A stretch of DNA of 64,000 nt. It comes from a virus. The notes under the pieces are model-generated. The model had not been told where the DNA came from and made no database searches. It saw only the letters and a program-made list of their open reading frames with translations. The position numbers and the translations under genes were made by a program. Where the stretch lies: positions 15,472-79,471 of the IMG/VR virus record IMGVR_UViG_3300021197_001584. The stretch is one strand, 5' to 3'. Of this stretch, positions 1 through 64,000 are shown one piece after another (positions within the stretch are counted from its first letter, which is position 1; the number at the start of each line of letters is the position of its first letter).

Positions 1-354
1 ATCTTCGATGCGAGTTTCTTCGCCTTGAGCACGAATTACTTCGTTAGAGATAGCAGTAGCGTTTGCTGACTCAGCACCTTGAGCACGAACGATTTCGCCA
101 TCAAGAGCAGATTGAATACCTTGACGGCCCAATTCTGCTGCTGCTTCAACATTTTTTAAGTGTTTTTCTTGTACAAGTTTGTCTCCGTCAACGACAGGAG
201 CATTTGCGACACCAACTTTAACAGCATCAGAAATTTCTGAAATGTTCTTTACGGCGCCAACTGGAAGTGTAAGTTTACCTTCCGCCAATCCTAACATATC
301 AAATTCAGTAACCTGATCGTCAATCTTGACTTTTCCTAAGAATAATTTTGACAT
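1..354 (-). CDS. Fibre-like coiled-coil protein, N-terminal part (runs off the window)
   Basis: Read manually: ATG at 354 after GGAGG; MSKLFLGKVKIDDQ...EIVRAQGAESANATAISNEVIRAQGEETRIED; E..RA..[AE]E repeats typical of phage fibre coiled coils. Confidence 0.65.
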   Translation of the reverse strand, partial: MSKLFLGKVKIDDQVTEFDMLGLAEGKLTLPVGAVKNISEISDAVKVGVANAPVVDGDKLVQEKHLKNVEAAAELGRQGIQSALDGEIVRAQGAESANATAISNEVIRAQGEETRIED

Positions 355-537
355 TATTATTTTCCTCCAAATAATGTTTATAACACCCTCGGACACAGGT
401 CCAAGAGTTACACCTAACTATTTCGATAATATCTAAAAAGAAATTTTATTTTGACTAGTTTAGCAATGCTCTTTCTAAACGCTAAAAAAAGTTTACAAAA
501 ACCCTAGATGTTCGATTCTAGCGGAAAGATAGAGGAA

Positions 538-2697
538 TTACATTATGAAGAATTTGGATTGTCCATCAGTGTAAATGTTGATGGATGATCCGGGAGAAAC
601 GAAAGTCAAACTTGATCTGTTTTCAACCAACTGATTTGACTGTGGTATGATGGTGATTGTGAACTGGTCTGCGTTTTCAGCCTCATCTTTAATTACGAAG
701 ATTTGGCCATTGAACAATGTTGATGCATCAGGTAAAGTTACGGTCGTATTTTGTGTTGCTTGTAAGCCAACAAAGTAGTCTGTGTTCAACATGCTGTAGT
801 TTGAGGCTACGACCACTCTGTTTCTAACTTCTATACCAGATTGAACTGCTGGTGACATGATGACGTTACCGTTTGCATCCAGAGACAAGAAGTTGCTAGA
901 TGACCCTTGTTGGACATTTGTTAGGTTTAGAGATGGAATGATCACCTTTCCCGATGATGGTTCAAGCGATAAGTCTCCTGCTGGAGTCGCATTGAGATCT
1001 GCATATCTGTATTGAGATATTCCAAATACAAACTCTGAGTTGGTTAATCTTAATTGAGGATTTGTTGTGTCTTTGATCTCGACCATCTTGGATGGGTTGT
1101 TGATGTTGATTCCGAGAGGTCCTCCAATGTTTGCTGCATTTGCAACATTAAGTGAAGTTAGCGTCCCCAAACTTGTTACGTTCGGCTGAGCAGCGGTGCT
1201 AAGTGTGCCTCCAAGATTTGTAGAATTCACTGTTGTTGCGTCAAGAGTTGGAGTCGCAATGTTGTCACTATTGATCGTTGTGTTGCCATTCGTGATTGTC
1301 GTCGATGTGATGTTTGTAAAATATCCCGCAGCAGAGGAAACAGATACTGATGATGACACTTGTCCGATGTTATTAAGAACTATGTCGCCATTAGAGCCTA
1401 CCACAAGCTCACCAAGAACGTTTGTGTCGTTGCCTATGTCTAGTGTCGTAGAGTTCGTTGAAAGAGTTGTGGAGCCATTGTTGACGCTTATAGATAGTTT
1501 TTCGGTTGTGGTTCCGACTTTAAATTGATTTGATGGTGCTTCTATCTCAAACTTTGCACCGTCAGAGTAATCTCCAACGCCAATGAGTCCGTTGTTGATA
1601 AATAACCCATTGTCAATTGCAAGACCATTAGGAACAGAGATTGTGTCTGCGTTGACGATAATCGTGTCTGTTGCTTCATCTCCAAGAGTCAAAGTGTCTG
1701 CCGATACTGCAAAGTCTGTAGTTCGCGCAGTGAAGGATCCTGTAACCACAAGATCACCAGAGACGTTAAGATCTCCTGTGACATTTGTTTGACCGTTAGA
1801 AGGACTTATGGTAAAGTCTCCGTCTGTGTTTGTGTGTAGATCTGTGTATTCGTGATCTTGTACTCCGAAAACTCCTCGTTGACTTGTCAAGCGCAATTGA
1901 GTCGAAGTGGAAAGAATTTCCGATGTTGCTTGAGGATCGGAGACGTTAACTCCAATCTTGTTCTCTGATGACTTCACATAGAATGTCCCATTAAAGGTTG
2001 CATCGTTTGCAACATTAAGATTCGTTAGTGTTCCGACATCGGTTATGTTCGTTTGAGATGGTGATGTTAATAGTCCCTCAAGGGTTGTTGATTGGATGTG
2101 AACTGCATTAGCAATTGTTCCAGTCTCCATAGTAAGGGTTCCATCTGTAAGTTGGTCAGCTTGAATGTCGCCAACGTCCATGGATTCGAAAAGTCCAATT
2201 GAGCTACTGATTTGCGAGGCGTCGATCTCTAGAGCTTGTATGTCTCCAATGACATCTAATAGTGCGCCATCGAATGTTAGATTCTCTTCTGCATTGACGG
2301 TGTTGTCAGTCACAGAAGTTACAAGCCTGTTATCGCCGTGGTTCGTGTAGTAGTTGATTGGTACACCATCAAGGTCTCCACCCCATCCGTAGAAGTTCTG
2401 AGCGGTTACGTTGCCGTTTACATCCACTGAGCCGGTAAATTGATGAAGGTCATCTGGTGTGTCTCCAAACACTGAAGATCCTGAGACTTCAAAGTGGAAG
2501 ACTGTTTGAGTTTGGTTTTGGATCTCGAAGTTGTGAGCAACGATGTTTCCGGAAACTAGCAGTGAGTTTAAGTCATCAGACCAAATTAAATTTGGATCGT
2601 GCTCGAGTTCGGTTCCAGGACCAGCAAGTTGGATTGATCCTTTAGGACCCGATCCTTGACGGCCGACAACATATGCCCATCCAAATTCCTTCGCCAT
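538..2697 (-). CDS. Tail fibre / adhesin-like virion protein
   Basis: 719 aa, T/S/N/G-rich beta repeats; duplicated modules (QxNxTxxGTLTxLNVAN; IGxNxxxP...QLRLT); C-terminal TVTLP...IKD fibre-tip-like segment. Confidence 0.7.
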   Translation of the reverse strand: MAKEFGWAYVVGRQGSGPKGSIQLAGPGTELEHDPNLIWSDDLNSLLVSGNIVAHNFEIQNQTQTVFHFEVSGSSVFGDTPDDLHQFTGSVDVNGNVTAQNFYGWGGDLDGVPINYYTNHGDNRLVTSVTDNTVNAEENLTFDGALLDVIGDIQALEIDASQISSSIGLFESMDVGDIQADQLTDGTLTMETGTIANAVHIQSTTLEGLLTSPSQTNITDVGTLTNLNVANDATFNGTFYVKSSENKIGVNVSDPQATSEILSTSTQLRLTSQRGVFGVQDHEYTDLHTNTDGDFTISPSNGQTNVTGDLNVSGDLVVTGSFTARTTDFAVSADTLTLGDEATDTIIVNADTISVPNGLAIDNGLFINNGLIGVGDYSDGAKFEIEAPSNQFKVGTTTEKLSISVNNGSTTLSTNSTTLDIGNDTNVLGELVVGSNGDIVLNNIGQVSSSVSVSSAAGYFTNITSTTITNGNTTINSDNIATPTLDATTVNSTNLGGTLSTAAQPNVTSLGTLTSLNVANAANIGGPLGININNPSKMVEIKDTTNPQLRLTNSEFVFGISQYRYADLNATPAGDLSLEPSSGKVIIPSLNLTNVQQGSSSNFLSLDANGNVIMSPAVQSGIEVRNRVVVASNYSMLNTDYFVGLQATQNTTVTLPDASTLFNGQIFVIKDEAENADQFTITIIPQSNQLVENRSSLTFVSPGSSINIYTDGQSKFFIM

Positions 2698-3716
2698 TAC
2701 TCATCGATTCCCGGTCCGGTTAATTCATACATGCGAGATGCAGGAATGCCTGTGAGTGGTGCGTCTATTCCAACTTCTAAAGCGCCGATGGCATGCAAAA
2801 AGACTTGCTTACATTTGGCAGATAAGGTTATCTGCTCTTGGCCTGACAATGTTATTTTGTGTCTTGCTTCGGCGTTTTCGATTAAACGACCGTCAACGAA
2901 AAATAAGGGAGTAGAACCACCGATAAGGGAAAGATCGTTTGCTGATATTCTGTCATAAATAAGATTTGTTGCATCTGGGGTTGCATAGAAGTTTTTGTAA
3001 TTATTGTCTTCGAAGGCCCAATGCGACACTAAACTAGAAGCTTGGGAGTGGTTCTTGATTTTCATAGCAGCACCATCATTGTAAAGCTCTGCCACCTCAC
3101 TATCTCCGAGAGCAGTTGAGAACAAAACTAGTTCATCGTAGATTCCATCATAACCAGTCCCTCCAGTCCCTCCGATGTCTAGACCAGTAAATCCTACACC
3201 AGCATCATGGGTGTTTTCTACTGCAAAATTTCCATTAAGATAAAGTCGATTGGATGTACCGTTTATAGAAAGTGTTACGTTGATCCAATCTCCAGAAGAC
3301 AATAAAGTAGCATCATCGGCATTGTTTCCATCTACTCTTAGTCTTAGCCTGTTAGTCGATGTCGTTTGAATTCTCACTGCATTGCCGCCAATCAACTCGA
3401 ATAATCTTAGTCCTGTAATTGGGTTCTGTAATTTTATCCAAGCAGAAACTGTAAACTGATCGATGGAGGAAAATGTTGAAGACAAATATTCAGTCGTACC
3501 ACCAAAGTCAATAGCACGTTTTGGTTCGCAAAACATAATCTCTAACGAGTGTCCAGCACCATTGTGATCATTGCAAATTTTAATTTTGTTTGTTACACTA
3601 GGAAACTCAACAAGAACCTTTTGACCACTTGTCAAGTTCAAATCTTTAAGAAAAGGCCTACCAGAAACCTGATAAGATCCTACATTTTGCAACCCTACGC
3701 TATATCTAAAAGTCAT
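2697..3716 (-). CDS. Virion protein with inserted LamG/concanavalin-like domain
   Basis: FTVSAWIK...WINVT...LYLNG...YDGIYDEL..F..AL...EVAELYN LamG signature, flanked by halves paralogous to 3716..4141. Confidence 0.75.
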   Translation of the reverse strand: MTFRYSVGLQNVGSYQVSGRPFLKDLNLTSGQKVLVEFPSVTNKIKICNDHNGAGHSLEIMFCEPKRAIDFGGTTEYLSSTFSSIDQFTVSAWIKLQNPITGLRLFELIGGNAVRIQTTSTNRLRLRVDGNNADDATLLSSGDWINVTLSINGTSNRLYLNGNFAVENTHDAGVGFTGLDIGGTGGTGYDGIYDELVLFSTALGDSEVAELYNDGAAMKIKNHSQASSLVSHWAFEDNNYKNFYATPDATNLIYDRISANDLSLIGGSTPLFFVDGRLIENAEARHKITLSGQEQITLSAKCKQVFLHAIGALEVGIDAPLTGIPASRMYELTGPGIDE

Positions 3717-4141
3717 TATGAACTTACTCCATCCAACCCTTCTAGGTCATACATTGAACCAGCCGGAATATTCGTTAATTCTGCAAAAACTTCCACATCA
3801 CCAGCCTGTAAAGCAGCTACGTTGCCGATAGAGAAAAACACTTCTTTGCATTTAACATCAAAAGTGTGTGTTGTGTTTGCCAAGACAATAAAATAATTTC
3901 CACTTGTTGAAGCGTCAGTTGTGAAATCAAATGTTGGTGCAATTGTGCGGTCATAAGGTGCAAAATGAACTTTAATTTGATGCTTTACTTTGAATGTGAT
4001 GCTTTTTGTCACATTAGGAAATTGAATTCTAGCAGACTCATCATTCAATGTTGGCAATGTCGGAACCAGCAAGAATGGTTTGCCGCTTACTTGATATGCT
4101 CCAACGTGATTTAGACCTACGCTATAGATATTTGAACTCAT
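3716..4141 (-). CDS. Small virion protein, paralog of 2697..3716 without LamG
   Basis: YSVGLxxVGxYQVSGxPFL N-terminus and LTxIPAxxMYxLxG C-terminus shared with neighbour; SD GGAGA; late motif upstream. Confidence 0.65.
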   Translation of the reverse strand: MSSNIYSVGLNHVGAYQVSGKPFLLVPTLPTLNDESARIQFPNVTKSITFKVKHQIKVHFAPYDRTIAPTFDFTTDASTSGNYFIVLANTTHTFDVKCKEVFFSIGNVAALQAGDVEVFAELTNIPAGSMYDLEGLDGVSS

Positions 4142-4170
4142 GATTGTCTCCTCTCTTTAGGACTAACTAG

Positions 4171-4365
4171 TTATTGCTTCTTCTTCTTAAGGTTTGCTCT
4201 CCATTTTTTGCGAGCAAGACGCTTCTTTTCGGACTTCGAAGTGAAGTGTTTGTTGTCTCGGATTTCTTGCATGATTCCGAGCTTTTTGCATTTCTTTGTG
4301 AAACGCTTGATAAATCTTTCCATGTTCTCGCCTTTGCGAGGCTTGTCTTTAAAATTGGTAGCCAT
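4171..4365 (-). CDS. rpsU: Phage-encoded 30S ribosomal protein bS21
   Basis: 64 aa basic protein: GENMERFIKRFTKKCKKLGIMQEIRDNKHFTSKSEKKR matches the bS21 pattern; start moved to ATG 4365. Confidence 0.85.
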   Translation of the reverse strand: MATNFKDKPRKGENMERFIKRFTKKCKKLGIMQEIRDNKHFTSKSEKKRLARKKWRANLKKKKQ

Positions 4366-4367
4366 TG

Positions 4368-4793
4368 TTATCCCTTTGCTAATTTTGACCATAGAGCCGA
4401 AGATGTTCCGAAAGCTGACAAGTCAACGCCGGGATCATTTGGTGCAACGCCATCAAGAGCTTTCGCTCCTTGTGGTGATGTTGCTGATCTCCCGCTATCT
4501 CTGCTAGACAAAGGCGTTGTTCCTTCGAACAAGTCGACTCCGTTAAAAGAGTCTCTACCAATTGAGTCAAGCATTTTGCGACGTTGTTCTTTACGCTTCC
4601 GCTCTTGGGCTTCGTAATCGATTTGTGGTTTTTGATAAGTTGGTTGTGCTTGAGTCTCGACGATACGCTGACCACCAGTCCCTTTCACAACCTCTGAAAT
4701 AATTCCGGAGAGAACTCCTTCTTCAAAGATTACTTCTTTTATGCACTCTTTTATGAGTGGCTTTAAAGTTTTTCTTAATTGTTCTTTGTTCAT
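4368..4793 (-). CDS. Hypothetical head-associated protein
   Basis: 141 aa; N-terminus LRKTLKPLIKECIKEV resembles the MKLTK...IIKEEL leader; lies between protease and rpsU. Confidence 0.6.
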   Translation of the reverse strand: MNKEQLRKTLKPLIKECIKEVIFEEGVLSGIISEVVKGTGGQRIVETQAQPTYQKPQIDYEAQERKRKEQRRKMLDSIGRDSFNGVDLFEGTTPLSSRDSGRSATSPQGAKALDGVAPNDPGVDLSAFGTSSALWSKLAKG

Positions 4794-5417
4794 TTAGTCT
4801 CCAAGAATCTTCTTAAATAGATTGTCAATGTTATTTTCTTTTTGTTCTCGCAACTTTGTTGAGAAACGAGATGGCTTATTAGGGCCTCCTTTCGGATAAA
4901 CATAGGCATCTGGCGTTGACGGTTCTGACACAATGTCAAAGCAGATAAGTTGGAAATCTTCTTGAACAACGGTCTGTCCTCTTGACTCTGATACGGATCC
5001 AAGTCCACGAGATGAAATTCCAAGTTTCACACCAGCATTGATGAGGTCCTTTAGAATTCTACCGCTAGGAGTGTCGAGGATCTTGATCTTGCCCATTACA
5101 TCTCTTCCCTCCCACCAACACTCTGTGACGATGTGAGAAACGTTTTTAAGGTTAATTACGGAGTCGTCAGGGTGATCTAATTCACCTGTCGCTCTGTTAT
5201 CCTTGATAATTTTTTGATAGTTTTCGATTTCACGTTTGAGGACTTTGTCTGGATACACACGACCATTACCGTTTTGCTTCTCGGCAGTTTGGATGCGACC
5301 AGTTAAGTACATCGCACCATTGTCTGTGATGTCTCTCTTTTCTCTTTCGGTAAGCAAGTCTTGACACATTCCATCTGGACATAGTGCATGAAATTCTCTT
5401 AGCAATTTTTTTGACAT
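4794..5417 (-). CDS. Prohead maturation protease (T4 gp21-like)
   Basis: NGNGRVYP, GELDHP, LGISSRGLGS, FDIVSEPS motifs; start at ATG 5417 after GGAG. Confidence 0.92.
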   Translation of the reverse strand: MSKKLLREFHALCPDGMCQDLLTEREKRDITDNGAMYLTGRIQTAEKQNGNGRVYPDKVLKREIENYQKIIKDNRATGELDHPDDSVINLKNVSHIVTECWWEGRDVMGKIKILDTPSGRILKDLINAGVKLGISSRGLGSVSESRGQTVVQEDFQLICFDIVSEPSTPDAYVYPKGGPNKPSRFSTKLREQKENNIDNLFKKILGD

Positions 5418-5430
5418 TTCTTTCTCCAAT

Positions 5431-5459
5431 AAAAAAACGGGCAGAGATTAACTCCGCCC
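5431..5459 (-). terminator. Intrinsic terminator-like hairpin directly upstream of the protease SD
   Basis: Minus strand GGGCGGAG-TTAAT-CTCTGCCC-G-TTTTTTT. Confidence 0.7.
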
Positions 5460-5482
5460 TTAGCGGGCACTACCCGCGCGAG

Positions 5483-5542
5483 CTAGGAGCCGCTGCAACA
5501 GCGACGGACAGGTTGTAAAACCCAGCGCTTAATCATCAACAT
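5483..5542 (-). CDS. Small peptide MLMIKRWVLQPVRRCCSGS (not in the ORF track)
   Basis: SD-like GGGGGTGA upstream; overlaps the stop of 5529..5858; ends in TAG followed by GC-rich hairpins. Confidence 0.5.
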   Translation of the reverse strand: MLMIKRWVLQPVRRCCSGS

Positions 5543-5858
5543 GCTCACCCCCTGATCTTGATGATAGTCTAAGGCCGAAATCATCGACCAAGACCGAAAT
5601 TAAATAGGATGTTCCAGCTGACAAACAGCCAAGCAGGAACGCATTCACGAATGAACGCTCGTAACTAAATAGTTCAGTATACGGAGAAAGGCATGAAATA
5701 AACACACCAGTCCAGAAGCCCATGCATAACGGACAGTTCCATAGAGTGTTCCACTTCTTTGTATAGTCTTTTTTTGGCCTGATGTCTTCAAAGATTTTTC
5801 CGTAGACCATGATAAAAGTCATGCCGTAGCAAATCAAGATAAAATGTAGTGTGCCCAA
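5529..5858 (-). CDS. Small membrane protein with CxxC (DUF1360-like)
   Basis: Hydrophobic segments plus CPLCMGFW; start reassigned to TTG 5858 after GAGG to remove the overlap with 5869..6504. Confidence 0.6.
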   Translation of the reverse strand: MGTLHFILICYGMTFIMVYGKIFEDIRPKKDYTKKWNTLWNCPLCMGFWTGVFISCLSPYTELFSYERSFVNAFLLGCLSAGTSYLISVLVDDFGLRLSSRSGGEHVDD

Positions 5859-5868
5859 GAGAACCTCG

Positions 5869-6504
5869 TTAGTAAGTGTAGCGGCCGTAGAGATAGGGAG
5901 CAAACAAGTTTCGTTGACGGATAGATCCCTTTTGATCTTCATGAGGGACCTCGCCAAGCTCTGTTGAGTATTCTCCATCAGGATTGACCATGTGCTTCTC
6001 TACGTCTTCATCGTGACCCTTGAGTCGCTTGACGTAAGGCTCTTCGTCCTTCATCCATTCGTGAATTGCTAGCAACGTAATCTTGTTTACATCGTGCTCT
6101 TTGGCATCCATGAGTTTGCCTTCCATGGATCCATAGATGTTCCCGCCTTGAATTGAGTCAAATTCGAGTACACCTTTCTTTCTTAGAAACTCAAACAATC
6201 TAGATTCAGCACCATAGACGAAGTCTGAATTCATTTCTTTGGCAAATGCCGTGACCTTTCGGTCTTTCTGATTGAGTACGATATCGATGTCTCTGTGAGC
6301 GAAGATCATGAGGTCTCCATTAACTGCTGATTTTGCTTGAAGTTCGAACTCAATACGTTCTTTGTCTAGGATCTCGATCTTCACAGTTGGTTCCTGAGGT
6401 TCTTCCGGTCGATCAACTTGCTTGATTTTAATCTTTATGTTTGAACCTTCTTCTTCCGCTTCAACGATTGGCTCTTCTCGAGTAACTTTGACTTTAACTG
6501 ACAT
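5869..6504 (-). CDS. Hypothetical protein, head morphogenesis cluster
   Basis: 211 aa ORF in the portal-protease cluster. Confidence 0.6.
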   Translation of the reverse strand: MSVKVKVTREEPIVEAEEEGSNIKIKIKQVDRPEEPQEPTVKIEILDKERIEFELQAKSAVNGDLMIFAHRDIDIVLNQKDRKVTAFAKEMNSDFVYGAESRLFEFLRKKGVLEFDSIQGGNIYGSMEGKLMDAKEHDVNKITLLAIHEWMKDEEPYVKRLKGHDEDVEKHMVNPDGEYSTELGEVPHEDQKGSIRQRNLFAPYLYGRYTY

Positions 6505-7309
6505 TGCGCTTTACCTCCGCTAAAAGGTCTTGAATGTAAAATATCTCTTCGACTACGGCCTCATTTAAAGGCTGAGATGCGTAGTTGTCCAGCTTTGCCT
6601 TAACTTTTTTAAAATTTTCATTTAAGGCACTATTACGTCCTTCTACAATCTCGGCGCTTACGGCTTCTTTGAGACGTCCGATTTCCGAATTTAGATAAGA
6701 CTTAAGTCCCAATCCATTATCGGAAAATGATGTAATAAAGTTTGTCAAAAGCTCTTTCTGCTCTGTTAACAAAGAATGTTCATAAGTGTCGTTAAATCTG
6801 TTAACGAACATTTTGAATTCTAACTTGTCGAGATGTTTCATTTCTGTTAAAACCTTTTCTGATCTACAAAGGTATCTCACACAATTGTCTTCAAGCATTA
6901 TGCGCTTCTTTGCAGAGAGATTGTCTTGTTGCAAGAACAAGCCTACTGTTGCAAGGTCTTTGTAGTTTGGAACGAAGATCCCAAATGAGTCAGAACCCAG
7001 TGCTTTATTGATTCTGTTAATGAGCTTTGTTTGCTCATTGAACACTTCTCTTCGATCTATGGAATCAAAGTCCTTCTTTGTTTCAGCCAATAGACGGCGT
7101 GAGTAATTAGCTTTCAAATCCTTTGACTCAAGAAGAGATCGATAGATCTCAAGTTCACGAGCTAGTGTTGTTCCTTTTGTAAAGAACTCTTTTAGGATTG
7201 CTTTTACGATTTGCTGCTCTTGTTTGTTTTCGCGAATGACAGACTTTGTCAATGAGCGAACAAGGCATTCGTAAAGAAAAGCGGTATTTCTTTTCTTATT
7301 GTGTTTCAT
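6494..7309 (-). CDS. Hypothetical protein next to portal (possible prohead core/scaffold)
   Basis: 271 aa, helical, immediately downstream of the portal; function inferred from position only. Confidence 0.55.
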   Translation of the reverse strand: MKHNKKRNTAFLYECLVRSLTKSVIRENKQEQQIVKAILKEFFTKGTTLARELEIYRSLLESKDLKANYSRRLLAETKKDFDSIDRREVFNEQTKLINRINKALGSDSFGIFVPNYKDLATVGLFLQQDNLSAKKRIMLEDNCVRYLCRSEKVLTEMKHLDKLEFKMFVNRFNDTYEHSLLTEQKELLTNFITSFSDNGLGLKSYLNSEIGRLKEAVSAEIVEGRNSALNENFKKVKAKLDNYASQPLNEAVVEEIFYIQDLLAEVKRNVS

Positions 7310-9188
7310 CCTGATCTCCTTTCATGGTTAGTGATTCTAATAGTGTTCTAATTTCAGCTTCAGATTTAAATAGTTGGCTTTCTTCGAAATCGGTAGATTC
7401 TGTTACACCTCGAGCTAATGAGTCTAAACCACCAAATCCGACTTTGCCGGGAAAGGTCTTGCGAGCAGTTCCGATCTCACCAGAAGCAGTGTTGTTCATT
7501 TGTTTTTTCATTCCACCTTTTCTATAAGTCAACTTGTGCCGCTTGTAAGGTCCTCGGGGTTTTGCATCATCATCACGCTTTGCTGGAGGTTCTGCCATTA
7601 GATCGGGTTCGCCACCAGAATCACCACCAGCGTCATCGCCAGCGTCATCGCTTCCTGTATCTAAGTCCCCACCTAAATCATCCCCGCCTAGGTCGAGGTC
7701 TCCACCTCCACCGCCAGAGTCACCGCCGCCTTCATCTCCTTGACCAGCCCCTTCGAGAGCGTTCATGAACTTCTTATCGCTAAACATTTCACGTTGCATT
7801 CGCAAGTATTCTTCTTGTGACAAACCGAGTAAGTTTTCAGAAACCCAACGACGAGAGAAGTAGCCTTCTGTTGCTGCTCCTGCAATGTCAAACTTTGTCT
7901 TCCAATGTTCGAGTTCTTGCATCTCGGCAATCTTTGATGGATTATTAAGACGAAGCTTGAAGTTCAACAGATCATCATCGCGATATCCCATTGTGTAAAG
8001 ATGAACAATTCCAACTTTCTCAAGTTCCGAAATGAGAACTCGTTGAAGTCTCTGAATGGTTCTTGCGAATCGGATGTCCTTTTGAGCAAGAGTTGTCTTG
8101 TCTTCAGTTGCTCCTTCACCCATCGATAGATATGATTGTGGAACTTTGAGAGCAGAAAATAGTTTGTCTCGAAGATATTTGACATCTTCGATCTGTGCTG
8201 TAAATTGTCCTCCAGGAAGGTTCTCAATGTTCGTAGAGGACTGTCCGCCTCTAACTGGGATAAAGTAGTCCTCTTCAATCGAAAGTGGGTTGTAGCGTAA
8301 ATCTACGCGACCTGTGGTTGGGTCAACAACTTGGTGACGCTTCATCTGAGTCATGACTTTTTGCATGTATTGTTCAACGTCTTGAGGTGCGATTCCACCA
8401 ACGTCAATCTTGAAAACACGACGCTCTGGTGAGCGAGTGATTCTGTAAGCCATCATGGCATCTTCCAATAGCGTAAGTTGTCTCCAGATCCGTCTAGCGG
8501 GCTCTAGGACGCTTGTTCCGTAAGGAGCATGTTTGTCATTACCTAACACTCTAAAGTGCGCTATTTGCCAATTTTCGAGCGTTAAAGAGGCATTGTTCCA
8601 TTGGTATTGAACATAGTTGGGATTTGTTGGATCCTCGCCTTCAAGTCTCTCGACTTCTTGAGGAGGAAGTCCGATGCAGTTTTGGATTCCTTTGCTCTCG
8701 TCAATGTCGAGATAGACAAATAGGTCTCCGTACTTACACATGGTTCTCGCCCAGCCGAAGAGGTTGTGTTCAACATTCATGATGTTGTAGTAAAGATTGT
8801 GCAAAATGTATTTGATTTCATCATTTGTGCAATTGATGTGGAGCATTGGAGTCAATGCTGAGTGAGTTGTCATCTCGTCTGCGTAAATGTCGAGAGAAGA
8901 TGCAATCTCTGGTGTAAATTCCATTTGGTCGAAATCGATGTAACGCTCTGCTCGGTTTCTGTTCGAGATCATGTTGAGCGTCATGATGTTCATTGGGTTG
9001 TATTCGGTCTTCTTGAACTGCTGACCTGATGCGGACTTGAAACGCTTTGCGTAAATATCCAAGTGGCGTCGTCGGAGTTGTCGTCCTGATTGTGTTCGTC
9101 GTTGGGTCAGAGGCCCCGAGAACATTCTAGTTAAAGCTTTGAATAAATCGTTTTGATTGTTATTCGGGTTTCTTTCGTTGCGAGCCAT
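7296..9188 (-). CDS. Portal protein (T4 gp20-like)
   Basis: LLEDAMMAYRITRSPERRVFKIDVG, EEDYFIPVRGG, LPGG, DVKYLRDKLFSALKVP motifs; Gly/Asp-rich C-terminal tail. Confidence 0.95.
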   Translation of the reverse strand: MARNERNPNNNQNDLFKALTRMFSGPLTQRRTQSGRQLRRRHLDIYAKRFKSASGQQFKKTEYNPMNIMTLNMISNRNRAERYIDFDQMEFTPEIASSLDIYADEMTTHSALTPMLHINCTNDEIKYILHNLYYNIMNVEHNLFGWARTMCKYGDLFVYLDIDESKGIQNCIGLPPQEVERLEGEDPTNPNYVQYQWNNASLTLENWQIAHFRVLGNDKHAPYGTSVLEPARRIWRQLTLLEDAMMAYRITRSPERRVFKIDVGGIAPQDVEQYMQKVMTQMKRHQVVDPTTGRVDLRYNPLSIEEDYFIPVRGGQSSTNIENLPGGQFTAQIEDVKYLRDKLFSALKVPQSYLSMGEGATEDKTTLAQKDIRFARTIQRLQRVLISELEKVGIVHLYTMGYRDDDLLNFKLRLNNPSKIAEMQELEHWKTKFDIAGAATEGYFSRRWVSENLLGLSQEEYLRMQREMFSDKKFMNALEGAGQGDEGGGDSGGGGGDLDLGGDDLGGDLDTGSDDAGDDAGGDSGGEPDLMAEPPAKRDDDAKPRGPYKRHKLTYRKGGMKKQMNNTASGEIGTARKTFPGKVGFGGLDSLARGVTESTDFEESQLFKSEAEIRTLLESLTMKGDQDETQ

Positions 9189-9191
9189 TTT

Positions 9192-10769
9192 CTATCCTTT
9201 GTAAATCCAGAGAAATTCTTTTGTCTTCTCTATTTCCTCCCTATGTTTTTCGTTAAACGTTTCGTTATAGAACTTTTGACCTTTGATTTGCGTGTTCATG
9301 GTTGTGGTGCTTTTAAAAACACCTCCAAGCATTGCTTTCTTATATGCCATGTCTCGTTCGTTTTCAGCCAAGGCAGTGTCTCTAACCCAGCAAGCGATTG
9401 CCAAAGACATTACGAGATCATCATTGTAAGAACGCATTGCTTGAGGTTTACCATTGAACCAAATAAAAGTCTTCAATTCGTGAAAAACTCTAGCGGAGTG
9501 CATAGTAATTAGTTTGTTTCTGACGTACTCCTCCAATTTAGCCACGATTAAAGGTCTTGTTTTGGTAGATGTGGTGAAGCCCATGACTGCTCGGTCGTCA
9601 TTCTCAGCAAGGTAGGCTTCGACATATTCGTGAGTTGACTTGATAGAATAGTAAAGTTTTTTATAATTCATATCTTTTAGCTTCTCGAGAACAGCAATTC
9701 CAACACCAACATTTTCAACAACGAGCAAACATGTGCCATACTCTGTTCCTGCATCATAAAGGATCTTTGAGTACATGTCAAGGTCTGGTTTGCCTTGATA
9801 TTCTGCAACAACAGTCATTGTGTCAACGCGGAGGATGTGAAAGCAACTATAGTCAGCTCCGTCACCTCGAGCAACATCGGCCGACAAAAGGTAAGGAACG
9901 CCTTCTTCAAATTTTTCCCAAATCCAAAAGTTACGATCATAGCCCACTCGATATTGTGGATCGCAGACATCGCTATGGATTCTCTGTAGATCCTCGGGAT
10001 TAACAACAGTCTCACCAGAAGCATTGAATGAGCACTCCAACTCCTGTGCGATTTGTCTCTTGGACATGTTGTTTGTCTCTTTGTCGAACCATGCTTGGTC
10101 TCGATCTGGGTGAACATCCCAATGGAGTTTCGTTGGAAAGAAATCGTTGTTCCCTGATTCAGATTCCGTGTAGGTTTTGTGGAACCAGTTTCCAACGCCG
10201 TTAGGGGTGCTTAGAGCGATGCAGCGGCCCCCTGTAGACAAAGTAGGGTAAAGACCCGTCCAAAGCTCGTCGAGGCCGTCAACGAACGCTGCCTCGTCTA
10301 TAATAAGAAGCGACAAAGCTTCCGAACGACCAGCGTCACCTGATGTGGTTCCAGCTTTTACTTGAGAGCCGTTTGTAAGTTCGAATGATTGTTTGTTGTC
10401 CGTTTGGATCTTTGCGATTAGCATCCAAGACGGAAGGTTCTTGAAGATCATCTTGACCTTCTTTACAAGATTTGTTGCTGTGGATAGTTTGGTTGCGATG
10501 ACGAGAACATTCTTTTCTCGGTGAAATAACATAAACCAAGCAACATAGGCAGCCGAGATGGTTGAGATCCCGAGCTGTCTTGCTTTTAAGATTACGTTAA
10601 AACGATAATCGTTAAAGGACTTGAGCATGTCTTTCTGATAGTCATAAGTCTTGAAAGGAATTTGACCATGCATAGGATGCGAGATCTTACAATAATTGTC
10701 AATGAAGTATTGAGGATCCTTTCCGCACTTTACAAGTTCTTTAACGATTTCATTTTTTGTAAGTTTCAT
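9192..10769 (-). CDS. Terminase large subunit (T4 gp17-like)
   Basis: Walker A KARQLGIS, Walker B LIIDEAAF, STPNG motif, nuclease DVARG and DDLVMS. Confidence 0.95.
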   Translation of the reverse strand: MKLTKNEIVKELVKCGKDPQYFIDNYCKISHPMHGQIPFKTYDYQKDMLKSFNDYRFNVILKARQLGISTISAAYVAWFMLFHREKNVLVIATKLSTATNLVKKVKMIFKNLPSWMLIAKIQTDNKQSFELTNGSQVKAGTTSGDAGRSEALSLLIIDEAAFVDGLDELWTGLYPTLSTGGRCIALSTPNGVGNWFHKTYTESESGNNDFFPTKLHWDVHPDRDQAWFDKETNNMSKRQIAQELECSFNASGETVVNPEDLQRIHSDVCDPQYRVGYDRNFWIWEKFEEGVPYLLSADVARGDGADYSCFHILRVDTMTVVAEYQGKPDLDMYSKILYDAGTEYGTCLLVVENVGVGIAVLEKLKDMNYKKLYYSIKSTHEYVEAYLAENDDRAVMGFTTSTKTRPLIVAKLEEYVRNKLITMHSARVFHELKTFIWFNGKPQAMRSYNDDLVMSLAIACWVRDTALAENERDMAYKKAMLGGVFKSTTTMNTQIKGQKFYNETFNEKHREEIEKTKEFLWIYKG

Positions 10770-11305
10770 TTTTGGTGAGTTTTAATTTCGATTCATAACC
10801 GTGCCTCTTTCATCTTGAGACAATCTTAAGATTTCATTAAATTCTTCTCTAATCCTCTTTTTTTCTCTTTGCATCGTTGGTTTACTGCTCCCACTGCAGT
10901 AATGATTGATCTTATTACTGTATAGGCGTAAAATCCCACTCATAATTCTTGCATCGCAGGGGTCGATTTTTTTAGATTCAATGGCATCGAACAAATATTT
11001 TTCTTGTTCATCGGCAGTGGGAAACCTAGATTTCATGTTGAATGCATTCTTGAATGCATTCAAACCTGCTTTTTTTAAATTTTTAGATGTAAGCTCTGGA
11101 TTGTCGTCAAAGGGGTCTAATGGTTGTCCAGATGGACCTAGTGGAATAAATTCGAATGACTCTGGTGCTTGTTGTTGAGGCTCTTCCTTATTCTTTTTTT
11201 TCCCAAAACCGAAGAATCCTTCGTCAAGATCTTGTTCGTTAACAACGGCGTCAAGCTCTTCTTTGATGATTCGTTTTAAAGTTTCTTTTGTAAGTTTCAT
11301 TTTTG
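10755..11305. repeat. Perfect 20-bp direct repeat (10755-10774 and 11286-11305) flanking gene 10782..11300
   Basis: TTTTGTAAGTTTCATTTTTG at both positions (minus strand CAAAAATGAAACTTACAAAA). Confidence 0.9.
10782..11300 (-). CDS. Hypothetical protein with MKLTK leader (candidate internal head protein)
   Basis: Begins MKLTKETLKRIIKEELDAVVNE; ATGA overlap with the upstream gene. Confidence 0.7.
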   Translation of the reverse strand: MKLTKETLKRIIKEELDAVVNEQDLDEGFFGFGKKKNKEEPQQQAPESFEFIPLGPSGQPLDPFDDNPELTSKNLKKAGLNAFKNAFNMKSRFPTADEQEKYLFDAIESKKIDPCDARIMSGILRLYSNKINHYCSGSSKPTMQREKKRIREEFNEILRLSQDERGTVMNRN

Positions 11306-11857
11306 ATTATCTCCAGCCTTAATCTTTTCGTTTTGAGGACGCTTTGCTTTTGCGAACTCTAAAAACTTTTTTGTAATGTCATTAGTGGTATTTTCCGAAG
11401 GCTCCAACATCTCATCCATTTGTAAGCCGCCAATCTTGTAGTGTTGATAGGCTTGAACAAATGTTCGAACGTTTGAGGTTGTCTGAACGATAACCTGTGG
11501 TTCGCCCTTTGCAGTCAAGGAGACAGACTTTCCAGTGATTGCTTTGTATTCTTTTTGTAAGAACTTCTTAACTTCATTAATGGTTCTCATGATTTCATTT
11601 TCAAAACCACTTTCTTTCAAGTCTCGCATCATGACATCTGATTGGTAATTGATGATCATGGAGTTTCCGTAAAACTTTACTTTAAAGCCATCGATGACTC
11701 GCTTGTCGAGCAAAGGGATGCCTTGCTCTCGCATAAGTCCGGTCTTTCGTGCTTTGCCATCATGGGAGTAGTTCTCCATGTGTTGTCCGCCGTCGTATGA
11801 ACCGTTGGCGGCTGCTTGGGAAAGTCCCTGTATGATTTCTAATGTTTCTTTGCTCAT
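11297..11857 (-). CDS. Hypothetical protein
   Basis: 186 aa, SD GAGG. Confidence 0.65.
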   Translation of the reverse strand: MSKETLEIIQGLSQAAANGSYDGGQHMENYSHDGKARKTGLMREQGIPLLDKRVIDGFKVKFYGNSMIINYQSDVMMRDLKESGFENEIMRTINEVKKFLQKEYKAITGKSVSLTAKGEPQVIVQTTSNVRTFVQAYQHYKIGGLQMDEMLEPSENTTNDITKKFLEFAKAKRPQNEKIKAGDNQK

Positions 11858-11873
11858 TTGTTTTTAGCCTCTT

Positions 11874-12185
11874 TTATTGATTCATTTTTTCTTTGATTGC
11901 CGAAACTAATTTCTGCACTTCTGGTGGGAGAGTCTGGATATAATCCGTTGCCATCTCGCTACCCTGGACAAGAATGGTTCCAGGAGAACCATCTTTTGGA
12001 TAATAAGCTATAACATTTGTTCCTCTATCATCTACAACTTTAATTTGGTCACCAAGACCTAGTTTTTCTGCAGCTAATTTGGCAAACTCCATAACGTCTG
12101 CGCCCATGTCTTCTGGTCCTTCCGCCATCACTGCAGCTAATTCTTCTTTGATGATTTGTTTTAATGTTTGCTTTGTAAGTTTCAT
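11874..12185 (-). CDS. Hypothetical protein with MKLTK leader
   Basis: Start reassigned to ATG 12185 (GGAG SD, ATGA overlap): MKLTKQTLKQIIKEELAAVMAE. Confidence 0.7.
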   Translation of the reverse strand: MKLTKQTLKQIIKEELAAVMAEGPEDMGADVMEFAKLAAEKLGLGDQIKVVDDRGTNVIAYYPKDGSPGTILVQGSEMATDYIQTLPPEVQKLVSAIKEKMNQ

Positions 12186-12550
12186 TTGTTTGGTCTCCAG
12201 CCTTTTTTCCATCTTTCTTCTCGGCCTTCTATCCATTGGATGTAACATTTGTAGCAACAATCAAATTTCGTCATGTAAAGATCATCAACGGATTTGAATG
12301 AATAAGTGTTGCAAGTTGGACATGAACGCTCGGATTCTTTATTAAGTAGTTCTTTTGAGATTAAAACTCCATCTAGATCTACCTTTTGAGCCTCGGCTTT
12401 ACCAAGTCTATAGTTGGACTTGAGTTCGTCGAGATACTCTTTTTCTTTCTCGTCATCCCAGTGGGACTTGGGATTGGCTACTGCTTCTTGGCCGTACTTT
12501 TCTGCAATTGCTTTTTCGACCTTTACGGCGTAATTTGGATCTTTGCTCAT
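12182..12550 (-). CDS. Zinc-binding hypothetical protein
   Basis: CPTC...CCYKC motif, 122 aa. Confidence 0.6.
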   Translation of the reverse strand: MSKDPNYAVKVEKAIAEKYGQEAVANPKSHWDDEKEKEYLDELKSNYRLGKAEAQKVDLDGVLISKELLNKESERSCPTCNTYSFKSVDDLYMTKFDCCYKCYIQWIEGREERWKKGWRPNK

Positions 12551-12957
12551 TTAACACTCACTTCTATTTGATTTGCAGCATAGTAAGTCAAAAGAGATGC
12601 TGATGTTCCGAGGACAAAGCCACCGAAGAACACCCAAGTTTGCCTTTTGGTGTTTGAGTTTCTTCTAAGAACCTCGATCTCTTCGTCTTTGATTTCGATC
12701 ATCGCATCGTATTTTGTTTGCAATGCTGTCTTTTCTATATCTAAATAGTCAATTTGACGCTGTTTTTCCGCAAGTTGAAGTGAAAAATCTAAAGCAGCAT
12801 TGATCGTACACTGTTCTTCTGTGAACTCTTTCATGGCTATTATAGATACAACCGCCTCATCATTAAACAGTCTACCGGCAAAAGGTGCAACTTCTCCTTC
12901 AGATAAAGGAGTCATCAACGGGGTTGCAGTTGCGAGTGCAGTCAAAAGCCAAATCAT
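12547..12957 (-). CDS. Exported/membrane coiled-coil protein (possibly spanin-like)
   Basis: Hydrophobic N-terminus, coiled-coil middle, C-terminal TM segment (WVFFGGFVLGTSASLL). Confidence 0.45.
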   Translation of the reverse strand: MIWLLTALATATPLMTPLSEGEVAPFAGRLFNDEAVVSIIAMKEFTEEQCTINAALDFSLQLAEKQRQIDYLDIEKTALQTKYDAMIEIKDEEIEVLRRNSNTKRQTWVFFGGFVLGTSASLLTYYAANQIEVSVK

Positions 12958-13343
12958 TTTAGCCTCGAGATGTTTAACTCTTCCATTAGAATGCGATCAA
13001 TGGCATCCGGGTCTTCCTTGGCTAGCTCAATCAATTCAAGCTTTCGATTTACCGTCTCTCTCTCGAGTTCGGTCTGGGCTTGTCTATGTTGTCTTCTCAA
13101 GGCTGTTCGAGACTGCATGTATTTTTTGTTGGCTCGAGCAAGTCTCAACTTTTCCTCAGCTGAAATCTCTTCGATTACTTCAATTTCTTTTTCTTTTGCT
13201 TTGACGGTTGCTTCTGCGGCTTCGACTTGCTTCTCTTTACTTTTACGTCCGAGAACGAAAACGGTCAATACGACAACACCGGAAGCGATCAGCTCCCACT
13301 TATCCTTAATCCAATCCCACTTATCCTTAATCCAGTTCGACAT
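12954..13343 (-). CDS. Membrane-anchored coiled-coil protein (possible i-spanin)
   Basis: Start ATG 13343 (TAATG overlap); N-terminal TM segment then coiled coil; 20-bp tandem duplication 13294-13334 encodes WIKDKW twice. Confidence 0.45.
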   Translation of the reverse strand: MSNWIKDKWDWIKDKWELIASGVVVLTVFVLGRKSKEKQVEAAEATVKAKEKEIEVIEEISAEEKLRLARANKKYMQSRTALRRQHRQAQTELERETVNRKLELIELAKEDPDAIDRILMEELNISRLK

Positions 13344-13558
13344 TATCCGTGCCTCCATGTTCTTGCGAAGTCAATCGCAGTTTGGCCACCAATATAAGTC
13401 ATGGCAATCATTCCCCATGTTTCGGCATCGAGACCAACGCCCAAATACAAAAGGGCAGTAGCGACAGCGAACACAAGGAGCTTTCGTGAAATTGCCCTCT
13501 CCATTACGCTATCGATAATGCCCTTCTTTTCATTTTTATTCTCATTAGAGTCTTGCAT
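13343..13558 (-). CDS. Holin-like small membrane protein
   Basis: 71 aa, two TM segments, SRKLLV...YIGGQ..ID pattern; AGGAG SD and late motif upstream. Confidence 0.55.
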   Translation of the reverse strand: MQDSNENKNEKKGIIDSVMERAISRKLLVFAVATALLYLGVGLDAETWGMIAMTYIGGQTAIDFARTWRHG

Positions 13559-13597
13559 AGTATTTCTCCTTTGCTTGGCCCTAACTAGTTCTTAACG

Positions 13598-16500
13598 CTA
13601 CAATTTGACTTGTGCATAGCCATCAGTCTTATCTATATCGATTGACATATCGACTATGTCTTTCAATCCTTCTAGGTGAGTAATCAATAGAACAGTCTTG
13701 AATTGTGCTTTGATCATTTGCAACAGTCTCGTGAAGCCTTCCATGTGCTCTGCATCCAACGCTGTGGCTGGTTCATCAAGAACAAATATGTTTGACTTTG
13801 GCAAAGATGAAACAGAAATCAACGCAAGACGAACAGCCATCGATGCAATTGTCTTCTCGGCACCTGAACCCATAGATAAAGGTCGTGGATCATAGTTTGG
13901 ATGCTTCAGATAGACTTCAAGCTTATCTCCATCTTCTGCAAAGAATACTTGGAACTCAACAATTGACGAAAGAACTTTTTGGATCTCATCATTGATTACT
14001 GGGAGCATTGACTTGATAACCTCATAAGAGATTCCATTTGCATGTGTCGCCTTTACAAAGATGTCGTAAGCAATGTAGTCACGTTCGGCAGCAGAGATTT
14101 GATCGATTTTTTCTTTTGCTTCTTCAATAATTCGCTTTGCAGATCCCTTCTCGGACATGAACTCTAGAACTTTTGACTCACAAATTTTGATCTCCGCTGC
14201 TTTTAGTGACACAGTCTTATTGATTGCTTGTAGATCTCGACGCAATGAGGATAGGTTTTCATAGGCCTCGATGTTGTCGTTGTAGTAAGCGATGTCGGCT
14301 TGACGATCATTGATTCTTCGTTCCATTAGAGACACTTTGCCTTCACAATTTTCCCACTGCAAAGACATGTTGCGAACTTCAGATTGTTCTCTCGCAAGAG
14401 TGTCGCGTTGGGCTTCGTAGTCTCGAACAACTGCTTGTGAATAAGTTTCGTTGATCAACGATGCTTTCATCTTTAAATCAAGCATTTGAGAATTAAGAGT
14501 CTCGATAAGTTCACTAACCTCAACGATTGTGACCTTTGCTTCTTCTGCTTTCTTTACAAACTCGTTGTTACTGCAGAATTTGCAGTCAGGATCATACTCG
14601 TGATCATGGAGCATGTCGATCTTGCTTTGCAACCTTTGCTTCTCACGTAAAGCCTTGTCTCTAGACTTGGCCGTCTTTTTGATTTCATCTTTAATAATCT
14701 TGAAAGTATCAAGATCAGATTGAGCAACTACCGACTCCTCAAGCAGAGATGGCAATCTAGCCGTTAAATCTTCGATTCTAGAGCGCTTAGAAGAGATCTC
14801 GGTAGATAACCTATCCATCTCACTAGAGTTCTTTAGAAGAGATTTTTGAGCCTTTGAGAGCGCGTCTTTCAACATATCTATGTCAAGGTCTCTTTGCGAA
14901 GCTGCTTCTACTTGATCTCGAATCAATTGCTGGTCTTCTTTGAGAACTGTCAATCTAGCAGTGTGTTTCTCGCAAAGAGTCTGTTGTGTTTCGATATCCT
15001 CAAGGATCTCTGCAAACTCGGCTTGGGCTCTTGAGAGCTTCTTCTGCCAATCGACTGATGTTAAGTGCTTGATAACTCCTCGCATCTCAGATGAGTCGGT
15101 CTTCGCAAGTTTATGCATTTGGTCGAAGATCTGGAGATCTAGGAACTTTGCAAGGATCTCTTTGCGTTTTGTCGATCCTTCGTTAATGAATCCGAAAGAT
15201 TCATTTTGAGCGGCGAGGGAAGTCATCATGAAGTCTTCAAGCGAACCAAAGACATTTCTAATATTGTCGTCTGTCTTGTTGCGAGTGTCTCCGTTCTTTG
15301 ACTCTGCTCTTGTACCAAGCGTTAGTTTTCGGAAGTTGAGTTCCGTTTTGGCTGAGACGACTTCTCTACCTTTAGACCTTCCGGTTGTTTTTTCGAGGCT
15401 TCGATCAATTTTGTAAACATCATCGCCGACAGCGATCTCGAGTTTACAAGAAGCTTGTTCTTGGTTTTGATTGATGATATGGACATTCTTTCTTTCTCCT
15501 TTTGATGTCGTATTGAAAAGACCAAACAGTGCAGCATCAATAATAGATGATTTACCTGAATAGTTCTTTCCGAAGATTCCAACAAGGCCGTTTAGCCGGC
15601 TGAAATCTAAAGTATTACCTTTTCCGTAATTAAATAGGTGGTCCCAACTCATTTTCTTAATATCCCACACAACATTTCTAGCGATAGGCGAGGATGAATC
15701 TATCTTCTTTAGATAGTCTCGGGACAATTCGACAACACGATCTCGAACGGAATCATCGATTTCTCTGCCTTCCATGAATTCTCTGAGGAACTTTTCTTGG
15801 TTATCAGGGTTTCTCATGTTCAACGACTTTCCGTTCTTCGCAGATGCCACATCGTTTGACAATGTGGAATTGTTCACGAAACTGACAGAATGTGTTGACC
15901 ATTTGACTTGAGCATAGTCACACGCTCTTTTTAATTTTGCCATTGGCAAGTTGTGATTGCACACAAGTCTCAGACGCGAGTTCTTTGGAACATCGGTCAC
16001 AGGTAGTGTCCCATCTTGATTGATGTGGACAGTAATGAATGGTCGAGGCGATTGGAATAATCTCTTATCGATTGAGTGCTTATCTTTCGAGTGAATGTTC
16101 CACATGAGATAACCTTTCAACCTAGATTCTCCAAAGTTCTGTTGGACGGTCGAACCGGCGTACCAAACTCTTTGATTGAGGTCCATTGATTGGATCTTGT
16201 GAATGTCTCCGAGCATTGCATAGTCAAAATCTAAAAAGATTGACATGTCATCCTCTCCGTGATCCAGAGAGAATCCAGAGCCAACCTGAGATCCTCGAAT
16301 AGCACCATGATAAAGAGCGATGTTAATGTCATTGTTGTTCGATGGCATCTGCCAATTGTCTCTATCAAAGACAGACAAGACATTAAATGTCAAACCATCT
16401 TCGGGAGAATATTCTCCTGAGTTCTTCAGCAAAGTAAAGTTCGGATGCTGCATAGCATCTGCAATGGGCGTTACTGCATCTTGTCGATCACCATTCTTTA

Positions 16501-16765
16501 AGTTGCCATCGTGATTACCTAAAATCATAATGGTTGGGGCGATGTCTGCCAGAGACTTGAGAAAGTTTGATGCCATCTCGAAGTACTCGGGAGACAACTG
16601 TGTCTTCGTGTGAGCTAGATCACCGGTGTGAACGATGTAGTCTGGCTGCTCTTGTTTCAAGCTATCGTAAATCTGATTGAAAACGTGGCGATATTCATCA
16701 TGATATTTAAGATTGCGAATGTGTGTGTCACTAATGTGAGCGATGCGGAACATTTTGTTCGACAT
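13598..16765 (-). CDS. Fused SbcD(Mre11)-SbcC(Rad50) nuclease-ATPase (T4 gp47+gp46-like)
   Basis: DTH, GDLAH, GNHD, GDIH phosphoesterase motifs; Walker A GKNYSGKS; Zn hook CKFC in coiled coil; signature SGAE; Walker B VLDEP; ITH. Confidence 0.92.
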   Translation of the reverse strand: MSNKMFRIAHISDTHIRNLKYHDEYRHVFNQIYDSLKQEQPDYIVHTGDLAHTKTQLSPEYFEMASNFLKSLADIAPTIMILGNHDGNLKNGDRQDAVTPIADAMQHPNFTLLKNSGEYSPEDGLTFNVLSVFDRDNWQMPSNNNDINIALYHGAIRGSQVGSGFSLDHGEDDMSIFLDFDYAMLGDIHKIQSMDLNQRVWYAGSTVQQNFGESRLKGYLMWNIHSKDKHSIDKRLFQSPRPFITVHINQDGTLPVTDVPKNSRLRLVCNHNLPMAKLKRACDYAQVKWSTHSVSFVNNSTLSNDVASAKNGKSLNMRNPDNQEKFLREFMEGREIDDSVRDRVVELSRDYLKKIDSSSPIARNVVWDIKKMSWDHLFNYGKGNTLDFSRLNGLVGIFGKNYSGKSSIIDAALFGLFNTTSKGERKNVHIINQNQEQASCKLEIAVGDDVYKIDRSLEKTTGRSKGREVVSAKTELNFRKLTLGTRAESKNGDTRNKTDDNIRNVFGSLEDFMMTSLAAQNESFGFINEGSTKRKEILAKFLDLQIFDQMHKLAKTDSSEMRGVIKHLTSVDWQKKLSRAQAEFAEILEDIETQQTLCEKHTARLTVLKEDQQLIRDQVEAASQRDLDIDMLKDALSKAQKSLLKNSSEMDRLSTEISSKRSRIEDLTARLPSLLEESVVAQSDLDTFKIIKDEIKKTAKSRDKALREKQRLQSKIDMLHDHEYDPDCKFCSNNEFVKKAEEAKVTIVEVSELIETLNSQMLDLKMKASLINETYSQAVVRDYEAQRDTLAREQSEVRNMSLQWENCEGKVSLMERRINDRQADIAYYNDNIEAYENLSSLRRDLQAINKTVSLKAAEIKICESKVLEFMSEKGSAKRIIEEAKEKIDQISAAERDYIAYDIFVKATHANGISYEVIKSMLPVINDEIQKVLSSIVEFQVFFAEDGDKLEVYLKHPNYDPRPLSMGSGAEKTIASMAVRLALISVSSLPKSNIFVLDEPATALDAEHMEGFTRLLQMIKAQFKTVLLITHLEGLKDIVDMSIDIDKTDGYAQVKL

Positions 16766-16789
16766 AAGTCCTCCTGTTTGTTTGGCTAC

Positions 16790-17095
16790 TTATAATGTAA
16801 CATGTTTTGTTTTGAGTGTCAAGTATTTTTCTTCAAATTCATCATAAAAAATTGGACCTCCATCCATGAAAGTCAAGTCAAAAATGTTGTAGTCAAACCA
16901 CTCTAGCGCCATTACAGCATCCCATCCGTAGGCATCTTTTAGACACTGGAGTAACGCGTCAACATTGTAGACCAATCGACTTTCTTTTCTATGAAATTCT
17001 TTTAAAGAGTCCTCGAACACTTCTTTTGGCTCCAAGACCATAAACTCATGACCATCTTCAATGGCATCTTCTATTATTTTATCAGCTAAATTCAT
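16790..17095 (-). CDS. Hypothetical protein
   Basis: 101 aa acidic; AGGAGG SD; own promoter TTGACA-17-TATATT at 17121-17149. Confidence 0.65.
   Translation of the reverse strand: MNLADKIIEDAIEDGHEFMVLEPKEVFEDSLKEFHRKESRLVYNVDALLQCLKDAYGWDAVMALEWFDYNIFDLTFMDGGPIFYDEFEEKYLTLKTKHVTL
16794..16822 (-). promoter_or_regulatory. Sigma70-type early promoter for the sbcDC fusion
   Basis: TTGACA-17 nt (ending TGT)-TACATT, then SD CAGGAGG. Confidence 0.8.
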
Positions 17096-17150
17096 CGTAA
17101 CCTCCTAAAGTTCACATTATAATATAACATGATTTAGGAACGTTGTCAAA

Positions 17151-17357
17151 TCAATTGAGAAGAATTATCATTTCGGATGACACTACAATATCAATTCTTC
17201 CAAACCTAACAGAATACCACTTTATTTCTTTTCCAAAATCTACATCTGGTAAGTTATCGAAAGAGACAATAGACAACACAATACCTATGTTTGGCGTTGT
17301 TTCGCTCTTGAAATCTTCTAAAAACTCAACCAAACTTCCAATTTGAATGTTCTCCAC
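17151..17357 (-). CDS. Small hypothetical protein
   Basis: 68 aa, GTG start after GGAGG; late motif at 17375-17381. Confidence 0.55.
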   Translation of the reverse strand: MENIQIGSLVEFLEDFKSETTPNIGIVLSIVSFDNLPDVDFGKEIKWYSVRFGRIDIVVSSEMIILLN

Positions 17358-17400
17358 ATGAAGCCCTCCACTACTAAATAGTGTCGAGACTAGCGATGAT

Positions 17401-18309
17401 CTACTCGATGTGACCTGTTCCTACAACAGACCATTCAAGTTGGACATCAACATAGCCATTAAGGCCTTCGTATGGAACTCTTTGTTGAGAAAATCTTGTC
17501 ATGTGAATAGCAGTTAATGACCACGTAGGATATGATTGGAAATAAGATCCATCAAACATAAAGTATCCACTGTCATTAGTGGAGCACGACACTACACCAA
17601 GCAGTTGGCTACCGTCGGGAGAATAGGTTGCGATTGTAATGTTAAACAAGTCTTGTCCACCAGAAGGGCCCCACGAAAATTGTGTTCCAAACTTTGAGAC
17701 AACTGCTGCAAAGGCATAGGAGATGTCTACATAGCGCATCTCGTATGGCTCGATAAAGTCGAACCCGTGAATTGAACGAAACTGGAATGATGATCCATCT
17801 TGGAGTTGGACATTCATATTGACATCTCGATCATATTGATATTCTTGAATAAAACCAGTGTAAACGTTCATTCCATTGTTGAAGGCACTAAAGGAGTTCG
17901 GATTTCCAAAGACATTAATTGACTGTCCAACGTTTTGTGTTGAGACTCCGATTTGGACTGGATTTACGTTGTTAGTGCATTGCCCTGCTTGAGGAAACCG
18001 AGTCGGGTGAGTTTCGTTGATTTTGCTATGGAACTTAGAATCAAACTGTATTGTGATCTCTTGGCTAACACCCATGCATGCTTGACATGCAACTTGCTCT
18101 AGATTAAAGTTTGTAAGCCCAACAGTGCCCCCTAAGGGCTCTGAGGACGGCTCGGTTGATGGTTCAACTGTTGGTTCGTTTGCCGGTTCTGAAGATGGTT
18201 CTATCGACGCTGTGTCGACTGTTTGCGTTGCCGTCTCTGTTGATTGGACCTTTTCTGTTGTTCTAATTCCGATGTCTCCACCGCAGGCCAAAAATAAGGC
18301 TAATAGCAT
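17401..18309 (-). CDS. Lipoprotein
   Basis: MLLALFLAC lipobox-like start; EPSS/EPST linker repeats; CxxC; AGGAG SD. Confidence 0.7.
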   Translation of the reverse strand: MLLALFLACGGDIGIRTTEKVQSTETATQTVDTASIEPSSEPANEPTVEPSTEPSSEPLGGTVGLTNFNLEQVACQACMGVSQEITIQFDSKFHSKINETHPTRFPQAGQCTNNVNPVQIGVSTQNVGQSINVFGNPNSFSAFNNGMNVYTGFIQEYQYDRDVNMNVQLQDGSSFQFRSIHGFDFIEPYEMRYVDISYAFAAVVSKFGTQFSWGPSGGQDLFNITIATYSPDGSQLLGVVSCSTNDSGYFMFDGSYFQSYPTWSLTAIHMTRFSQQRVPYEGLNGYVDVQLEWSVVGTGHIE

Positions 18310-18317
18310 GATAACTC

Positions 18318-18527
18318 CTAGTGTTCGATAACAATTATGTAGCCGAGGAACTCTCCTCGCTCATATTCTAGATCGTAGTAGTTCAATAGAGAACAGACAA
18401 GATCTTTCATAGCTTCTGAATTTCCGGTAATGACCTTCATTCTACGTCGCCAATTGCTATTAATAAATAGTTCGAGTTTGCGTTTAGCGTCTCTATGTGT
18501 AGACCCGTGAAGATCAAGTGTCAACAT
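18318..18527 (-). CDS. Stand-alone Smr-domain protein
   Basis: Start reassigned to ATG 18527 (GGAGG SD): LDLHG...KVITG Smr motifs, 69 aa. Confidence 0.7.
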   Translation of the reverse strand: MLTLDLHGSTHRDAKRKLELFINSNWRRRMKVITGNSEAMKDLVCSLLNYYDLEYERGEFLGYIIVIEH

Positions 18528-18541
18528 CGAGCCTCCAAAAT

Positions 18542-18567
18542 AAAAAACCTTGCCGAAGCAAGGTTTT
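18542..18567 (-). terminator. Intrinsic terminator
   Basis: AAAACCTTGC-TTCG-GCAAGGTTTTTT; C(UUCG)G tetraloop. Confidence 0.85.
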
Positions 18568-18586
18568 GTAAGTAATCGATTATGAA

Positions 18587-19042
18587 TTAGTAGTATTCGT
18601 AACCTTGACCCGTGAATGGTCCGCTCATGGTGTAACCCGCTGTCTCTATAGCATATTTTGTCCAATCAAAGGTGTTATCCATCTGAACTGCATCAGTTGT
18701 GCGATTGCCTTCTTGGGCTGTGTGCTCACCGTTCGAGCGCCAATGTAAATCAATAGTTTCCCCTGCAGATGCACTGTCTTCATGGCGATAAGGAATTTGA
18801 AAACTAACTTCCCAAACGGTCTCATCGTAATTGTCATCAATTCTACAATCGTCCATTTTTAATTCACCAATAGAAGCAACTCTTTCTGTAAATTCAGAGC
18901 CTTTTAACTGCATGAATAGTCCATTCGCCCATTCTTGAGCTGCTTGTTTGTGCTCTGGAGGACATTCCTCTTCGTTTTCCATCATTACTCTTTCGAGTTC
19001 TTCTTTGATGATTCTTTTTAATGTTTCTTTTGTAAGTTTCAT
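18587..19042 (-). CDS. Hypothetical protein with MKLTK leader
   Basis: Begins MKLTKETLKRIIKEELERVMME; own late motif, SD and terminator. Confidence 0.7.
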   Translation of the reverse strand: MKLTKETLKRIIKEELERVMMENEEECPPEHKQAAQEWANGLFMQLKGSEFTERVASIGELKMDDCRIDDNYDETVWEVSFQIPYRHEDSASAGETIDLHWRSNGEHTAQEGNRTTDAVQMDNTFDWTKYAIETAGYTMSGPFTGQGYEYY

Positions 19043-19107
19043 TTGTGGACTCCTAAGTCTTTCGTTTGACGATCTTCACTTAAATAGTCACCAAACATCT
19101 ATAATGC

Positions 19108-19133
19108 AAAAAAAACCTCTCCGAAGAGAGGTT
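19108..19133 (-). terminator. Intrinsic terminator after the tRNA
   Basis: AACCTCTC-TTCG-GAGAGGTT followed by a T run. Confidence 0.85.
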
Positions 19134-19176
19134 AAGAGGAGGCGTGAGAGCTCCGATGAACCTAGGTTCTAAAAGA

Positions 19177-19252
19177 TGGTGGAGATGAGGAGAGTCGAAC
19201 TCCTGACCCCTTGCGTGCAAAGCAAGTGCTCTCCCAACTGAGCTACACCCCC
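19177..19252 (-). tRNA. tRNA-Ala(UGC)
   Basis: 76-nt cloverleaf; acceptor GGGGGTG/CATCTCC with G3:U70; anticodon loop TT-TGC-AC; GTTCGA T-loop; encoded CCA. Confidence 0.96.
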
Positions 19253-19261
19253 ACATCACTT

Positions 19262-20095
19262 TTAAATAGTGTGTGTCAGTACATTTGGAATCTTTTCTTT
19301 CTGTGTCTTGAGGATCTCGCGATATCGAGAAACAACTCTGAAATAAGCGCTCGAATTGCTTCTAAGCAGCCAAGAATGCAATTGAGCGAATGTTTGAGTT
19401 TGGCTATGCTCTACCATTCCGTAGTGCTTCGAAAGCAAACGTAGTGCATCCTCGGGGGTCGTAATTGTCCATTCTTTAGACTTCTTCTCTTTAATTCCAC
19501 TGAAGTGATTAAACGTATATCCAATCTCAGAGAATAATGCGACAAGAAATTGCGTGCGGTGTAGTCCTTTTAGACTTATCTCACCATGAGAATAGTAAGA
19601 CCATCGCAACCAGTCGACGTCTCCGACCATCCAATCTATTTGAACATAGTCTCCAGTTGGGCCGTTCTCATCATGTTGTTCAAAACAAGTGAAGATGTTA
19701 CCAGCCGTCACTCTATCGTTTACTTGTATGTTATTCTCCGCAAGTTTTGCGGCGATTAGGGTTAACAAAGCACGCATCTTGCTCATTTGTTGAGTCGCAG
19801 TCCTTGCTCTTTTGTCAATCTTTAAATAAAGAAGGTTCCAGTCTTCCCAATCAACATCCCACTTTTCCAACTCTGTGCTCGTGAATGATCGAACTATGTG
19901 CAATGCATCGATTGCAAGATCAAGATCGCCTGATATTTCCTTCTTGCCTGCTGAACCTACTGGTTCGAAGAATGTTAGAGAGTGCTCTTTCATTGGAAAG
20001 ATTTCCCCTAGAGCCTTGGTGTAGGCCTTGATTGTTGGTTCGATCCTATCTCTAGGAATTGATGTTGCTGTGCTTTTAAAGATGTTACCACCCAT
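19262..20095 (-). CDS. Pol-beta-superfamily nucleotidyltransferase-like protein
   Basis: VGSAG...SGDLDLAI and VQIDWM; start ATG 20095 after GGAGG; promoter TTGACA-17-TAAGTT at 20118-20146. Confidence 0.7.
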   Translation of the reverse strand: MGGNIFKSTATSIPRDRIEPTIKAYTKALGEIFPMKEHSLTFFEPVGSAGKKEISGDLDLAIDALHIVRSFTSTELEKWDVDWEDWNLLYLKIDKRARTATQQMSKMRALLTLIAAKLAENNIQVNDRVTAGNIFTCFEQHDENGPTGDYVQIDWMVGDVDWLRWSYYSHGEISLKGLHRTQFLVALFSEIGYTFNHFSGIKEKKSKEWTITTPEDALRLLSKHYGMVEHSQTQTFAQLHSWLLRSNSSAYFRVVSRYREILKTQKEKIPNVLTHTI

Positions 20096-20142
20096 GTTGT
20101 CCTCCGTTGTTTTATATAACTTAACATGTTTCAATTGACTTG

Positions 20143-21078
20143 TCAAATACTTTCTAAAAGTTTTTCGAAAAAATACATTTCATTCTTGATAGGGCTTGAT
20201 GATCCGAGTCTTTGTTTGAACTCTTTCTCTCCCATCTCTGAAACATCTTCTTCGTCGATTGGAACCTTAAAGACTTCAAGGTCATACTTAAGCATGGATT
20301 TAATGATCCACTCAGCTTTCTTCTCGGCGTCATAATCAAGAGCCATATAGACTGGTGTGTCATGGATGGCGATTGCTTGGAACAAGCGTGACTGCTCTCT
20401 AAGAGTTGAGCCAAGAATCGGGATGGCGTTACCTCCGGCTGCGATTGCATCGAAGACACCTTCGACGAGAACGATTGGCTCGTCCCAGTCAATCATCAGT
20501 TCGTTAAATACGATATCACGATCCGCTGGAGGGTTGAGGTACCTATAAGAATGCCCAACGTAACTGCGAGCGATGAAGTAATTGCAATCTCCATCCACGT
20601 CAAACGACGGTATAATAACTCTTCCTGCATAACGGCCCTCCTTACAATAGCCAATCTTCCATTTTAATATTTCTCTCCGACCAATCCCTCGAGATGATAA
20701 ATAGCGGAACACATCCGTTGTCTCTATTGGCAGGTCTTTGTTGCATAGTGAGATGAACTCTTCGGGTAAAGCGATGTGTTGCTTCTCTTCTATGTTGTGT
20801 AATTCTTTGAACAAATCGTCAAACTCGTTTAGATCGAGCCTGCCTTGTAGTTCAAGATACTTTTGTCGTTGCTGGTAGTTGCCGAACTTTCTTACAATTC
20901 GGTAAATGTTCTTGCCTCTTGCATCACAAATCCAGCATTTCCAGTAGCCGTTTGCGAAGTTCACCGACATTTTCTTTTTGTGGTGATTGCAATAAGGGCA
21001 ATGATACAAATGTTCGTCGCCCTTTTGATAGTAACTCCCAAGAACTTGGGTTACAATTTGTCTTTTGTCCTCGATCAT
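20143..21078 (-). CDS. DNA primase (DnaG-type)
   Basis: CPYC...CWIC Zn finger; YLxxRGI; TOPRIM VEGVFD and LDYD; start ATG 21078 after CAGGAGG. Confidence 0.9.
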   Translation of the reverse strand: MIEDKRQIVTQVLGSYYQKGDEHLYHCPYCNHHKKKMSVNFANGYWKCWICDARGKNIYRIVRKFGNYQQRQKYLELQGRLDLNEFDDLFKELHNIEEKQHIALPEEFISLCNKDLPIETTDVFRYLSSRGIGRREILKWKIGYCKEGRYAGRVIIPSFDVDGDCNYFIARSYVGHSYRYLNPPADRDIVFNELMIDWDEPIVLVEGVFDAIAAGGNAIPILGSTLREQSRLFQAIAIHDTPVYMALDYDAEKKAEWIIKSMLKYDLEVFKVPIDEEDVSEMGEKEFKQRLGSSSPIKNEMYFFEKLLESI

Positions 21079-21095
21079 AATGTCCTCCTGTTTAT

Positions 21096-21124
21096 AATGT
21101 AACACGTCACAGAAGGTTTGTCAA
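21096..21124 (-). promoter_or_regulatory. Sigma70-type early promoter for primase
   Basis: TTGACA-17-TACATT with extended TG. Confidence 0.8.
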
Positions 21125-21633
21125 GTAAAAAGTGCCCTAACGTCTTCTTCATTAACTCCGTCGGGCAAAAACTTTGAGATTGGGGTATTGTTTCTCAACG
21201 CCGCTCGGAAGTCGGTTGCAGATAGATCGTCAGTCATCTGGAACATTGGAGCCGTTACGTAATTATCATTTCCATAAAAGTAATCGCCAAATGATGCTTG
21301 ATAGTTACAATCTTTGCCGGAGCAACCAAGACCGAACTTAGCATCTTCATTCTCATCACCCCAGTCAAAGCAATCCGCCAAAGGGTTCGTGTAGGTCTTC
21401 TTCTTGCCCTCTCTAATCTTCGCACGTCGATAGTCTAGCTTAGGGTGCTCCATCAATCCATAAAGGCTTAGAATGGCTTCTGTTTGCTCTAACGTGATGT
21501 TGTCTCGAGACTTATCTCCGCAAAACAAGATGACCTTTTCGACCTCGGGATTATCAAGATAAAACTTGATGTAGTCGTAGTGGCCTTTGTGTGGCGGCTT
21601 GAAACCACCGGGAATTAAAATTGTATATTGCAT
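21121..21633 (-). CDS. HIGH-motif cytidylyl/adenylyltransferase-like protein
   Basis: GGFKPPHKGH and LSATDFR motifs; start ATG 21633 after GGAGG; promoter at 21654-21682. Confidence 0.75.
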   Translation of the reverse strand: MQYTILIPGGFKPPHKGHYDYIKFYLDNPEVEKVILFCGDKSRDNITLEQTEAILSLYGLMEHPKLDYRRAKIREGKKKTYTNPLADCFDWGDENEDAKFGLGCSGKDCNYQASFGDYFYGNDNYVTAPMFQMTDDLSATDFRAALRNNTPISKFLPDGVNEEDVRALFT

Positions 21634-21692
21634 GTGTCCTCCATGATGTTTATAATGTAACACGTTTTGAGGAGCTTGTCAAGTTAAAAGTT

Positions 21693-22211
21693 TTATTTTT
21701 CTCGAACATCAAAATGAGACATCGCAACAATGATTGCATCTGCTTCATCATCAAGTCCCGGCTTTGGATTTCCATGTCTTGTGTAGACCATTTCAAACTG
21801 ATCGATGTTGTTATCGACCCACTCAAGGACGACAACCTTTGCCTTTGTTCCTCTTGGGACCTTAATGCCGCATCTAGAGCGTGCTGTAGTGGCTCCAACA
21901 AGCGTTGGAGGTTTGCCTAGGTGTTGATAGGCCAAGAGACTTACCATCCCGTTAAACCTCTGTAGAGAGCTCATAGTCTTTGCTGTTGTCTTTCCACCAG
22001 AAAACATTGAGAACGGCTCTTCGATTCTGACTTCGTTGATTTGATACTTTGCAAAGAGAGGCTCAAGGACTTTCTGCTCTAGAGACTCTGCTCGTTCTTC
22101 TAAAGGTGTCTTTGGTTTGGTCTTGAAGAAGTCTGAATCAACATATTCTCCGTCGTCCGTGATTATTGCCCAGCCAATTCTTGTGGTTGAGACATCTAGT
22201 CCTAAAATCAT
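21693..22211 (-). CDS. ruvC: Holliday junction resolvase, RuvC-like
   Basis: ILGLD, IEEP, DEADAI acidic catalytic motifs; start ATG 22211 after GGAG. Confidence 0.85.
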   Translation of the reverse strand: MILGLDVSTTRIGWAIITDDGEYVDSDFFKTKPKTPLEERAESLEQKVLEPLFAKYQINEVRIEEPFSMFSGGKTTAKTMSSLQRFNGMVSLLAYQHLGKPPTLVGATTARSRCGIKVPRGTKAKVVVLEWVDNNIDQFEMVYTRHGNPKPGLDDEADAIIVAMSHFDVREK

Positions 22212-22266
22212 TTTAGCTCCGATTGTTCTGTTTCTAATCATTTTAGTCAAAAAGTAACAGTTTTTG

Positions 22267-22352
22267 TTGACATATTTAAAATAATATGTTATAATATAAG
22301 TATAGTATTGGTAAGATAATATAAGTATAACATATTAAAAGGAGTATATCAA
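22267..22352. promoter_or_regulatory. AT-rich intergenic element with two face-to-face sigma70 promoters and repeats
   Basis: + strand TTGACA(22267)-17-TATAAT(22290); - strand TTGATA(22352)-17-TATACT(22324); 14-bp direct repeat ATAATATAAGTATA. Confidence 0.75.
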
Positions 22353-22357
22353 GTAAA

Positions 22358-23431
22358 TTATAGATCTATTTTCATTTTAAATAAATATTCTTTAGCTTCT
22401 GTTTTTCTTATTGGAGTAGCTAACTTACATACACCTACTAGTCTTCTATGTTCATCATAGAGACAGATCTTAGATATGTACGTTTCTTTCTGAAAAGGAG
22501 GCTCCACATCAGTTTGTTCTGATGGAACTACGTTCTTTACTTTGCGTCGTTTCTCGATGAACTCATAAGATGAAGTGTGATAGTGAACAAACGGATTTTC
22601 AGACTGTTGAAGGTAAGTTGGGTTGTTCGAGTGATTAAGCATGCCTTCAGGTGCTTTTGCTAAGATTGTCATGTTTTGAAACTGCGACACTCCTTGAAAG
22701 TCTAGAGCAAATGACACTTCTCCTGCAGCATTCAAGTCTGCAAAATCTGTCCATGCATAGTTAGCCGCATTGATTGTGGCAACGGTGTCTGTATTGTTCA
22801 AGAGGATCACTCCTTCGTCATAGAGGATGTTCCCTACAATGTTTCCATCGTGAACTAGTTCTCCTCTCCGATTTGAATCTGTAGCTTCCACAGACAAGAT
22901 TCCTTCGTCAAAAATCTTTAAACTTAAAGATCCTTTCTTGATTGATGAACCATAAAAGATAGATGGAATGTTGATCATTGTCACATCCGATTGATAATTT
23001 GCATAGTCAAATGATTGAGACCAAAACGCATAGTGATTTAGAGATGACCTAAGTGCTCTGAGTTTGGCAGATGGAGAAGTCATCGTTTCTCTCGAGATCG
23101 AAGCGGACATATTATAAGATCCGGTTATAACCTCGCCATCGTAATTGAATTCCGTGTTCCATGATGTTTTCGAGATAGACTTGAAAGTCTGCTTGTGACC
23201 ACCTTTTGTAATGAAGGGGTGGATGAGCTCGCTTGGATCTCGATTGACATTGTATTCAAATAGAGAAACATAGCCTTCAGGGACGCCAAGAATGTTGTCA
23301 GAGTAAGTTCCCGACACTGCTTGATGGTTGTTTAGATAAATGTTTCCATCGTGCACATAGAAGCTCTGCTGAGGGTTAGTCTCGATTGTGTTGACAAATA
23401 CGTCATTGTCCTTTAGTTCAAAATAAGACAT
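22358..23431 (-). CDS. Baseplate/tail structural protein
   Basis: Paralog of 23445..24515 (IKKxS/T, N[HY]S[NS]NPTY, YI[ST]xxxLY...KL); in the tail block. Confidence 0.65.
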   Translation of the reverse strand: MSYFELKDNDVFVNTIETNPQQSFYVHDGNIYLNNHQAVSGTYSDNILGVPEGYVSLFEYNVNRDPSELIHPFITKGGHKQTFKSISKTSWNTEFNYDGEVITGSYNMSASISRETMTSPSAKLRALRSSLNHYAFWSQSFDYANYQSDVTMINIPSIFYGSSIKKGSLSLKIFDEGILSVEATDSNRRGELVHDGNIVGNILYDEGVILLNNTDTVATINAANYAWTDFADLNAAGEVSFALDFQGVSQFQNMTILAKAPEGMLNHSNNPTYLQQSENPFVHYHTSSYEFIEKRRKVKNVVPSEQTDVEPPFQKETYISKICLYDEHRRLVGVCKLATPIRKTEAKEYLFKMKIDL

Positions 23432-23444
23432 GAGCCCTCCGAAA

Positions 23445-24515
23445 TTAGTAGTCGAGACGAGCGCGGATTGTAAATTCTGTGCTTGGTGATTTCTTCAATG
23501 CTTCCGATAGTTTAGCTGTTGCCAACAATTCGTTACGGTCATTATAGAGACCAACGGTTGTGATGTAAGCAACTGGCTCATCTGTTGATTGTGTCTTGAC
23601 TCGAACTCTCGAGTCCTCTGTGTAAGTTGGGTTCGATGAATAGTTGAACTCGTTATGATTAACACGACAGAAGTAAACAGTTGAGTTCAATTCGGTTGTG
23701 TTGTTGAATTGGATGTTTTCGATTCTGTGAAGCAATCCGTTTCCACAATTATCAATCGAAGTATCGGCAAGGGCATCATCCAAGTCAACACCGCCATAGA
23801 AATCAGTTGGAGCAGATGTTAACAAACTACTGAAAACAGAACCAGTTAAAACAACAATCCCTGCTTGGTAAAAAATTAATCCACATTTAGATGCTTGAGT
23901 GCCCAAGGGAGTTCCATTGGCATAAAGAATACCGTAATCCCCAGCTGGTGAGTTTACTCGATATTCTGTAGATGCACTGGTGTCAGTAATTGTCACAAGG
24001 TCTGTGCTTGGAAATTGACCACCTGCTACGTAAGTTGCAACGTCAACTGTCATTGAAAATGTCTCTTTCTTGATTTCGTCTTTTACAAGAAGTCGAGAAA
24101 AGGGAAGAACAAAAACTTCCTTCATTTTATCAGTTGTGCTTCCATATAGGTCTCCGTCTTCATCGAACAATTGAACAGAACCGGTAAGGTCGTAACCCAT
24201 TAAGAGTTGCGCCATTTGGCCATAGATATTGTTCTTTTTAGATTGCATTCCATTGGTGCTAATGCTTAGAGCACTCTGAGAAGAGATTCCACATGTGACA
24301 TCGAAGATGTGGTTTGCCGAGGAACTTAGGTAATTGTAATCGTAAACTGTCTGAAACATTCCATGTGGATAACTTTTTAAATTTGTTGGGACTACTGGGT
24401 TCACGTTGGTGTTGACATATGACCCAGAAATAATTGATCCAGTCAAGGGGATTGCCTCATGAAGGAGTGTTCGAGTGCTTACAGCATCATTTTCGTTTAG
24501 TGGTTTGAAAGTCAT
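23445..24515 (-). CDS. Baseplate/tail structural protein
   Basis: NEFNYSSNPTY, YITTVGLYNDRNELLATAKL C-terminal motif. Confidence 0.65.
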   Translation of the reverse strand: MTFKPLNENDAVSTRTLLHEAIPLTGSIISGSYVNTNVNPVVPTNLKSYPHGMFQTVYDYNYLSSSANHIFDVTCGISSQSALSISTNGMQSKKNNIYGQMAQLLMGYDLTGSVQLFDEDGDLYGSTTDKMKEVFVLPFSRLLVKDEIKKETFSMTVDVATYVAGGQFPSTDLVTITDTSASTEYRVNSPAGDYGILYANGTPLGTQASKCGLIFYQAGIVVLTGSVFSSLLTSAPTDFYGGVDLDDALADTSIDNCGNGLLHRIENIQFNNTTELNSTVYFCRVNHNEFNYSSNPTYTEDSRVRVKTQSTDEPVAYITTVGLYNDRNELLATAKLSEALKKSPSTEFTIRARLDY

Positions 24516-24525
24516 TTTAGTTTCC

Positions 24526-25482
24526 TTATGCTAATCTTACGTATCTTACTGGGACGTCAATCATCACACCTGTTTTGACACCAGTCAATCGAATGTTTGA
24601 ATCGATGAATAAGCAGTTGTTAGATGGGCTTGAGCCAGCGTCGGCTAAAGTTGTTGTTCCGCCAAGTTGTTCAAATAGGAACGAACTGGTGTTCAAATCC
24701 ATTGAGGATTGGATGCGAAATTCAATTCGAGTGCCGCGTGGCCCACGAATAACTTCTTTAGGGTCCTTGGTGTCGACAGTTATTTCTGAGACAAAAGTAT
24801 CTCCGAGGTCGACGGTGTAGTAGGCAATGTTATCGTCATCAATGTAATCGAATGCTGCGAGAGTTCCTTGAGTGTCAACCAGTTTTCCTAGCCGGTTATC
24901 AATTTGAAGAATGTAGCTAGTTTCTTTAAGATCATCATCTAAACGACGTTTTGGAGAGATCTCCGTTGTATCTAAACCTTGATCTACTTTTATCGATGTT
25001 CCACCAATTGTTTCTCCAAGCATGAAGCCTTGTCGAACACTACCATCAGCTGTCACAGCGACTCCAGTGTCTGTACTTCCACCGTTTCCATCTTCTGTTG
25101 ATGCGTCAACTGCTACAATGAAAGGTCCATCGATTGTTCCATCGCCGTCAAGATCAACTCGCTTGTTCATCTGCAAAGACTCATTGAGTCTCAAGGTTGG
25201 GAGAAACAACAGTTCAAGATTGGTGTAGGTTTGCAATCTTGTCTTCATCGAAGAAGAGTTGTTCGTAAAAGCCTCTAAAATTGGAGTTTGCAAGATCTCA
25301 AGATCGTAGTAGGCGCTACCATTTACGTGCAATTTGTTGTAAAGAGAATAGTCGATCTCTTCATCTCCGAGAGCAAATTTTGTAATTTGAAATGATCCGT
25401 CACCTTTTGCTAAAAGCATTCGACCATGATCGGTGAGAACAACGTCTAAGATGATGTCACCACTGTTATCTAAAAAACCCAT
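24526..25482 (-). CDS. Baseplate/tail structural protein
   Basis: LTDHGRMLLA...ITKFALGDEEIDY N-terminal motif (tail-collar/baseplate-like); late motif upstream. Confidence 0.65.
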   Translation of the reverse strand: MGFLDNSGDIILDVVLTDHGRMLLAKGDGSFQITKFALGDEEIDYSLYNKLHVNGSAYYDLEILQTPILEAFTNNSSSMKTRLQTYTNLELLFLPTLRLNESLQMNKRVDLDGDGTIDGPFIVAVDASTEDGNGGSTDTGVAVTADGSVRQGFMLGETIGGTSIKVDQGLDTTEISPKRRLDDDLKETSYILQIDNRLGKLVDTQGTLAAFDYIDDDNIAYYTVDLGDTFVSEITVDTKDPKEVIRGPRGTRIEFRIQSSMDLNTSSFLFEQLGGTTTLADAGSSPSNNCLFIDSNIRLTGVKTGVMIDVPVRYVRLA

Positions 25483-25523
25483 TGTGTTTTCTCCTAATAT
25501 TTCTTCCCTAAATAGCTCTCTTT

Positions 25524-27506
25524 TTAGAATTCTTCTTTAGTTTTGTTTTTTGTCAGCTCAAAATTGATGTTTAGATCTATGATCTTTCCTGAAGTCTTAG
25601 ATCGAACGCGAAGTTTAATTTTACGCCCCCATACGGACTCTTTTTGAATGCCCAACTTAAGTTCGTCGAGCTTTCCCTTTATCGATGCATTGTCAGATAG
25701 GTTGTTTTGTTCTTCCAAAAACAGCATTTGCTCTACTGCTGGTTTTATTTGCATAATAGATTTGAAATTAGTTCTCGGCTGACTTATAATTCTTTCCGGA
25801 AACTCATAAGTGTCAAGCATCACTTTTGCATCGTCTGCATCCACAACCAATCTTGTTTTGAAAATAGAAGTAGGATTTGAGACTAGTCCTTTCTCGTTGA
25901 CTTGTCGAAACATATAGTAATAGTCTTCGTTGCTATCGACCATATCGCGAAAGATCGCATCAGTTGATCGGTAAGGCATTCTTACTTCCCCAAGCTTTGC
26001 GCTTGAAAAGTCTGCGATAGACTTTGGAGGATAAGATAGTCTGAAGACTTCATAGAGACCTGAATCAACTTCTGTGTGAAACTTGAATTTACCATCTTTC
26101 ATTGAAAAGAATCGCTCCATCAATTGCCGTTGGTCGCTATCGTTCGCTGTTATCTCAACAAAGTCGGACTTAATGCTGTTCTTTGTCGGAGACAAGTAAA
26201 TCTGAATCTCACTATTTGAGTTGTTCTCGGTTTTGAATGTGACCTGCGGGTGCACTGGTGGTGGTTGGATAATCGACTTTGAAACCGTGAATAATTCGAA
26301 TGGCACAACCATTATGCTCGGCCTATTTATGACTTCAGCAGTTGCGTAAGTTATGTCATCTTCTTTATAATAGCGAACATTCCTATAAGAATAAGAGTTC
26401 CCTATGATCATATAATGAGCTTTGACCCTATAAAGGTAAGTTGCACCATATTTTACTTGAGTGTCACTAAACGCAGTTGCTAATGCACCAGCAGGTGCAT
26501 AAATGTTTTGAAGTTTTGCTGAGTCAAGTTCGAACTCATTGAACTTTTCAAATGAATAACAAAGAGCTTCTTTGTGACATTCGATGTTGTTTAAAATGTC
26601 AGAAAAGCCTCTGAAGCCTGTTTTCGTGACACCCTTAATGTAGCCCTTGAAGAGGTGTTTGCGTAGGTCAAGACTCATTTTTGAGGCCTTAGCGTCTTGA
26701 TTTAGACCATAGAAGTTGTCTAAATCAACATTGATGTCAGAATCGAAAAATGATGTAATGTCATATCCCATAACCTCCGCTTCTTCTCTTACGATTCTAC
26801 CATCTTGAATGTTGAATTGTAAAGCTGTTTTATCAGATTGTAAATAATCATTTAATACTTCATCGTAGATTGAGATCTTCTGGAGAAACTTTGAAATGTC
26901 CCCTCTTACTCCATCGTTGATACCTATGTGCACCTTATAGGGAGCGGACTTGGAAAATTTGTCTTGAGATCCTTGAGGAACAACAAAGTTCTTCATTTGA
27001 TCTCCTCTCGAGAATGTGCTTAGCCTAGAGTTTTTGCGCTTCTTAAAGTTCAAGATCTCGTCTTGTGTACATTCGTCCAAAAAGGAGTTGAGATTATGCT
27101 CGGGGATGCTGACTTGTAGGTCATCGTAATCCTGCGAGACATAGTTGAATTGCGCGTCTATTGAGTACGTTGGGGTTGCTTGTGTTATGTTTCCTTGATC
27201 TATTGAGTTTAAGTCGACCATTTTTACGACCGAGGTAACGTGATTGCTGGTAGTTCGACCGCTACTGAGTGCTGAAGCGATTGTAGATCTTTTCCCATCA
27301 ACAGCAGTGACTTTGATTTTTGCTATTTCATAAATGTTTTCGTCGTCTTCAATCATTTCACTAGACAGCATGTGGATTTTGACTTTCATGTCTTTTGAGT
27401 TTTCAATCTTGCTATCGTTGTTGCCTGATTGTGTTACGACTTTCGCTTTTCCGAATGCTTGCAATAGTGGGTCGATTCTGAAATCTGCAATCTTAAGTTT
27501 CGCCAT
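25524..27506 (-). CDS. Hypothetical virion protein
   Basis: 660 aa; FN3-like D..VKYG.TY.YRV segments; in the tail block. Confidence 0.55.
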   Translation of the reverse strand: MAKLKIADFRIDPLLQAFGKAKVVTQSGNNDSKIENSKDMKVKIHMLSSEMIEDDENIYEIAKIKVTAVDGKRSTIASALSSGRTTSNHVTSVVKMVDLNSIDQGNITQATPTYSIDAQFNYVSQDYDDLQVSIPEHNLNSFLDECTQDEILNFKKRKNSRLSTFSRGDQMKNFVVPQGSQDKFSKSAPYKVHIGINDGVRGDISKFLQKISIYDEVLNDYLQSDKTALQFNIQDGRIVREEAEVMGYDITSFFDSDINVDLDNFYGLNQDAKASKMSLDLRKHLFKGYIKGVTKTGFRGFSDILNNIECHKEALCYSFEKFNEFELDSAKLQNIYAPAGALATAFSDTQVKYGATYLYRVKAHYMIIGNSYSYRNVRYYKEDDITYATAEVINRPSIMVVPFELFTVSKSIIQPPPVHPQVTFKTENNSNSEIQIYLSPTKNSIKSDFVEITANDSDQRQLMERFFSMKDGKFKFHTEVDSGLYEVFRLSYPPKSIADFSSAKLGEVRMPYRSTDAIFRDMVDSNEDYYYMFRQVNEKGLVSNPTSIFKTRLVVDADDAKVMLDTYEFPERIISQPRTNFKSIMQIKPAVEQMLFLEEQNNLSDNASIKGKLDELKLGIQKESVWGRKIKLRVRSKTSGKIIDLNINFELTKNKTKEEF

Positions 27507-27508
27507 GG

Positions 27509-30265
27509 TTAGCTCCTTGGTTGTTTTACGATGTTACCAGCTGTGTAGGCCACTTCTGATACTTCAGGTAGATTTTCTACAGCGTCAGGAATTATAGTTG
27601 GGTCAGTAGCATTGACACTACTTCCTTTGACGATAAATGTCGAGTTTAGAACTGGCATCTTAAACTCTGCTGCTGGAACAACACCTGTTGCTGCGTCTTC
27701 TACATAAGACATTTTGCACAAAATCTCTGCTCTTTCGTCAAGAAGCTCGCTCGTCAACTCAACCCAAATTGGTTTGGACATGATTGATTCGCCATTACTG
27801 TTCTTTTCGTAGCCATGAAGTGCTTCGATCTTTTGGTTTGCGTGGAAAATCATCTCTGTTGCAACTTTTGTGTCAACTTCTTTTAAGATATCGGATTCGG
27901 CTTCGTGGATGTTGTTATTTGCAGCTCTCGATCTTGAATTAAACAAGGCCTTTGTTGCAAGTGGTAGTTTGCGCAACCTCTCAGGGCTGTAGTGTTTCGA
28001 CGACTTTAGTTTCTCATAAAAAGATCCTTTCTCGGTTAAATCGAATTGCTTTTTGCTTCTTTTTACTGAAACTTCGTTTGCAATAGAGAAACGCAACAGA
28101 GCTTGTTTCGTGTCTTTTGCATTAATCGATCGATCTGTTTTTGTTTCAATGTTTACGAATTCAGAGTTGTCTCCGAGATATTCTGACGACTCGCGATAGT
28201 CATCCCTCTTTTTGCTGATTTGATTGATTTTTAAAGCAATGGGTCTAAAGTTGAATTTGAAGCGACTCTTTTTGAATCTCGACTTTCTCATTGTTTTGCG
28301 TTTGCTTGTCGTCTTAGCTTTCATTGGCTTTCGGTTCAAACGAGGCATTGACCGAGATGAAACTTTACGTTCAGTTTTCTTGTGTTTTGATTCGATGAAT
28401 TTAATTGAAATACGATCAGTATCAATGTTAGAGATTGTTTTGGTCGACATTGGCTGTCCTTGAAAATGGAATGCCAATGGTGCGAGGAACATCATCTTGG
28501 TAGCCCCAAGATCCCTGAGTGCTTCGGAATCATTGTCGTCAATCATGAAAGTGTCATCAGATGAGACAGCCTTTGATGTATCGAAGAATCTTTCAATCTC
28601 TTGATCGGCTCTCGCTTCCATCTCTTCTCTTTCGAGAATTAGAATTTCTTTATTGTCAGTTTTACCAAGAACATCGTAAGATGATTCTACATTGCTGAAC
28701 TGGACAAGCTCTTCGAATGTCTTTGAGATGTTAATGATGTTGGGTGGATAACTGTAAGATGGGTTTCCTTTATTGAACTTCAACTCTTTCGGCGAAACAC
28801 CGAAACGAAGTGAAAGAAGGTTGTAGAGTTTTTGATAATCGTCAATAAATCTAAGACCATAGTTGCGTTTATAATTTGACAAATTGAAAGATGATTGTTT
28901 CGCTTCTTTCATTTCCATCAAATCTAATTGATCAATATCTTTAATCATTCCAATGTACTTGTAGTAGTCTCCAACATAGGCTGTCAGAACGTCAGGAATG
29001 ACCGCTGAAGGTCTTAATGAGTCTAAGGAGTCATTGTAGTTATTCGGAGAGTTGAGGCGTCTTACAACGTCTTTGAGGCCGTTTAGGTTTGTCTTCACAT
29101 TCAAGAGAAAACTCTCGATCAATTCTTGAGTCTTGTCAATAAATGTCATTTTGACTTCATAAACAAACTCTCCACGGTCTCCCTCGTTTTTTCCGGAATC
29201 AGTAAAGCTATAAGTTTTGATAAAGTCATCGTTTGCGACCTGCAATTCTTTCAAGTCAGCCATTGAGGCAACCATTTCTTTCGGCAACACGTCCTCTTTT
29301 GCGAACATGGGTGTTCCGAGATAATTTGTTTGTCGACGAAATCGAACTTGCCTTCTGTAAATCTCAACAGAGTTGATGACCATTGCATTTGCAACATCAA
29401 GAAACAGAGCGTCATCGAGTCCATAGATTTGCATTCCAAACTTTGTCTTTGACAAAACAAGATTCTTCATATCAATCGAGAAAACACCGAACAGATCGGC
29501 TTCTGAATTCAAAGAATAGTGAACATCAGAGATTATAGGTAAATCTTGGAACATCAAAGATGATCGGTTTGCCAAAGTTTTTGCTCTAAAGTCCACAATC
29601 TTTGAGTTCTTGACTCGCTCTCGAGTAAGTTCTAGACTGCCTTCACTAGGTTGGGGACCAGAGTACCAGTCGCTGTCGATTTGATGGACAGGTCCAGACC
29701 AAACTTCACGGTCTGATTTTCTAAATAAATTAGAGGTTTTTGGAATCACACCGCCTTCCATTACAATTTCAGAGACAACAGGGCCCATGTAATGCGATAG
29801 GAGGCCCGTGAGCTTGATGTGAAGGTAGTTTGACAACTCTTTGTGGTCAATGTAGGTGTAAGCAAACAAAGCCAGCTCAGAGGCATCCTTGGGCTTCACA
29901 ATGGATGCTTTTAATTTAAAGTGTTTATCGTCGATATCCTCAGATTTGTGAAGGTCGCCATATCCATAGACATGAAGCATGCTTCGATTATCCCAATTTG
30001 AGGACATCTTTAGTTTTGTTGGGTGAAGATTCTCACCAATTGTCAACTCATCTCTCATTTCAGGGTTCGATGTTGAAATCAATGCAATCTTCATGAAGCC
30101 GGATAAGAGAGGATCGTTCGACCAAATGAAGTTTGACTCGTCAAGTTCGTCGAGAGCAATCAAGTGAGAAACAACTCGAAACGATTTTTCATCGTGATCT
30201 TCGAGAGTTATCTTTTCAAAATAAACATTCGGCAATTTGCCAAGTCCAACATTCTCAATAGCCAT
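27509..30265 (-). CDS. Hypothetical virion protein
   Basis: About 918 aa; start moved to ATG 30265 (TAATG overlap); internal basic K/R-rich stretch. Confidence 0.55.
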   Translation of the reverse strand: MAIENVGLGKLPNVYFEKITLEDHDEKSFRVVSHLIALDELDESNFIWSNDPLLSGFMKIALISTSNPEMRDELTIGENLHPTKLKMSSNWDNRSMLHVYGYGDLHKSEDIDDKHFKLKASIVKPKDASELALFAYTYIDHKELSNYLHIKLTGLLSHYMGPVVSEIVMEGGVIPKTSNLFRKSDREVWSGPVHQIDSDWYSGPQPSEGSLELTRERVKNSKIVDFRAKTLANRSSLMFQDLPIISDVHYSLNSEADLFGVFSIDMKNLVLSKTKFGMQIYGLDDALFLDVANAMVINSVEIYRRQVRFRRQTNYLGTPMFAKEDVLPKEMVASMADLKELQVANDDFIKTYSFTDSGKNEGDRGEFVYEVKMTFIDKTQELIESFLLNVKTNLNGLKDVVRRLNSPNNYNDSLDSLRPSAVIPDVLTAYVGDYYKYIGMIKDIDQLDLMEMKEAKQSSFNLSNYKRNYGLRFIDDYQKLYNLLSLRFGVSPKELKFNKGNPSYSYPPNIINISKTFEELVQFSNVESSYDVLGKTDNKEILILEREEMEARADQEIERFFDTSKAVSSDDTFMIDDNDSEALRDLGATKMMFLAPLAFHFQGQPMSTKTISNIDTDRISIKFIESKHKKTERKVSSRSMPRLNRKPMKAKTTSKRKTMRKSRFKKSRFKFNFRPIALKINQISKKRDDYRESSEYLGDNSEFVNIETKTDRSINAKDTKQALLRFSIANEVSVKRSKKQFDLTEKGSFYEKLKSSKHYSPERLRKLPLATKALFNSRSRAANNNIHEAESDILKEVDTKVATEMIFHANQKIEALHGYEKNSNGESIMSKPIWVELTSELLDERAEILCKMSYVEDAATGVVPAAEFKMPVLNSTFIVKGSSVNATDPTIIPDAVENLPEVSEVAYTAGNIVKQPRS

Positions 30266-31236
30266 TAGCACTTCTCCACATCGGTGACACGAGTTCGATA
30301 GATATCGAAGTCATCACCTTGTTCATCTGGACACTCAACTTCAATGTCGAGAAGAATGTCTTCTTTCTTAAGTCTCGCAATTCCTTTACATAGATCAGAA
30401 TCTGGAATGTCATCGTCAAAAAAGATCGATAACCAATATTCTAGATAGCTCTTATCTATATCGATGAATGAATCTTCATCATTATTATCTACCAACATGT
30501 CGTTGACGATGTTTTTCGTACGAGGAGTCATTTTTAATGGGATTAGCTTTTCTTCGTCTTCAAAGATGAAGGCTTCGATCTCGAGACCTTCTTTGAATGT
30601 GAAGCCGTTCTTTTCGATGATTCGAGTGATTATTTGATCATCCATTACTTCAAGATAGGTTCCATCATCGAATACTCGAGAGGCTGGAACTGATGGAGAA
30701 ATCGCTTGACCTCGAACAGGTGAGTCATCTCTAATGTTGCGAACTTGCATTGTGTATTCTACTGTCATGTTGACTTGTGGAATCTGTCGGAGATAAGACC
30801 CTGATGCTTCATAAGTTGACTCAACCTCAAGTCGCTCTTCGTCTATGTTGTAATCAATCTCTCCGAGAATAGCTGTTAGGTGCCACGAGGATGCCTCTCT
30901 CTCTGTTCCATCACTTGTCCCAAGGGGCTCGGTTAGGTAATTGAGTTGCACATGAGAGAATGGCCGTGAGGAGTTGTCACCTTGTTCGAAGTTTGAGATT
31001 AGATTCTCTGGAGATGTTAGATCTCTCTGAGGTCTTAATCGGGGAGTCTCGTTGAGAATGCGATTTTTGATCCCATCTTGAGTTTCGGTTCCGCCAATAG
31101 CGGAGATGTCATAGACGATGTCGTCGTCAAAGAAGGCGTAATACTTTGGCATCAACTTCCCATTGGACAACAAGGAGCGTCCATAAGGTGTTAATTCGAT
31201 TTTGAGAACGTCTTGTTTTTTGTCAAAGAATGTCAT
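30265..31236 (-). CDS. Baseplate/tail structural protein
   Basis: LTPYGRSLLS...YYAFFDDDIVYD, same N-terminal motif family as 24526..25482. Confidence 0.6.
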   Translation of the reverse strand: MTFFDKKQDVLKIELTPYGRSLLSNGKLMPKYYAFFDDDIVYDISAIGGTETQDGIKNRILNETPRLRPQRDLTSPENLISNFEQGDNSSRPFSHVQLNYLTEPLGTSDGTEREASSWHLTAILGEIDYNIDEERLEVESTYEASGSYLRQIPQVNMTVEYTMQVRNIRDDSPVRGQAISPSVPASRVFDDGTYLEVMDDQIITRIIEKNGFTFKEGLEIEAFIFEDEEKLIPLKMTPRTKNIVNDMLVDNNDEDSFIDIDKSYLEYWLSIFFDDDIPDSDLCKGIARLKKEDILLDIEVECPDEQGDDFDIYRTRVTDVEKC

Positions 31237-34200
31237 TTCTTGGGCTTACCTTTTCCTCTTGCAATGTTGATGCCTCGGGCAGCAGCTCGAGTTTTCGAAA
31301 CTTCAAGAGGATTCTTCTTTTCAACTTTCTTGATCGTCTTCTGTCCCTTATCGTCATTTTCGATGTTCGCAAACGTTACTTCAGCATCTATTTTAACTAG
31401 TTCTACGAGAGAAAAGAAATCGTAAGGCCAGTTGTAAGTGATCCCCAAATCGTCACCAGTTTGACCTTGAGCGTTCTCAAGTTGTTCAGATGACGTGTCT
31501 TTAGTCGTTCCTTTCTTTGCCACGACCTTGTCGAAGTAATTTGTCTTTGCTCGTTTCTTTGCCTTGAAGATCATCCACTGAATGTTCGACGGGATTCCGT
31601 TTCCTTCAGCGTTATCGTCGAGAACACCATTCTTAACAACTGATCCGCCACCAAGAAGTTCATGAGCAAGCAACTCATGAGAGATTGTTGCTTCGGCTTC
31701 TTCCATTCTTGTTCCGATCTCTGGAGGAAGGTTTTGCCAAATGTCGGCAAGGTCTTGCTTTGTCAAGTTGTGCTTGAACTCAAAGACGTACATTGCGAAT
31801 GGATCAATTTCTTTGTATTTTACGAAGTCCATTGATGGAGGGAACACGTACTTTTGCATCTTCTTGACCATTTGATAAACAGAGTCTCCGGCTTTTGGTG
31901 TCTGTCCTGCTGTAAAGTTGCCGGGTGATGATTCCAACAAAGATGAATTGATGCAAGAATCGATGTCTTCTCGAGGAATTGAGAAGAATTGTCGAGTTCC
32001 ATCTTTCTCGATGAACGGAACGGCAACAACAGCTTCGGAGATCTGTTTAACATCGGCAACCTCTCCTAGTCGGACTGGGTCTTTTGAGAATCCGACAAGG
32101 TCCGCAAGAGACTTGATTTTGCTTCTTGCAGTGTCTACTGGTATGTTCAGAGCGTTTGTTAGCCAAGATTCCGGAATGTCTGTTATTTGCAAAGAAACGC
32201 TTTGATCTTTTCTTGGTAGAAATCCATATTGATGCCACATTCCTCTAGCTGCACTCTCAGCTGAATATAGAGGGCTGGACCCTACATAAGGTTTGCGAAG
32301 ATTAACATAGCTTCCAAAATCCAAAATAGGAGTTTCAAACTTTGTTTGAATAATCCATCTAGATTTAGAACTTTTTGTTTCAGAGGAGGCTACTTCTACA
32401 ACTCTCTCATCGACATTGTCTAATTTTATCTTCTTAATAGTTCCTTTTGCGAATAAATTTATGCTAGAATCAAGCTGCATAGCATTATAGTTTACCAGCG
32501 GCGGAGATTGAGGTGCGATGATGACCTTGGTCTCCGAGCTGTAAGCATCTGTCGTATAATTAGTGTTGGCCCACGGATCCCTCCATTGGTTGGAGTCAAG
32601 AGCAGTCATGTCATCTAGGTTTGGGTCGTTATTATCAGTACCGCCTTGTTCAACAACGCTGACGTCCAGGTCGACGAATCCAAGTTCCAACAAGTCCTTC
32701 CATTTACTGTTAGCATATGATGAAAACTTTCCGCTTGAGATGTATGGCTCGGCATCTCCGTCATTGGAGCCAGAATATCCAGTCAAATCTCTAAGTATTT
32801 CTCCATATCCTGGTTCCCAAAACCTAGTCATGTATGGAAACTGGGAGACTTCGTTAAGAATTTCATCTAGGCTATATTTTTTCGTCCTAGTCGCATAAAA
32901 AATTAAGTCACACCACGACTCTCCATGATAGTAAGGCGGTGTAAAAAGAAAATTGTAGCCGTGGCTTGGGCCTAGTGGAACGCCATTGGTTGATGTTCCG
33001 TAAGCATCTGTACCCCAAGCTGGTGGACCAAATGCTGTTGGTCTCGAGTACATTGTTAGATTTTCATTGCCATTGATTGTTTGTGGCGGATAAGCATCGT
33101 TTAAAGTGCCATTGATAGAATCTGTGGTTCTTGTCATTTTTACTCTAGCCAAGTAGTAATTACCAGAAACAGCATTTCCAAAATTTGGATCGCTGTTCTC
33201 AAGAGAGGATAGCGTCTTAAAATTTCCATCCATCATAAAGAAATTCGCTGTCTCTGCTAGAAAGTTGTTCATCTTCTTTTTGTAGAGAGAAATATCTCCT
33301 CCATTCCACTTTAGCTTCACTTCATTATCCGATAGCCCAAATGGATGTGTTTCTTGGACGCTCATGAAAACATCTTGCAAATACAATTCTGGTTCCAAAA
33401 GAGCTTCGAATGGAATTCGTCGAGAAAAGAAAGAATTCAACGTTCGAGGATCTGCGCCGATCAACCAACCTTGCAGGTTGGATCCAATGTTGAAAACATT
33501 TATTTCATCATAAACGGAACTCGCTCCCGCTTTACCATCTTGATCTACGTTGATTCGCGATGGATCATCTTCTGGTAGTACAATTGGATAGTCAACTGCA
33601 ACACCAGATTTGATTGTGTTGAATAAGATCCCCGGAGCAAATAGTGGCTCTAAAATTCCTTGTAGGCCGAGCTCTGGAATACCGGTGACACCAGCGTTAC
33701 CACTGATCTCAACATTTTTCTTGATAGAGTCGTAAAATTCTTGCGACAAGTCAACGGTTCTTTGAGCAGGGTAAAATCCATCGTAAGGGATGAATTTCTT
33801 TAACCCTTTGCACTTTAAGGTGAGGATTTTTTCTCTAGATAGATCTTTGTGATCACTCTTGACTAAGTCAAAGTGTTTTAAAAAATCGGTTGTAGATAGG
33901 ATTTGATAGAAATGATCTTGATTTTCCGTTGTCGAATCTTGACTCAAAGCACCAGATAACTCAAAGATCTCTTCTAGTTCTTCGGTAATTCCTTTGGTCA
34001 AATAGCGTTCTACATGGTTACTAATTCTGAATTCTGGAACTTTTCCGAAGCCTTTGCCTTTTAGCCTTAGTTCTTCAGCAAACTCTCCATAGGAGTCTCT
34101 GAATGGTGACTTATCTACACCTTGTTCATTCGATGCTATCTTGGCAGCATCCCAAGCAGGGATACCTTGAAATAACGATCCCGTTGGGATATGGGTCATT

Positions 34201-35456
34201 CCAGCCATTTCGTTGATAGTCATTCCTGTTGGTGAAACAACTGAATTAATTCCATTTATTGCATGTCTTCGAGAGTAAAAACATGACGCCGTTAGTGCAT
34301 TTTTCAAAGCATTTGAGGAAAGAGTGTCGTAAACTGGTCTAACGTAACCACTTAAGTAACTGTAGTACCCTCTGGAGAATTGAGAATAAGAATTTACCAA
34401 AATTCCAGAGCCTCCCTCAGATGGAGGAGGAGACAAAATGGTGTCTTCACCGGTGTTGTGGGCTCCAATCCTGTAGATAAGTGTTGGGCCGGTGTTACTG
34501 ATTAGTTCAAAGTTGGAGCCTTCTTCCCCGCCGATGTAGTACTCATAGACTCTATAATCATAAGATGTATTATACAGGTTATTGTAGGTTGATATTTGAT
34601 TATTGTAAATTTGATTTTCGGATGGTTCTTGCCTAGTGGTCCAATCCGACGCAACATCGAGAGGCCACATGGATTGAGAAGGAACTATTCCTGCAAATCC
34701 TGTATCGACATTTGTTTGGGTTCTATCTAACCTGTCTGCTCTCCAGAAAGTATTAACATAGTATTTTCTAATTCTTGTTTCGTCAAGGTAAGCGTATTGT
34801 TGTTTAGGGTAGATAGACTGTCGGTAAACGAACATGTTAAAAGAATCGATTGGTGAACCTTCGTCTTCAAGTCCACCGTCAAGATAGAGGTCTTTTAGTT
34901 GCTCGTAGTTCTCATCTGTCTCTGCAATTGTTTCGAAGTAATCGTTGATCTTGGAGTTTGCAAAGAATGCAGTTTCATTTCCAAACGATGTCTTAAGTTC
35001 GACGGATCGGTTTTGGAACTCGTTGGTTTTATTGTTGTAAACCTTCATTTCTCCAACAAGAGACACTGGCTTATACGAGTCAACTACAACTGGTTCGATA
35101 AACGATCTTGTGTTTCCAAATCTTCCGTCGTGCTCTTCTACGTATGTGAAAATGTTTGATTTTCTTTGGTATCTCGTTAAGTGATTTTCACCAGCTCGAA
35201 TTTGCTTCCATGTCGGGTACCCATAAGGGCCGTTGCGATGAAGGTTGAGTAAAATCATCGTAGATCTAGGATTGTGTCTAGTTAATGATGTTATGTTTGA
35301 ATTCGACTCGTTGCCTTCAATATAGCCGATTGTGCCATGCAGGTCGTATCCGATGTAATTACCTTCAATTCCATCTGAATTCATTGTTCCTGCGTCATTA
35401 GCAGTCGGGTCATAAATGCCAGAGTTCAATCCGACAAAATCTTTAAAAGTTGACAT
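31233..35456 (-). CDS. Large virion structural protein
   Basis: 1407 aa; late motif at 35476-35482; in the tail block. Confidence 0.6.
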   Translation of the reverse strand: MSTFKDFVGLNSGIYDPTANDAGTMNSDGIEGNYIGYDLHGTIGYIEGNESNSNITSLTRHNPRSTMILLNLHRNGPYGYPTWKQIRAGENHLTRYQRKSNIFTYVEEHDGRFGNTRSFIEPVVVDSYKPVSLVGEMKVYNNKTNEFQNRSVELKTSFGNETAFFANSKINDYFETIAETDENYEQLKDLYLDGGLEDEGSPIDSFNMFVYRQSIYPKQQYAYLDETRIRKYYVNTFWRADRLDRTQTNVDTGFAGIVPSQSMWPLDVASDWTTRQEPSENQIYNNQISTYNNLYNTSYDYRVYEYYIGGEEGSNFELISNTGPTLIYRIGAHNTGEDTILSPPPSEGGSGILVNSYSQFSRGYYSYLSGYVRPVYDTLSSNALKNALTASCFYSRRHAINGINSVVSPTGMTINEMAGMTHIPTGSLFQGIPAWDAAKIASNEQGVDKSPFRDSYGEFAEELRLKGKGFGKVPEFRISNHVERYLTKGITEELEEIFELSGALSQDSTTENQDHFYQILSTTDFLKHFDLVKSDHKDLSREKILTLKCKGLKKFIPYDGFYPAQRTVDLSQEFYDSIKKNVEISGNAGVTGIPELGLQGILEPLFAPGILFNTIKSGVAVDYPIVLPEDDPSRINVDQDGKAGASSVYDEINVFNIGSNLQGWLIGADPRTLNSFFSRRIPFEALLEPELYLQDVFMSVQETHPFGLSDNEVKLKWNGGDISLYKKKMNNFLAETANFFMMDGNFKTLSSLENSDPNFGNAVSGNYYLARVKMTRTTDSINGTLNDAYPPQTINGNENLTMYSRPTAFGPPAWGTDAYGTSTNGVPLGPSHGYNFLFTPPYYHGESWCDLIFYATRTKKYSLDEILNEVSQFPYMTRFWEPGYGEILRDLTGYSGSNDGDAEPYISSGKFSSYANSKWKDLLELGFVDLDVSVVEQGGTDNNDPNLDDMTALDSNQWRDPWANTNYTTDAYSSETKVIIAPQSPPLVNYNAMQLDSSINLFAKGTIKKIKLDNVDERVVEVASSETKSSKSRWIIQTKFETPILDFGSYVNLRKPYVGSSPLYSAESAARGMWHQYGFLPRKDQSVSLQITDIPESWLTNALNIPVDTARSKIKSLADLVGFSKDPVRLGEVADVKQISEAVVAVPFIEKDGTRQFFSIPREDIDSCINSSLLESSPGNFTAGQTPKAGDSVYQMVKKMQKYVFPPSMDFVKYKEIDPFAMYVFEFKHNLTKQDLADIWQNLPPEIGTRMEEAEATISHELLAHELLGGGSVVKNGVLDDNAEGNGIPSNIQWMIFKAKKRAKTNYFDKVVAKKGTTKDTSSEQLENAQGQTGDDLGITYNWPYDFFSLVELVKIDAEVTFANIENDDKGQKTIKKVEKKNPLEVSKTRAAARGINIARGKGKPKK

Positions 35457-35507
35457 TTGCTATCCTTTTTTCCTATAATTAGTTTCTTATTTCGAAACTT
35501 TTGTAAA

Positions 35508-38500
35508 TTATGGTGGGCTAACTTGGACCAGTGCTGCATCTTGAATAGTTAGTGTTATCTCATCAGTGTATGGGTTTCCGGCACTATCTGTGCATTGTTC
35601 AACAATAACTCGGAAAGAAACGCTGTCACCAGCAGAATATTCAACATTAGGTCTAGAATTTGTCGGGTCTATGCCATCGTCTTCCACGACGCCGTCCTCA
35701 TCGGTGGTGTATAACTGATAAGTTGCCGATGAAGCACAAGGCATGTTGGTGGCAACTGATGAGAATGTGAGATCATTATTCGCTTGAGTCTCAGTTATTA
35801 AGTTTGCAGAATTTATTGGCGTTGAAGATGAAGGATCTTTAAGAGTTATAGTTTGCGTTACACCGCCGTTGACTCTTGAACCATCACTGGTAATTGTCCT
35901 TGTTGCCCAACCTGATGTTCCATAATTCGGATATGAAACAGTTGATTCCAAAAGGGTGTTGTCGAGCGTAGCATTTTCGAAGATAATAGTAGAATCATCT
36001 TCAACGATAAGTCCAGTCCCAGTTGATCTAGATGTCAGAGTAAGGATTACTTGATCACTAGAGTTTGATGAATAGTAAATCTGACTAAACGAAGATGGAA
36101 CAGTTGCTTGTGGTCCAAATGTCTGACTTAAATTGAGTGTGGCATCACTCTCAGACAGTTCAAACTCTAGCGATCCATCGATGTTATCTGCTAAGTGAGA
36201 AGATGCCACATAACCAAATGTTGTTAAGTTTGCTTCCGCTTCAGAAACTTGATTTGCTCCCGGCGAAGAGCTTCCCGGAACCACCGTTGTTGTTTTAGAC
36301 TCCGCTGTTGATGTTGCTCGACCACCTGAACCATCATCGTCATAGAAAGTTACGTTACTAACTAATGTCGGCGCGGTCGTTGTTGCATTTGAAAATGAGT
36401 TTGAAATTGTGTCTTCAAAATAGCCACTACACATGTAAACCGTAGAATCGACCTGTGTAAAGACACCTGATGAATAATAAAGCGTGGGGAGCAGGTTGTT
36501 CCAAGGAGGAGCGGTGCTATCATTGCCTATAAAGACAGAGTCCACCTCAAGTCCCTGATAGGCATCAGCACATTGAATGTTTTGAGAAGAGAATGAGTGA
36601 TAAGACTGGTTTGCTTCTGCAATTGTGACCTCAAATGCTCCCGGTGTGGAGGAGAACGGAACCAACTCGATGATGTCATTTGGTGTTCTCGTGACAACAG
36701 TTGTTGCACCACCGGGCGTTGTTCTTTGCAAATAATTGATTTCAGACTCTAGAGTCGGTTCGCCAGTGCTAACATTTACCAGTGTTACTTCTTGATCTTC
36801 AATGTATCCAGATCTTTTTGTGGCATAATCAAAAATGGCACTATTGTCTGGATTGAAATAAAGAGTCGGCAATGACACTGATGACTCGAAGCTTCTTGGT
36901 TGACCATTTTCAACTAGGCTTTGTAAAGCCGACACAGTACTGCAACCAAGGTTATTAAAGGAAAATTGCAATGTTCCAATTTCTGAGAAATCCAAAATAG
37001 TTTGGCTTGTTGTTGAGTTTTCTTGAATGAACAGTGAAAAGTCTTCGTCGTCTGTAAACTGACCTGTACTGCCCCAAGTTACAAAGGGATCGGCAATCGG
37101 ATCCTGTGTGCAATCGTCGAGTTCTACCCCAAGACCATTAAACTTTATTGCTTCTTCATAACCATTGGTGGTCCCAATCAGTCCGTTCTTTGGAGCAGTG
37201 TTGATAATGTCTTGTTGTGGTGCATCATCGCCATTCAATGCATTGTGAATCCAAGAGTATTGAAAGTCGGTAGCAGGCATCGGTCGATGAAAATGATCAT
37301 TGTCTCTTCTTTCGTAAATACCGACAGTAGGGACTCCACTATCACTAAATTGCTCAGATGGGAATCTTGAAGTGTTTCGGTGTTGTTTGTGAAACGAGGG
37401 TTCTTCGTTATAAGTAATTTCTTCATTTGGATAATTTACAATCGGCGTGGCATGTTGAGGATCTAGTCCAAATTTAGCCGAATGTCTTGATCTTAAAGTT
37501 CTTAGGCCCTCTCTGTGGTTTGCATGGGACACGACTCTAATTTCGCCATCTTCACCGGAACCATTTAAGCGAACAGAGAGGTTTCTAAAATTCAAAGAGT
37601 TGTGAACAGAATATTGTTGAGTCGCAATGTCGAGATAACCAGACGAATTAATCTCGGGCCCGCCGGGTGCAGAAAATCTTGTGCGGATTACGTTGGCCGA
37701 CCCTGTTGAGCGGTCTTGTCTATCTATGATGTTTGTAATGCCGGGAACAAAATAAGAAGGGACGGAGGCAACATAGTCAACACCATCAATTGAATTGGAT
37801 GGGTTGATAAAGGAATTATTTGCGCCCAATAGAGCTATGTCGAAGTTGCCATAAATCCCATTGTTGAGAGGAACGATTGTGAATTGTGCCTCAGAATCAT
37901 TTTCAGCGGGAGCAAAATCTACGCCACCGGTTGAGTCTTGGGGATTCGAAAATGAATTACCAGTTCCTATCGCAACATTGAAATTTCCAAAAGAACCATT
38001 ACTATTTGGAGTTATTGTGAATTCGGCTTCAGAGCTATAAACTGCAGAGATAGGATCAGCACCATTTATTGAGTCACTTATCTCGTTGTTTGCAGATGGA
38101 AATGACGAGTAATTTGGATCCACGCTTATCGCGAAGTTCCCGTAAGTTCCATCGTTGATTGGCACAATTGAGAACTCTGCGTGGTAAACTATCGTACCAG
38201 CAGACGTGGGTGGTCCTGAGAAGGATGTTGATATTCTGTCGCTAGAGTTATCATAAACAGTGAGGTTTTCGCTGTTTGCTACCTTGTTGTGAATGGTGTC
38301 GCCGTTGGTGAAACCATCATTTGTTTCAGAAAATGTATAGAAAGCTTTTGCGTTAGCATATGTTGTTAAGTTGCTTAGGTTACTATAATCAAGCTGGTTG
38401 CCGTTATTGTAAATTTCATCGATTAAGTTTTGATTGCCACCGAAATAAGCATCAAAAATCATGAATTCATCTAAAATCGTTGTCTCGTTGGGCTGAGAAA

Positions 38501-41500
38501 TTCCACGTGTGTTGGAGAGGGATGTGGTGTAAGTTCCAATATAGAACTTGTAGATCTCTGGTGATAAATGCGGAAAATTAGGATCTGCTTCGGCATAATA
38601 ATCTTCGGGAACGCCGCCGTTTAGATTTTGATCAACGTAGGCATCCCAATTCTGGTATACTCCATTTATATATAGTTTTGTCTGGGTGTTCCTTGAAATT
38701 ATGTTACCGTTGATGTCATAGGTAGAGTGATTCATAGTCCCTTCAGTTGTTATCAAGACGTGTGTTAAATGTCCGCCATATTGGCCCAAAAAGTTATGAA
38801 AATCGTGTCTGAAGATTGTGAGTTGTCCTCCATCCCGTCGGTATCCTATGCTAAAACTTAAAGTCCATCCATTATTTGTTGAATAGGTGAGATTTAACAG
38901 CTTAGATGCAGTGTTTATCTGTTGAGTTCCAGTTGTCCAAAATTCACTATAAATGGTCATTACGCTATTAGTGTTTAAGGCGGGGACAGGTGCATTGATA
39001 TAGAAGGACATAGTGAATGGCTGTGATGTTGCTCCCGGTGCTGTTGGCGACCACGATGGCTTTCCAACGAATTCAAGTCCAATGTCTGCATCAGCACCGG
39101 TTATTGTCAATGCTTGACCTGCTGAGCCAGGCGGCTGGCCGCCATTGTCTCCCTCTGTGAAAGTAACGGTAAAGTCATTAACAGGAAAGTTGGCTACCAA
39201 TAAAGTCTTTAAACTATTAAAGAAATCTGTGTTTGAGGCCGGTGTGGGAGTCGTCAATAACGTTTGTCCACCTTGAACTGATGTGTCTATTTCATAGTCT
39301 ATTGAGTCAATGGTTATAAATTCACCAGATACAACATCGTCAAAACCTAAGATCTTAAAAGTACCACCCGAGGCTGTCTGGCCAGGCTGGGGTGATTGTA
39401 TCTGCGTGAGAGTTTCGTTATATGCAATTGTAAAGTCATTTGAAAAGTTGTTTACCAATAGAGATTGGATGTTGTTATAGAAGCCTATATTCGTAGAGGG
39501 TACTGCAATTGTTTGTCCACTTTGAGAGTTGGTGCCTATTTCATAGTCTACCAAGTCGATAGTTATAAAGTCTCCTGATGCAATGTCATCAACACCCAGT
39601 ACTCTAAAGGATCCGCCACTCGCGGGTTCAGATGCGACCTCTGCAAGTGTCTCTGTCAAAAATTCAACATAGTTGACCGTAAAAGTGTTGATTGGGAAGT
39701 TTACTTCTAATGCTGATTTTAATCCATTGTAAAATGCAACATTTGTAGACTCCAGAGGAAATGCAACATCACCTTGTATAGATGTTTCTATTTCGTAAAT
39801 AATAGAATCGATAGTTATGTATTGACCTTGTGCGACCCGATCAATGTCTAGGATAGTGAATCCACCACCAGTTGCGGTTTGACCAGCGACACCTTGAACT
39901 GCTGGAACAGTATAGCCAGTGTCATTATATCTATTGTTTGGCCCTGCAAACAGGTTTCCAACGGTAGTCACGAACTGGCTTGCTAGGGTGTAATAATTCG
40001 TCGTCTCGGGCAAAGCGCTTTCAATAATGTCAGGCAACAGATCACCGGCTCTTCTCAAGAAGTAACCTTGATCTCCAAATGTCGACATGGCTTCGTAGTT
40101 TCGAATGAAGTTGCCATAGTTACCTTCTTGATGCCAATCTCCATTTTCGTCCTGATATAGGTTAGTTTGAATGTTTTTGATATTTACGGGTCGCTTTGCT
40201 CTCTCTTCTCGATAAAGAGTTGCTTTTTGTTGATCAGAATCAAGACTTCCCACAGAGTAGTCTGGGGTTGTGAAACCAATTGCCCCATCGCCAACTCCAG
40301 ACCCCTCTTGTGTTTCGGTTGCATCAAGTTCGGCAATGTAAATGTTCCACGATTCTGGTCTATCTGCTATGTTTGGGATGTTCCCAACAGTTTCGTCAAA
40401 GCCTTCCATGTAGTGAACGTGTCGTGACTGACGACCTCCAATGTGAGTGTGAGTAAATGGGCCTTGAATTGAGATTTCATTCGTGATGTCTGTAGTATCT
40501 GAGTGGAGGTTGACCAAGTCGAACCCCTCGCCAAAACCGCCATCGGCGGCAGGACTGTTTATTAAAGCAGAATAACCAGTGTTAACGCTTGATGAAACAA
40601 TGTTTCCGGGAATGATTTTTGAAATCTTTTGTCGATATGCATATTGATCATCGTCACTCTTTGGCTCTTGCGACGATAGAATTGCATGTCGACCAAGCAC
40701 AGCGAATCCGTCATATTTGTATTTTCTCAATTCTTCAGGTCTATGTTCATCTATGCATGCAGGCTTGGGATTTGTTCCTGTTCCATCACCCGCGCCGATG
40801 ATGACAACATTCTCGGGTGTTCCTGCGGTGGATGCATTACCCACAGCTATCTGAGATGTAATCATGTCTCGATCTTTGTTTGCCGAGTAGTTGATTCCTC
40901 CATGAATTGAGTTGCTGAATCCGATATCTAATGCGTAAGGTTTCGAGAATCTACGTGCAGCGTAAGACCCAGAGATCAATTGAGTTGAGCCAGAAAGAAC
41001 AACAGGGTTTGTGAACTCTTGGTCGTTTTGTCTCACAAGAACTTGACGAATCGCCTCTTCTTCGACAACACTATTCTCTTTACGTTCTTTTTGCCATAAG
41101 CAGTTTTCGTTTTCGTCTCCGGACAATGGTGCATGTCCAACTCTCCAGTTGTACTTCAACTCTTGAACACCACGAATTGATGCCTCAGTTGAAGTGATAG
41201 TGTTGAGAAGTCCAACTTGACGTTGATATTTGTCTCTCTCAAGGAGATGAGGTTCGATGACGTCAACGATCCCACCAGCAAAGTTTGCTGACATTGGAAC
41301 CAATTGATTGACCATTGAGGAGATGCTTGAATCGATCCATTTGAAGTACTCGAAGAATTTGTCGAAATCCATGTCGCTCTCGACCTTATCAAAGAACAGC
41401 TGTCTTGCTTTTGCTAAGTCTTTGTATTCTAAGCGGAATCTCTCAACAGGGCGACCAACTAGGTTGGCGAACTCTAATGTTGTCGAGAACGACTTCAGCA

Positions 41501-44435
41501 TTTCTTCAGAGATCAAAGCAGATGGAGACTTCTCCATTATGAAAAGGTTGTCACTGACATCATCGTCATTTGAGAAGTTTATTTCTTGATCACCCTTGAT
41601 GTAGATGTTTTGAGCGTCATAGGCGCTCTCTGGCAACTGTTTCTTGTAAGCTTGGATGAACTCATAGCCAACGACCGAAGTGTCGTCAAGAGGGAAATTT
41701 GAGCCCTTAGCTTTGTGTTCTCGACGAATCAGATCGTCAATCCATCCATAGACTGTGTCGGAGTGTCCACCAGTGGTATCTTCAACTTCAAACTCTCCAA
41801 TTGAATCAGATGTTGAAACTGTGTCAAAATCCCAATTGAGAATTGTCAAGTCCTGTGATGGGATTTGAACGTCATCGATCAAATAAAGGTTTGACCCGTC
41901 AATAGAAGAGCTTTGTCCATAATTCAAGACATCTTTATTGTGGTTTAAGATTTCGTTGTTCTCGACATAGTCCAGCCATGCTCGCACACCGCCAACTTGG
42001 ATATCTGTTTCTTGCAGAACTGTTCCTGTGAAGTCTTGAGCGTGAGCTCCGACATAGACTCTCTTGGATGCATTCATTAGTGCCAATCCATCTGAGTTTG
42101 AAACAGTTGTTGACAATAGAACTTCGTTTTCGATCTCGCCAAAGTTGGTTGTTACGGCATAAAGCTCGATGTCATAGTCTGGGGTCGTATTTGTGACACC
42201 ACCAGCATATGGATAAGTCTGTGGTTTAATTCGCAAAGCAACATTATAATGCTCATTCTCGTAAATGTCGTAAATGTAGTCAGATTCTTCTTCGATATTT
42301 CCCGCAATGTCTCGCATTACAAACTTGGCATGTCGCGAATTTAAAGAGTCTCGAACAAGATAGACAGACAGATTTTGAGTTCCCCACGTTAAATCAGCAG
42401 GGTCGGTTTGTGCTTCGTGGAATCCCATGACAGAAGAAGATAGGAATGGAGTGGCGAAATAGCCTCTCTCGTCAATTTCTTTCTTGTAGGGCACCACTAT
42501 GTCCGCTTCAAGCGTAAAAGCGTTTCTAGAGGCATCTACGGCGCTTGAAATGAATGATCTGCTGCTTGTTGACGTTATTGATTGAAAAATGCTTGCATCA
42601 AAGCTCTCTGGGTGATTAAAATTGACATATTTCTTCTTAACAGATGTTGGTCGAGATTTATCGGTGAAGTACTGAACTCCTCCGTCTGTGTAAAGATTGA
42701 GTCGAATGAGTTCGTCGTCGATACCATAGCACCTGATAAGATTGCGAATGGAACTTTCTGTTCCTTTCGTCTTATAGATCTTCTCGAGGTTGTTGTAAAT
42801 GTTTGTGTAGATGATGTTCTTGATTTCATGAAGCTCGGTCTCGAATTGAGCATCTTGAAGGTTTACAGATGCTAGTTTCTCATAGACCTCATTGCTTTCG
42901 AACATGTTCGAGATCATAAATCCTTTATCTTTCAAAAGATCAGCAGCCATTGTCGAGGTCTTCACGCCTTCCATTGGATAGCGCTTTGTCTTCAGTTCGG
43001 TCAACTCTTTGATCTGGACGTGAAGCGTGTCCATGTAAGAACCAAGAATCTGAGCGAATAAACGAAGATTGCCGTTGTCCTCTTCTTGAAGCCATGTTGG
43101 CATTGATCTAAAGAATGATTGACCACGGTCTGCGTCGTAAGAGAGACCTTTGGTTTTCATTTCCGAGATCAAGCTTTTGACATCGGAGTGTTCTTTGTAG
43201 ATGATCGGTGTTGGAGTTTCGGTGTAACCCATTGATTCCATTGCACTATCTGTTGAGCGAGCATTCGTTGTGCTTTCGTAGCCGACCCATACGCCATTTG
43301 CTAAACGTCCGGAATAGTCGAGCACAACAGAGTCTGCCGCGTTTGTTCCGACGATACCTTCGTTGAATTTAAGATAGACTCCAAGGTCCGATGTTGCATC
43401 GTCAGTGTTGGCTCCACCACCGATGGCGTTAAACCAGTTAAGCTTAATTTGTCGAGAAGTGCGGTTGGTTTTCCAAAAACGGAATTCATCCATCTGAGCG
43501 GACAATTTACCATAACCCAGTCCGCCATCACCATTGTCGTCTTGTGTCTGTAGTGCTCCAATGAAGCCATCCATCTTTCCAACAAAGCTGGTGATCGATG
43601 TTGACATTGTAAAAGTCTCAAATTCATTCCCGTTAACATAAACGGTGATCTCAATACCAGAAGAGACCCTAATGAAAGAGAGGGCGTAGTGCTTCCAAGT
43701 TGTAAAGTCAATCGAAGTAGAAGTTATTTGAAATACTTGATCTCCTATGGTTACAACGAAATCTCCCGTTGTCGCTGTAGCTGCATCGAGAGAAATTGTA
43801 AATCTACCATAATCACTCAAGGGCAACAAAGGATTCCCATTCCAGAGATCCAAAACAACTTCTCTTGGCTCGGTGGCTGGATTGAATTGATCTTTCTTTA
43901 GCCAGAATTCAACTGTCACACCTTTCTCAAAATCACAGTTCCAGTTTTGATTGCGATTCTTGTCATTGTCATATTTCGCAGAAGATGCAAAATGATCATT
44001 AAGGTTCTTGGCGGAAGAGTCAGTGTGCAATCCGCCCCAAATCTTAATGTATTCATTCACGCTTGTTGGAGCCCATGGTCCGCTTGGGGCACCACTAATG
44101 GCAGCAGTTGTTCCAAGTTGCACATGTCCAGTTGTCTTTGGATACTTGGTCTCGAACATCCACCGCTCTAAAGCAGAGGCTTTTTCTTCAAAGGCAATCT
44201 GTTCGGACTTCGAACCATCATAAGGATAGTCTTCGTAAATTCGACGAATAGCGGCGTCATAGTAAAGCTCAGCAGAGCCGTAGTAGACAAAGTTCTCGGG
44301 GTCGGAGAAGTCAATTTGAGGATGATAGACTTGGTCTGCTTTAGTCTTTTCTTCTACAAATGCGACACTCTCGACATCTTGGACGGTCTCTTCAAGGTTT
44401 GGGGAAGTTTTACCAAATAAATCTTTAATACTCAT
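35508..44435 (-). CDS. Giant baseplate/fibre-associated protein with LamG domains and nested repeats
   Basis: 2975 aa; LamG signatures (TVEFWLK...WKHYA...MDEFRFW; FTMSFYI...LDEFMIF); YKTKGT..SI..L wedge-like motif; S/T-rich C-terminus. Confidence 0.7.
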   Translation of the reverse strand: MSIKDLFGKTSPNLEETVQDVESVAFVEEKTKADQVYHPQIDFSDPENFVYYGSAELYYDAAIRRIYEDYPYDGSKSEQIAFEEKASALERWMFETKYPKTTGHVQLGTTAAISGAPSGPWAPTSVNEYIKIWGGLHTDSSAKNLNDHFASSAKYDNDKNRNQNWNCDFEKGVTVEFWLKKDQFNPATEPREVVLDLWNGNPLLPLSDYGRFTISLDAATATTGDFVVTIGDQVFQITSTSIDFTTWKHYALSFIRVSSGIEITVYVNGNEFETFTMSTSITSFVGKMDGFIGALQTQDDNGDGGLGYGKLSAQMDEFRFWKTNRTSRQIKLNWFNAIGGGANTDDATSDLGVYLKFNEGIVGTNAADSVVLDYSGRLANGVWVGYESTTNARSTDSAMESMGYTETPTPIIYKEHSDVKSLISEMKTKGLSYDADRGQSFFRSMPTWLQEEDNGNLRLFAQILGSYMDTLHVQIKELTELKTKRYPMEGVKTSTMAADLLKDKGFMISNMFESNEVYEKLASVNLQDAQFETELHEIKNIIYTNIYNNLEKIYKTKGTESSIRNLIRCYGIDDELIRLNLYTDGGVQYFTDKSRPTSVKKKYVNFNHPESFDASIFQSITSTSSRSFISSAVDASRNAFTLEADIVVPYKKEIDERGYFATPFLSSSVMGFHEAQTDPADLTWGTQNLSVYLVRDSLNSRHAKFVMRDIAGNIEEESDYIYDIYENEHYNVALRIKPQTYPYAGGVTNTTPDYDIELYAVTTNFGEIENEVLLSTTVSNSDGLALMNASKRVYVGAHAQDFTGTVLQETDIQVGGVRAWLDYVENNEILNHNKDVLNYGQSSSIDGSNLYLIDDVQIPSQDLTILNWDFDTVSTSDSIGEFEVEDTTGGHSDTVYGWIDDLIRREHKAKGSNFPLDDTSVVGYEFIQAYKKQLPESAYDAQNIYIKGDQEINFSNDDDVSDNLFIMEKSPSALISEEMLKSFSTTLEFANLVGRPVERFRLEYKDLAKARQLFFDKVESDMDFDKFFEYFKWIDSSISSMVNQLVPMSANFAGGIVDVIEPHLLERDKYQRQVGLLNTITSTEASIRGVQELKYNWRVGHAPLSGDENENCLWQKERKENSVVEEEAIRQVLVRQNDQEFTNPVVLSGSTQLISGSYAARRFSKPYALDIGFSNSIHGGINYSANKDRDMITSQIAVGNASTAGTPENVVIIGAGDGTGTNPKPACIDEHRPEELRKYKYDGFAVLGRHAILSSQEPKSDDDQYAYRQKISKIIPGNIVSSSVNTGYSALINSPAADGGFGEGFDLVNLHSDTTDITNEISIQGPFTHTHIGGRQSRHVHYMEGFDETVGNIPNIADRPESWNIYIAELDATETQEGSGVGDGAIGFTTPDYSVGSLDSDQQKATLYREERAKRPVNIKNIQTNLYQDENGDWHQEGNYGNFIRNYEAMSTFGDQGYFLRRAGDLLPDIIESALPETTNYYTLASQFVTTVGNLFAGPNNRYNDTGYTVPAVQGVAGQTATGGGFTILDIDRVAQGQYITIDSIIYEIETSIQGDVAFPLESTNVAFYNGLKSALEVNFPINTFTVNYVEFLTETLAEVASEPASGGSFRVLGVDDIASGDFITIDLVDYEIGTNSQSGQTIAVPSTNIGFYNNIQSLLVNNFSNDFTIAYNETLTQIQSPQPGQTASGGTFKILGFDDVVSGEFITIDSIDYEIDTSVQGGQTLLTTPTPASNTDFFNSLKTLLVANFPVNDFTVTFTEGDNGGQPPGSAGQALTITGADADIGLEFVGKPSWSPTAPGATSQPFTMSFYINAPVPALNTNSVMTIYSEFWTTGTQQINTASKLLNLTYSTNNGWTLSFSIGYRRDGGQLTIFRHDFHNFLGQYGGHLTHVLITTEGTMNHSTYDINGNIISRNTQTKLYINGVYQNWDAYVDQNLNGGVPEDYYAEADPNFPHLSPEIYKFYIGTYTTSLSNTRGISQPNETTILDEFMIFDAYFGGNQNLIDEIYNNGNQLDYSNLSNLTTYANAKAFYTFSETNDGFTNGDTIHNKVANSENLTVYDNSSDRISTSFSGPPTSAGTIVYHAEFSIVPINDGTYGNFAISVDPNYSSFPSANNEISDSINGADPISAVYSSEAEFTITPNSNGSFGNFNVAIGTGNSFSNPQDSTGGVDFAPAENDSEAQFTIVPLNNGIYGNFDIALLGANNSFINPSNSIDGVDYVASVPSYFVPGITNIIDRQDRSTGSANVIRTRFSAPGGPEINSSGYLDIATQQYSVHNSLNFRNLSVRLNGSGEDGEIRVVSHANHREGLRTLRSRHSAKFGLDPQHATPIVNYPNEEITYNEEPSFHKQHRNTSRFPSEQFSDSGVPTVGIYERRDNDHFHRPMPATDFQYSWIHNALNGDDAPQQDIINTAPKNGLIGTTNGYEEAIKFNGLGVELDDCTQDPIADPFVTWGSTGQFTDDEDFSLFIQENSTTSQTILDFSEIGTLQFSFNNLGCSTVSALQSLVENGQPRSFESSVSLPTLYFNPDNSAIFDYATKRSGYIEDQEVTLVNVSTGEPTLESEINYLQRTTPGGATTVVTRTPNDIIELVPFSSTPGAFEVTIAEANQSYHSFSSQNIQCADAYQGLEVDSVFIGNDSTAPPWNNLLPTLYYSSGVFTQVDSTVYMCSGYFEDTISNSFSNATTTAPTLVSNVTFYDDDGSGGRATSTAESKTTTVVPGSSSPGANQVSEAEANLTTFGYVASSHLADNIDGSLEFELSESDATLNLSQTFGPQATVPSSFSQIYYSSNSSDQVILTLTSRSTGTGLIVEDDSTIIFENATLDNTLLESTVSYPNYGTSGWATRTITSDGSRVNGGVTQTITLKDPSSSTPINSANLITETQANNDLTFSSVATNMPCASSATYQLYTTDEDGVVEDDGIDPTNSRPNVEYSAGDSVSFRVIVEQCTDSAGNPYTDEITLTIQDAALVQVSPP

Positions 44436-45804
44436 TATTTACCACTCTGAATCTATGTTTGAAAGGAAGCTCTTGGTAGCTCTTGGTCATTACATTAAAT
44501 AGAGCTAATTTGATTTCATAAACATAATTAGGCTCCAACATACTAATGTCAAGATCGAAAAAGTTTCCATTTGAATCATAGGAAAGAGTAGTTGAGTCGT
44601 CGGTCAAGTCGTAGTCAAAGATAATTTCATCTGTGACGACTTTTGATATTTTAAATTTGAGGTTGTCATAAACCTTAGAGTCTGGTCTCGACGTTGCCAC
44701 AGTGTGGATATTTGGAGACCAATCCTTCTCGCGGATGTAAAAGTAGAAGCGAGATGTTTGATTAGCATAGTGAACGTCTTGGTTGTTCAGAACGGAAACA
44801 ACAAGGTCGCCAATGCTAGGTATTCCAGAGGGTGCTTGTGTTGTGACCGTAATTGACCCTGTAACGACTTCCGTGCCGTTGTTGGACCAAACGTCATAGA
44901 GAGTGCTAGCAGACGTTGTAGGGTTCACCACGGCCTTATAAACACCTGTTGTTCCTGCAGGTGATGTTGCTGTTTCTGTGGCAATAGGTGATCCTCCTAG
45001 GGTTTCATATAGAGAAACTGTCACTGGTCCAGCTAGATTTGTTAGTGCTCCCCTCAACTCATTGTAGAGATAGATGTCGTTTGACTGACCAGACAAAAAT
45101 GTCTTGCGATGATCTGTTGTTTGAGAATCCCATCTCGCTTCCAACAAAGGCTTCTTGAAGAAATTGCTTGTTCCTCGAGCATAGAACATCTTTGTGTAGT
45201 ATGAGCGAGTCTCTGCGGTTGCAGTGCTTGGGAGTTTAATGATGAGGCCATAGTTACTGGATAGATTATTTAACCAGTCCGACACGAAACTGGTAACATT
45301 TATTACCAGATCCTCATAGCCTTCTTCGAATTCGGCTATTGATGGTGTCCCTGTAAAGTCTCCACCTTCAGTAGTCCAAGCGTTGCCTGCGCCACTTTCA
45401 TTCCAGCTTGAACCTTTGTTATATGTGAGATCCGTGTAGTTCTCCATGTCCATTCCTGTGCCTTCTTCCCATGAGGTAGTTAGCGCAGACACTTCAAGTT
45501 GAAAGTCTCTAGGTAAGGTTCGGCCGTGTTCGGCGTTAAACAATCTGAGATAAAATTCAGTCTTGCTTAGATCTACAATCTCAGCGTCGATGTCTTCTTG
45601 GATTTGTGAGATGTCGAACTCAATAAGAATTCTAGCTTCTTCAGTAGAATAAGCATCGTTCTCATCAAGAACTTGACCATAGATCGAGAAAACCTCAAGA
45701 ATGTCTGATGCTCCCATGTTCGCATCGGTCCCTCTAATTGCAAGGCTCTCTCGGAAAGCATTGGTGATCGTGTTGTCCTTTGTTGCATAGTAACGTTTAA
45801 TCAT
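44425..45804 (-). CDS. Virion/baseplate protein (DNRLRE-like beta domain)
   Basis: DNTI...RILIEFD...LRL...WEEG.G...W...GGD pattern; follows the gp6-like gene. Confidence 0.55.
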   Translation of the reverse strand: MIKRYYATKDNTITNAFRESLAIRGTDANMGASDILEVFSIYGQVLDENDAYSTEEARILIEFDISQIQEDIDAEIVDLSKTEFYLRLFNAEHGRTLPRDFQLEVSALTTSWEEGTGMDMENYTDLTYNKGSSWNESGAGNAWTTEGGDFTGTPSIAEFEEGYEDLVINVTSFVSDWLNNLSSNYGLIIKLPSTATAETRSYYTKMFYARGTSNFFKKPLLEARWDSQTTDHRKTFLSGQSNDIYLYNELRGALTNLAGPVTVSLYETLGGSPIATETATSPAGTTGVYKAVVNPTTSASTLYDVWSNNGTEVVTGSITVTTQAPSGIPSIGDLVVSVLNNQDVHYANQTSRFYFYIREKDWSPNIHTVATSRPDSKVYDNLKFKISKVVTDEIIFDYDLTDDSTTLSYDSNGNFFDLDISMLEPNYVYEIKLALFNVMTKSYQELPFKHRFRVVNNEY

Positions 45805-47603
45805 CTGACCAATACTCCTTTGATGTCAGTCGTTGGAAACTTCAATTCCATAATAACATTCTTTGGTGTCTTAATGAATGTTCCATCTTGAGACATTGCT
45901 TCTTTAAAGTTCATTCGCACCATTGAATAGTTCCCGCCTGTCTTCTGATAGACATTGACTCTTTTGACATCTGCGACTCCGTCGACCTTCGATAGGATTG
46001 CATAAAGCCTTGTGATGTAGATCGGTTCTCCAATGTAAGATTGGTTCGAGAAATAGTCCCTAATTGCGGCGTTGCATCGGGCTAAAATGTTTTCGTTCGA
46101 GAACTGTGGGTCTATGGAGACTTTAAAGTTCACTCCGAAGTTCACAATTTTTGCGTCATAAATATCAATGACATCATTGAGAGACTTATATTGCGATAAC
46201 CAGTTCTTAATGTTTTGCTTAAGTCTATCGTTTGCTGTTGCAAGCTTGCCGTCGTTTCCTTCCGATGCGATGTAGATCGCCATTCTACGGTTGGTGGCAG
46301 ATGGATCATTTACAACACTAGCTCTCTTTATGATCCCAAACTTGTTGGGCATGTTGTAAATTAGCGACTCGTAATCTTGACGAGTTACGGCTCGACCTTG
46401 AGTTGCATAGTAGCTTTTCGCTCTTTGTTTTAATTCTTCGTTTGTCATTCTCTCGGCTGAACCAATGATCGGTTCTTCGTTTGTAAGTTCGAGAGAGCTA
46501 ACAACTGCGTTCTTCTTTGAAGAGATTAAGTTGATTTCTGATGGAAACTTCATTCGTGCAGTTCCAACGGATGTTATGCTATTTGCGCCGGCACTTGAGA
46601 GGTCTGTAGTGTTTGCTTTTGCAATAACGGTCAAGGTTGTACCAGACGGAGCAATTCCGAGCTTGGTAGTTCCGATGAGTTTTGATGGATCAAATGTTTG
46701 AGAAGATATGTAGTTCTTCCCATGCATCTCTAGAAAGACCTTTGAAGGATCAGCTATTTCTTCAGCCTCAGAATCCTCTGAGCCGAATCCAAACTGTAAG
46801 TAGGTCCCAGTGTCGTCCTGCTCTACAACAAAGCGTCTGGTGGCAACGAAGGGCTTTAAAATAGACCTTACACCTTCACTTGATGCTTCTCTGTTCGTAG
46901 TTTCTTTGAAAACGACTTCTTGAGCTAGATTGTCAACTTCATAATATGTGTTGCCATCTGAATCTTTTACAGATAGGACTTCGCTGAAAGTTGCATCTCC
47001 AATTCGGATCTTCTTGAATTTCTCGAATGCTGAATTCGTCAAGTCAACTGTGATTCTCGAGAACACACCAGAGACAATCTGCCCGACAGCCTTGATGGCA
47101 AAATGGGTTGTTTGTCCGCTTGAAGAATCAAATCGGGCTGCAACCATGTCATTAGTCGGTGTGTCAAATGCAACGTCTTCCGTCAACGTGAACACTCCTC
47201 CGCCGGATGCTGTAAAAGATGATCCCTTTTGAAGGATGGGCATGTAATTAAAATCAGGTGCTGTGCCGTCTAGATTCGATGGAACAAGAACGAACAGGGA
47301 GACAAACCCATAAGAGTTAGCTGAGCCTGCGAATTTATAGCCCATTGATCTCGCATGTTTACGGATATTGTTGAACTCAATTGCCGAGTCCATGAACGAT
47401 TCATTGGCTTGGTAATCTAGATAGTAAGAAAGAACGTCTCCAACATAGGCAACCGAATCAACTAATAGCGAGTTAATAGTTCCCTTTGTGAAGTCTTTCC
47501 ATTGTTCTGGATAGAATCTTTTGGCATGCTCAACGATGTCTGACTTTATCGAATCGAAGTCTCTGCTGGTGTACTTAATGGGTGTTTTCTTTTGTTTTGA
47601 CAT
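45801..47603 (-). CDS. Baseplate wedge subunit (T4 gp6-like)
   Basis: YTSRDFDSIK, AYVGDVLSYYLD.Q.NE.F, ARSMGY, FGFG, RAVTRQDY motifs. Confidence 0.9.
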   Translation of the reverse strand: MSKQKKTPIKYTSRDFDSIKSDIVEHAKRFYPEQWKDFTKGTINSLLVDSVAYVGDVLSYYLDYQANESFMDSAIEFNNIRKHARSMGYKFAGSANSYGFVSLFVLVPSNLDGTAPDFNYMPILQKGSSFTASGGGVFTLTEDVAFDTPTNDMVAARFDSSSGQTTHFAIKAVGQIVSGVFSRITVDLTNSAFEKFKKIRIGDATFSEVLSVKDSDGNTYYEVDNLAQEVVFKETTNREASSEGVRSILKPFVATRRFVVEQDDTGTYLQFGFGSEDSEAEEIADPSKVFLEMHGKNYISSQTFDPSKLIGTTKLGIAPSGTTLTVIAKANTTDLSSAGANSITSVGTARMKFPSEINLISSKKNAVVSSLELTNEEPIIGSAERMTNEELKQRAKSYYATQGRAVTRQDYESLIYNMPNKFGIIKRASVVNDPSATNRRMAIYIASEGNDGKLATANDRLKQNIKNWLSQYKSLNDVIDIYDAKIVNFGVNFKVSIDPQFSNENILARCNAAIRDYFSNQSYIGEPIYITRLYAILSKVDGVADVKRVNVYQKTGGNYSMVRMNFKEAMSQDGTFIKTPKNVIMELKFPTTDIKGVLVR

Positions 47604-47637
47604 TTAATGGTCCCTCACAAAGACTAAATAGTTTGAC

Positions 47638-48066
47638 TTAAATAACTTCCAATTCAAAAACTTCTGGAATTGTGAGTTCATTATAGAAGAATTCGATGCG
47701 AATTCTCATCATTGAGTTAATAGGTTCCAATGTAACCGATAGATTCGTGATTGTCATGTAGGGCATGTAGGTTTCTGCTTGGGAACGGATTTGGGACTCA
47801 AGGCCGCCTGTGTCGACTTCTTGTTCTTGCAAGAACAAATAGTCTTGCAAGCCGATGCCATAGTTGGCATCCATAACATATTCTCCAGGCCTAGTCAACA
47901 GAAGCATTTTTAGATTCTGCTTGATGGCATCTGTTTGTGTCCAGTCTGGGTAAGATGCTGCTCCGAACGATGTAGAAGAAACGGCGTATTGACCTGTGAT
48001 TCCGAGTTTGGGATTCGGCACAACTGGTGCACCGAGCTCAATGGGAAAAATAATTGAAATTGGCAT
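47638..48066 (-). CDS. Baseplate wedge subunit (gp25/GPW-like)
   Basis: IKQNLKMLLLTRPGE...YGIGL..YLF...YMPY motif. Confidence 0.88.
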   Translation of the reverse strand: MPISIIFPIELGAPVVPNPKLGITGQYAVSSTSFGAASYPDWTQTDAIKQNLKMLLLTRPGEYVMDANYGIGLQDYLFLQEQEVDTGGLESQIRSQAETYMPYMTITNLSVTLEPINSMMRIRIEFFYNELTIPEVFELEVI

Positions 48067-48069
48067 AAT

Positions 48070-51000
48070 TTAATCCTTAAAAAGTTTTTGAAAATCATTC
48101 AGGCAATCGTCGCCATCTTCACCGAAAGGTTTGACGCTTACGACCCTGACTGATTGCCACCAACGGACGCTACCGTCTAGTCCTATATAAGAGTCTGGTA
48201 GTAAATTACTCAACCATCTCGCATCAAATTGTCGCTTCTCTTGTCTACCGCCTTCATATTCATCGTCATCAGATCGATAAGTAGACCTGAATTGTCTCTT
48301 AAGTGTTGTCTTGACTTTGTCAAAAACCTTTCTTTTCCACTTACCTTTGATTTTTCTTCTTCGAGTTGGGTCCACTTCGTTATCACCAAGGCCAATTGAT
48401 TCAAAGAAATTGTAGTAAGAGTAGATCCCAAACAACGATGTGAATGTTGTGGTTTTAATAATCGTTTCGAATATAAACTTGAAGTCGTCCGTCTCCACTA
48501 GTTTGTCAACATAGCACTTGAGATCTTCGCCCATGTTCTCATCATCAAAGTCAATGTCTTTGATGACTTTGTCTAACACGTCATTCTCATAGTGAGTAAG
48601 TGGGATGTGATGATAATTTCCGATCTTTCCAACTCTCTCTTTTGAAGAGTCTAGATTAGATGTTATCCCAGAACTCTCGTGTGGAACATAAATGAGCCTG
48701 ACTCCGAACTTGATGCCGATGGTTCCATAGAACTCACCGTTCAAAACTGTAGCGTTTCCAAAGTAATCAGACAACTTTGAGTTCTCATCGAATCGACCTG
48801 GAGTTCCAATGAGTTGTTCGAATTCCTTAACTGTCATGACTTGTTCGACTTCATCTTTCGAGATTGTTCTGATATACTTTTCTAGAAACATGGCTCCTTT
48901 TTTAGGCAACGAACCAGAAGGAACTCGTTCTGTAAACGATGTTGTGTTGCGATTAGTTGGACAATCTATAATTGAACCATAAGCAGGCTTGGATGCGCCT
49001 TCAACGACATCAACTTCGATAGCTGCGCGTCCGGATTGAATGTCGGAGAAACTTAAAACACCCAGATCCGATATGGCATACTTCTTCACATCCCAAACGT
49101 GAGGTAATGGTCGAAGATTTTGAATTATCTTATTCATCATTCCACCTATTTCTTTTTCCATCATGGCTGCTAACAGAACTTGTGCATGATTTTTTGAGTC
49201 GTGTATTGCTGCAACTTTCATGGCCATTCTGCGACGGTGAGGCAACATTCTCTTGAGTCTGTCTCTATATTCTGAAGCTTCGAACTTGTTAAAGTAAACT
49301 TCCCAATCTGCATTGTGTCCTATGATTGATGCTCCCTTAATGGTCATTTCAAGGCCTCTTGGGCTCTTCATTTCTCTAGGGAAATCCAATTGCACCCTGT
49401 TTAGCTTCTCCAAGGCTTGAGTCATTTCTGGGGTTTCTTCTAGAAGACCATCTTTGATTTGTCTCTGAGCCACTTGCACACATTGTTCGATAAACAGCAG
49501 ATAGTAAGTGTACGACTTAACCATGTTGATGTCCCAACGACCTTCTTCGGCGATGAACTCCTGCTCCATCTTTCCGGCCATCATGGTAAAGAAAGAACTA
49601 TCATAGTTATCTAGAGATAGTCTCACTGATCCTAAGATCGGGAAAGACCGTAAAATCAATTCAGTTCCGAAAGTTCTCAATGTAGCCAACACAAGACCTT
49701 CGAGAGTTCCATGGTTTGCAGGAGTAAGTTGTCTATCATAAGGCACTTCAAATCTACACTCTGGAGCCTGAGATAGCCTCTTGTCTACCGGTAGTGACCC
49801 TTCGACCTTCTTCGCTCTTCGCGCAATATCGTTGATCTGCAGAAATCCATTGTCAGCATCATCGCACACTTCCATCTCTGGAACGAATGTTTTCATCATA
49901 CCCATCCAACCACTGTAGGTCGCGGGCTCAACGTAGATCTTTGGAAACAAGTAAGATCCGCCGTGAATTGAAGGGTCCAAGAAATGAACTCTCGGATGTT
50001 CAGTTGCTGATTTTCCCAACACTTTGTCCCATGGGAACTTGTTGTAATACCACGTCGACATATTTTCTGGATCTGATTCAGGATTCACATAGAGAAGATC
50101 TCTGAATGTTACCTTTTGTTGATCGTCAGCTCCGAACTTAAACCCAACTGGTTTCTGGGAATTACTATGATGGTCCTCAAGAATAGAATTCTTGACAAAA
50201 TTCAAGGTATCGAGATTCCATTCGTCTGTTATCTCTTCGAGTTTATTGAGTGTTGAGTTACCTATCAAGATGTTTGCTTTCTTCATTAAGAAGTTCCGAA
50301 ACAAAACAGTCTCAACGTTGAAGTGCTCTTCGAACACACTATAGTCGATTTCATTTGTCATATCTTGAACAGAGAAGTCTTTGATTCTAAATCGACTTGA
50401 GTTGGGACTCTCTACAGCTCCAAAATCGACATCTTCGAGTCCGAGCTTCTCGGCCTCTTCTTTTGACATTTTACGCCAGAAGGTTTCGTCAACATGGATA
50501 AGGTGTGTCGGGTTCCGTCGAGGAAGGACTCTATAGAACAGTTTACTTCCATAATCAGGGTCTTCTCCATTGTCTACGAACCCCATGACAACAGTATACT
50601 CTCCTTTCGAATTGTATGTAAGTTCCATCTCTGCCATTGCCTGATGTAATCTTCCACCAACGGTTTGCGGATATTCTCCCCTAATCCTGTCCAGATCGTG
50701 AGGGAAGCCAAAATCAATGTCAGTTGCGGGGACCTTAATGTCAATTTGAAATGGGGCCTGTTCTTTACGTCTCTCGAGCATTTCTTCGTTGTCGACATAG
50801 TTTGGCCTGAGAAACGGTCGACCTGCTCTTCTGTCGTGCTTGCCTAGCCTGTTTCCGTGAGTATCGATGAGAATATTGTTTAAGATTGAGTGCCTTCCTC
50901 TGATGAGATCTGAAATGAACTTCTTTTCAATTGTCTTAAAAAAGTCCTTAAAGATGTCCAACTTTTGTGCGGCGAGATCTTCATCTTCGAGAACAATTGC

Positions 51001-54000
51001 TGACGGATCTGTTTCGCATCCGGGATCGGATTGTTTCAAAAGGTCATCTAGGGCCTCCTCTAATAGCCCCTCAGGGCCTTTTTGAAGAATGTCAGACACA
51101 GTGCCTAGGTCATTAAGTGCACGCTCGTTAGCTTTATCTACGAGCTCTTTTGCAGTCTCTTCGTCAAGCCCATTATCTAGATAGATCATCCTTCGATCAT
51201 TATTCCACTTATCCAACTCCTCTTGAGTCAAACAGATTGAATCAAAGATAGGGCTCTCTGGAACTTGATTGGCTTGCTCTTTCAAGAACGCTCTGAGTTC
51301 TGGAGGAATGAACTTTTGCATCGAACCAAAACAACCTTTAATGTCTTCCGGATCTCCGAGGACTGGTGATAGATCGGGGCATCGAGAATTAACAAGTTGC
51401 GATAATTTTGTAATGACATTTGAATCCATGTTTGATGGAGTGTTAGTCAATAGATTAATAACTTCTTGCTTTGACATTGTCGCATTCATTGTTTGAAATA
51501 GGCAATCATATGCTTCGGTGTTTGGTGCTTGAAGTCCACCACCGCCCTTTCCGAGAGCGTTGTTGAAAAGGTTTTCTTTGATCTTGTCGAGATCTTCATC
51601 AGCATCTGGGCAGAAAGCATCTTTGACTGCTTCGTCTAGACCTTGATTGTCGCCGGTCAAGAGACCCGCTGCAAACTGACCAGTAGCATTGATGCTTTTA
51701 CACAGAGCATCATCAACCGTTTTGATTAATTTGAGTATCATTCGAACCAAGATTTGTGTCAAGACTGTTTCAAGTTTTTCGATAAATTTGTTTCTCAAGA
51801 TTGCAAGGAAATCTTTCCTCCATGGCTTAAGTGTCCGGAAATCAAAGTCTTTCATCTTCTCTGGAAAGCTTAGGCCGATGTTTCCGTCGCCACAAGGGTC
51901 AAAGGATAAGGTCGAGAGAAAAGACTTTACAGGCGGATTGTGAAGGCCTTGAAAGGCACACCCAACTTGGTTTATGTATCGTTGAACAAGTTGTCCACCG
52001 GGAAATCTATCCAAGTGAGACATCAATTCATCAATTCCAACGACATCCATCATGTTCTCAATGTACATGTCGATAAGTTCAGATTGAATATCTCCAAGTG
52101 CATTGCCGAGTGTTCCCTGTGCTTTGGTTTGAGCTTGTATTAGTTCTTGTTGTCTCTCTGGTGGGAGTTGCGAGAAGTCTTCTTCTTCAAACTGCTTAAG
52201 TTTATCTAGAACGTCGTTTCTTGCAATTTCGAGTTGCTCGATTTCGATATTTAGTTTGAACCTTCGTTCTTCGGCCTCTCTGATTTCTTCCGTTGTTGCT
52301 CCTTGTTCAGCTGTTGCACCAAACATCTCGCCAAACTGATCTTCTAGAAATTGAGTTGCTTCTAGGTCACTTTCTCCGTCGAGATTAAGTTGAATGTTTT
52401 TATCTTCAATTTGATTCTCAATATTCGCTAAGTCTTCTTTTAGTTTCACTTTTAGAGAGCCTAGGTTGCTTGTCATTTCTCCATCTTGACTTAGGTAGGT
52501 TAAATAAGGGTTCGCATCTTGTGATGAACCAGTAGAAAAACCTTCTTCCCAAGGCATCGGCATATCTGCCCATTTCTCTCTCGCCATTTCGCGAAGTTCG
52601 GATTGTTTTGCAGGAGGCAAGCCTTGAACGAAGAAGCCCATAACATCAATGTCCATTGCTTTGAGAGCAGATTCGACAATCTTCTTGAATGCTGCTTCTT
52701 GCGTTACGCCTGAGAACAGACATTGGATTGCATTGATACTTAGAGACTGAACGTTGCAGAGAGTCATTCTTTTCAGTAAATTTTCAGGTTCTGATTTTGC
52801 TTTCTCGTTTGCTTTTGGCGAAGTGATCTCGCCGGTTGTCATGAATGTTTCCATATCAATCAGAGATGATAAGATTCCTGTTTGATGCTTTAACTCTTCA
52901 AGTGCAAGCTTCTTTGCTTCTTTCCAATAGGGATTACCTTCTTTCCTGCTTTCCTCTCTAGCTCTCTTGGCAGCATTTTTTCTAAGTTGCCTCTTTCCTT
53001 TTCTAGACAATCCGCCATTGGCAGAATCCTGATTGAGCTCATTTGCTTGATCTTTTATCTTTTTTATTTCATTGTTTGTGTTTTTCTTTTCTTTATCTAT
53101 GTTCTCTAATTGCTTTGTGTATTCTCTTATGTCTCTCTTTATTGACGCACCCATTTCCGATGGGCCGCCATTGAGGTCAAAATCCAATTCATCAGACTCT
53201 CTAAGTTCCAGTAAATTCTCAATTGAGGAATAGCTAATATCTAAGAGTCTCAACTTCTCCTCTAAAGAAGAAATTTCTTTACGCATTTCAGAATATTCTT
53301 TCTCCAAAGCTTCGCCTTCGCTTTCCTTTAGAGTTTCGTTTACTTCTTTTTTTGCATCCAAACCGGGAGTTGGGTTTTTCTCAAAATACTTCTTTTCAAT
53401 CTCTGACTCTGCTAATAAATCCTGACATGATTGCTTTGAGTTGAATTCATAGGCTAACGATTGAACAAGATCCAAGGCTTCATTTAGAACATAATCTTTA
53501 AGATCTCCACCAAAGTCTTTGATGTTGTTTGCGACACATTCTCCTAAAGAATCAGTCACCGATTCTTCATTGAGGGTTCCATAGTCCACAATCAAGAGTG
53601 GATAGGTAAACTTAACTAAGAAGTCTAACCAAGGATAAGACTCTCGAGCATTCAATGCAGTGTCTATCTCATTGATCTTAGCAATGTAATTCATCACTGT
53701 TGGTTTGAGACTATACTTCTTTGCGAACTTACTATTACGACCGCAGATGCGCTGATATTCACACCCTTCCTTTTTTGCTTCGATTCTCTTGATTCGATAA
53801 GGATTGCCGTTCTCACCTGTCATAAAGGTGATTCTTATCTTATCTGCGTTTTTCACTATTACACTGGGGATATTTGATCGAAGATTCCAGCGTTTCTTAC
53901 GTGGCTTGGTCCCACTGTTAGCCTCCGCTTTGAGATCCTCATAGAATGTTTGGATCTTTGCAGAGAATGACGAAGCATAATAGTCACTCCCGCTTTCTTT

Positions 54001-54858
54001 GAATTTCAAGAAACCGTCTTGAGTTTGATAGAAATAAGACTGGTATGTAGCATATGAAATGAGCGAAATCTTCAGCCTTGTAATTTGTCCGAAGAATTTT
54101 TTTACATCTATTTCAACTTCTGACTTTGTTGCCTCTGCTGATTGTTGAATCTCTTGCCCTGTTGGATTATCAGGAACAGCATCAAGAATGAAAGCGGGAA
54201 TCGATATCAAAACCTTCAATAAGTTCTGCATGGGATCAATGTCAAAGTCGATTGCTCTTGCATAAAGCTCGAGAGCGAATGGATTCTTGACTTCGTTTGA
54301 AATGTTTTGTAGGACAAACTGTGTGAAGGATAGTGGCTCTTCTGGATCAAATGAGGTTGAACCAAAAACAGTGTTTGTCACGAGATCTGGGCAATCTTTG
54401 GCTTGTCCGAGAGGGTCGTCCTTGAGGTCCATATAGATACCGTCAAAGTTATCATATTCTTGTAATAGCTCATTCGCAACTCTTCCTGCAAAAGCAGGAC
54501 CATCATGAGATGCACAAATGATTTGTTGTGCGATTAGCTTGTCAGTGTCCTCAAGAATCAATCGAATTGCAGGCTGAACAAATGAACGGAACAAGTGGTC
54601 TCTTGTGGGGTATTTGTTTGATCCAACGGCGTTGCGAAACTCTGCTGCTGTGAACGAGTCACCTTCGTTGTTGATTGTGACACAAATCTTGTATTCGCAA
54701 GCGGCCTCGTCAAGATAAGTCTCTTCTGGGATCTGTCTCCAGTCAGGAGCAATGAATGACTTATTCGGAGTACAGGCTGGGCATAGTTTTTTCAATGGCA
54801 ATAGAGGCGGTGGCTCAGCGCAAACCTTTGGTTGAAATTGTTCGAAATTTTCTGACAT
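48070..54858 (-). CDS. Very large hypothetical virion protein
   Basis: 2262 aa, helical/coiled-coil segments, scattered Cys; between spike-like and gp25 genes. Confidence 0.55.
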   Translation of the reverse strand: MSENFEQFQPKVCAEPPPLLPLKKLCPACTPNKSFIAPDWRQIPEETYLDEAACEYKICVTINNEGDSFTAAEFRNAVGSNKYPTRDHLFRSFVQPAIRLILEDTDKLIAQQIICASHDGPAFAGRVANELLQEYDNFDGIYMDLKDDPLGQAKDCPDLVTNTVFGSTSFDPEEPLSFTQFVLQNISNEVKNPFALELYARAIDFDIDPMQNLLKVLISIPAFILDAVPDNPTGQEIQQSAEATKSEVEIDVKKFFGQITRLKISLISYATYQSYFYQTQDGFLKFKESGSDYYASSFSAKIQTFYEDLKAEANSGTKPRKKRWNLRSNIPSVIVKNADKIRITFMTGENGNPYRIKRIEAKKEGCEYQRICGRNSKFAKKYSLKPTVMNYIAKINEIDTALNARESYPWLDFLVKFTYPLLIVDYGTLNEESVTDSLGECVANNIKDFGGDLKDYVLNEALDLVQSLAYEFNSKQSCQDLLAESEIEKKYFEKNPTPGLDAKKEVNETLKESEGEALEKEYSEMRKEISSLEEKLRLLDISYSSIENLLELRESDELDFDLNGGPSEMGASIKRDIREYTKQLENIDKEKKNTNNEIKKIKDQANELNQDSANGGLSRKGKRQLRKNAAKRAREESRKEGNPYWKEAKKLALEELKHQTGILSSLIDMETFMTTGEITSPKANEKAKSEPENLLKRMTLCNVQSLSINAIQCLFSGVTQEAAFKKIVESALKAMDIDVMGFFVQGLPPAKQSELREMAREKWADMPMPWEEGFSTGSSQDANPYLTYLSQDGEMTSNLGSLKVKLKEDLANIENQIEDKNIQLNLDGESDLEATQFLEDQFGEMFGATAEQGATTEEIREAEERRFKLNIEIEQLEIARNDVLDKLKQFEEEDFSQLPPERQQELIQAQTKAQGTLGNALGDIQSELIDMYIENMMDVVGIDELMSHLDRFPGGQLVQRYINQVGCAFQGLHNPPVKSFLSTLSFDPCGDGNIGLSFPEKMKDFDFRTLKPWRKDFLAILRNKFIEKLETVLTQILVRMILKLIKTVDDALCKSINATGQFAAGLLTGDNQGLDEAVKDAFCPDADEDLDKIKENLFNNALGKGGGGLQAPNTEAYDCLFQTMNATMSKQEVINLLTNTPSNMDSNVITKLSQLVNSRCPDLSPVLGDPEDIKGCFGSMQKFIPPELRAFLKEQANQVPESPIFDSICLTQEELDKWNNDRRMIYLDNGLDEETAKELVDKANERALNDLGTVSDILQKGPEGLLEEALDDLLKQSDPGCETDPSAIVLEDEDLAAQKLDIFKDFFKTIEKKFISDLIRGRHSILNNILIDTHGNRLGKHDRRAGRPFLRPNYVDNEEMLERRKEQAPFQIDIKVPATDIDFGFPHDLDRIRGEYPQTVGGRLHQAMAEMELTYNSKGEYTVVMGFVDNGEDPDYGSKLFYRVLPRRNPTHLIHVDETFWRKMSKEEAEKLGLEDVDFGAVESPNSSRFRIKDFSVQDMTNEIDYSVFEEHFNVETVLFRNFLMKKANILIGNSTLNKLEEITDEWNLDTLNFVKNSILEDHHSNSQKPVGFKFGADDQQKVTFRDLLYVNPESDPENMSTWYYNKFPWDKVLGKSATEHPRVHFLDPSIHGGSYLFPKIYVEPATYSGWMGMMKTFVPEMEVCDDADNGFLQINDIARRAKKVEGSLPVDKRLSQAPECRFEVPYDRQLTPANHGTLEGLVLATLRTFGTELILRSFPILGSVRLSLDNYDSSFFTMMAGKMEQEFIAEEGRWDINMVKSYTYYLLFIEQCVQVAQRQIKDGLLEETPEMTQALEKLNRVQLDFPREMKSPRGLEMTIKGASIIGHNADWEVYFNKFEASEYRDRLKRMLPHRRRMAMKVAAIHDSKNHAQVLLAAMMEKEIGGMMNKIIQNLRPLPHVWDVKKYAISDLGVLSFSDIQSGRAAIEVDVVEGASKPAYGSIIDCPTNRNTTSFTERVPSGSLPKKGAMFLEKYIRTISKDEVEQVMTVKEFEQLIGTPGRFDENSKLSDYFGNATVLNGEFYGTIGIKFGVRLIYVPHESSGITSNLDSSKERVGKIGNYHHIPLTHYENDVLDKVIKDIDFDDENMGEDLKCYVDKLVETDDFKFIFETIIKTTTFTSLFGIYSYYNFFESIGLGDNEVDPTRRRKIKGKWKRKVFDKVKTTLKRQFRSTYRSDDDEYEGGRQEKRQFDARWLSNLLPDSYIGLDGSVRWWQSVRVVSVKPFGEDGDDCLNDFQKLFKD

Positions 54859-54859
54859 G

Positions 54860-55879
54860 TTACCTTCCTATGAACACAGTGTTGCTTAAAATGTAGTCGC
54901 TTGGGACCCCTTTGAGTGCACCATCTTTGGTTCCCAAGAATTGGCGTTCCGTTTTTGCTTTGTGAAACTCTTCGATGATTCCATCTAGCTTTTGAGCAAA
55001 CATCCTTCTAACGCCCTTCAATCCCTGTGTTGCAGCCGATGGTGATGGTGTAGATGGTCCAGCGACAGCAACAACGTGGACATGTCCTGCAAGCGCTATT
55101 TGATAAAGAGCCAATTCTTGCTCCATCGCATCAACTTTTGCAGCTAATGTGTCGACAAAATCTTTGACTTCATAAAGATATCTAACCAAGTTCTCTCCAC
55201 GAACTGCTGGTTGATAATCATCCTCAGTGATGGCTCCGATTTCAATCTTTGCAGTCACCTTGTCGCTTCCTGTTACAAGTCTTTCTTCGCCTTTAAATTT
55301 CGCAAGACCAGCAAGAATGCGAACTCGTTCGCGGCCTATAACCAACGTATGATCAGCTTTGATTCCAATTCCTGATTTTAGATTGGACGAGATTGCAGTC
55401 AGTGGATCAGAGTTTTCTGTTGCAAAGTAGTGATTGACGTTCCCACGCTCTGTAAGATAGATTCTGGCTCCATCTTCGGCAAAGTTAGCTCTAGACCTTG
55501 TGCTTGATGTTCGAATTTCCTTAGATGCAGACAACTGTCCGGCTACGATGTCAATCGCTTCGCACTTTGTGCCACCAGCGCCTCCGAGACCAGTCGACTC
55601 TGCTCCGAAGTTATCCTTTGTTAGCATAATTCTTGCACCAGCATTATAGTCAGGCAACGAAGGGTCGCTTGATTTAATTGTTTTCCTAGAAATGATTTTT
55701 TCCGCAGGCCGAACAGGATGGAAAGCTGGTAATTTTTCATCATCGTCTGTCAAAAACAATCCGCTTCTTGCAGGCAATCTAGCAATTTCAGCGTCTGAGA
55801 TCGCTTCAAAGTCTTTTCGGTTTTCGTGTTGTAAAGCATTATATGCTGCTACCATTTTTACATGAATTTTTTTAGCCAC
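54860..55879 (-). CDS. Baseplate hub/spike-like protein
   Basis: AVRGENL..L and C-terminal HVH...GPSTPSP, the HxH tip motif of contractile-tail spikes; GTG start. Confidence 0.55.
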   Translation of the reverse strand: MAKKIHVKMVAAYNALQHENRKDFEAISDAEIARLPARSGLFLTDDDEKLPAFHPVRPAEKIISRKTIKSSDPSLPDYNAGARIMLTKDNFGAESTGLGGAGGTKCEAIDIVAGQLSASKEIRTSSTRSRANFAEDGARIYLTERGNVNHYFATENSDPLTAISSNLKSGIGIKADHTLVIGRERVRILAGLAKFKGEERLVTGSDKVTAKIEIGAITEDDYQPAVRGENLVRYLYEVKDFVDTLAAKVDAMEQELALYQIALAGHVHVVAVAGPSTPSPSAATQGLKGVRRMFAQKLDGIIEEFHKAKTERQFLGTKDGALKGVPSDYILSNTVFIGR

Positions 55880-55880
55880 T

Positions 55881-57050
55881 TTATTCTCCTGGGTTGGTAG
55901 TTCTATTGACGTTTAAGTGAATGTGTTCATTGGCGATTTTCCCATCGGCCTTTCTCTTAGCCAAACCTGCTGCTTTTTTTTCTGCAGGTGTTTTGTTTCT
56001 ACCCAAAGGATAAGACCATACGCCTTCCCAATTGTAATAAGTTACTAAGTGGGGTTTCATTTCACCCAAAACATCCAGCATTAAATTTACGTCAGCAATG
56101 GAGAAGTTTTTTGTTTGAAAATCGAAGGCTCCGTTTTGCATGTGTTTTGATAGATATTTGTTTCGGTTAGCTTGATTTTGAATAACCTTGACAAGAGCAG
56201 TTTGCATCGCGGCGCTACTAGTAGCAGTTTTATTATCGATAATTACTTTCCCTACCTCTCTAGCTAGAGGACCATCACCATATTCTTGTGTAAACCATGC
56301 ATAAAACGAGACATAAGAATTTGGTCCGTGATATCTGGATCCTGCCATGGCTCTTGCTTGGTCTACAGGCGACCTATACATAGAATTTACCACAATTTGA
56401 TTTTGAGAAAATGCAGTTTGAGCTAGTTTGGTGACAAACGTGTCCAAGAAGACTCTATAGTGAGGATATTGATCGACTTGCGCCTTCATGGAGTTTGGTG
56501 CCGCATAAGCAACTTCAATCTTACTACCGTCTGGTCTATTCCCAACGGGCTCTTTTCTGCCGTTGTTCATGGCACCCATTGCGCCACCGGTGCTTCCTTC
56601 AACTCTTCCAGTGGTGGGGTTAAAAGAAAACGCTGTCGCTCGAGAAAGAGTCAGCAGTTGAATGGTTTGCCCTTTCATTGTACAAGTCCAAATAGAGCCA
56701 TTTGCTAAAGATGCAAGATTTGGGTGATCACCTCTGACGTAACCTTCTGAACATCCATTGATGGCAGATTCATATTCCTTCGTTGTTTTCGCATCTAGCG
56801 GGCTAGACTGACCTGCATGATAAAAATTCTCATCAAAGACTCTGCACTTCAGAATACCAGCTGCATTTGTTGATGATCCAACTTCGCTGCGGGCTGTTCG
56901 TGCTATCTCTTCCGTTACATGATCAACAAAAATGTAAGCATCGAAAGCATCAGGTGCTTGTACTTGATTTTCTACTTTGAAAAGATTATCTAGGCGTCGA
57001 GATAGTCTATCATATGGGGTTAGGATTTGGTTTTGTGATTCAATCGTCAT
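55881..57050 (-). CDS. Virion-associated peptidoglycan peptidase (M15 family domain)
   Basis: NSMYRS..DQ, SKH..NGAFD, EHIHL zinc-peptidase motifs; start uncertain (57050 or 57083). Confidence 0.7.
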   Translation of the reverse strand: MTIESQNQILTPYDRLSRRLDNLFKVENQVQAPDAFDAYIFVDHVTEEIARTARSEVGSSTNAAGILKCRVFDENFYHAGQSSPLDAKTTKEYESAINGCSEGYVRGDHPNLASLANGSIWTCTMKGQTIQLLTLSRATAFSFNPTTGRVEGSTGGAMGAMNNGRKEPVGNRPDGSKIEVAYAAPNSMKAQVDQYPHYRVFLDTFVTKLAQTAFSQNQIVVNSMYRSPVDQARAMAGSRYHGPNSYVSFYAWFTQEYGDGPLAREVGKVIIDNKTATSSAAMQTALVKVIQNQANRNKYLSKHMQNGAFDFQTKNFSIADVNLMLDVLGEMKPHLVTYYNWEGVWSYPLGRNKTPAEKKAAGLAKRKADGKIANEHIHLNVNRTTNPGE

Positions 57051-57336
57051 TCTTGGTGTCTTCCGAGTTTTGGATTTGATCAAAGATCTGTGCGAAATCT
57101 TTGTCTGTTAACTCGTCAGACTTTTCGTTCTTCGACATTAAACCACAAAGTTTCACGAGTTGCTCATTTGATCTTTGTAGCGTCTCGACATACTTGGCAA
57201 GGACCACGCCCAACGATGTGTGTTGAGACGGGTCCTTTGATAGTTGCCGCATTGCATCATCAAGAAGCTCGCGAGTTGTCTCACGATCTTCATCGATGTT
57301 TTTGATTGCTTGTTTTATGTGCTTGTCGCTACTCAT
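57040..57336 (-). CDS. Small helical hypothetical protein
   Basis: 98 aa; ATG only 5 nt after a late motif. Confidence 0.6.
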   Translation of the reverse strand: MSSDKHIKQAIKNIDEDRETTRELLDDAMRQLSKDPSQHTSLGVVLAKYVETLQRSNEQLVKLCGLMSKNEKSDELTDKDFAQIFDQIQNSEDTKNDD

Positions 57337-57355
57337 AAACCTAATTAGTCCTTCG

Positions 57356-58045
57356 TTAAATTTCGCCGTTGTCCCAACTATCTCTAAAGTCTCTGTATTT
57401 CTTTTTCATCTTATTGAGTTGAGAAACGATTTGTTTAGTATTCATCCCTGTTAGTTCACGGAGATATAGATAAATAGCTTTCTTGTTAAAGATTTCAATA
57501 TCTTCTGCAGATTCAAACAACATCATTACGGCGTCATAAACCTTCTTTTCTTTCTCTTTCTGAAAGTCATCTTTCCAAGATGCCATTTCTTCGCGTAGAT
57601 TAACCATCATTTCTTGGCGCAGTTTTCTATCTTGAAAAGACTCACCTTTGTCAACAAAGTGAATATCAGGATCTAATTCCGCAACGTCCAATGGCACTTC
57701 TCTTTCGAGCTTTTTCTTGTGCTTCTTAACTTTGTGGATGAACCAATTCTTCGTAACGACCGAAAAGTAAGAGAATGCTTTAGAGCCCTTTGCAGGATCG
57801 AACTTGCCAAGGATAGTAGTCAAGTAGACCTTACATTCATCTCGTAAGTCATCGATGTCTGGAAGGCTTGTAAAGCGATATGTGAAGACGATCTTATCAA
57901 CCATCTGAGAGAACACAGGTTGAATCATGTTCTTGTACAATCGGTCTTTTGTTTTTTGATCCTCTATCGAACAGAATCTAACTATCGCGTCTTCGTGTTC
58001 CTGCGTAAAATACATGTTTTTCTTTTTCGTTCTCTTCCGAGCCAT
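57356..58045 (-). CDS. Phage RNA polymerase sigma factor (late sigma, gp55-like)
   Basis: Region-2-like DDLRDEC...KFDPAKGSKAFSYFSVVTKN; C-terminal HTH-like ELTGMNTKQI; start ATG 58045. Confidence 0.8.
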   Translation of the reverse strand: MARKRTKKKNMYFTQEHEDAIVRFCSIEDQKTKDRLYKNMIQPVFSQMVDKIVFTYRFTSLPDIDDLRDECKVYLTTILGKFDPAKGSKAFSYFSVVTKNWFIHKVKKHKKKLEREVPLDVAELDPDIHFVDKGESFQDRKLRQEMMVNLREEMASWKDDFQKEKEKKVYDAVMMLFESAEDIEIFNKKAIYLYLRELTGMNTKQIVSQLNKMKKKYRDFRDSWDNGEI

Positions 58046-58358
58046 CTTGATCTCCAAGTTCTTCATATTCAACCGGTTCTGATAATGATGCAATATCACC
58101 ATATTGATCTTCAAGGATGACGGACAAGGAACCGGCATGGTCCATCAAAGCCTTTAACGTTTCATCTCCATAGAAAGAATCCAAGGAGTAGACAGCTTTT
58201 AAGTGTTGCTTAAATCCCACGATCATTTCCAAGAGGTCTTCGGAGTTATCTGCTACTGTAGAAAGTTGTCTCGATTGTTCTCGAGAGAACCAAATCAAAA
58301 CTCCATTGATTGATGCAGAGATTGTCAATGCCAATCCGAGCCAAATACTAACTGTCAT
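57978..58358 (-). CDS. Membrane-anchored hypothetical protein
   Basis: N-terminal TM segment; FYGDETL motif. Confidence 0.55.
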   Translation of the reverse strand: MTVSIWLGLALTISASINGVLIWFSREQSRQLSTVADNSEDLLEMIVGFKQHLKAVYSLDSFYGDETLKALMDHAGSLSVILEDQYGDIASLSEPVEYEELGDQDGSEENEKEKHVFYAGTRRRDS

Positions 58359-58605
58359 CTGGTAACTCCACTCTTATCTTTCGCTCTTCTTTCAGAAGGG
58401 CTCTACCTTCCTCTATGGCACGTTTTACTTCATCGCCTACCTTACCACCCTTTGAGGTCTGTTTGCGGACGAGGTGAGGCATTTGAGGCACTTTGTGGAT
58501 GTTTATCGAATGACAAAAGCCACATGTAAAGTGTTCGTCATTCATTCCGTGAACAACGTCAAACACCTCTTCGCAGTCAAAACACTTATAAGTGTATCTA
58601 GGCAT
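58348..58605 (-). CDS. FmdB-family zinc-ribbon protein
   Basis: MPRYTYKCFDC...CGFC; start ATG 58605. Confidence 0.75.
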   Translation of the reverse strand: MPRYTYKCFDCEEVFDVVHGMNDEHFTCGFCHSINIHKVPQMPHLVRKQTSKGGKVGDEVKRAIEEGRALLKEERKIRVELPDDS

Positions 58606-58792
58606 CCTTATCGACCTTGATGCTTTTTGGAACCTCAAACGTTGGCGGGTTCATGACAACCAACTGTCCAGCGTCATCGACTTGAATGTTGAAACTTCTT
58701 AGAACAGGAACGATATCGCTCTGGTCTAGAAGTGATTTTTGTAGTGCCATCATGATTGCTCCGACGGCTTGATTTGATAATTTATGATCCAT
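58598..58792 (-). CDS. Small hypothetical protein
   Basis: 64 aa, AGGAG SD, first gene after a consensus promoter. Confidence 0.65.
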   Translation of the reverse strand: MDHKLSNQAVGAIMMALQKSLLDQSDIVPVLRSFNIQVDDAGQLVVMNPPTFEVPKSIKVDKDA

Positions 58793-58822
58793 AACAATCT
58801 CCTATTAAAAAGTTATAGTCTT

Positions 58823-58851
58823 ATTATAGCACCATTTATTGGGTTTGTCAA
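58823..58851 (-). promoter_or_regulatory. Consensus sigma70 promoter for the operon containing the sigma factor
   Basis: TTGACA-17-TATAAT with extended TG. Confidence 0.85.
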
Positions 58852-58858
58852 GACTTTT

Positions 58859-59506
58859 TTAAAATTTATATGAAAAAAGTTCAATTTCTTTTCCATAAAT
58901 TTGTTCCACTGCTTTGCGGGAAGTTGGGTTATAATAATCTCTGTAGTCACATCGACCTATTGATTTCTTAAAATGAGGCAATGAAAATGACGACTTAGAG
59001 CGACAGCCAATCTTGTCCAAGAAAGTGATAAGATCAGATTGTAGGCTTTCCATTCTGATGTAATCGAAATCATAGACACCATTGTCGGACCAGAGATTGG
59101 TGTTTGTCTTTAAAGTATGGATCGTTGATGAGTTTCTCACAAATGCTTCAAATCTAAGTTTATCAATTTCTTTGTTGCCCATAAAATGATAATAGGAAAC
59201 CGCTAAATCATAGGGGTTTCGGATATTGCAAACTTTATAATAAGAGTTGAATAAAGCTTCTCCTAGATCTCTTTTTATTTCAGACACAGGCTTATGATTA
59301 AACCATGTCCTTTTTCCAACTTTACCACGCCACCGGGATCCAATGATTCCAAATTCATTCTCAACTTCATCCGCAGAGTGTTCCGGGACATAAGCCTCCA
59401 TGATAGATGGGTCTACGCAAAATCGTTCCAAAAATGCCTCGGTTGATGTGCTAGCGGTTTTTCTTGTTTTAATAAAAATGAACTTATAATTGTGAGATAC
59501 TAGCAT
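58859..59506 (-). CDS. Sulfotransferase-family protein
   Basis: FIFIKTRKTASTS (5'-PSB loop) and IRNPYD..VS.Y (3'-PB motif). Confidence 0.78.
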   Translation of the reverse strand: MLVSHNYKFIFIKTRKTASTSTEAFLERFCVDPSIMEAYVPEHSADEVENEFGIIGSRWRGKVGKRTWFNHKPVSEIKRDLGEALFNSYYKVCNIRNPYDLAVSYYHFMGNKEIDKLRFEAFVRNSSTIHTLKTNTNLWSDNGVYDFDYIRMESLQSDLITFLDKIGCRSKSSFSLPHFKKSIGRCDYRDYYNPTSRKAVEQIYGKEIELFSYKF

Positions 59507-60090
59507 TATTTTCTTCCTTTGTTTGAGTGAAATGTGTGAACAATTGGATTCTCAAATCCGCACCACAAGAGCATTTCCATAACTTTCTCTTTGTTGTTTA
59601 AATCAGGAGTTTCTATCCAAAAACATTTCGATTGATCTAGCAGTTTGCACTCACTATAATAATGATCATAGTAAAGTCCAATTGCTTCATCTATAGATTT
59701 TGCATCAAAGTTTGGAAAACACTTATCCCAATGATCATGTCTCCACCAGAGCCCATCGTGTTTCATCCAGTGGTTTCTGTCATCCGCCTTTTTCATGAAT
59801 GATTGAACCACCTCAACCCGCTCTCTCTTTAAGATTATCGCTTTTAAATCAATACCAGATTCCAAGTAGTGCTTTGTTAATTGAAGATTATAAGACGCTA
59901 CATCGCCGATGAACGACTTACCGGATTGGATGTGTTTTTCAAACTCTTTTTCAAATGGAGTTGTTCGGTGCCATCTTTTAGGGATTACACCGAACTCATG
60001 AGTAAAATAGGAATCATCTTGGGACGATAGGATTTTAGATAAAGACACAGAACCACAACGTCCCGTGCCTAAGCCAATAATCAAACTCAC
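59506..60090 (-). CDS. Sulfotransferase-like P-loop protein
   Basis: GLGTGRCGSVSL...HE...LKR....V.S pattern. Confidence 0.6.
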   Translation of the reverse strand: MSLIIGLGTGRCGSVSLSKILSSQDDSYFTHEFGVIPKRWHRTTPFEKEFEKHIQSGKSFIGDVASYNLQLTKHYLESGIDLKAIILKRERVEVVQSFMKKADDRNHWMKHDGLWWRHDHWDKCFPNFDAKSIDEAIGLYYDHYYSECKLLDQSKCFWIETPDLNNKEKVMEMLLWCGFENPIVHTFHSNKGRK

Positions 60091-62018
60091 GTTAAGTCTC
60101 CTAGGAGATTTAAGAACTCATCTGCTTTGACTGATGTGTATTTAATTTCACGACCATCTAATGTTTCTTTTTTCAAACAATAGTCAGAAACCTGAGTGTA
60201 AGAATCATCATTATGCCAAACGGTTGCATCAGAGTTGAATGACAATTGATAACCAGCTTTAACTAGATCGAGACTAAATTTTACATCCTCGGAAATTCCG
60301 CCTTCTTGATCTCCGCGAACAAGACACTCATCATCCCATCTTACGTTCTCAAAGACTTCACGACGGACCATGATGAAACCAGAGGTTTGATAGAGACCTT
60401 TGTCATATTGAGGGTGATCATAGTCAACCATCTTGTGAGGCTTCAATGTTGCACGATCCCAATGACGAGTTCCGTCAGGATTCAACAATCGGTTACCGAG
60501 AACATCCCAATAAGTGTCCTTAGAGTGGCTCAGAGCTTCGTCAAGCCATCCTTTGGACAATAGAATGTCATCATCTAGCCAAGCAATCACATCGTGTTGA
60601 GAGGCATCTCCGGACGCATTACGAAGGGTCGCAACTTTACGAGAATGGGCGGCTTCTTTTTGGTCAACTAGAGTGACTCCTTCGAGATCTGAGAATTTGT
60701 CAACGTCTCCTGAAACAATGATCTCATAAGGAAACTCTCCAAGTTCTTTCTTGATCGAGTTAATTGTTAAACGAGTCTTCTCGGGCTTTGCACCATTCGT
60801 AGGAATGCAGAAAGAAATGGCTTCGATTGGTTTTGGGGTCTCCAAGCTTTTGCCCATTATAGAGTCACAGAATAGCTCGTAAAGCCTTTCAGCGTTGAAG
60901 TGCTCCAACACCTTACCTTGGAGCTTGGAAGCGCCCTCAAGGCAATCCTCGTAGTTCTCAACGATGTGTTTGAGGCACGCTTGGTAAGCATCCTTGTCTG
61001 CATAAGCCCACTGAGCATCTCGTTGAATAACTCCTTCCCAAACTGCATCTGCAGCAACTGGTTTTAAGGTACAATCAATTGCATTGAAAAGGTTCTCGCC
61101 TTCCCATTGAAGGAAATCAAGTTGACCAGACCATGGGATCGTTGCAATTGGAAGACCTGCTCTCGCAGCCTCAAAGAGAGGAAGGCCGAACCCTTCACCA
61201 TGTGCAATGTTAACGAGACACTTGACCTTATCATGCTCATAGAGGGCCTTCATTTGCGCCTCAGAGAGGTCTCCGTGAAGCAGAGACACAGAACACTTGC
61301 GATTGGGGTAATCGCCTAGAACCGCACCTAGCGACTTCTCAACGTTGTCGAGATCAATTACGGAAGCTCCTTTGTTGTGAGTCTTCAAAATGAGACCAAT
61401 CTCATCATTCTCAAATGTCTCGACAAACCATCGAATGGTGTTCTCAAAGTTCTTCCGAGGACCAAACTGAGAGACGACAAGGAAATTAAAATCGTGACGA
61501 GGGTCGAAGCCTGTAATTGGCTCGCTTTCCTCAGGGTTTGGTGTGCATTCCCAAACCACATCGACAGGAGTGTCTAGTTTATATTCTCGACCGTCTTTCA
61601 AAGGAAACTTAGTGTTGACATATGTGTCTTTTCCGTGATTGGAAACAACAAGGATCTTATCCATTTCGTTTCCTTTTTGCAACCACTGAGGAGACACCTT
61701 TGTGGTTTCGATCCCTGCTGTGTAGCCGATGTTGATTGGGCACATTTTTTCGAACTCATTTGGTATGGTGATTTGCAACGACATGTCGGGAGCTAACACT
61801 TTTTCCGAGAGCAACATTTGAGTTACCTTGATGCGCTCATCCATCCATTGGCGGAGTTCATTGTCTTGCCAAATCCATCCAGACTTTCCCCATGGGATTG
61901 GCTGAACATAAACATCAAAGAGATCAGGGCGAGACCTCAATGCTCGGAGAGCAAATCGTGACTGTTCTCCATAACCTGTTGCTGAAAGGACAGGTCCTCT
62001 TACAAAAATCTTTTTCAT
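60087..62018 (-). CDS. Fused glycosyltransferase (GT4-like + GT2-like)
   Basis: RKN and EGFGLPLFEA in the N-terminal domain; ISFCIP, LRN, LDDD, SED in the C-terminal domain. Confidence 0.85.
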   Translation of the reverse strand: MKKIFVRGPVLSATGYGEQSRFALRALRSRPDLFDVYVQPIPWGKSGWIWQDNELRQWMDERIKVTQMLLSEKVLAPDMSLQITIPNEFEKMCPINIGYTAGIETTKVSPQWLQKGNEMDKILVVSNHGKDTYVNTKFPLKDGREYKLDTPVDVVWECTPNPEESEPITGFDPRHDFNFLVVSQFGPRKNFENTIRWFVETFENDEIGLILKTHNKGASVIDLDNVEKSLGAVLGDYPNRKCSVSLLHGDLSEAQMKALYEHDKVKCLVNIAHGEGFGLPLFEAARAGLPIATIPWSGQLDFLQWEGENLFNAIDCTLKPVAADAVWEGVIQRDAQWAYADKDAYQACLKHIVENYEDCLEGASKLQGKVLEHFNAERLYELFCDSIMGKSLETPKPIEAISFCIPTNGAKPEKTRLTINSIKKELGEFPYEIIVSGDVDKFSDLEGVTLVDQKEAAHSRKVATLRNASGDASQHDVIAWLDDDILLSKGWLDEALSHSKDTYWDVLGNRLLNPDGTRHWDRATLKPHKMVDYDHPQYDKGLYQTSGFIMVRREVFENVRWDDECLVRGDQEGGISEDVKFSLDLVKAGYQLSFNSDATVWHNDDSYTQVSDYCLKKETLDGREIKYTSVKADEFLNLLGDLT

Positions 62019-62314
62019 ACGTTATCTCCGTCAATTTTCTTAAGTTGTAATCTACTATAATGCATCTCTACTCCATCCACCATTACAAGGAAAAATAACA
62101 CATTCTGATGATTTAAAACCGATGGAGAAAGCACCAATCCAACCTTGTTGTCAGCGGTAGAGACAAGATCTCCACCAACCAACGGAGGAATGCTTTTGAG
62201 GAAATCAGGGTGAACCTGAGGGGTTGGGCAGGGATCGACCATGTCGCCCTGACAATCGACAATCAATGGGTTTACCATTGGATCATTCATTACATCATTA
62301 TTAGCCATACTCAT
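62015..62314 (-). CDS. Hypothetical protein
   Basis: 99 aa, coupled to both neighbours by overlaps. Confidence 0.55.
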   Translation of the reverse strand: MSMANNDVMNDPMVNPLIVDCQGDMVDPCPTPQVHPDFLKSIPPLVGGDLVSTADNKVGLVLSPSVLNHQNVLFFLVMVDGVEMHYSRLQLKKIDGDNV

Positions 62315-63573
62315 GCGATCTCCTTAAATGTGATTCCATTGTAACCTTTGCGAGTTTCCCATGATCCACATTCTTCATGAATCTTGAGCATCGTATCAAC
62401 CCACAATTTTTCAAAATCATGGTGTGCATAGTTTTCTTGAATATGCTTTAAGCCTTTACGACCGAGATCTCGACGGAACTCGTGTCCACCGCTATACATT
62501 TGATCTAGAGCGTTCTTGAACTGCTTTGAAGAGATTCTGTCTTCGTAGATGTAAGGAACATTCTGTGATCCAATTACAGCCTGTGAGATGGGATATAAAG
62601 CAACACCTGCGGGGCCTTCCGAAGTCATTACTTGATCTTGCATCCCGCCAGTCATGGTTGCAATCACTGGTGTTCCACAGGTCAAAGACTCTAAGGTGGC
62701 AAGACCGAAACCTTCAGCATCAGCAATGTTGACGGTAACATCAGCAGCATTGTAGAAGCCGGGCATCTGCTTTGTTGACACTTTCTTGGTTGAGAACATT
62801 ATCTCGCGGTTATTCAATCCAAGATGAGATGCGATTTGTTGCAAATCTTGACCATGAGGGTCTTTTGGATTCGTGTGCATGATCAATTGAACCTTACCTG
62901 AGAGATTACGTTCTTTGACCCACTCAGAAAACCACCAAAGTACGGAACCAGACTGTTTACGTCTTGCGTTTCGATTGTTCCAAAACAAAATAAACTTGTC
63001 TTGATCTTCTTTTGGTAAGATTTTTTCTCTCAACGTCCTGCGATCATCATCAGACAAGCAGACAAAAACATTGGGATCAACACAGTGAGGAATGTAATTG
63101 CATGACACCGATGGTGCTACACCATTGACGCACTCTTTTGTAATCCGAGAGATGCATGCAACATGATCGGTTGATTCGTAAAACTTCTGATTGAAGAATG
63201 GTAGTGGATAGTTGTCCCACACATGATAGTAAACGAGAGGAACTAATGGGCGAACCTCGTTCTCCATTTCCCAGAGCCAGCCGTAGAACCGAGGATCGGT
63301 CATGAACCAAATCATATCCGGTTTTTCGTTTCTAAGGATGGATCGAATCTGCTCTGGATCACCATAACCATCTATCGGGATAACCTTAAAGTCTTCACCC
63401 CATGGGTCAATGATCACTGGCTTATAGTCTCGATGCTTTAGTGCACCTCCAAGAGACAAGATTTGAAACTTTCCGCTTTTCAAGAGAGCCTCGAAGACCA
63501 ACTTCGATTGAGTCCCAACGCCTGATGGAGATAGCGGGTGATCTCCAAGAGTTAACACTTTAATTTTTTTCAT
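62311..63573 (-). CDS. Glycosyltransferase (GT4/GT-B)
   Basis: NRNARRK, EGFGLATLES..CGTPVI; start ATG 63573. Confidence 0.85.
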   Translation of the reverse strand: MKKIKVLTLGDHPLSPSGVGTQSKLVFEALLKSGKFQILSLGGALKHRDYKPVIIDPWGEDFKVIPIDGYGDPEQIRSILRNEKPDMIWFMTDPRFYGWLWEMENEVRPLVPLVYYHVWDNYPLPFFNQKFYESTDHVACISRITKECVNGVAPSVSCNYIPHCVDPNVFVCLSDDDRRTLREKILPKEDQDKFILFWNNRNARRKQSGSVLWWFSEWVKERNLSGKVQLIMHTNPKDPHGQDLQQIASHLGLNNREIMFSTKKVSTKQMPGFYNAADVTVNIADAEGFGLATLESLTCGTPVIATMTGGMQDQVMTSEGPAGVALYPISQAVIGSQNVPYIYEDRISSKQFKNALDQMYSGGHEFRRDLGRKGLKHIQENYAHHDFEKLWVDTMLKIHEECGSWETRKGYNGITFKEIA

Positions 63574-63608
63574 ATTATTTCCTTTTCGATGTTTTCGGGG
63601 AAATAAAA

Positions 63609-63655
63609 AACCCCATTTACTCACATATAATAGCATAAGAGAATGGGGTTGTCAA
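63609..63655 (-). promoter_or_regulatory. Sigma70-type promoter embedded in an inverted repeat
   Basis: TTGACA-17-TATTAT with TG; AACCCCATT...AATGGGGTT arms followed by a T run on the minus strand. Confidence 0.65.
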
Positions 63656-63672
63656 GTATTATTTTATTTTAT

Positions 63673-64000
63673 TTATCTTTTACAGTGTTCGGTGTTATTA
63701 AATGGACACTTTGCACAAGAGTTGCGATTCTTTACCTTGATGCCTTTGTGGATCAAATTACACGCGTCAGTCAAGACCTTTGTTGCGTTTTCTGTTTTCT
63801 TGGGTCCCGATGTGACTCTGAAGATTTCGACATTGTCTTTCTTTGCAGTTCTCTTGAGACGACCGAAATAGGTCTCGACCATTTTAGGATCGACATCGTG
63901 CTTTTCACAGAAAAACTTCTTATAGAGAGTCACCTGATAAGTGGTCATGGGTTCGCTTTTACGCTTGATGTCCCAACCCAATGAGCAAGACTTCCAGTCA
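63673..64000 (-). CDS. PD-(D/E)XK (Cas4/RecB-like) nuclease, C-terminal part
   Basis: Frame is open to the window edge; DWK...QVTLY motifs; C-terminal CAKCPF....HC. Confidence 0.7.
   Translation of the reverse strand, partial: DWKSCSLGWDIKRKSEPMTTYQVTLYKKFFCEKHDVDPKMVETYFGRLKRTAKKDNVEIFRVTSGPKKTENATKVLTDACNLIHKGIKVKNRNSCAKCPFNNTEHCKR

Follow-up and report, generated by a model that had tools for sequence, protein, structure and literature searches.

Proteins with unrelated bodies share one N-terminal leader of 22 residues in an uncultured aquatic T4-like phage, and this leader is probably a capsid-targeting propeptide, a longer and unrelated analogue of the capsid targeting sequence (CTS) of T4. 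The window analysed is a stretch of 64,000 nucleotides from IMG/VR record IMGVR_UViG_3300021197_001584, and the whole record of 79.5 kb represents about 44% of a genome of roughly 180 kb. The leader most likely loads cargo into the capsid, because it ends in the cutting motif of the T4-type head protease of this phage and, in relatives, stands in front of thousands of unrelated bodies. According to this model the leader-bearing proteins would be made late in infection, and the leader helix (residues 5-22) would dock them onto the scaffold or core of the assembling prohead. A S77 protease of the T4 gp21 type would cut after [L/M/I/V]-x-Glu at positions 20-22, the cut would free the folded body inside the head, and the freed body would leave the head together with the DNA when a cell is infected. 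We infer all of these steps (core docking, cutting, packaging and ejection), as well as whatever function the cargo may have. The principle is not new, as it is already established for the internal proteins (IPs) of T-even phages. New here are the tag, which differs from that of T4 and is longer, the phage lineage, the scale, the arrangement in slots and the presence of fused multi-leader proteins.

Three leader genes, all on the minus strand, are present in the window. L1 (10782..11300, 172 aa) carries the leader in codons 1-22 (11235-11300) and matches the leader profile with an E of 1.8e-18, while the leaders of the acidic proteins L2 (11874..12185, 103 aa) and L3 (18587..19042, 151 aa) lie at 12120-12185 and 18977-19042. 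Their N-termini, MKLTKETLKRIIKEELDAVVNE in L1, MKLTKQTLKQIIKEELAAVMAE in L2 and MKLTKETLKRIIKEELERVMME in L3, have in common the motif MKLTKxTLKxIIKEEL..h-x-E, and the closing hydrophobic-x-Glu is V-N-E, M-A-E and M-M-E, respectively. At the DNA level the three starts form a 70-nt direct-repeat family with 76-81% identity, beginning 4 nt before the ATG. No further copy of the leader was found in the 79.5-kb record. Full-length BLASTP gave alignments limited to residues 1-24/28 (E about 1e-8), and the bodies alone did not match each other even at E 100 with a word size of 2. Thus the first-pass annotation, which had described about 22 shared N-terminal residues on dissimilar bodies, near-identical DNA starts and a hydrophobic-x-Glu closing each leader, was borne out on these points, and the bodies are not paralogs homologous over their full length. 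For L2 some gene callers choose an in-frame ATG 9 codons upstream; the ATG at 12185 is supported by a GGAG Shine-Dalgarno sequence (SD) and by an ATGA overlap with the upstream gene, p122. Chance was considered as the origin of the shared leader and was rejected.

AlphaFold2 models predict the same plan in two unrelated families, namely a helix, a low-confidence hinge (22-28) and a compact body. In L2 the helix spans residues 5-21, pLDDT is below 50 at 23-28 and the body is a/b; in L3 the helix spans residues 5-22, confidence is low at 22-24 and the body is a+b. The hydrophobic moment of the leader was not significantly above that of shuffled controls, and an amphipathic docking helix is therefore not established. 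Cargo proteins are folded domains of 50-270 aa and are mostly acidic (pI<5.5 in 43/69). It should be noted that the IPs of T4 are described as basic and that dense packing with DNA does not obviously favour acidic cargo, which counts against a capsid-targeting role. Pfam and PHROGs assigned a family to none of L1, L2 and L3, and Pfam found no domain in 144 representative leader proteins, apart from spurious S_100 matches on the leader itself. The ESM Atlas gave no usable lead for L1 (own model pLDDT 0.51). Fold searches with the models returned nothing above noise, either for L3 (best E 0.055 in BFVD; best Z 6.6 in VIA wide) or for L2 (best Z 5.5). The earlier suggestion that the payloads are anti-defence or host-takeover proteins is unsupported, as Pfam recognises no domain in the 144 proteins and neither of the two folded bodies matches a known fold.

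One leader on many unrelated substrates is also the architecture of leader-guided modification, as in RiPPs, and the leader could be recognised not by the head protease but by some other factor, either a modifying enzyme or a chaperone. Conserved small proteins to which no function is assigned (p122, p186, p136 and p134) flank the slots in which leader genes are found and would suit such a role. The cargo, however, consists of folded domains and not of peptides, and the terminal h-x-E suits a protease, so that we give this idea a low probability. Radical_SAM (PF04055) was detected in 0/5 leader-bearing records (38-78% complete), whereas 14/14 control genomes scored.

The leader is by no means restricted to this genome. 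A degenerate leader DNA pattern found 64 IMG/VR loci, and a profile search of these loci gave 135 leader ORFs, 105 of them non-redundant, whose bodies fall into 66 clusters unrelated by BLASTP. Against 1.84e9 representative proteins the profile collected 3,488 clusters at E<=1e-3. The leader is thus portable, as had been proposed from the three copies. When two leader consensus peptides were compared by tblastn with 50,697 phage records, no cultured phage was matched, and weak matches in LR756508.1, an uncultured huge phage, were the only ones. Flavobacterium phage immuto and Microcystis phage Mel-JY01, the closest relatives in culture, gave no match to the leader profile, and a full-text literature search for leader motif strings found no relevant paper. 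Fused proteins of two and three units with internal leaders also exist. Most multi-leader proteins are known as protein sequences and may include read-through of recoded stops; P0079, checked in the IMG/VR loci, is a real in-frame fusion. It is quite possible, though we hold this wider claim less firmly than the capsid-targeting role itself, that the helix MKLTKxxLKxIIKEEL..h-x-E is a clade-wide address tag which co-evolves with the T4-type head and marks thousands of otherwise unannotatable protein families as packaged and injected cargo of uncultured aquatic phages, T4-like and huge ones, that are abundant; these families would include fused multi-unit precursors, to be separated by the head protease.

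These data also bear on ordinary paralogy, in which L1, L2 and L3 would be copies of one gene with bodies diverged past recognition. All three are small and come from one genome, and in the L1 family about 20 more residues are conserved beyond the leader. Yet the bodies lack similarity at the most permissive threshold used, the two predicted bodies differ in topology, 66 unrelated body clusters occur under an invariant leader, and the homology between relatives stops abruptly at the leader end. Paralogy is very improbable and was rejected, as neither BLASTP nor the predicted topologies gave similarity over the full length.

Conservation of the leader has a sharp boundary. Glu22 is present in 89/105 profile-collected leaders, against a background of 8.4%, and in 86/105 position 20 is L/I/V/M/F/A/T as well; 9 more leaders have Glu21. 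Immediately past position 22 the information content drops below 1.3 bits, from more than 3 bits. The search did not require the pattern [LMIV]-x-E at positions 20-22, and at the sequence level the leader ends in a cleavage-type h-x-E motif of the kind used by T4 gp21. Such a motif is short, and helices rich in K, E and L are common, which counts against the capsid-targeting interpretation. Selection acts on the peptide. Synonymous pairwise difference was 0.319 in leader codons 1-16 and 0.331 in TerL codons 17-216; because the synonymous divergence of the leader equals that of TerL, the peptide is what is conserved. Diverged versions of the leader are retained in clades whose TerL is 65% and 42% identical, and the residue classes at positions 19, 20 and 22 are kept through many different codons.

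Leader genes occupy fixed slots in a conserved backbone, TerL being 87-97% identical among relatives. The slot of L1 lies between p186 and TerL, with an ATGA overlap with p186, and that of L2 between p122 and p186. L3 is an autonomous cassette in a slot between p294/tRNA-Ala and a Smr-like gene. The upstream border of the L2 slot is p122 (12182..12550, minus strand), a conserved Cys-rich protein of 122 aa. The L1 and L2 slots are separated by p186 (11297..11857, minus strand), a conserved protein of 186 aa found in 44/64 loci, which has no family match in Pfam or PHROGs and which, from its position and size only, may be the small terminase. Between relatives, homology covers the initial ~44 nt of the leader, is then lost and begins again with the core gene that follows, and one relative lacks the L1 cassette. 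The leader is the 5' edge of exchangeable gene cassettes as well, and because these cassettes use a small number of fixed slots in the backbone, relatives differ in their sets of cargo.

Could the conserved stretch be mainly a DNA-level device, a recombination handle and translation-initiation region for swapping and expression, with a peptide that has no function? The breakpoints inside the leader and the absent L1 cassette would fit such a device, a perfect 20-bp repeat joins the starts of L1 and TerL, and IP loci of T-even phages likewise shuffle via conserved flanking elements (PMC2839356). This explanation is improbable, although slightly less so than leader-guided modification. The amino acids are invariant while synonymous divergence is that of TerL, the peptide pattern outlasts DNA divergence in other clades, positions 19, 20 and 22 are kept as residue classes although the codons differ, and fusion proteins retain internal leader copies that have no start codon. 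A pure DNA-level repeat was rejected, since synonymous divergence is as in TerL and the peptide pattern is kept.

With respect to the capsid-targeting interpretation, the phage also encodes head proteins of the T4 type. The prohead serine protease (4794..5429, minus strand) is a Peptidase_S77 (PF03420, E 2e-33) with 34% identity to T4 gp21, and it confirms the gp21-like protease reported earlier. Its residues aligned with His85 and Ser140 of T4 gp21, which we take to be the catalytic residues, are conserved, and it is presumably the enzyme that removes the leader. In T4, an Asp at P1 prevents processing but leaves targeting intact. Every sizeable record with a leader also encodes S77. This co-occurrence does not discriminate, because the protease is present in every T4-like phage. 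A T4 gp20-like portal protein (7296..9188, minus strand), a gp17-like large terminase, TerL (9192..10769, minus strand), and a gp23-type capsid protein (MCP), with a putative propeptide cut site after L-R-E59, are encoded alongside. In BLASTP of the neighbouring head proteins no similarity to T4 gp67, gp68 or gp22 was seen, and gp21 was matched by the protease only. The native N-terminus of TerL is MKLTKNEIVKELVK, and its MKLTK start is native across the whole clade. Directly after the protease lies a conserved core protein of 141 aa (4368..4793, minus strand), with CTATTTA 27 nt upstream and a leader-like N-terminal helix, MNKEQLRKTLKPLIKECIKEVIFE-E. Among 63 genes it is the best non-member in the leader profile search, with a weak match (E 0.0076). 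The gene had been listed as a looser version of the leader; it is a conserved core gene and not a cassette. Its product is a candidate core or internal protein, and the leader may descend from it.

The context of leader genes appears to be of the late promoter type. CTATTTA, a late-promoter-like motif, occurs 22 times on the coding strand against once on the other strand (about 8 expected), and it also stands in front of structural genes, among them the scaffold/MCP operon. It lies 45 nt upstream of the L3 start (19081..19087, minus strand), and 30-45 nt upstream in L3 and 9 cassettes of other loci. L3 is flanked by two intrinsic-terminator-like hairpins on the minus strand, one after tRNA-Ala and upstream of the promoter motif (19114..19133) and the other 20 nt past the stop codon (18544..18567). 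L1 and L2 are translationally coupled within the terminase-portal operon. A CTATTTA inside p136 (12742..12748, minus strand), 198 nt upstream of p122, is a candidate late promoter of the p122-L2-p186-L1-TerL-portal operon. No sigma-70-like site was found directly upstream of L1, L2 or L3. Some leader genes sit among replication genes and have no recognisable CTATTTA. The late context assigned by the first-pass annotation holds at the sequence level, whether through the terminase-portal operon or through an own motif, and the late motif, SD and terminator that it gave to L3 were all recovered.

A helix that works in the infected cytoplasm has to be considered here. The leader might be a partner-binding or oligomerisation helix that tethers many accessory proteins to a single hub of the phage or of the host, neither packaged nor proteolysed. 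A predicted helix on a flexible hinge would fit this well, and a leader invariant across cargo is what one common partner would predict. TerL and the 141-aa core protein have similar N-termini, so that a common partner is conceivable, and the bodies are acidic, unlike the IPs of T4. It would nevertheless leave unexplained why conservation stops exactly at Glu with L/M/I/V at P3, why cassettes outside the head operon have a late-type promoter, and why the tag is confined to records encoding S77. We consider it unlikely, though the least unlikely of the alternatives.

The system closest to a capsid-targeting leader is the CTS of the T4 internal proteins IPI, IPII and IPIII (and of Alt), which is removed by gp21 (Mullaney & Black 1996; reviewed in PMC9026906, PMC3012670). 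T4 IP propeptides of 10-19 residues direct the IPs to the core, and gp21 cuts after Glu behind a short motif (PMC9026906). Like the leader, the CTS is a short N-terminal propeptide on unrelated small proteins and ends in hydrophobic-x-Glu; both genomes encode a Peptidase_S77 protease with T4-type portal, terminase and capsid protein, and both sets of genes are variable and exchangeable among close relatives. The starts of T4 ipII and ipIII are identical (MKTYQEFIAE), and the leader has no homology to this CTS. The two have nothing in common but the MK at the start and the h-x-E at the end, so that the leader is an analogue and not a homologue. It is also longer, with 22 residues in a full predicted helix, and its cargo is mostly acidic whereas that of T4 is basic. 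Thousands of cargo clusters stand against tens for T4 IPs, T-even phages having more than 30 known IP variants (PMC2839356). Unlike in T4, there are several slots, one of them between the putative small terminase and TerL, and some proteins are fusions of two or three units with leaders inside the chain.

Among the internal proteins that T4 injects is a specific anti-restriction factor. To our knowledge, the non-DNA material that phages inject has been described in no more than a few model phages. If the tag marks cargo, thousands of 'hypothetical proteins' of uncultured aquatic phages would become a testable class of candidate first-minute effectors, and near-identical genomes would be seen to swap such arsenals in the form of cassettes. 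A very large repertoire of injected effectors would then be recognisable by a simple rule of sequence, and capsids of this lineage, which is not a model system, could be engineered with a portable tag that loads them.

In phiKZ-like phages the motif is S/A/G-x-E, and the propeptides, which are long, are not known to share one tag. Many of their head-internal proteins likewise have N-terminal propeptides removed C-terminal to Glu, and the cargo is ejected into the host. These proteins form paralog families, whereas the leader is one invariant tag on unrelated bodies. In the giant phages phiKZ, 201phi2-1 and SPN3US, inner-body or ejection-protein propeptides are cut by gp21-related proteases (PMC9026906, PMC5694885, PMC10052503).

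A short conserved peptide also loads diverse cargo into an HK97-fold shell in encapsulins. Unlike the leader, encapsulin cargo-loading peptides are usually C-terminal and uncleaved; the shell has no portal, DNA or ejection, and there is no homology. As to the shuffling, small accessory genes of T4-type phages are exchanged in hyperplastic regions at promoter-stem-loop (PeSL) elements and IP loci (PMC2839356, PMC4122927). Exchange there, too, takes place between near-identical genomes via short conserved flanking sequences. The conserved 5' element is the coding leader itself here, in contrast to the promoter-stem-loop of PeSL, and on its 3' side a leader cassette is bordered just by the core gene that follows or by a terminator.

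Three small genes carry a common leader of 22 N-terminal residues on the minus strand, which is the orientation of all genes in the window. They are L1 (172 aa, 10782-11300, starting MKLTKETLKRIIKEELDAVVNE), L2 (103 aa, 11874-12185, starting MKLTKQTLKQIIKEELAAVMAE) and L3 (151 aa, 18587-19042, starting MKLTKETLKRIIKEELERVMME). The first-pass annotation had proposed that this leader is a portable tag for loading capsid cargo, and what it described of the three genes holds. The ORFs lie where it placed them, BLASTP of the whole proteins aligns residues 1-24/28 as their sole common part, and the near-identical DNA starts form a single 70-nt direct-repeat family of 76-81% identity, beginning 4 nt 5' of the ATG, in a repeat search. 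The remainders of the proteins (the bodies) gave no mutual BLASTP match at an E value of 100 and word size 2. Homology of the bodies over their full length, which the annotation had named as an argument against its own proposal, was thus not found; ordinary paralogy of L1, L2 and L3 was rejected for the same lack of body similarity and is scarcely conceivable. Regex and profile scans of the whole 79,471-bp record found no further leader copies.

The record, an IMG/VR-type virus contig, is 44% complete by CheckV estimate. For two relatives, 127 kb and 141 kb long, the estimates are 70% and 78%, so that a full genome near 180 kb can be expected, and the missing 56% should hold more leader genes. 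The head module is of T4 type, with the large terminase (TerL) at 9192-10769, a gp20-type portal at 7296-9188 and a prohead protease at 4794-5429, all on the minus strand. The protease belongs to Peptidase_S77 (E 2e-33), is 34% identical to T4 gp21, as the annotation had claimed in calling it gp21-like, and conserves the residues aligned with T4 His85 and Ser140. Upstream of the window, the same record also encodes a scaffold-like protein and a capsid protein of the Gp23 family (PF07068, E 5e-74). In the latter, L57-R58-E59 lies just before the region aligning with mature T4 gp23, which is only suggestive of a protease site. Among cultured phages, Flavobacterium phage immuto and Microcystis phage Mel-JY01 come closest, with TerL about 45% identical and the order of head genes unchanged. 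The head module also encodes a basic bS21-like protein of 73 aa (4171-4392), which is kept in relatives and whose positional counterpart in Mel-JY01 is annotated RpsU.

Codons 1-15, back-translated into a degenerate pattern, matched 64 IMG/VR stretches, many with 2 or 3 copies. In these loci a profile made from 38 leaders (A2) detected 135 leader ORFs, which together with the three of the window gave 105 non-redundant leader sequences; their bodies fall into 66 clusters without BLASTP similarity between clusters at E 1e-3. Among 1.84 billion representative proteins the leader profile matched 3,488 clusters at E<=1e-3, and in nearly all of the best 150 of these the match begins at residue 1. 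The many N-terminal copies on diverse bodies that the annotation had anticipated were therefore seen. None of 144 leader proteins examined from the profile matches has a real Pfam domain. In the 70%-complete relative the profile matched 7 times at E<=1, with four strong matches and one inside a 1579-aa frame; another appears to be a homologue of a 141-aa core gene of the head module.

Across the 64 loci the backbone is highly conserved (TerL 87-97% identical) and a few fixed slots hold the leader genes. L2 lies between the 122-aa and 186-aa proteins, L1 between the 186-aa protein and TerL, and L3 between the 294-aa gene/tRNA-Ala and an Smr-like gene. Other slots are found between portal and a 271-aa protein, between a 180-aa gene and primase and, in more distant members, adjoining the protease. 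In pairwise blastn, homology covers the upstream core gene and the first ~44 nt of the leader, then breaks, to return with the next core gene. Window positions 19400-18999 and then 18521-18244, for instance, match another locus (L022) while the body between differs, and in L014 the L1 slot has no cassette. These alignments indicate that the leader genes are replaceable cassettes, the 5' edge of which is the leader itself. The Smr-domain-like ORF (18318-18665) is listed from a TTG overlapping L3; its real start is probably a Met at about 18527, just past the L3 terminator (18544-18567).

The leader thus clearly doubles as a recombination edge, and it could be argued that it is purely a DNA-level handle for recombination and translation. 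The synonymous-site test contradicts this. Compared pairwise over codons 1-16, 105 distinct leader DNAs had a synonymous codon difference of 0.319, against 0.271 (codons 1-16) and 0.331 (codons 17-216) for TerL. Leader DNA is therefore no better conserved than the gene of any ordinary protein kept by purifying selection, while the amino acids that it encodes hardly vary. The depth to which the peptide is conserved also speaks against such a handle, which we regard as quite improbable. A diverged leader, KLTKSQLKQIVKEELEVVLKE, occurs in a clade with TerL 65% identical, and others (MRLTERRLKKIVKEEIDKVLQE, MRLSERKLRRIVKEEISRVLRE and more) head at least 10 small genes of the 484-kb uncultured phage LR756508.1 (183655-195720, locus L065, and around 219 kb), with TerL 42% identical. 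Divergence of the tag therefore roughly parallels that of the head genes. LR756508.1 also has two S77 matches within one 576-aa frame.

The TerL N-terminus, MKLTKNEIVKELVK, is similar to the leader. It is the same in 37/37 clade members with a complete TerL start inside the fetched locus, hence MKLTK is native to TerL. The 5' end of the TerL gene may be the origin of the leader, or may recombine with it. A perfect 20-bp repeat is common to the TerL and L1 starts (10755-10774 and 11286-11305; TerL starts at 10769). The annotation had also seen a looser version of the leader at 4368-4793, directly after the protease. It stands as a weak profile match (E 0.0076) but not as a cassette, this being the conserved 141-aa core gene, 70-84% identical in close relatives and 54% in the more distant L054. 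Its product has a V-I-F-E site where the leader site aligns, and may be an internal protein of the core that gave rise to the tag.

In the 105 profile-collected sequences, leader positions 1-16 carry 2.9-4.3 bits each and information is 1.1 bits or less from position 23 on. V occupies position 19 in 65/105 sequences, one of L/M/V/I position 20 in 96/105, and Glu position 22 in 89/105, compared with 8.4% Glu in the bodies, in agreement with the hydrophobic-x-Glu end described in the annotation. The pattern-collected set gave the same picture at positions 17-22, which that search left free. In T4, gp21 cleaves on the C-terminal side of a Glu that follows a short motif, and the leader end looks like a site of this type. 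AlphaFold2 models of two unrelated families, L3 (5 homologues, mean pLDDT 68.8) and L2 (6 homologues, mean pLDDT 71.9), share one plan, with helices at residues 5-22 and 5-21, low-confidence hinges at 22-24 and 23-28, and compact alpha+beta and alpha/beta bodies, respectively. The predicted bodies had no convincing match in BFVD or PDB. On these models the leader would be a helix with a stripe of L8, I11/I12, L16 and V19/h20; a classical amphipathic helix is not claimed, since the hydrophobic moment was not significantly above shuffled controls. A cytoplasmic helix that binds a partner, with no packaging, fits this helix-on-hinge design. It is nevertheless unlikely, as it leaves the sharp Glu22 boundary and the late-type promoters unexplained.

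The promoter-like motif is the 7-mer CTATTTA, with 22 coding-strand copies in the whole record and 1 on the other strand, against about 8 expected; sites include 19081-19087, 4814-4820, 25509-25515 and 47625-47631. Twelve of the 22 lie 24-67 nt 5' of a gene start, the scaffold-gene copy included. In the scaffold/capsid operon the motif falls inside the first-called 424-aa ORF, and the true scaffold start is read as a downstream Met. The genes behind it are mostly structural or large (scaffold/capsid operon, a 1345-aa protein, the Baseplate_J-like gene, the 141-aa core protein), from which CTATTTA is inferred to be a candidate late-promoter element of the lineage. L3 has the motif 45 nt upstream, a terminator before it, after tRNA-Ala, and its own terminator downstream, bearing out the annotation. 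L1 and L2 have ATGA overlaps with genes of the terminase-portal operon, where CTATTTA lies 198 nt upstream of the 122-aa gene. Nine cassettes among replication genes of other loci have it 30-45 nt upstream; others there are without it and probably share a transcript with adjacent genes. Immediately 5' of L1, L2 and L3 there is no sigma-70-like site. Such TTGACA-17-TATAAT sites precede other genes, e.g. near 17121-17149 and 58800.

The simplest reading, which we consider reasonably probable, is that the leader is an analogue of the capsid targeting sequence (CTS) of T4 internal proteins (IPs). The propeptides of these, 10-19 residues long, target them to the core of the prohead before being cleaved off (PMC9026906); MKTYQEFIAE starts both T4 ipII and ipIII, with identical coding DNA. 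By analogy, a late-made leader protein would dock to the scaffold/core through its N-terminal helix, the S77 protease would cut after Glu22, and the body would remain in the head and exit with the DNA. Against this count the mostly acidic bodies (43/69 with pI<5.5), the shortness of the cleavage motif and the uninformative co-occurrence of S77 within T4-like phages. That the leader is recognized by another enzyme, e.g. a radical-SAM one, is very doubtful, as such a gene was found in 0/5 leader-bearing records, which are incomplete, while 14/14 control genomes scored. The principle of diverse, exchangeable injected proteins with the CTS as the only common part is known from T-even phages (PMC3012670; PMC9026906), which have >30 IP variants and shuffling IP loci (PMC2839356). 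The present case differs in its 22-residue, predicted helical tag without similarity to MKTYQEFIAE, of which no description was found in the literature; in its lineage, which is aquatic, uncultured and only distantly related; in its candidate cargo, which is far more diverse and is acidic, whereas T4 IPs are basic; in its slots, one of which separates the putative small terminase from TerL; and in its fused multi-leader proteins.

Two or three leader copies occur in about one fifth of the top profile matches, and some of these copies are internal and lack a start Met; the share is inflated because multi-copy proteins score higher. P0079 (634 aa) was traced to IMG/VR loci, where it occupies the L2 slot and its DNA shows a genuine in-frame fusion; the others are known from protein sequences alone. 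Two or three leader+body units in one frame occur in P0009, P0011, P0013, P0079, P0095, P0118 and L067-L069. The residues preceding internal leaders, E-N-K-M and E-S-K-M, look as if a Shine-Dalgarno region had been translated, suggesting that tandem cassettes became fused through loss of stop codons.

No cultured phage carrying the leader was found. Phage immuto (MW353177.1, L072) has leader-like N-termini missed by the profile (features at 6154-6912, 16321-16542 and 4150-4620): MKKSQLRQIIKEALD heads a protein of 252 aa, and MKKSQIVKAVQEVLEE one of 73 aa encoded between portal and protease. A second N-terminal motif, NFxLxxFLxENKLTxN, is common to two adjacent immuto genes (10597-11598 and 11598-11897). 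Immuto may offer a culturable system for testing such tags. Elsewhere in the window, a single 1055-aa protein (13598-16765) unites an Mre11-like phosphoesterase and a Rad50/SMC-like ATPase, a fusion conserved across the clade, whereas gp47 and gp46 are separate in T4. Giant ORFs at 35508-44435 (2975 aa) and 48070-54858 (2262 aa) in the tail/baseplate region adjoin the Baseplate_J-like gene (45801-47603). At the right end, glycosyltransferase (GT1/GT4 and GT2) and sulfotransferase genes are clustered at 58859-63636, in a region with sigma-70-like promoter sequences near 58.8 kb and 63.6 kb, each 5' of a gene.
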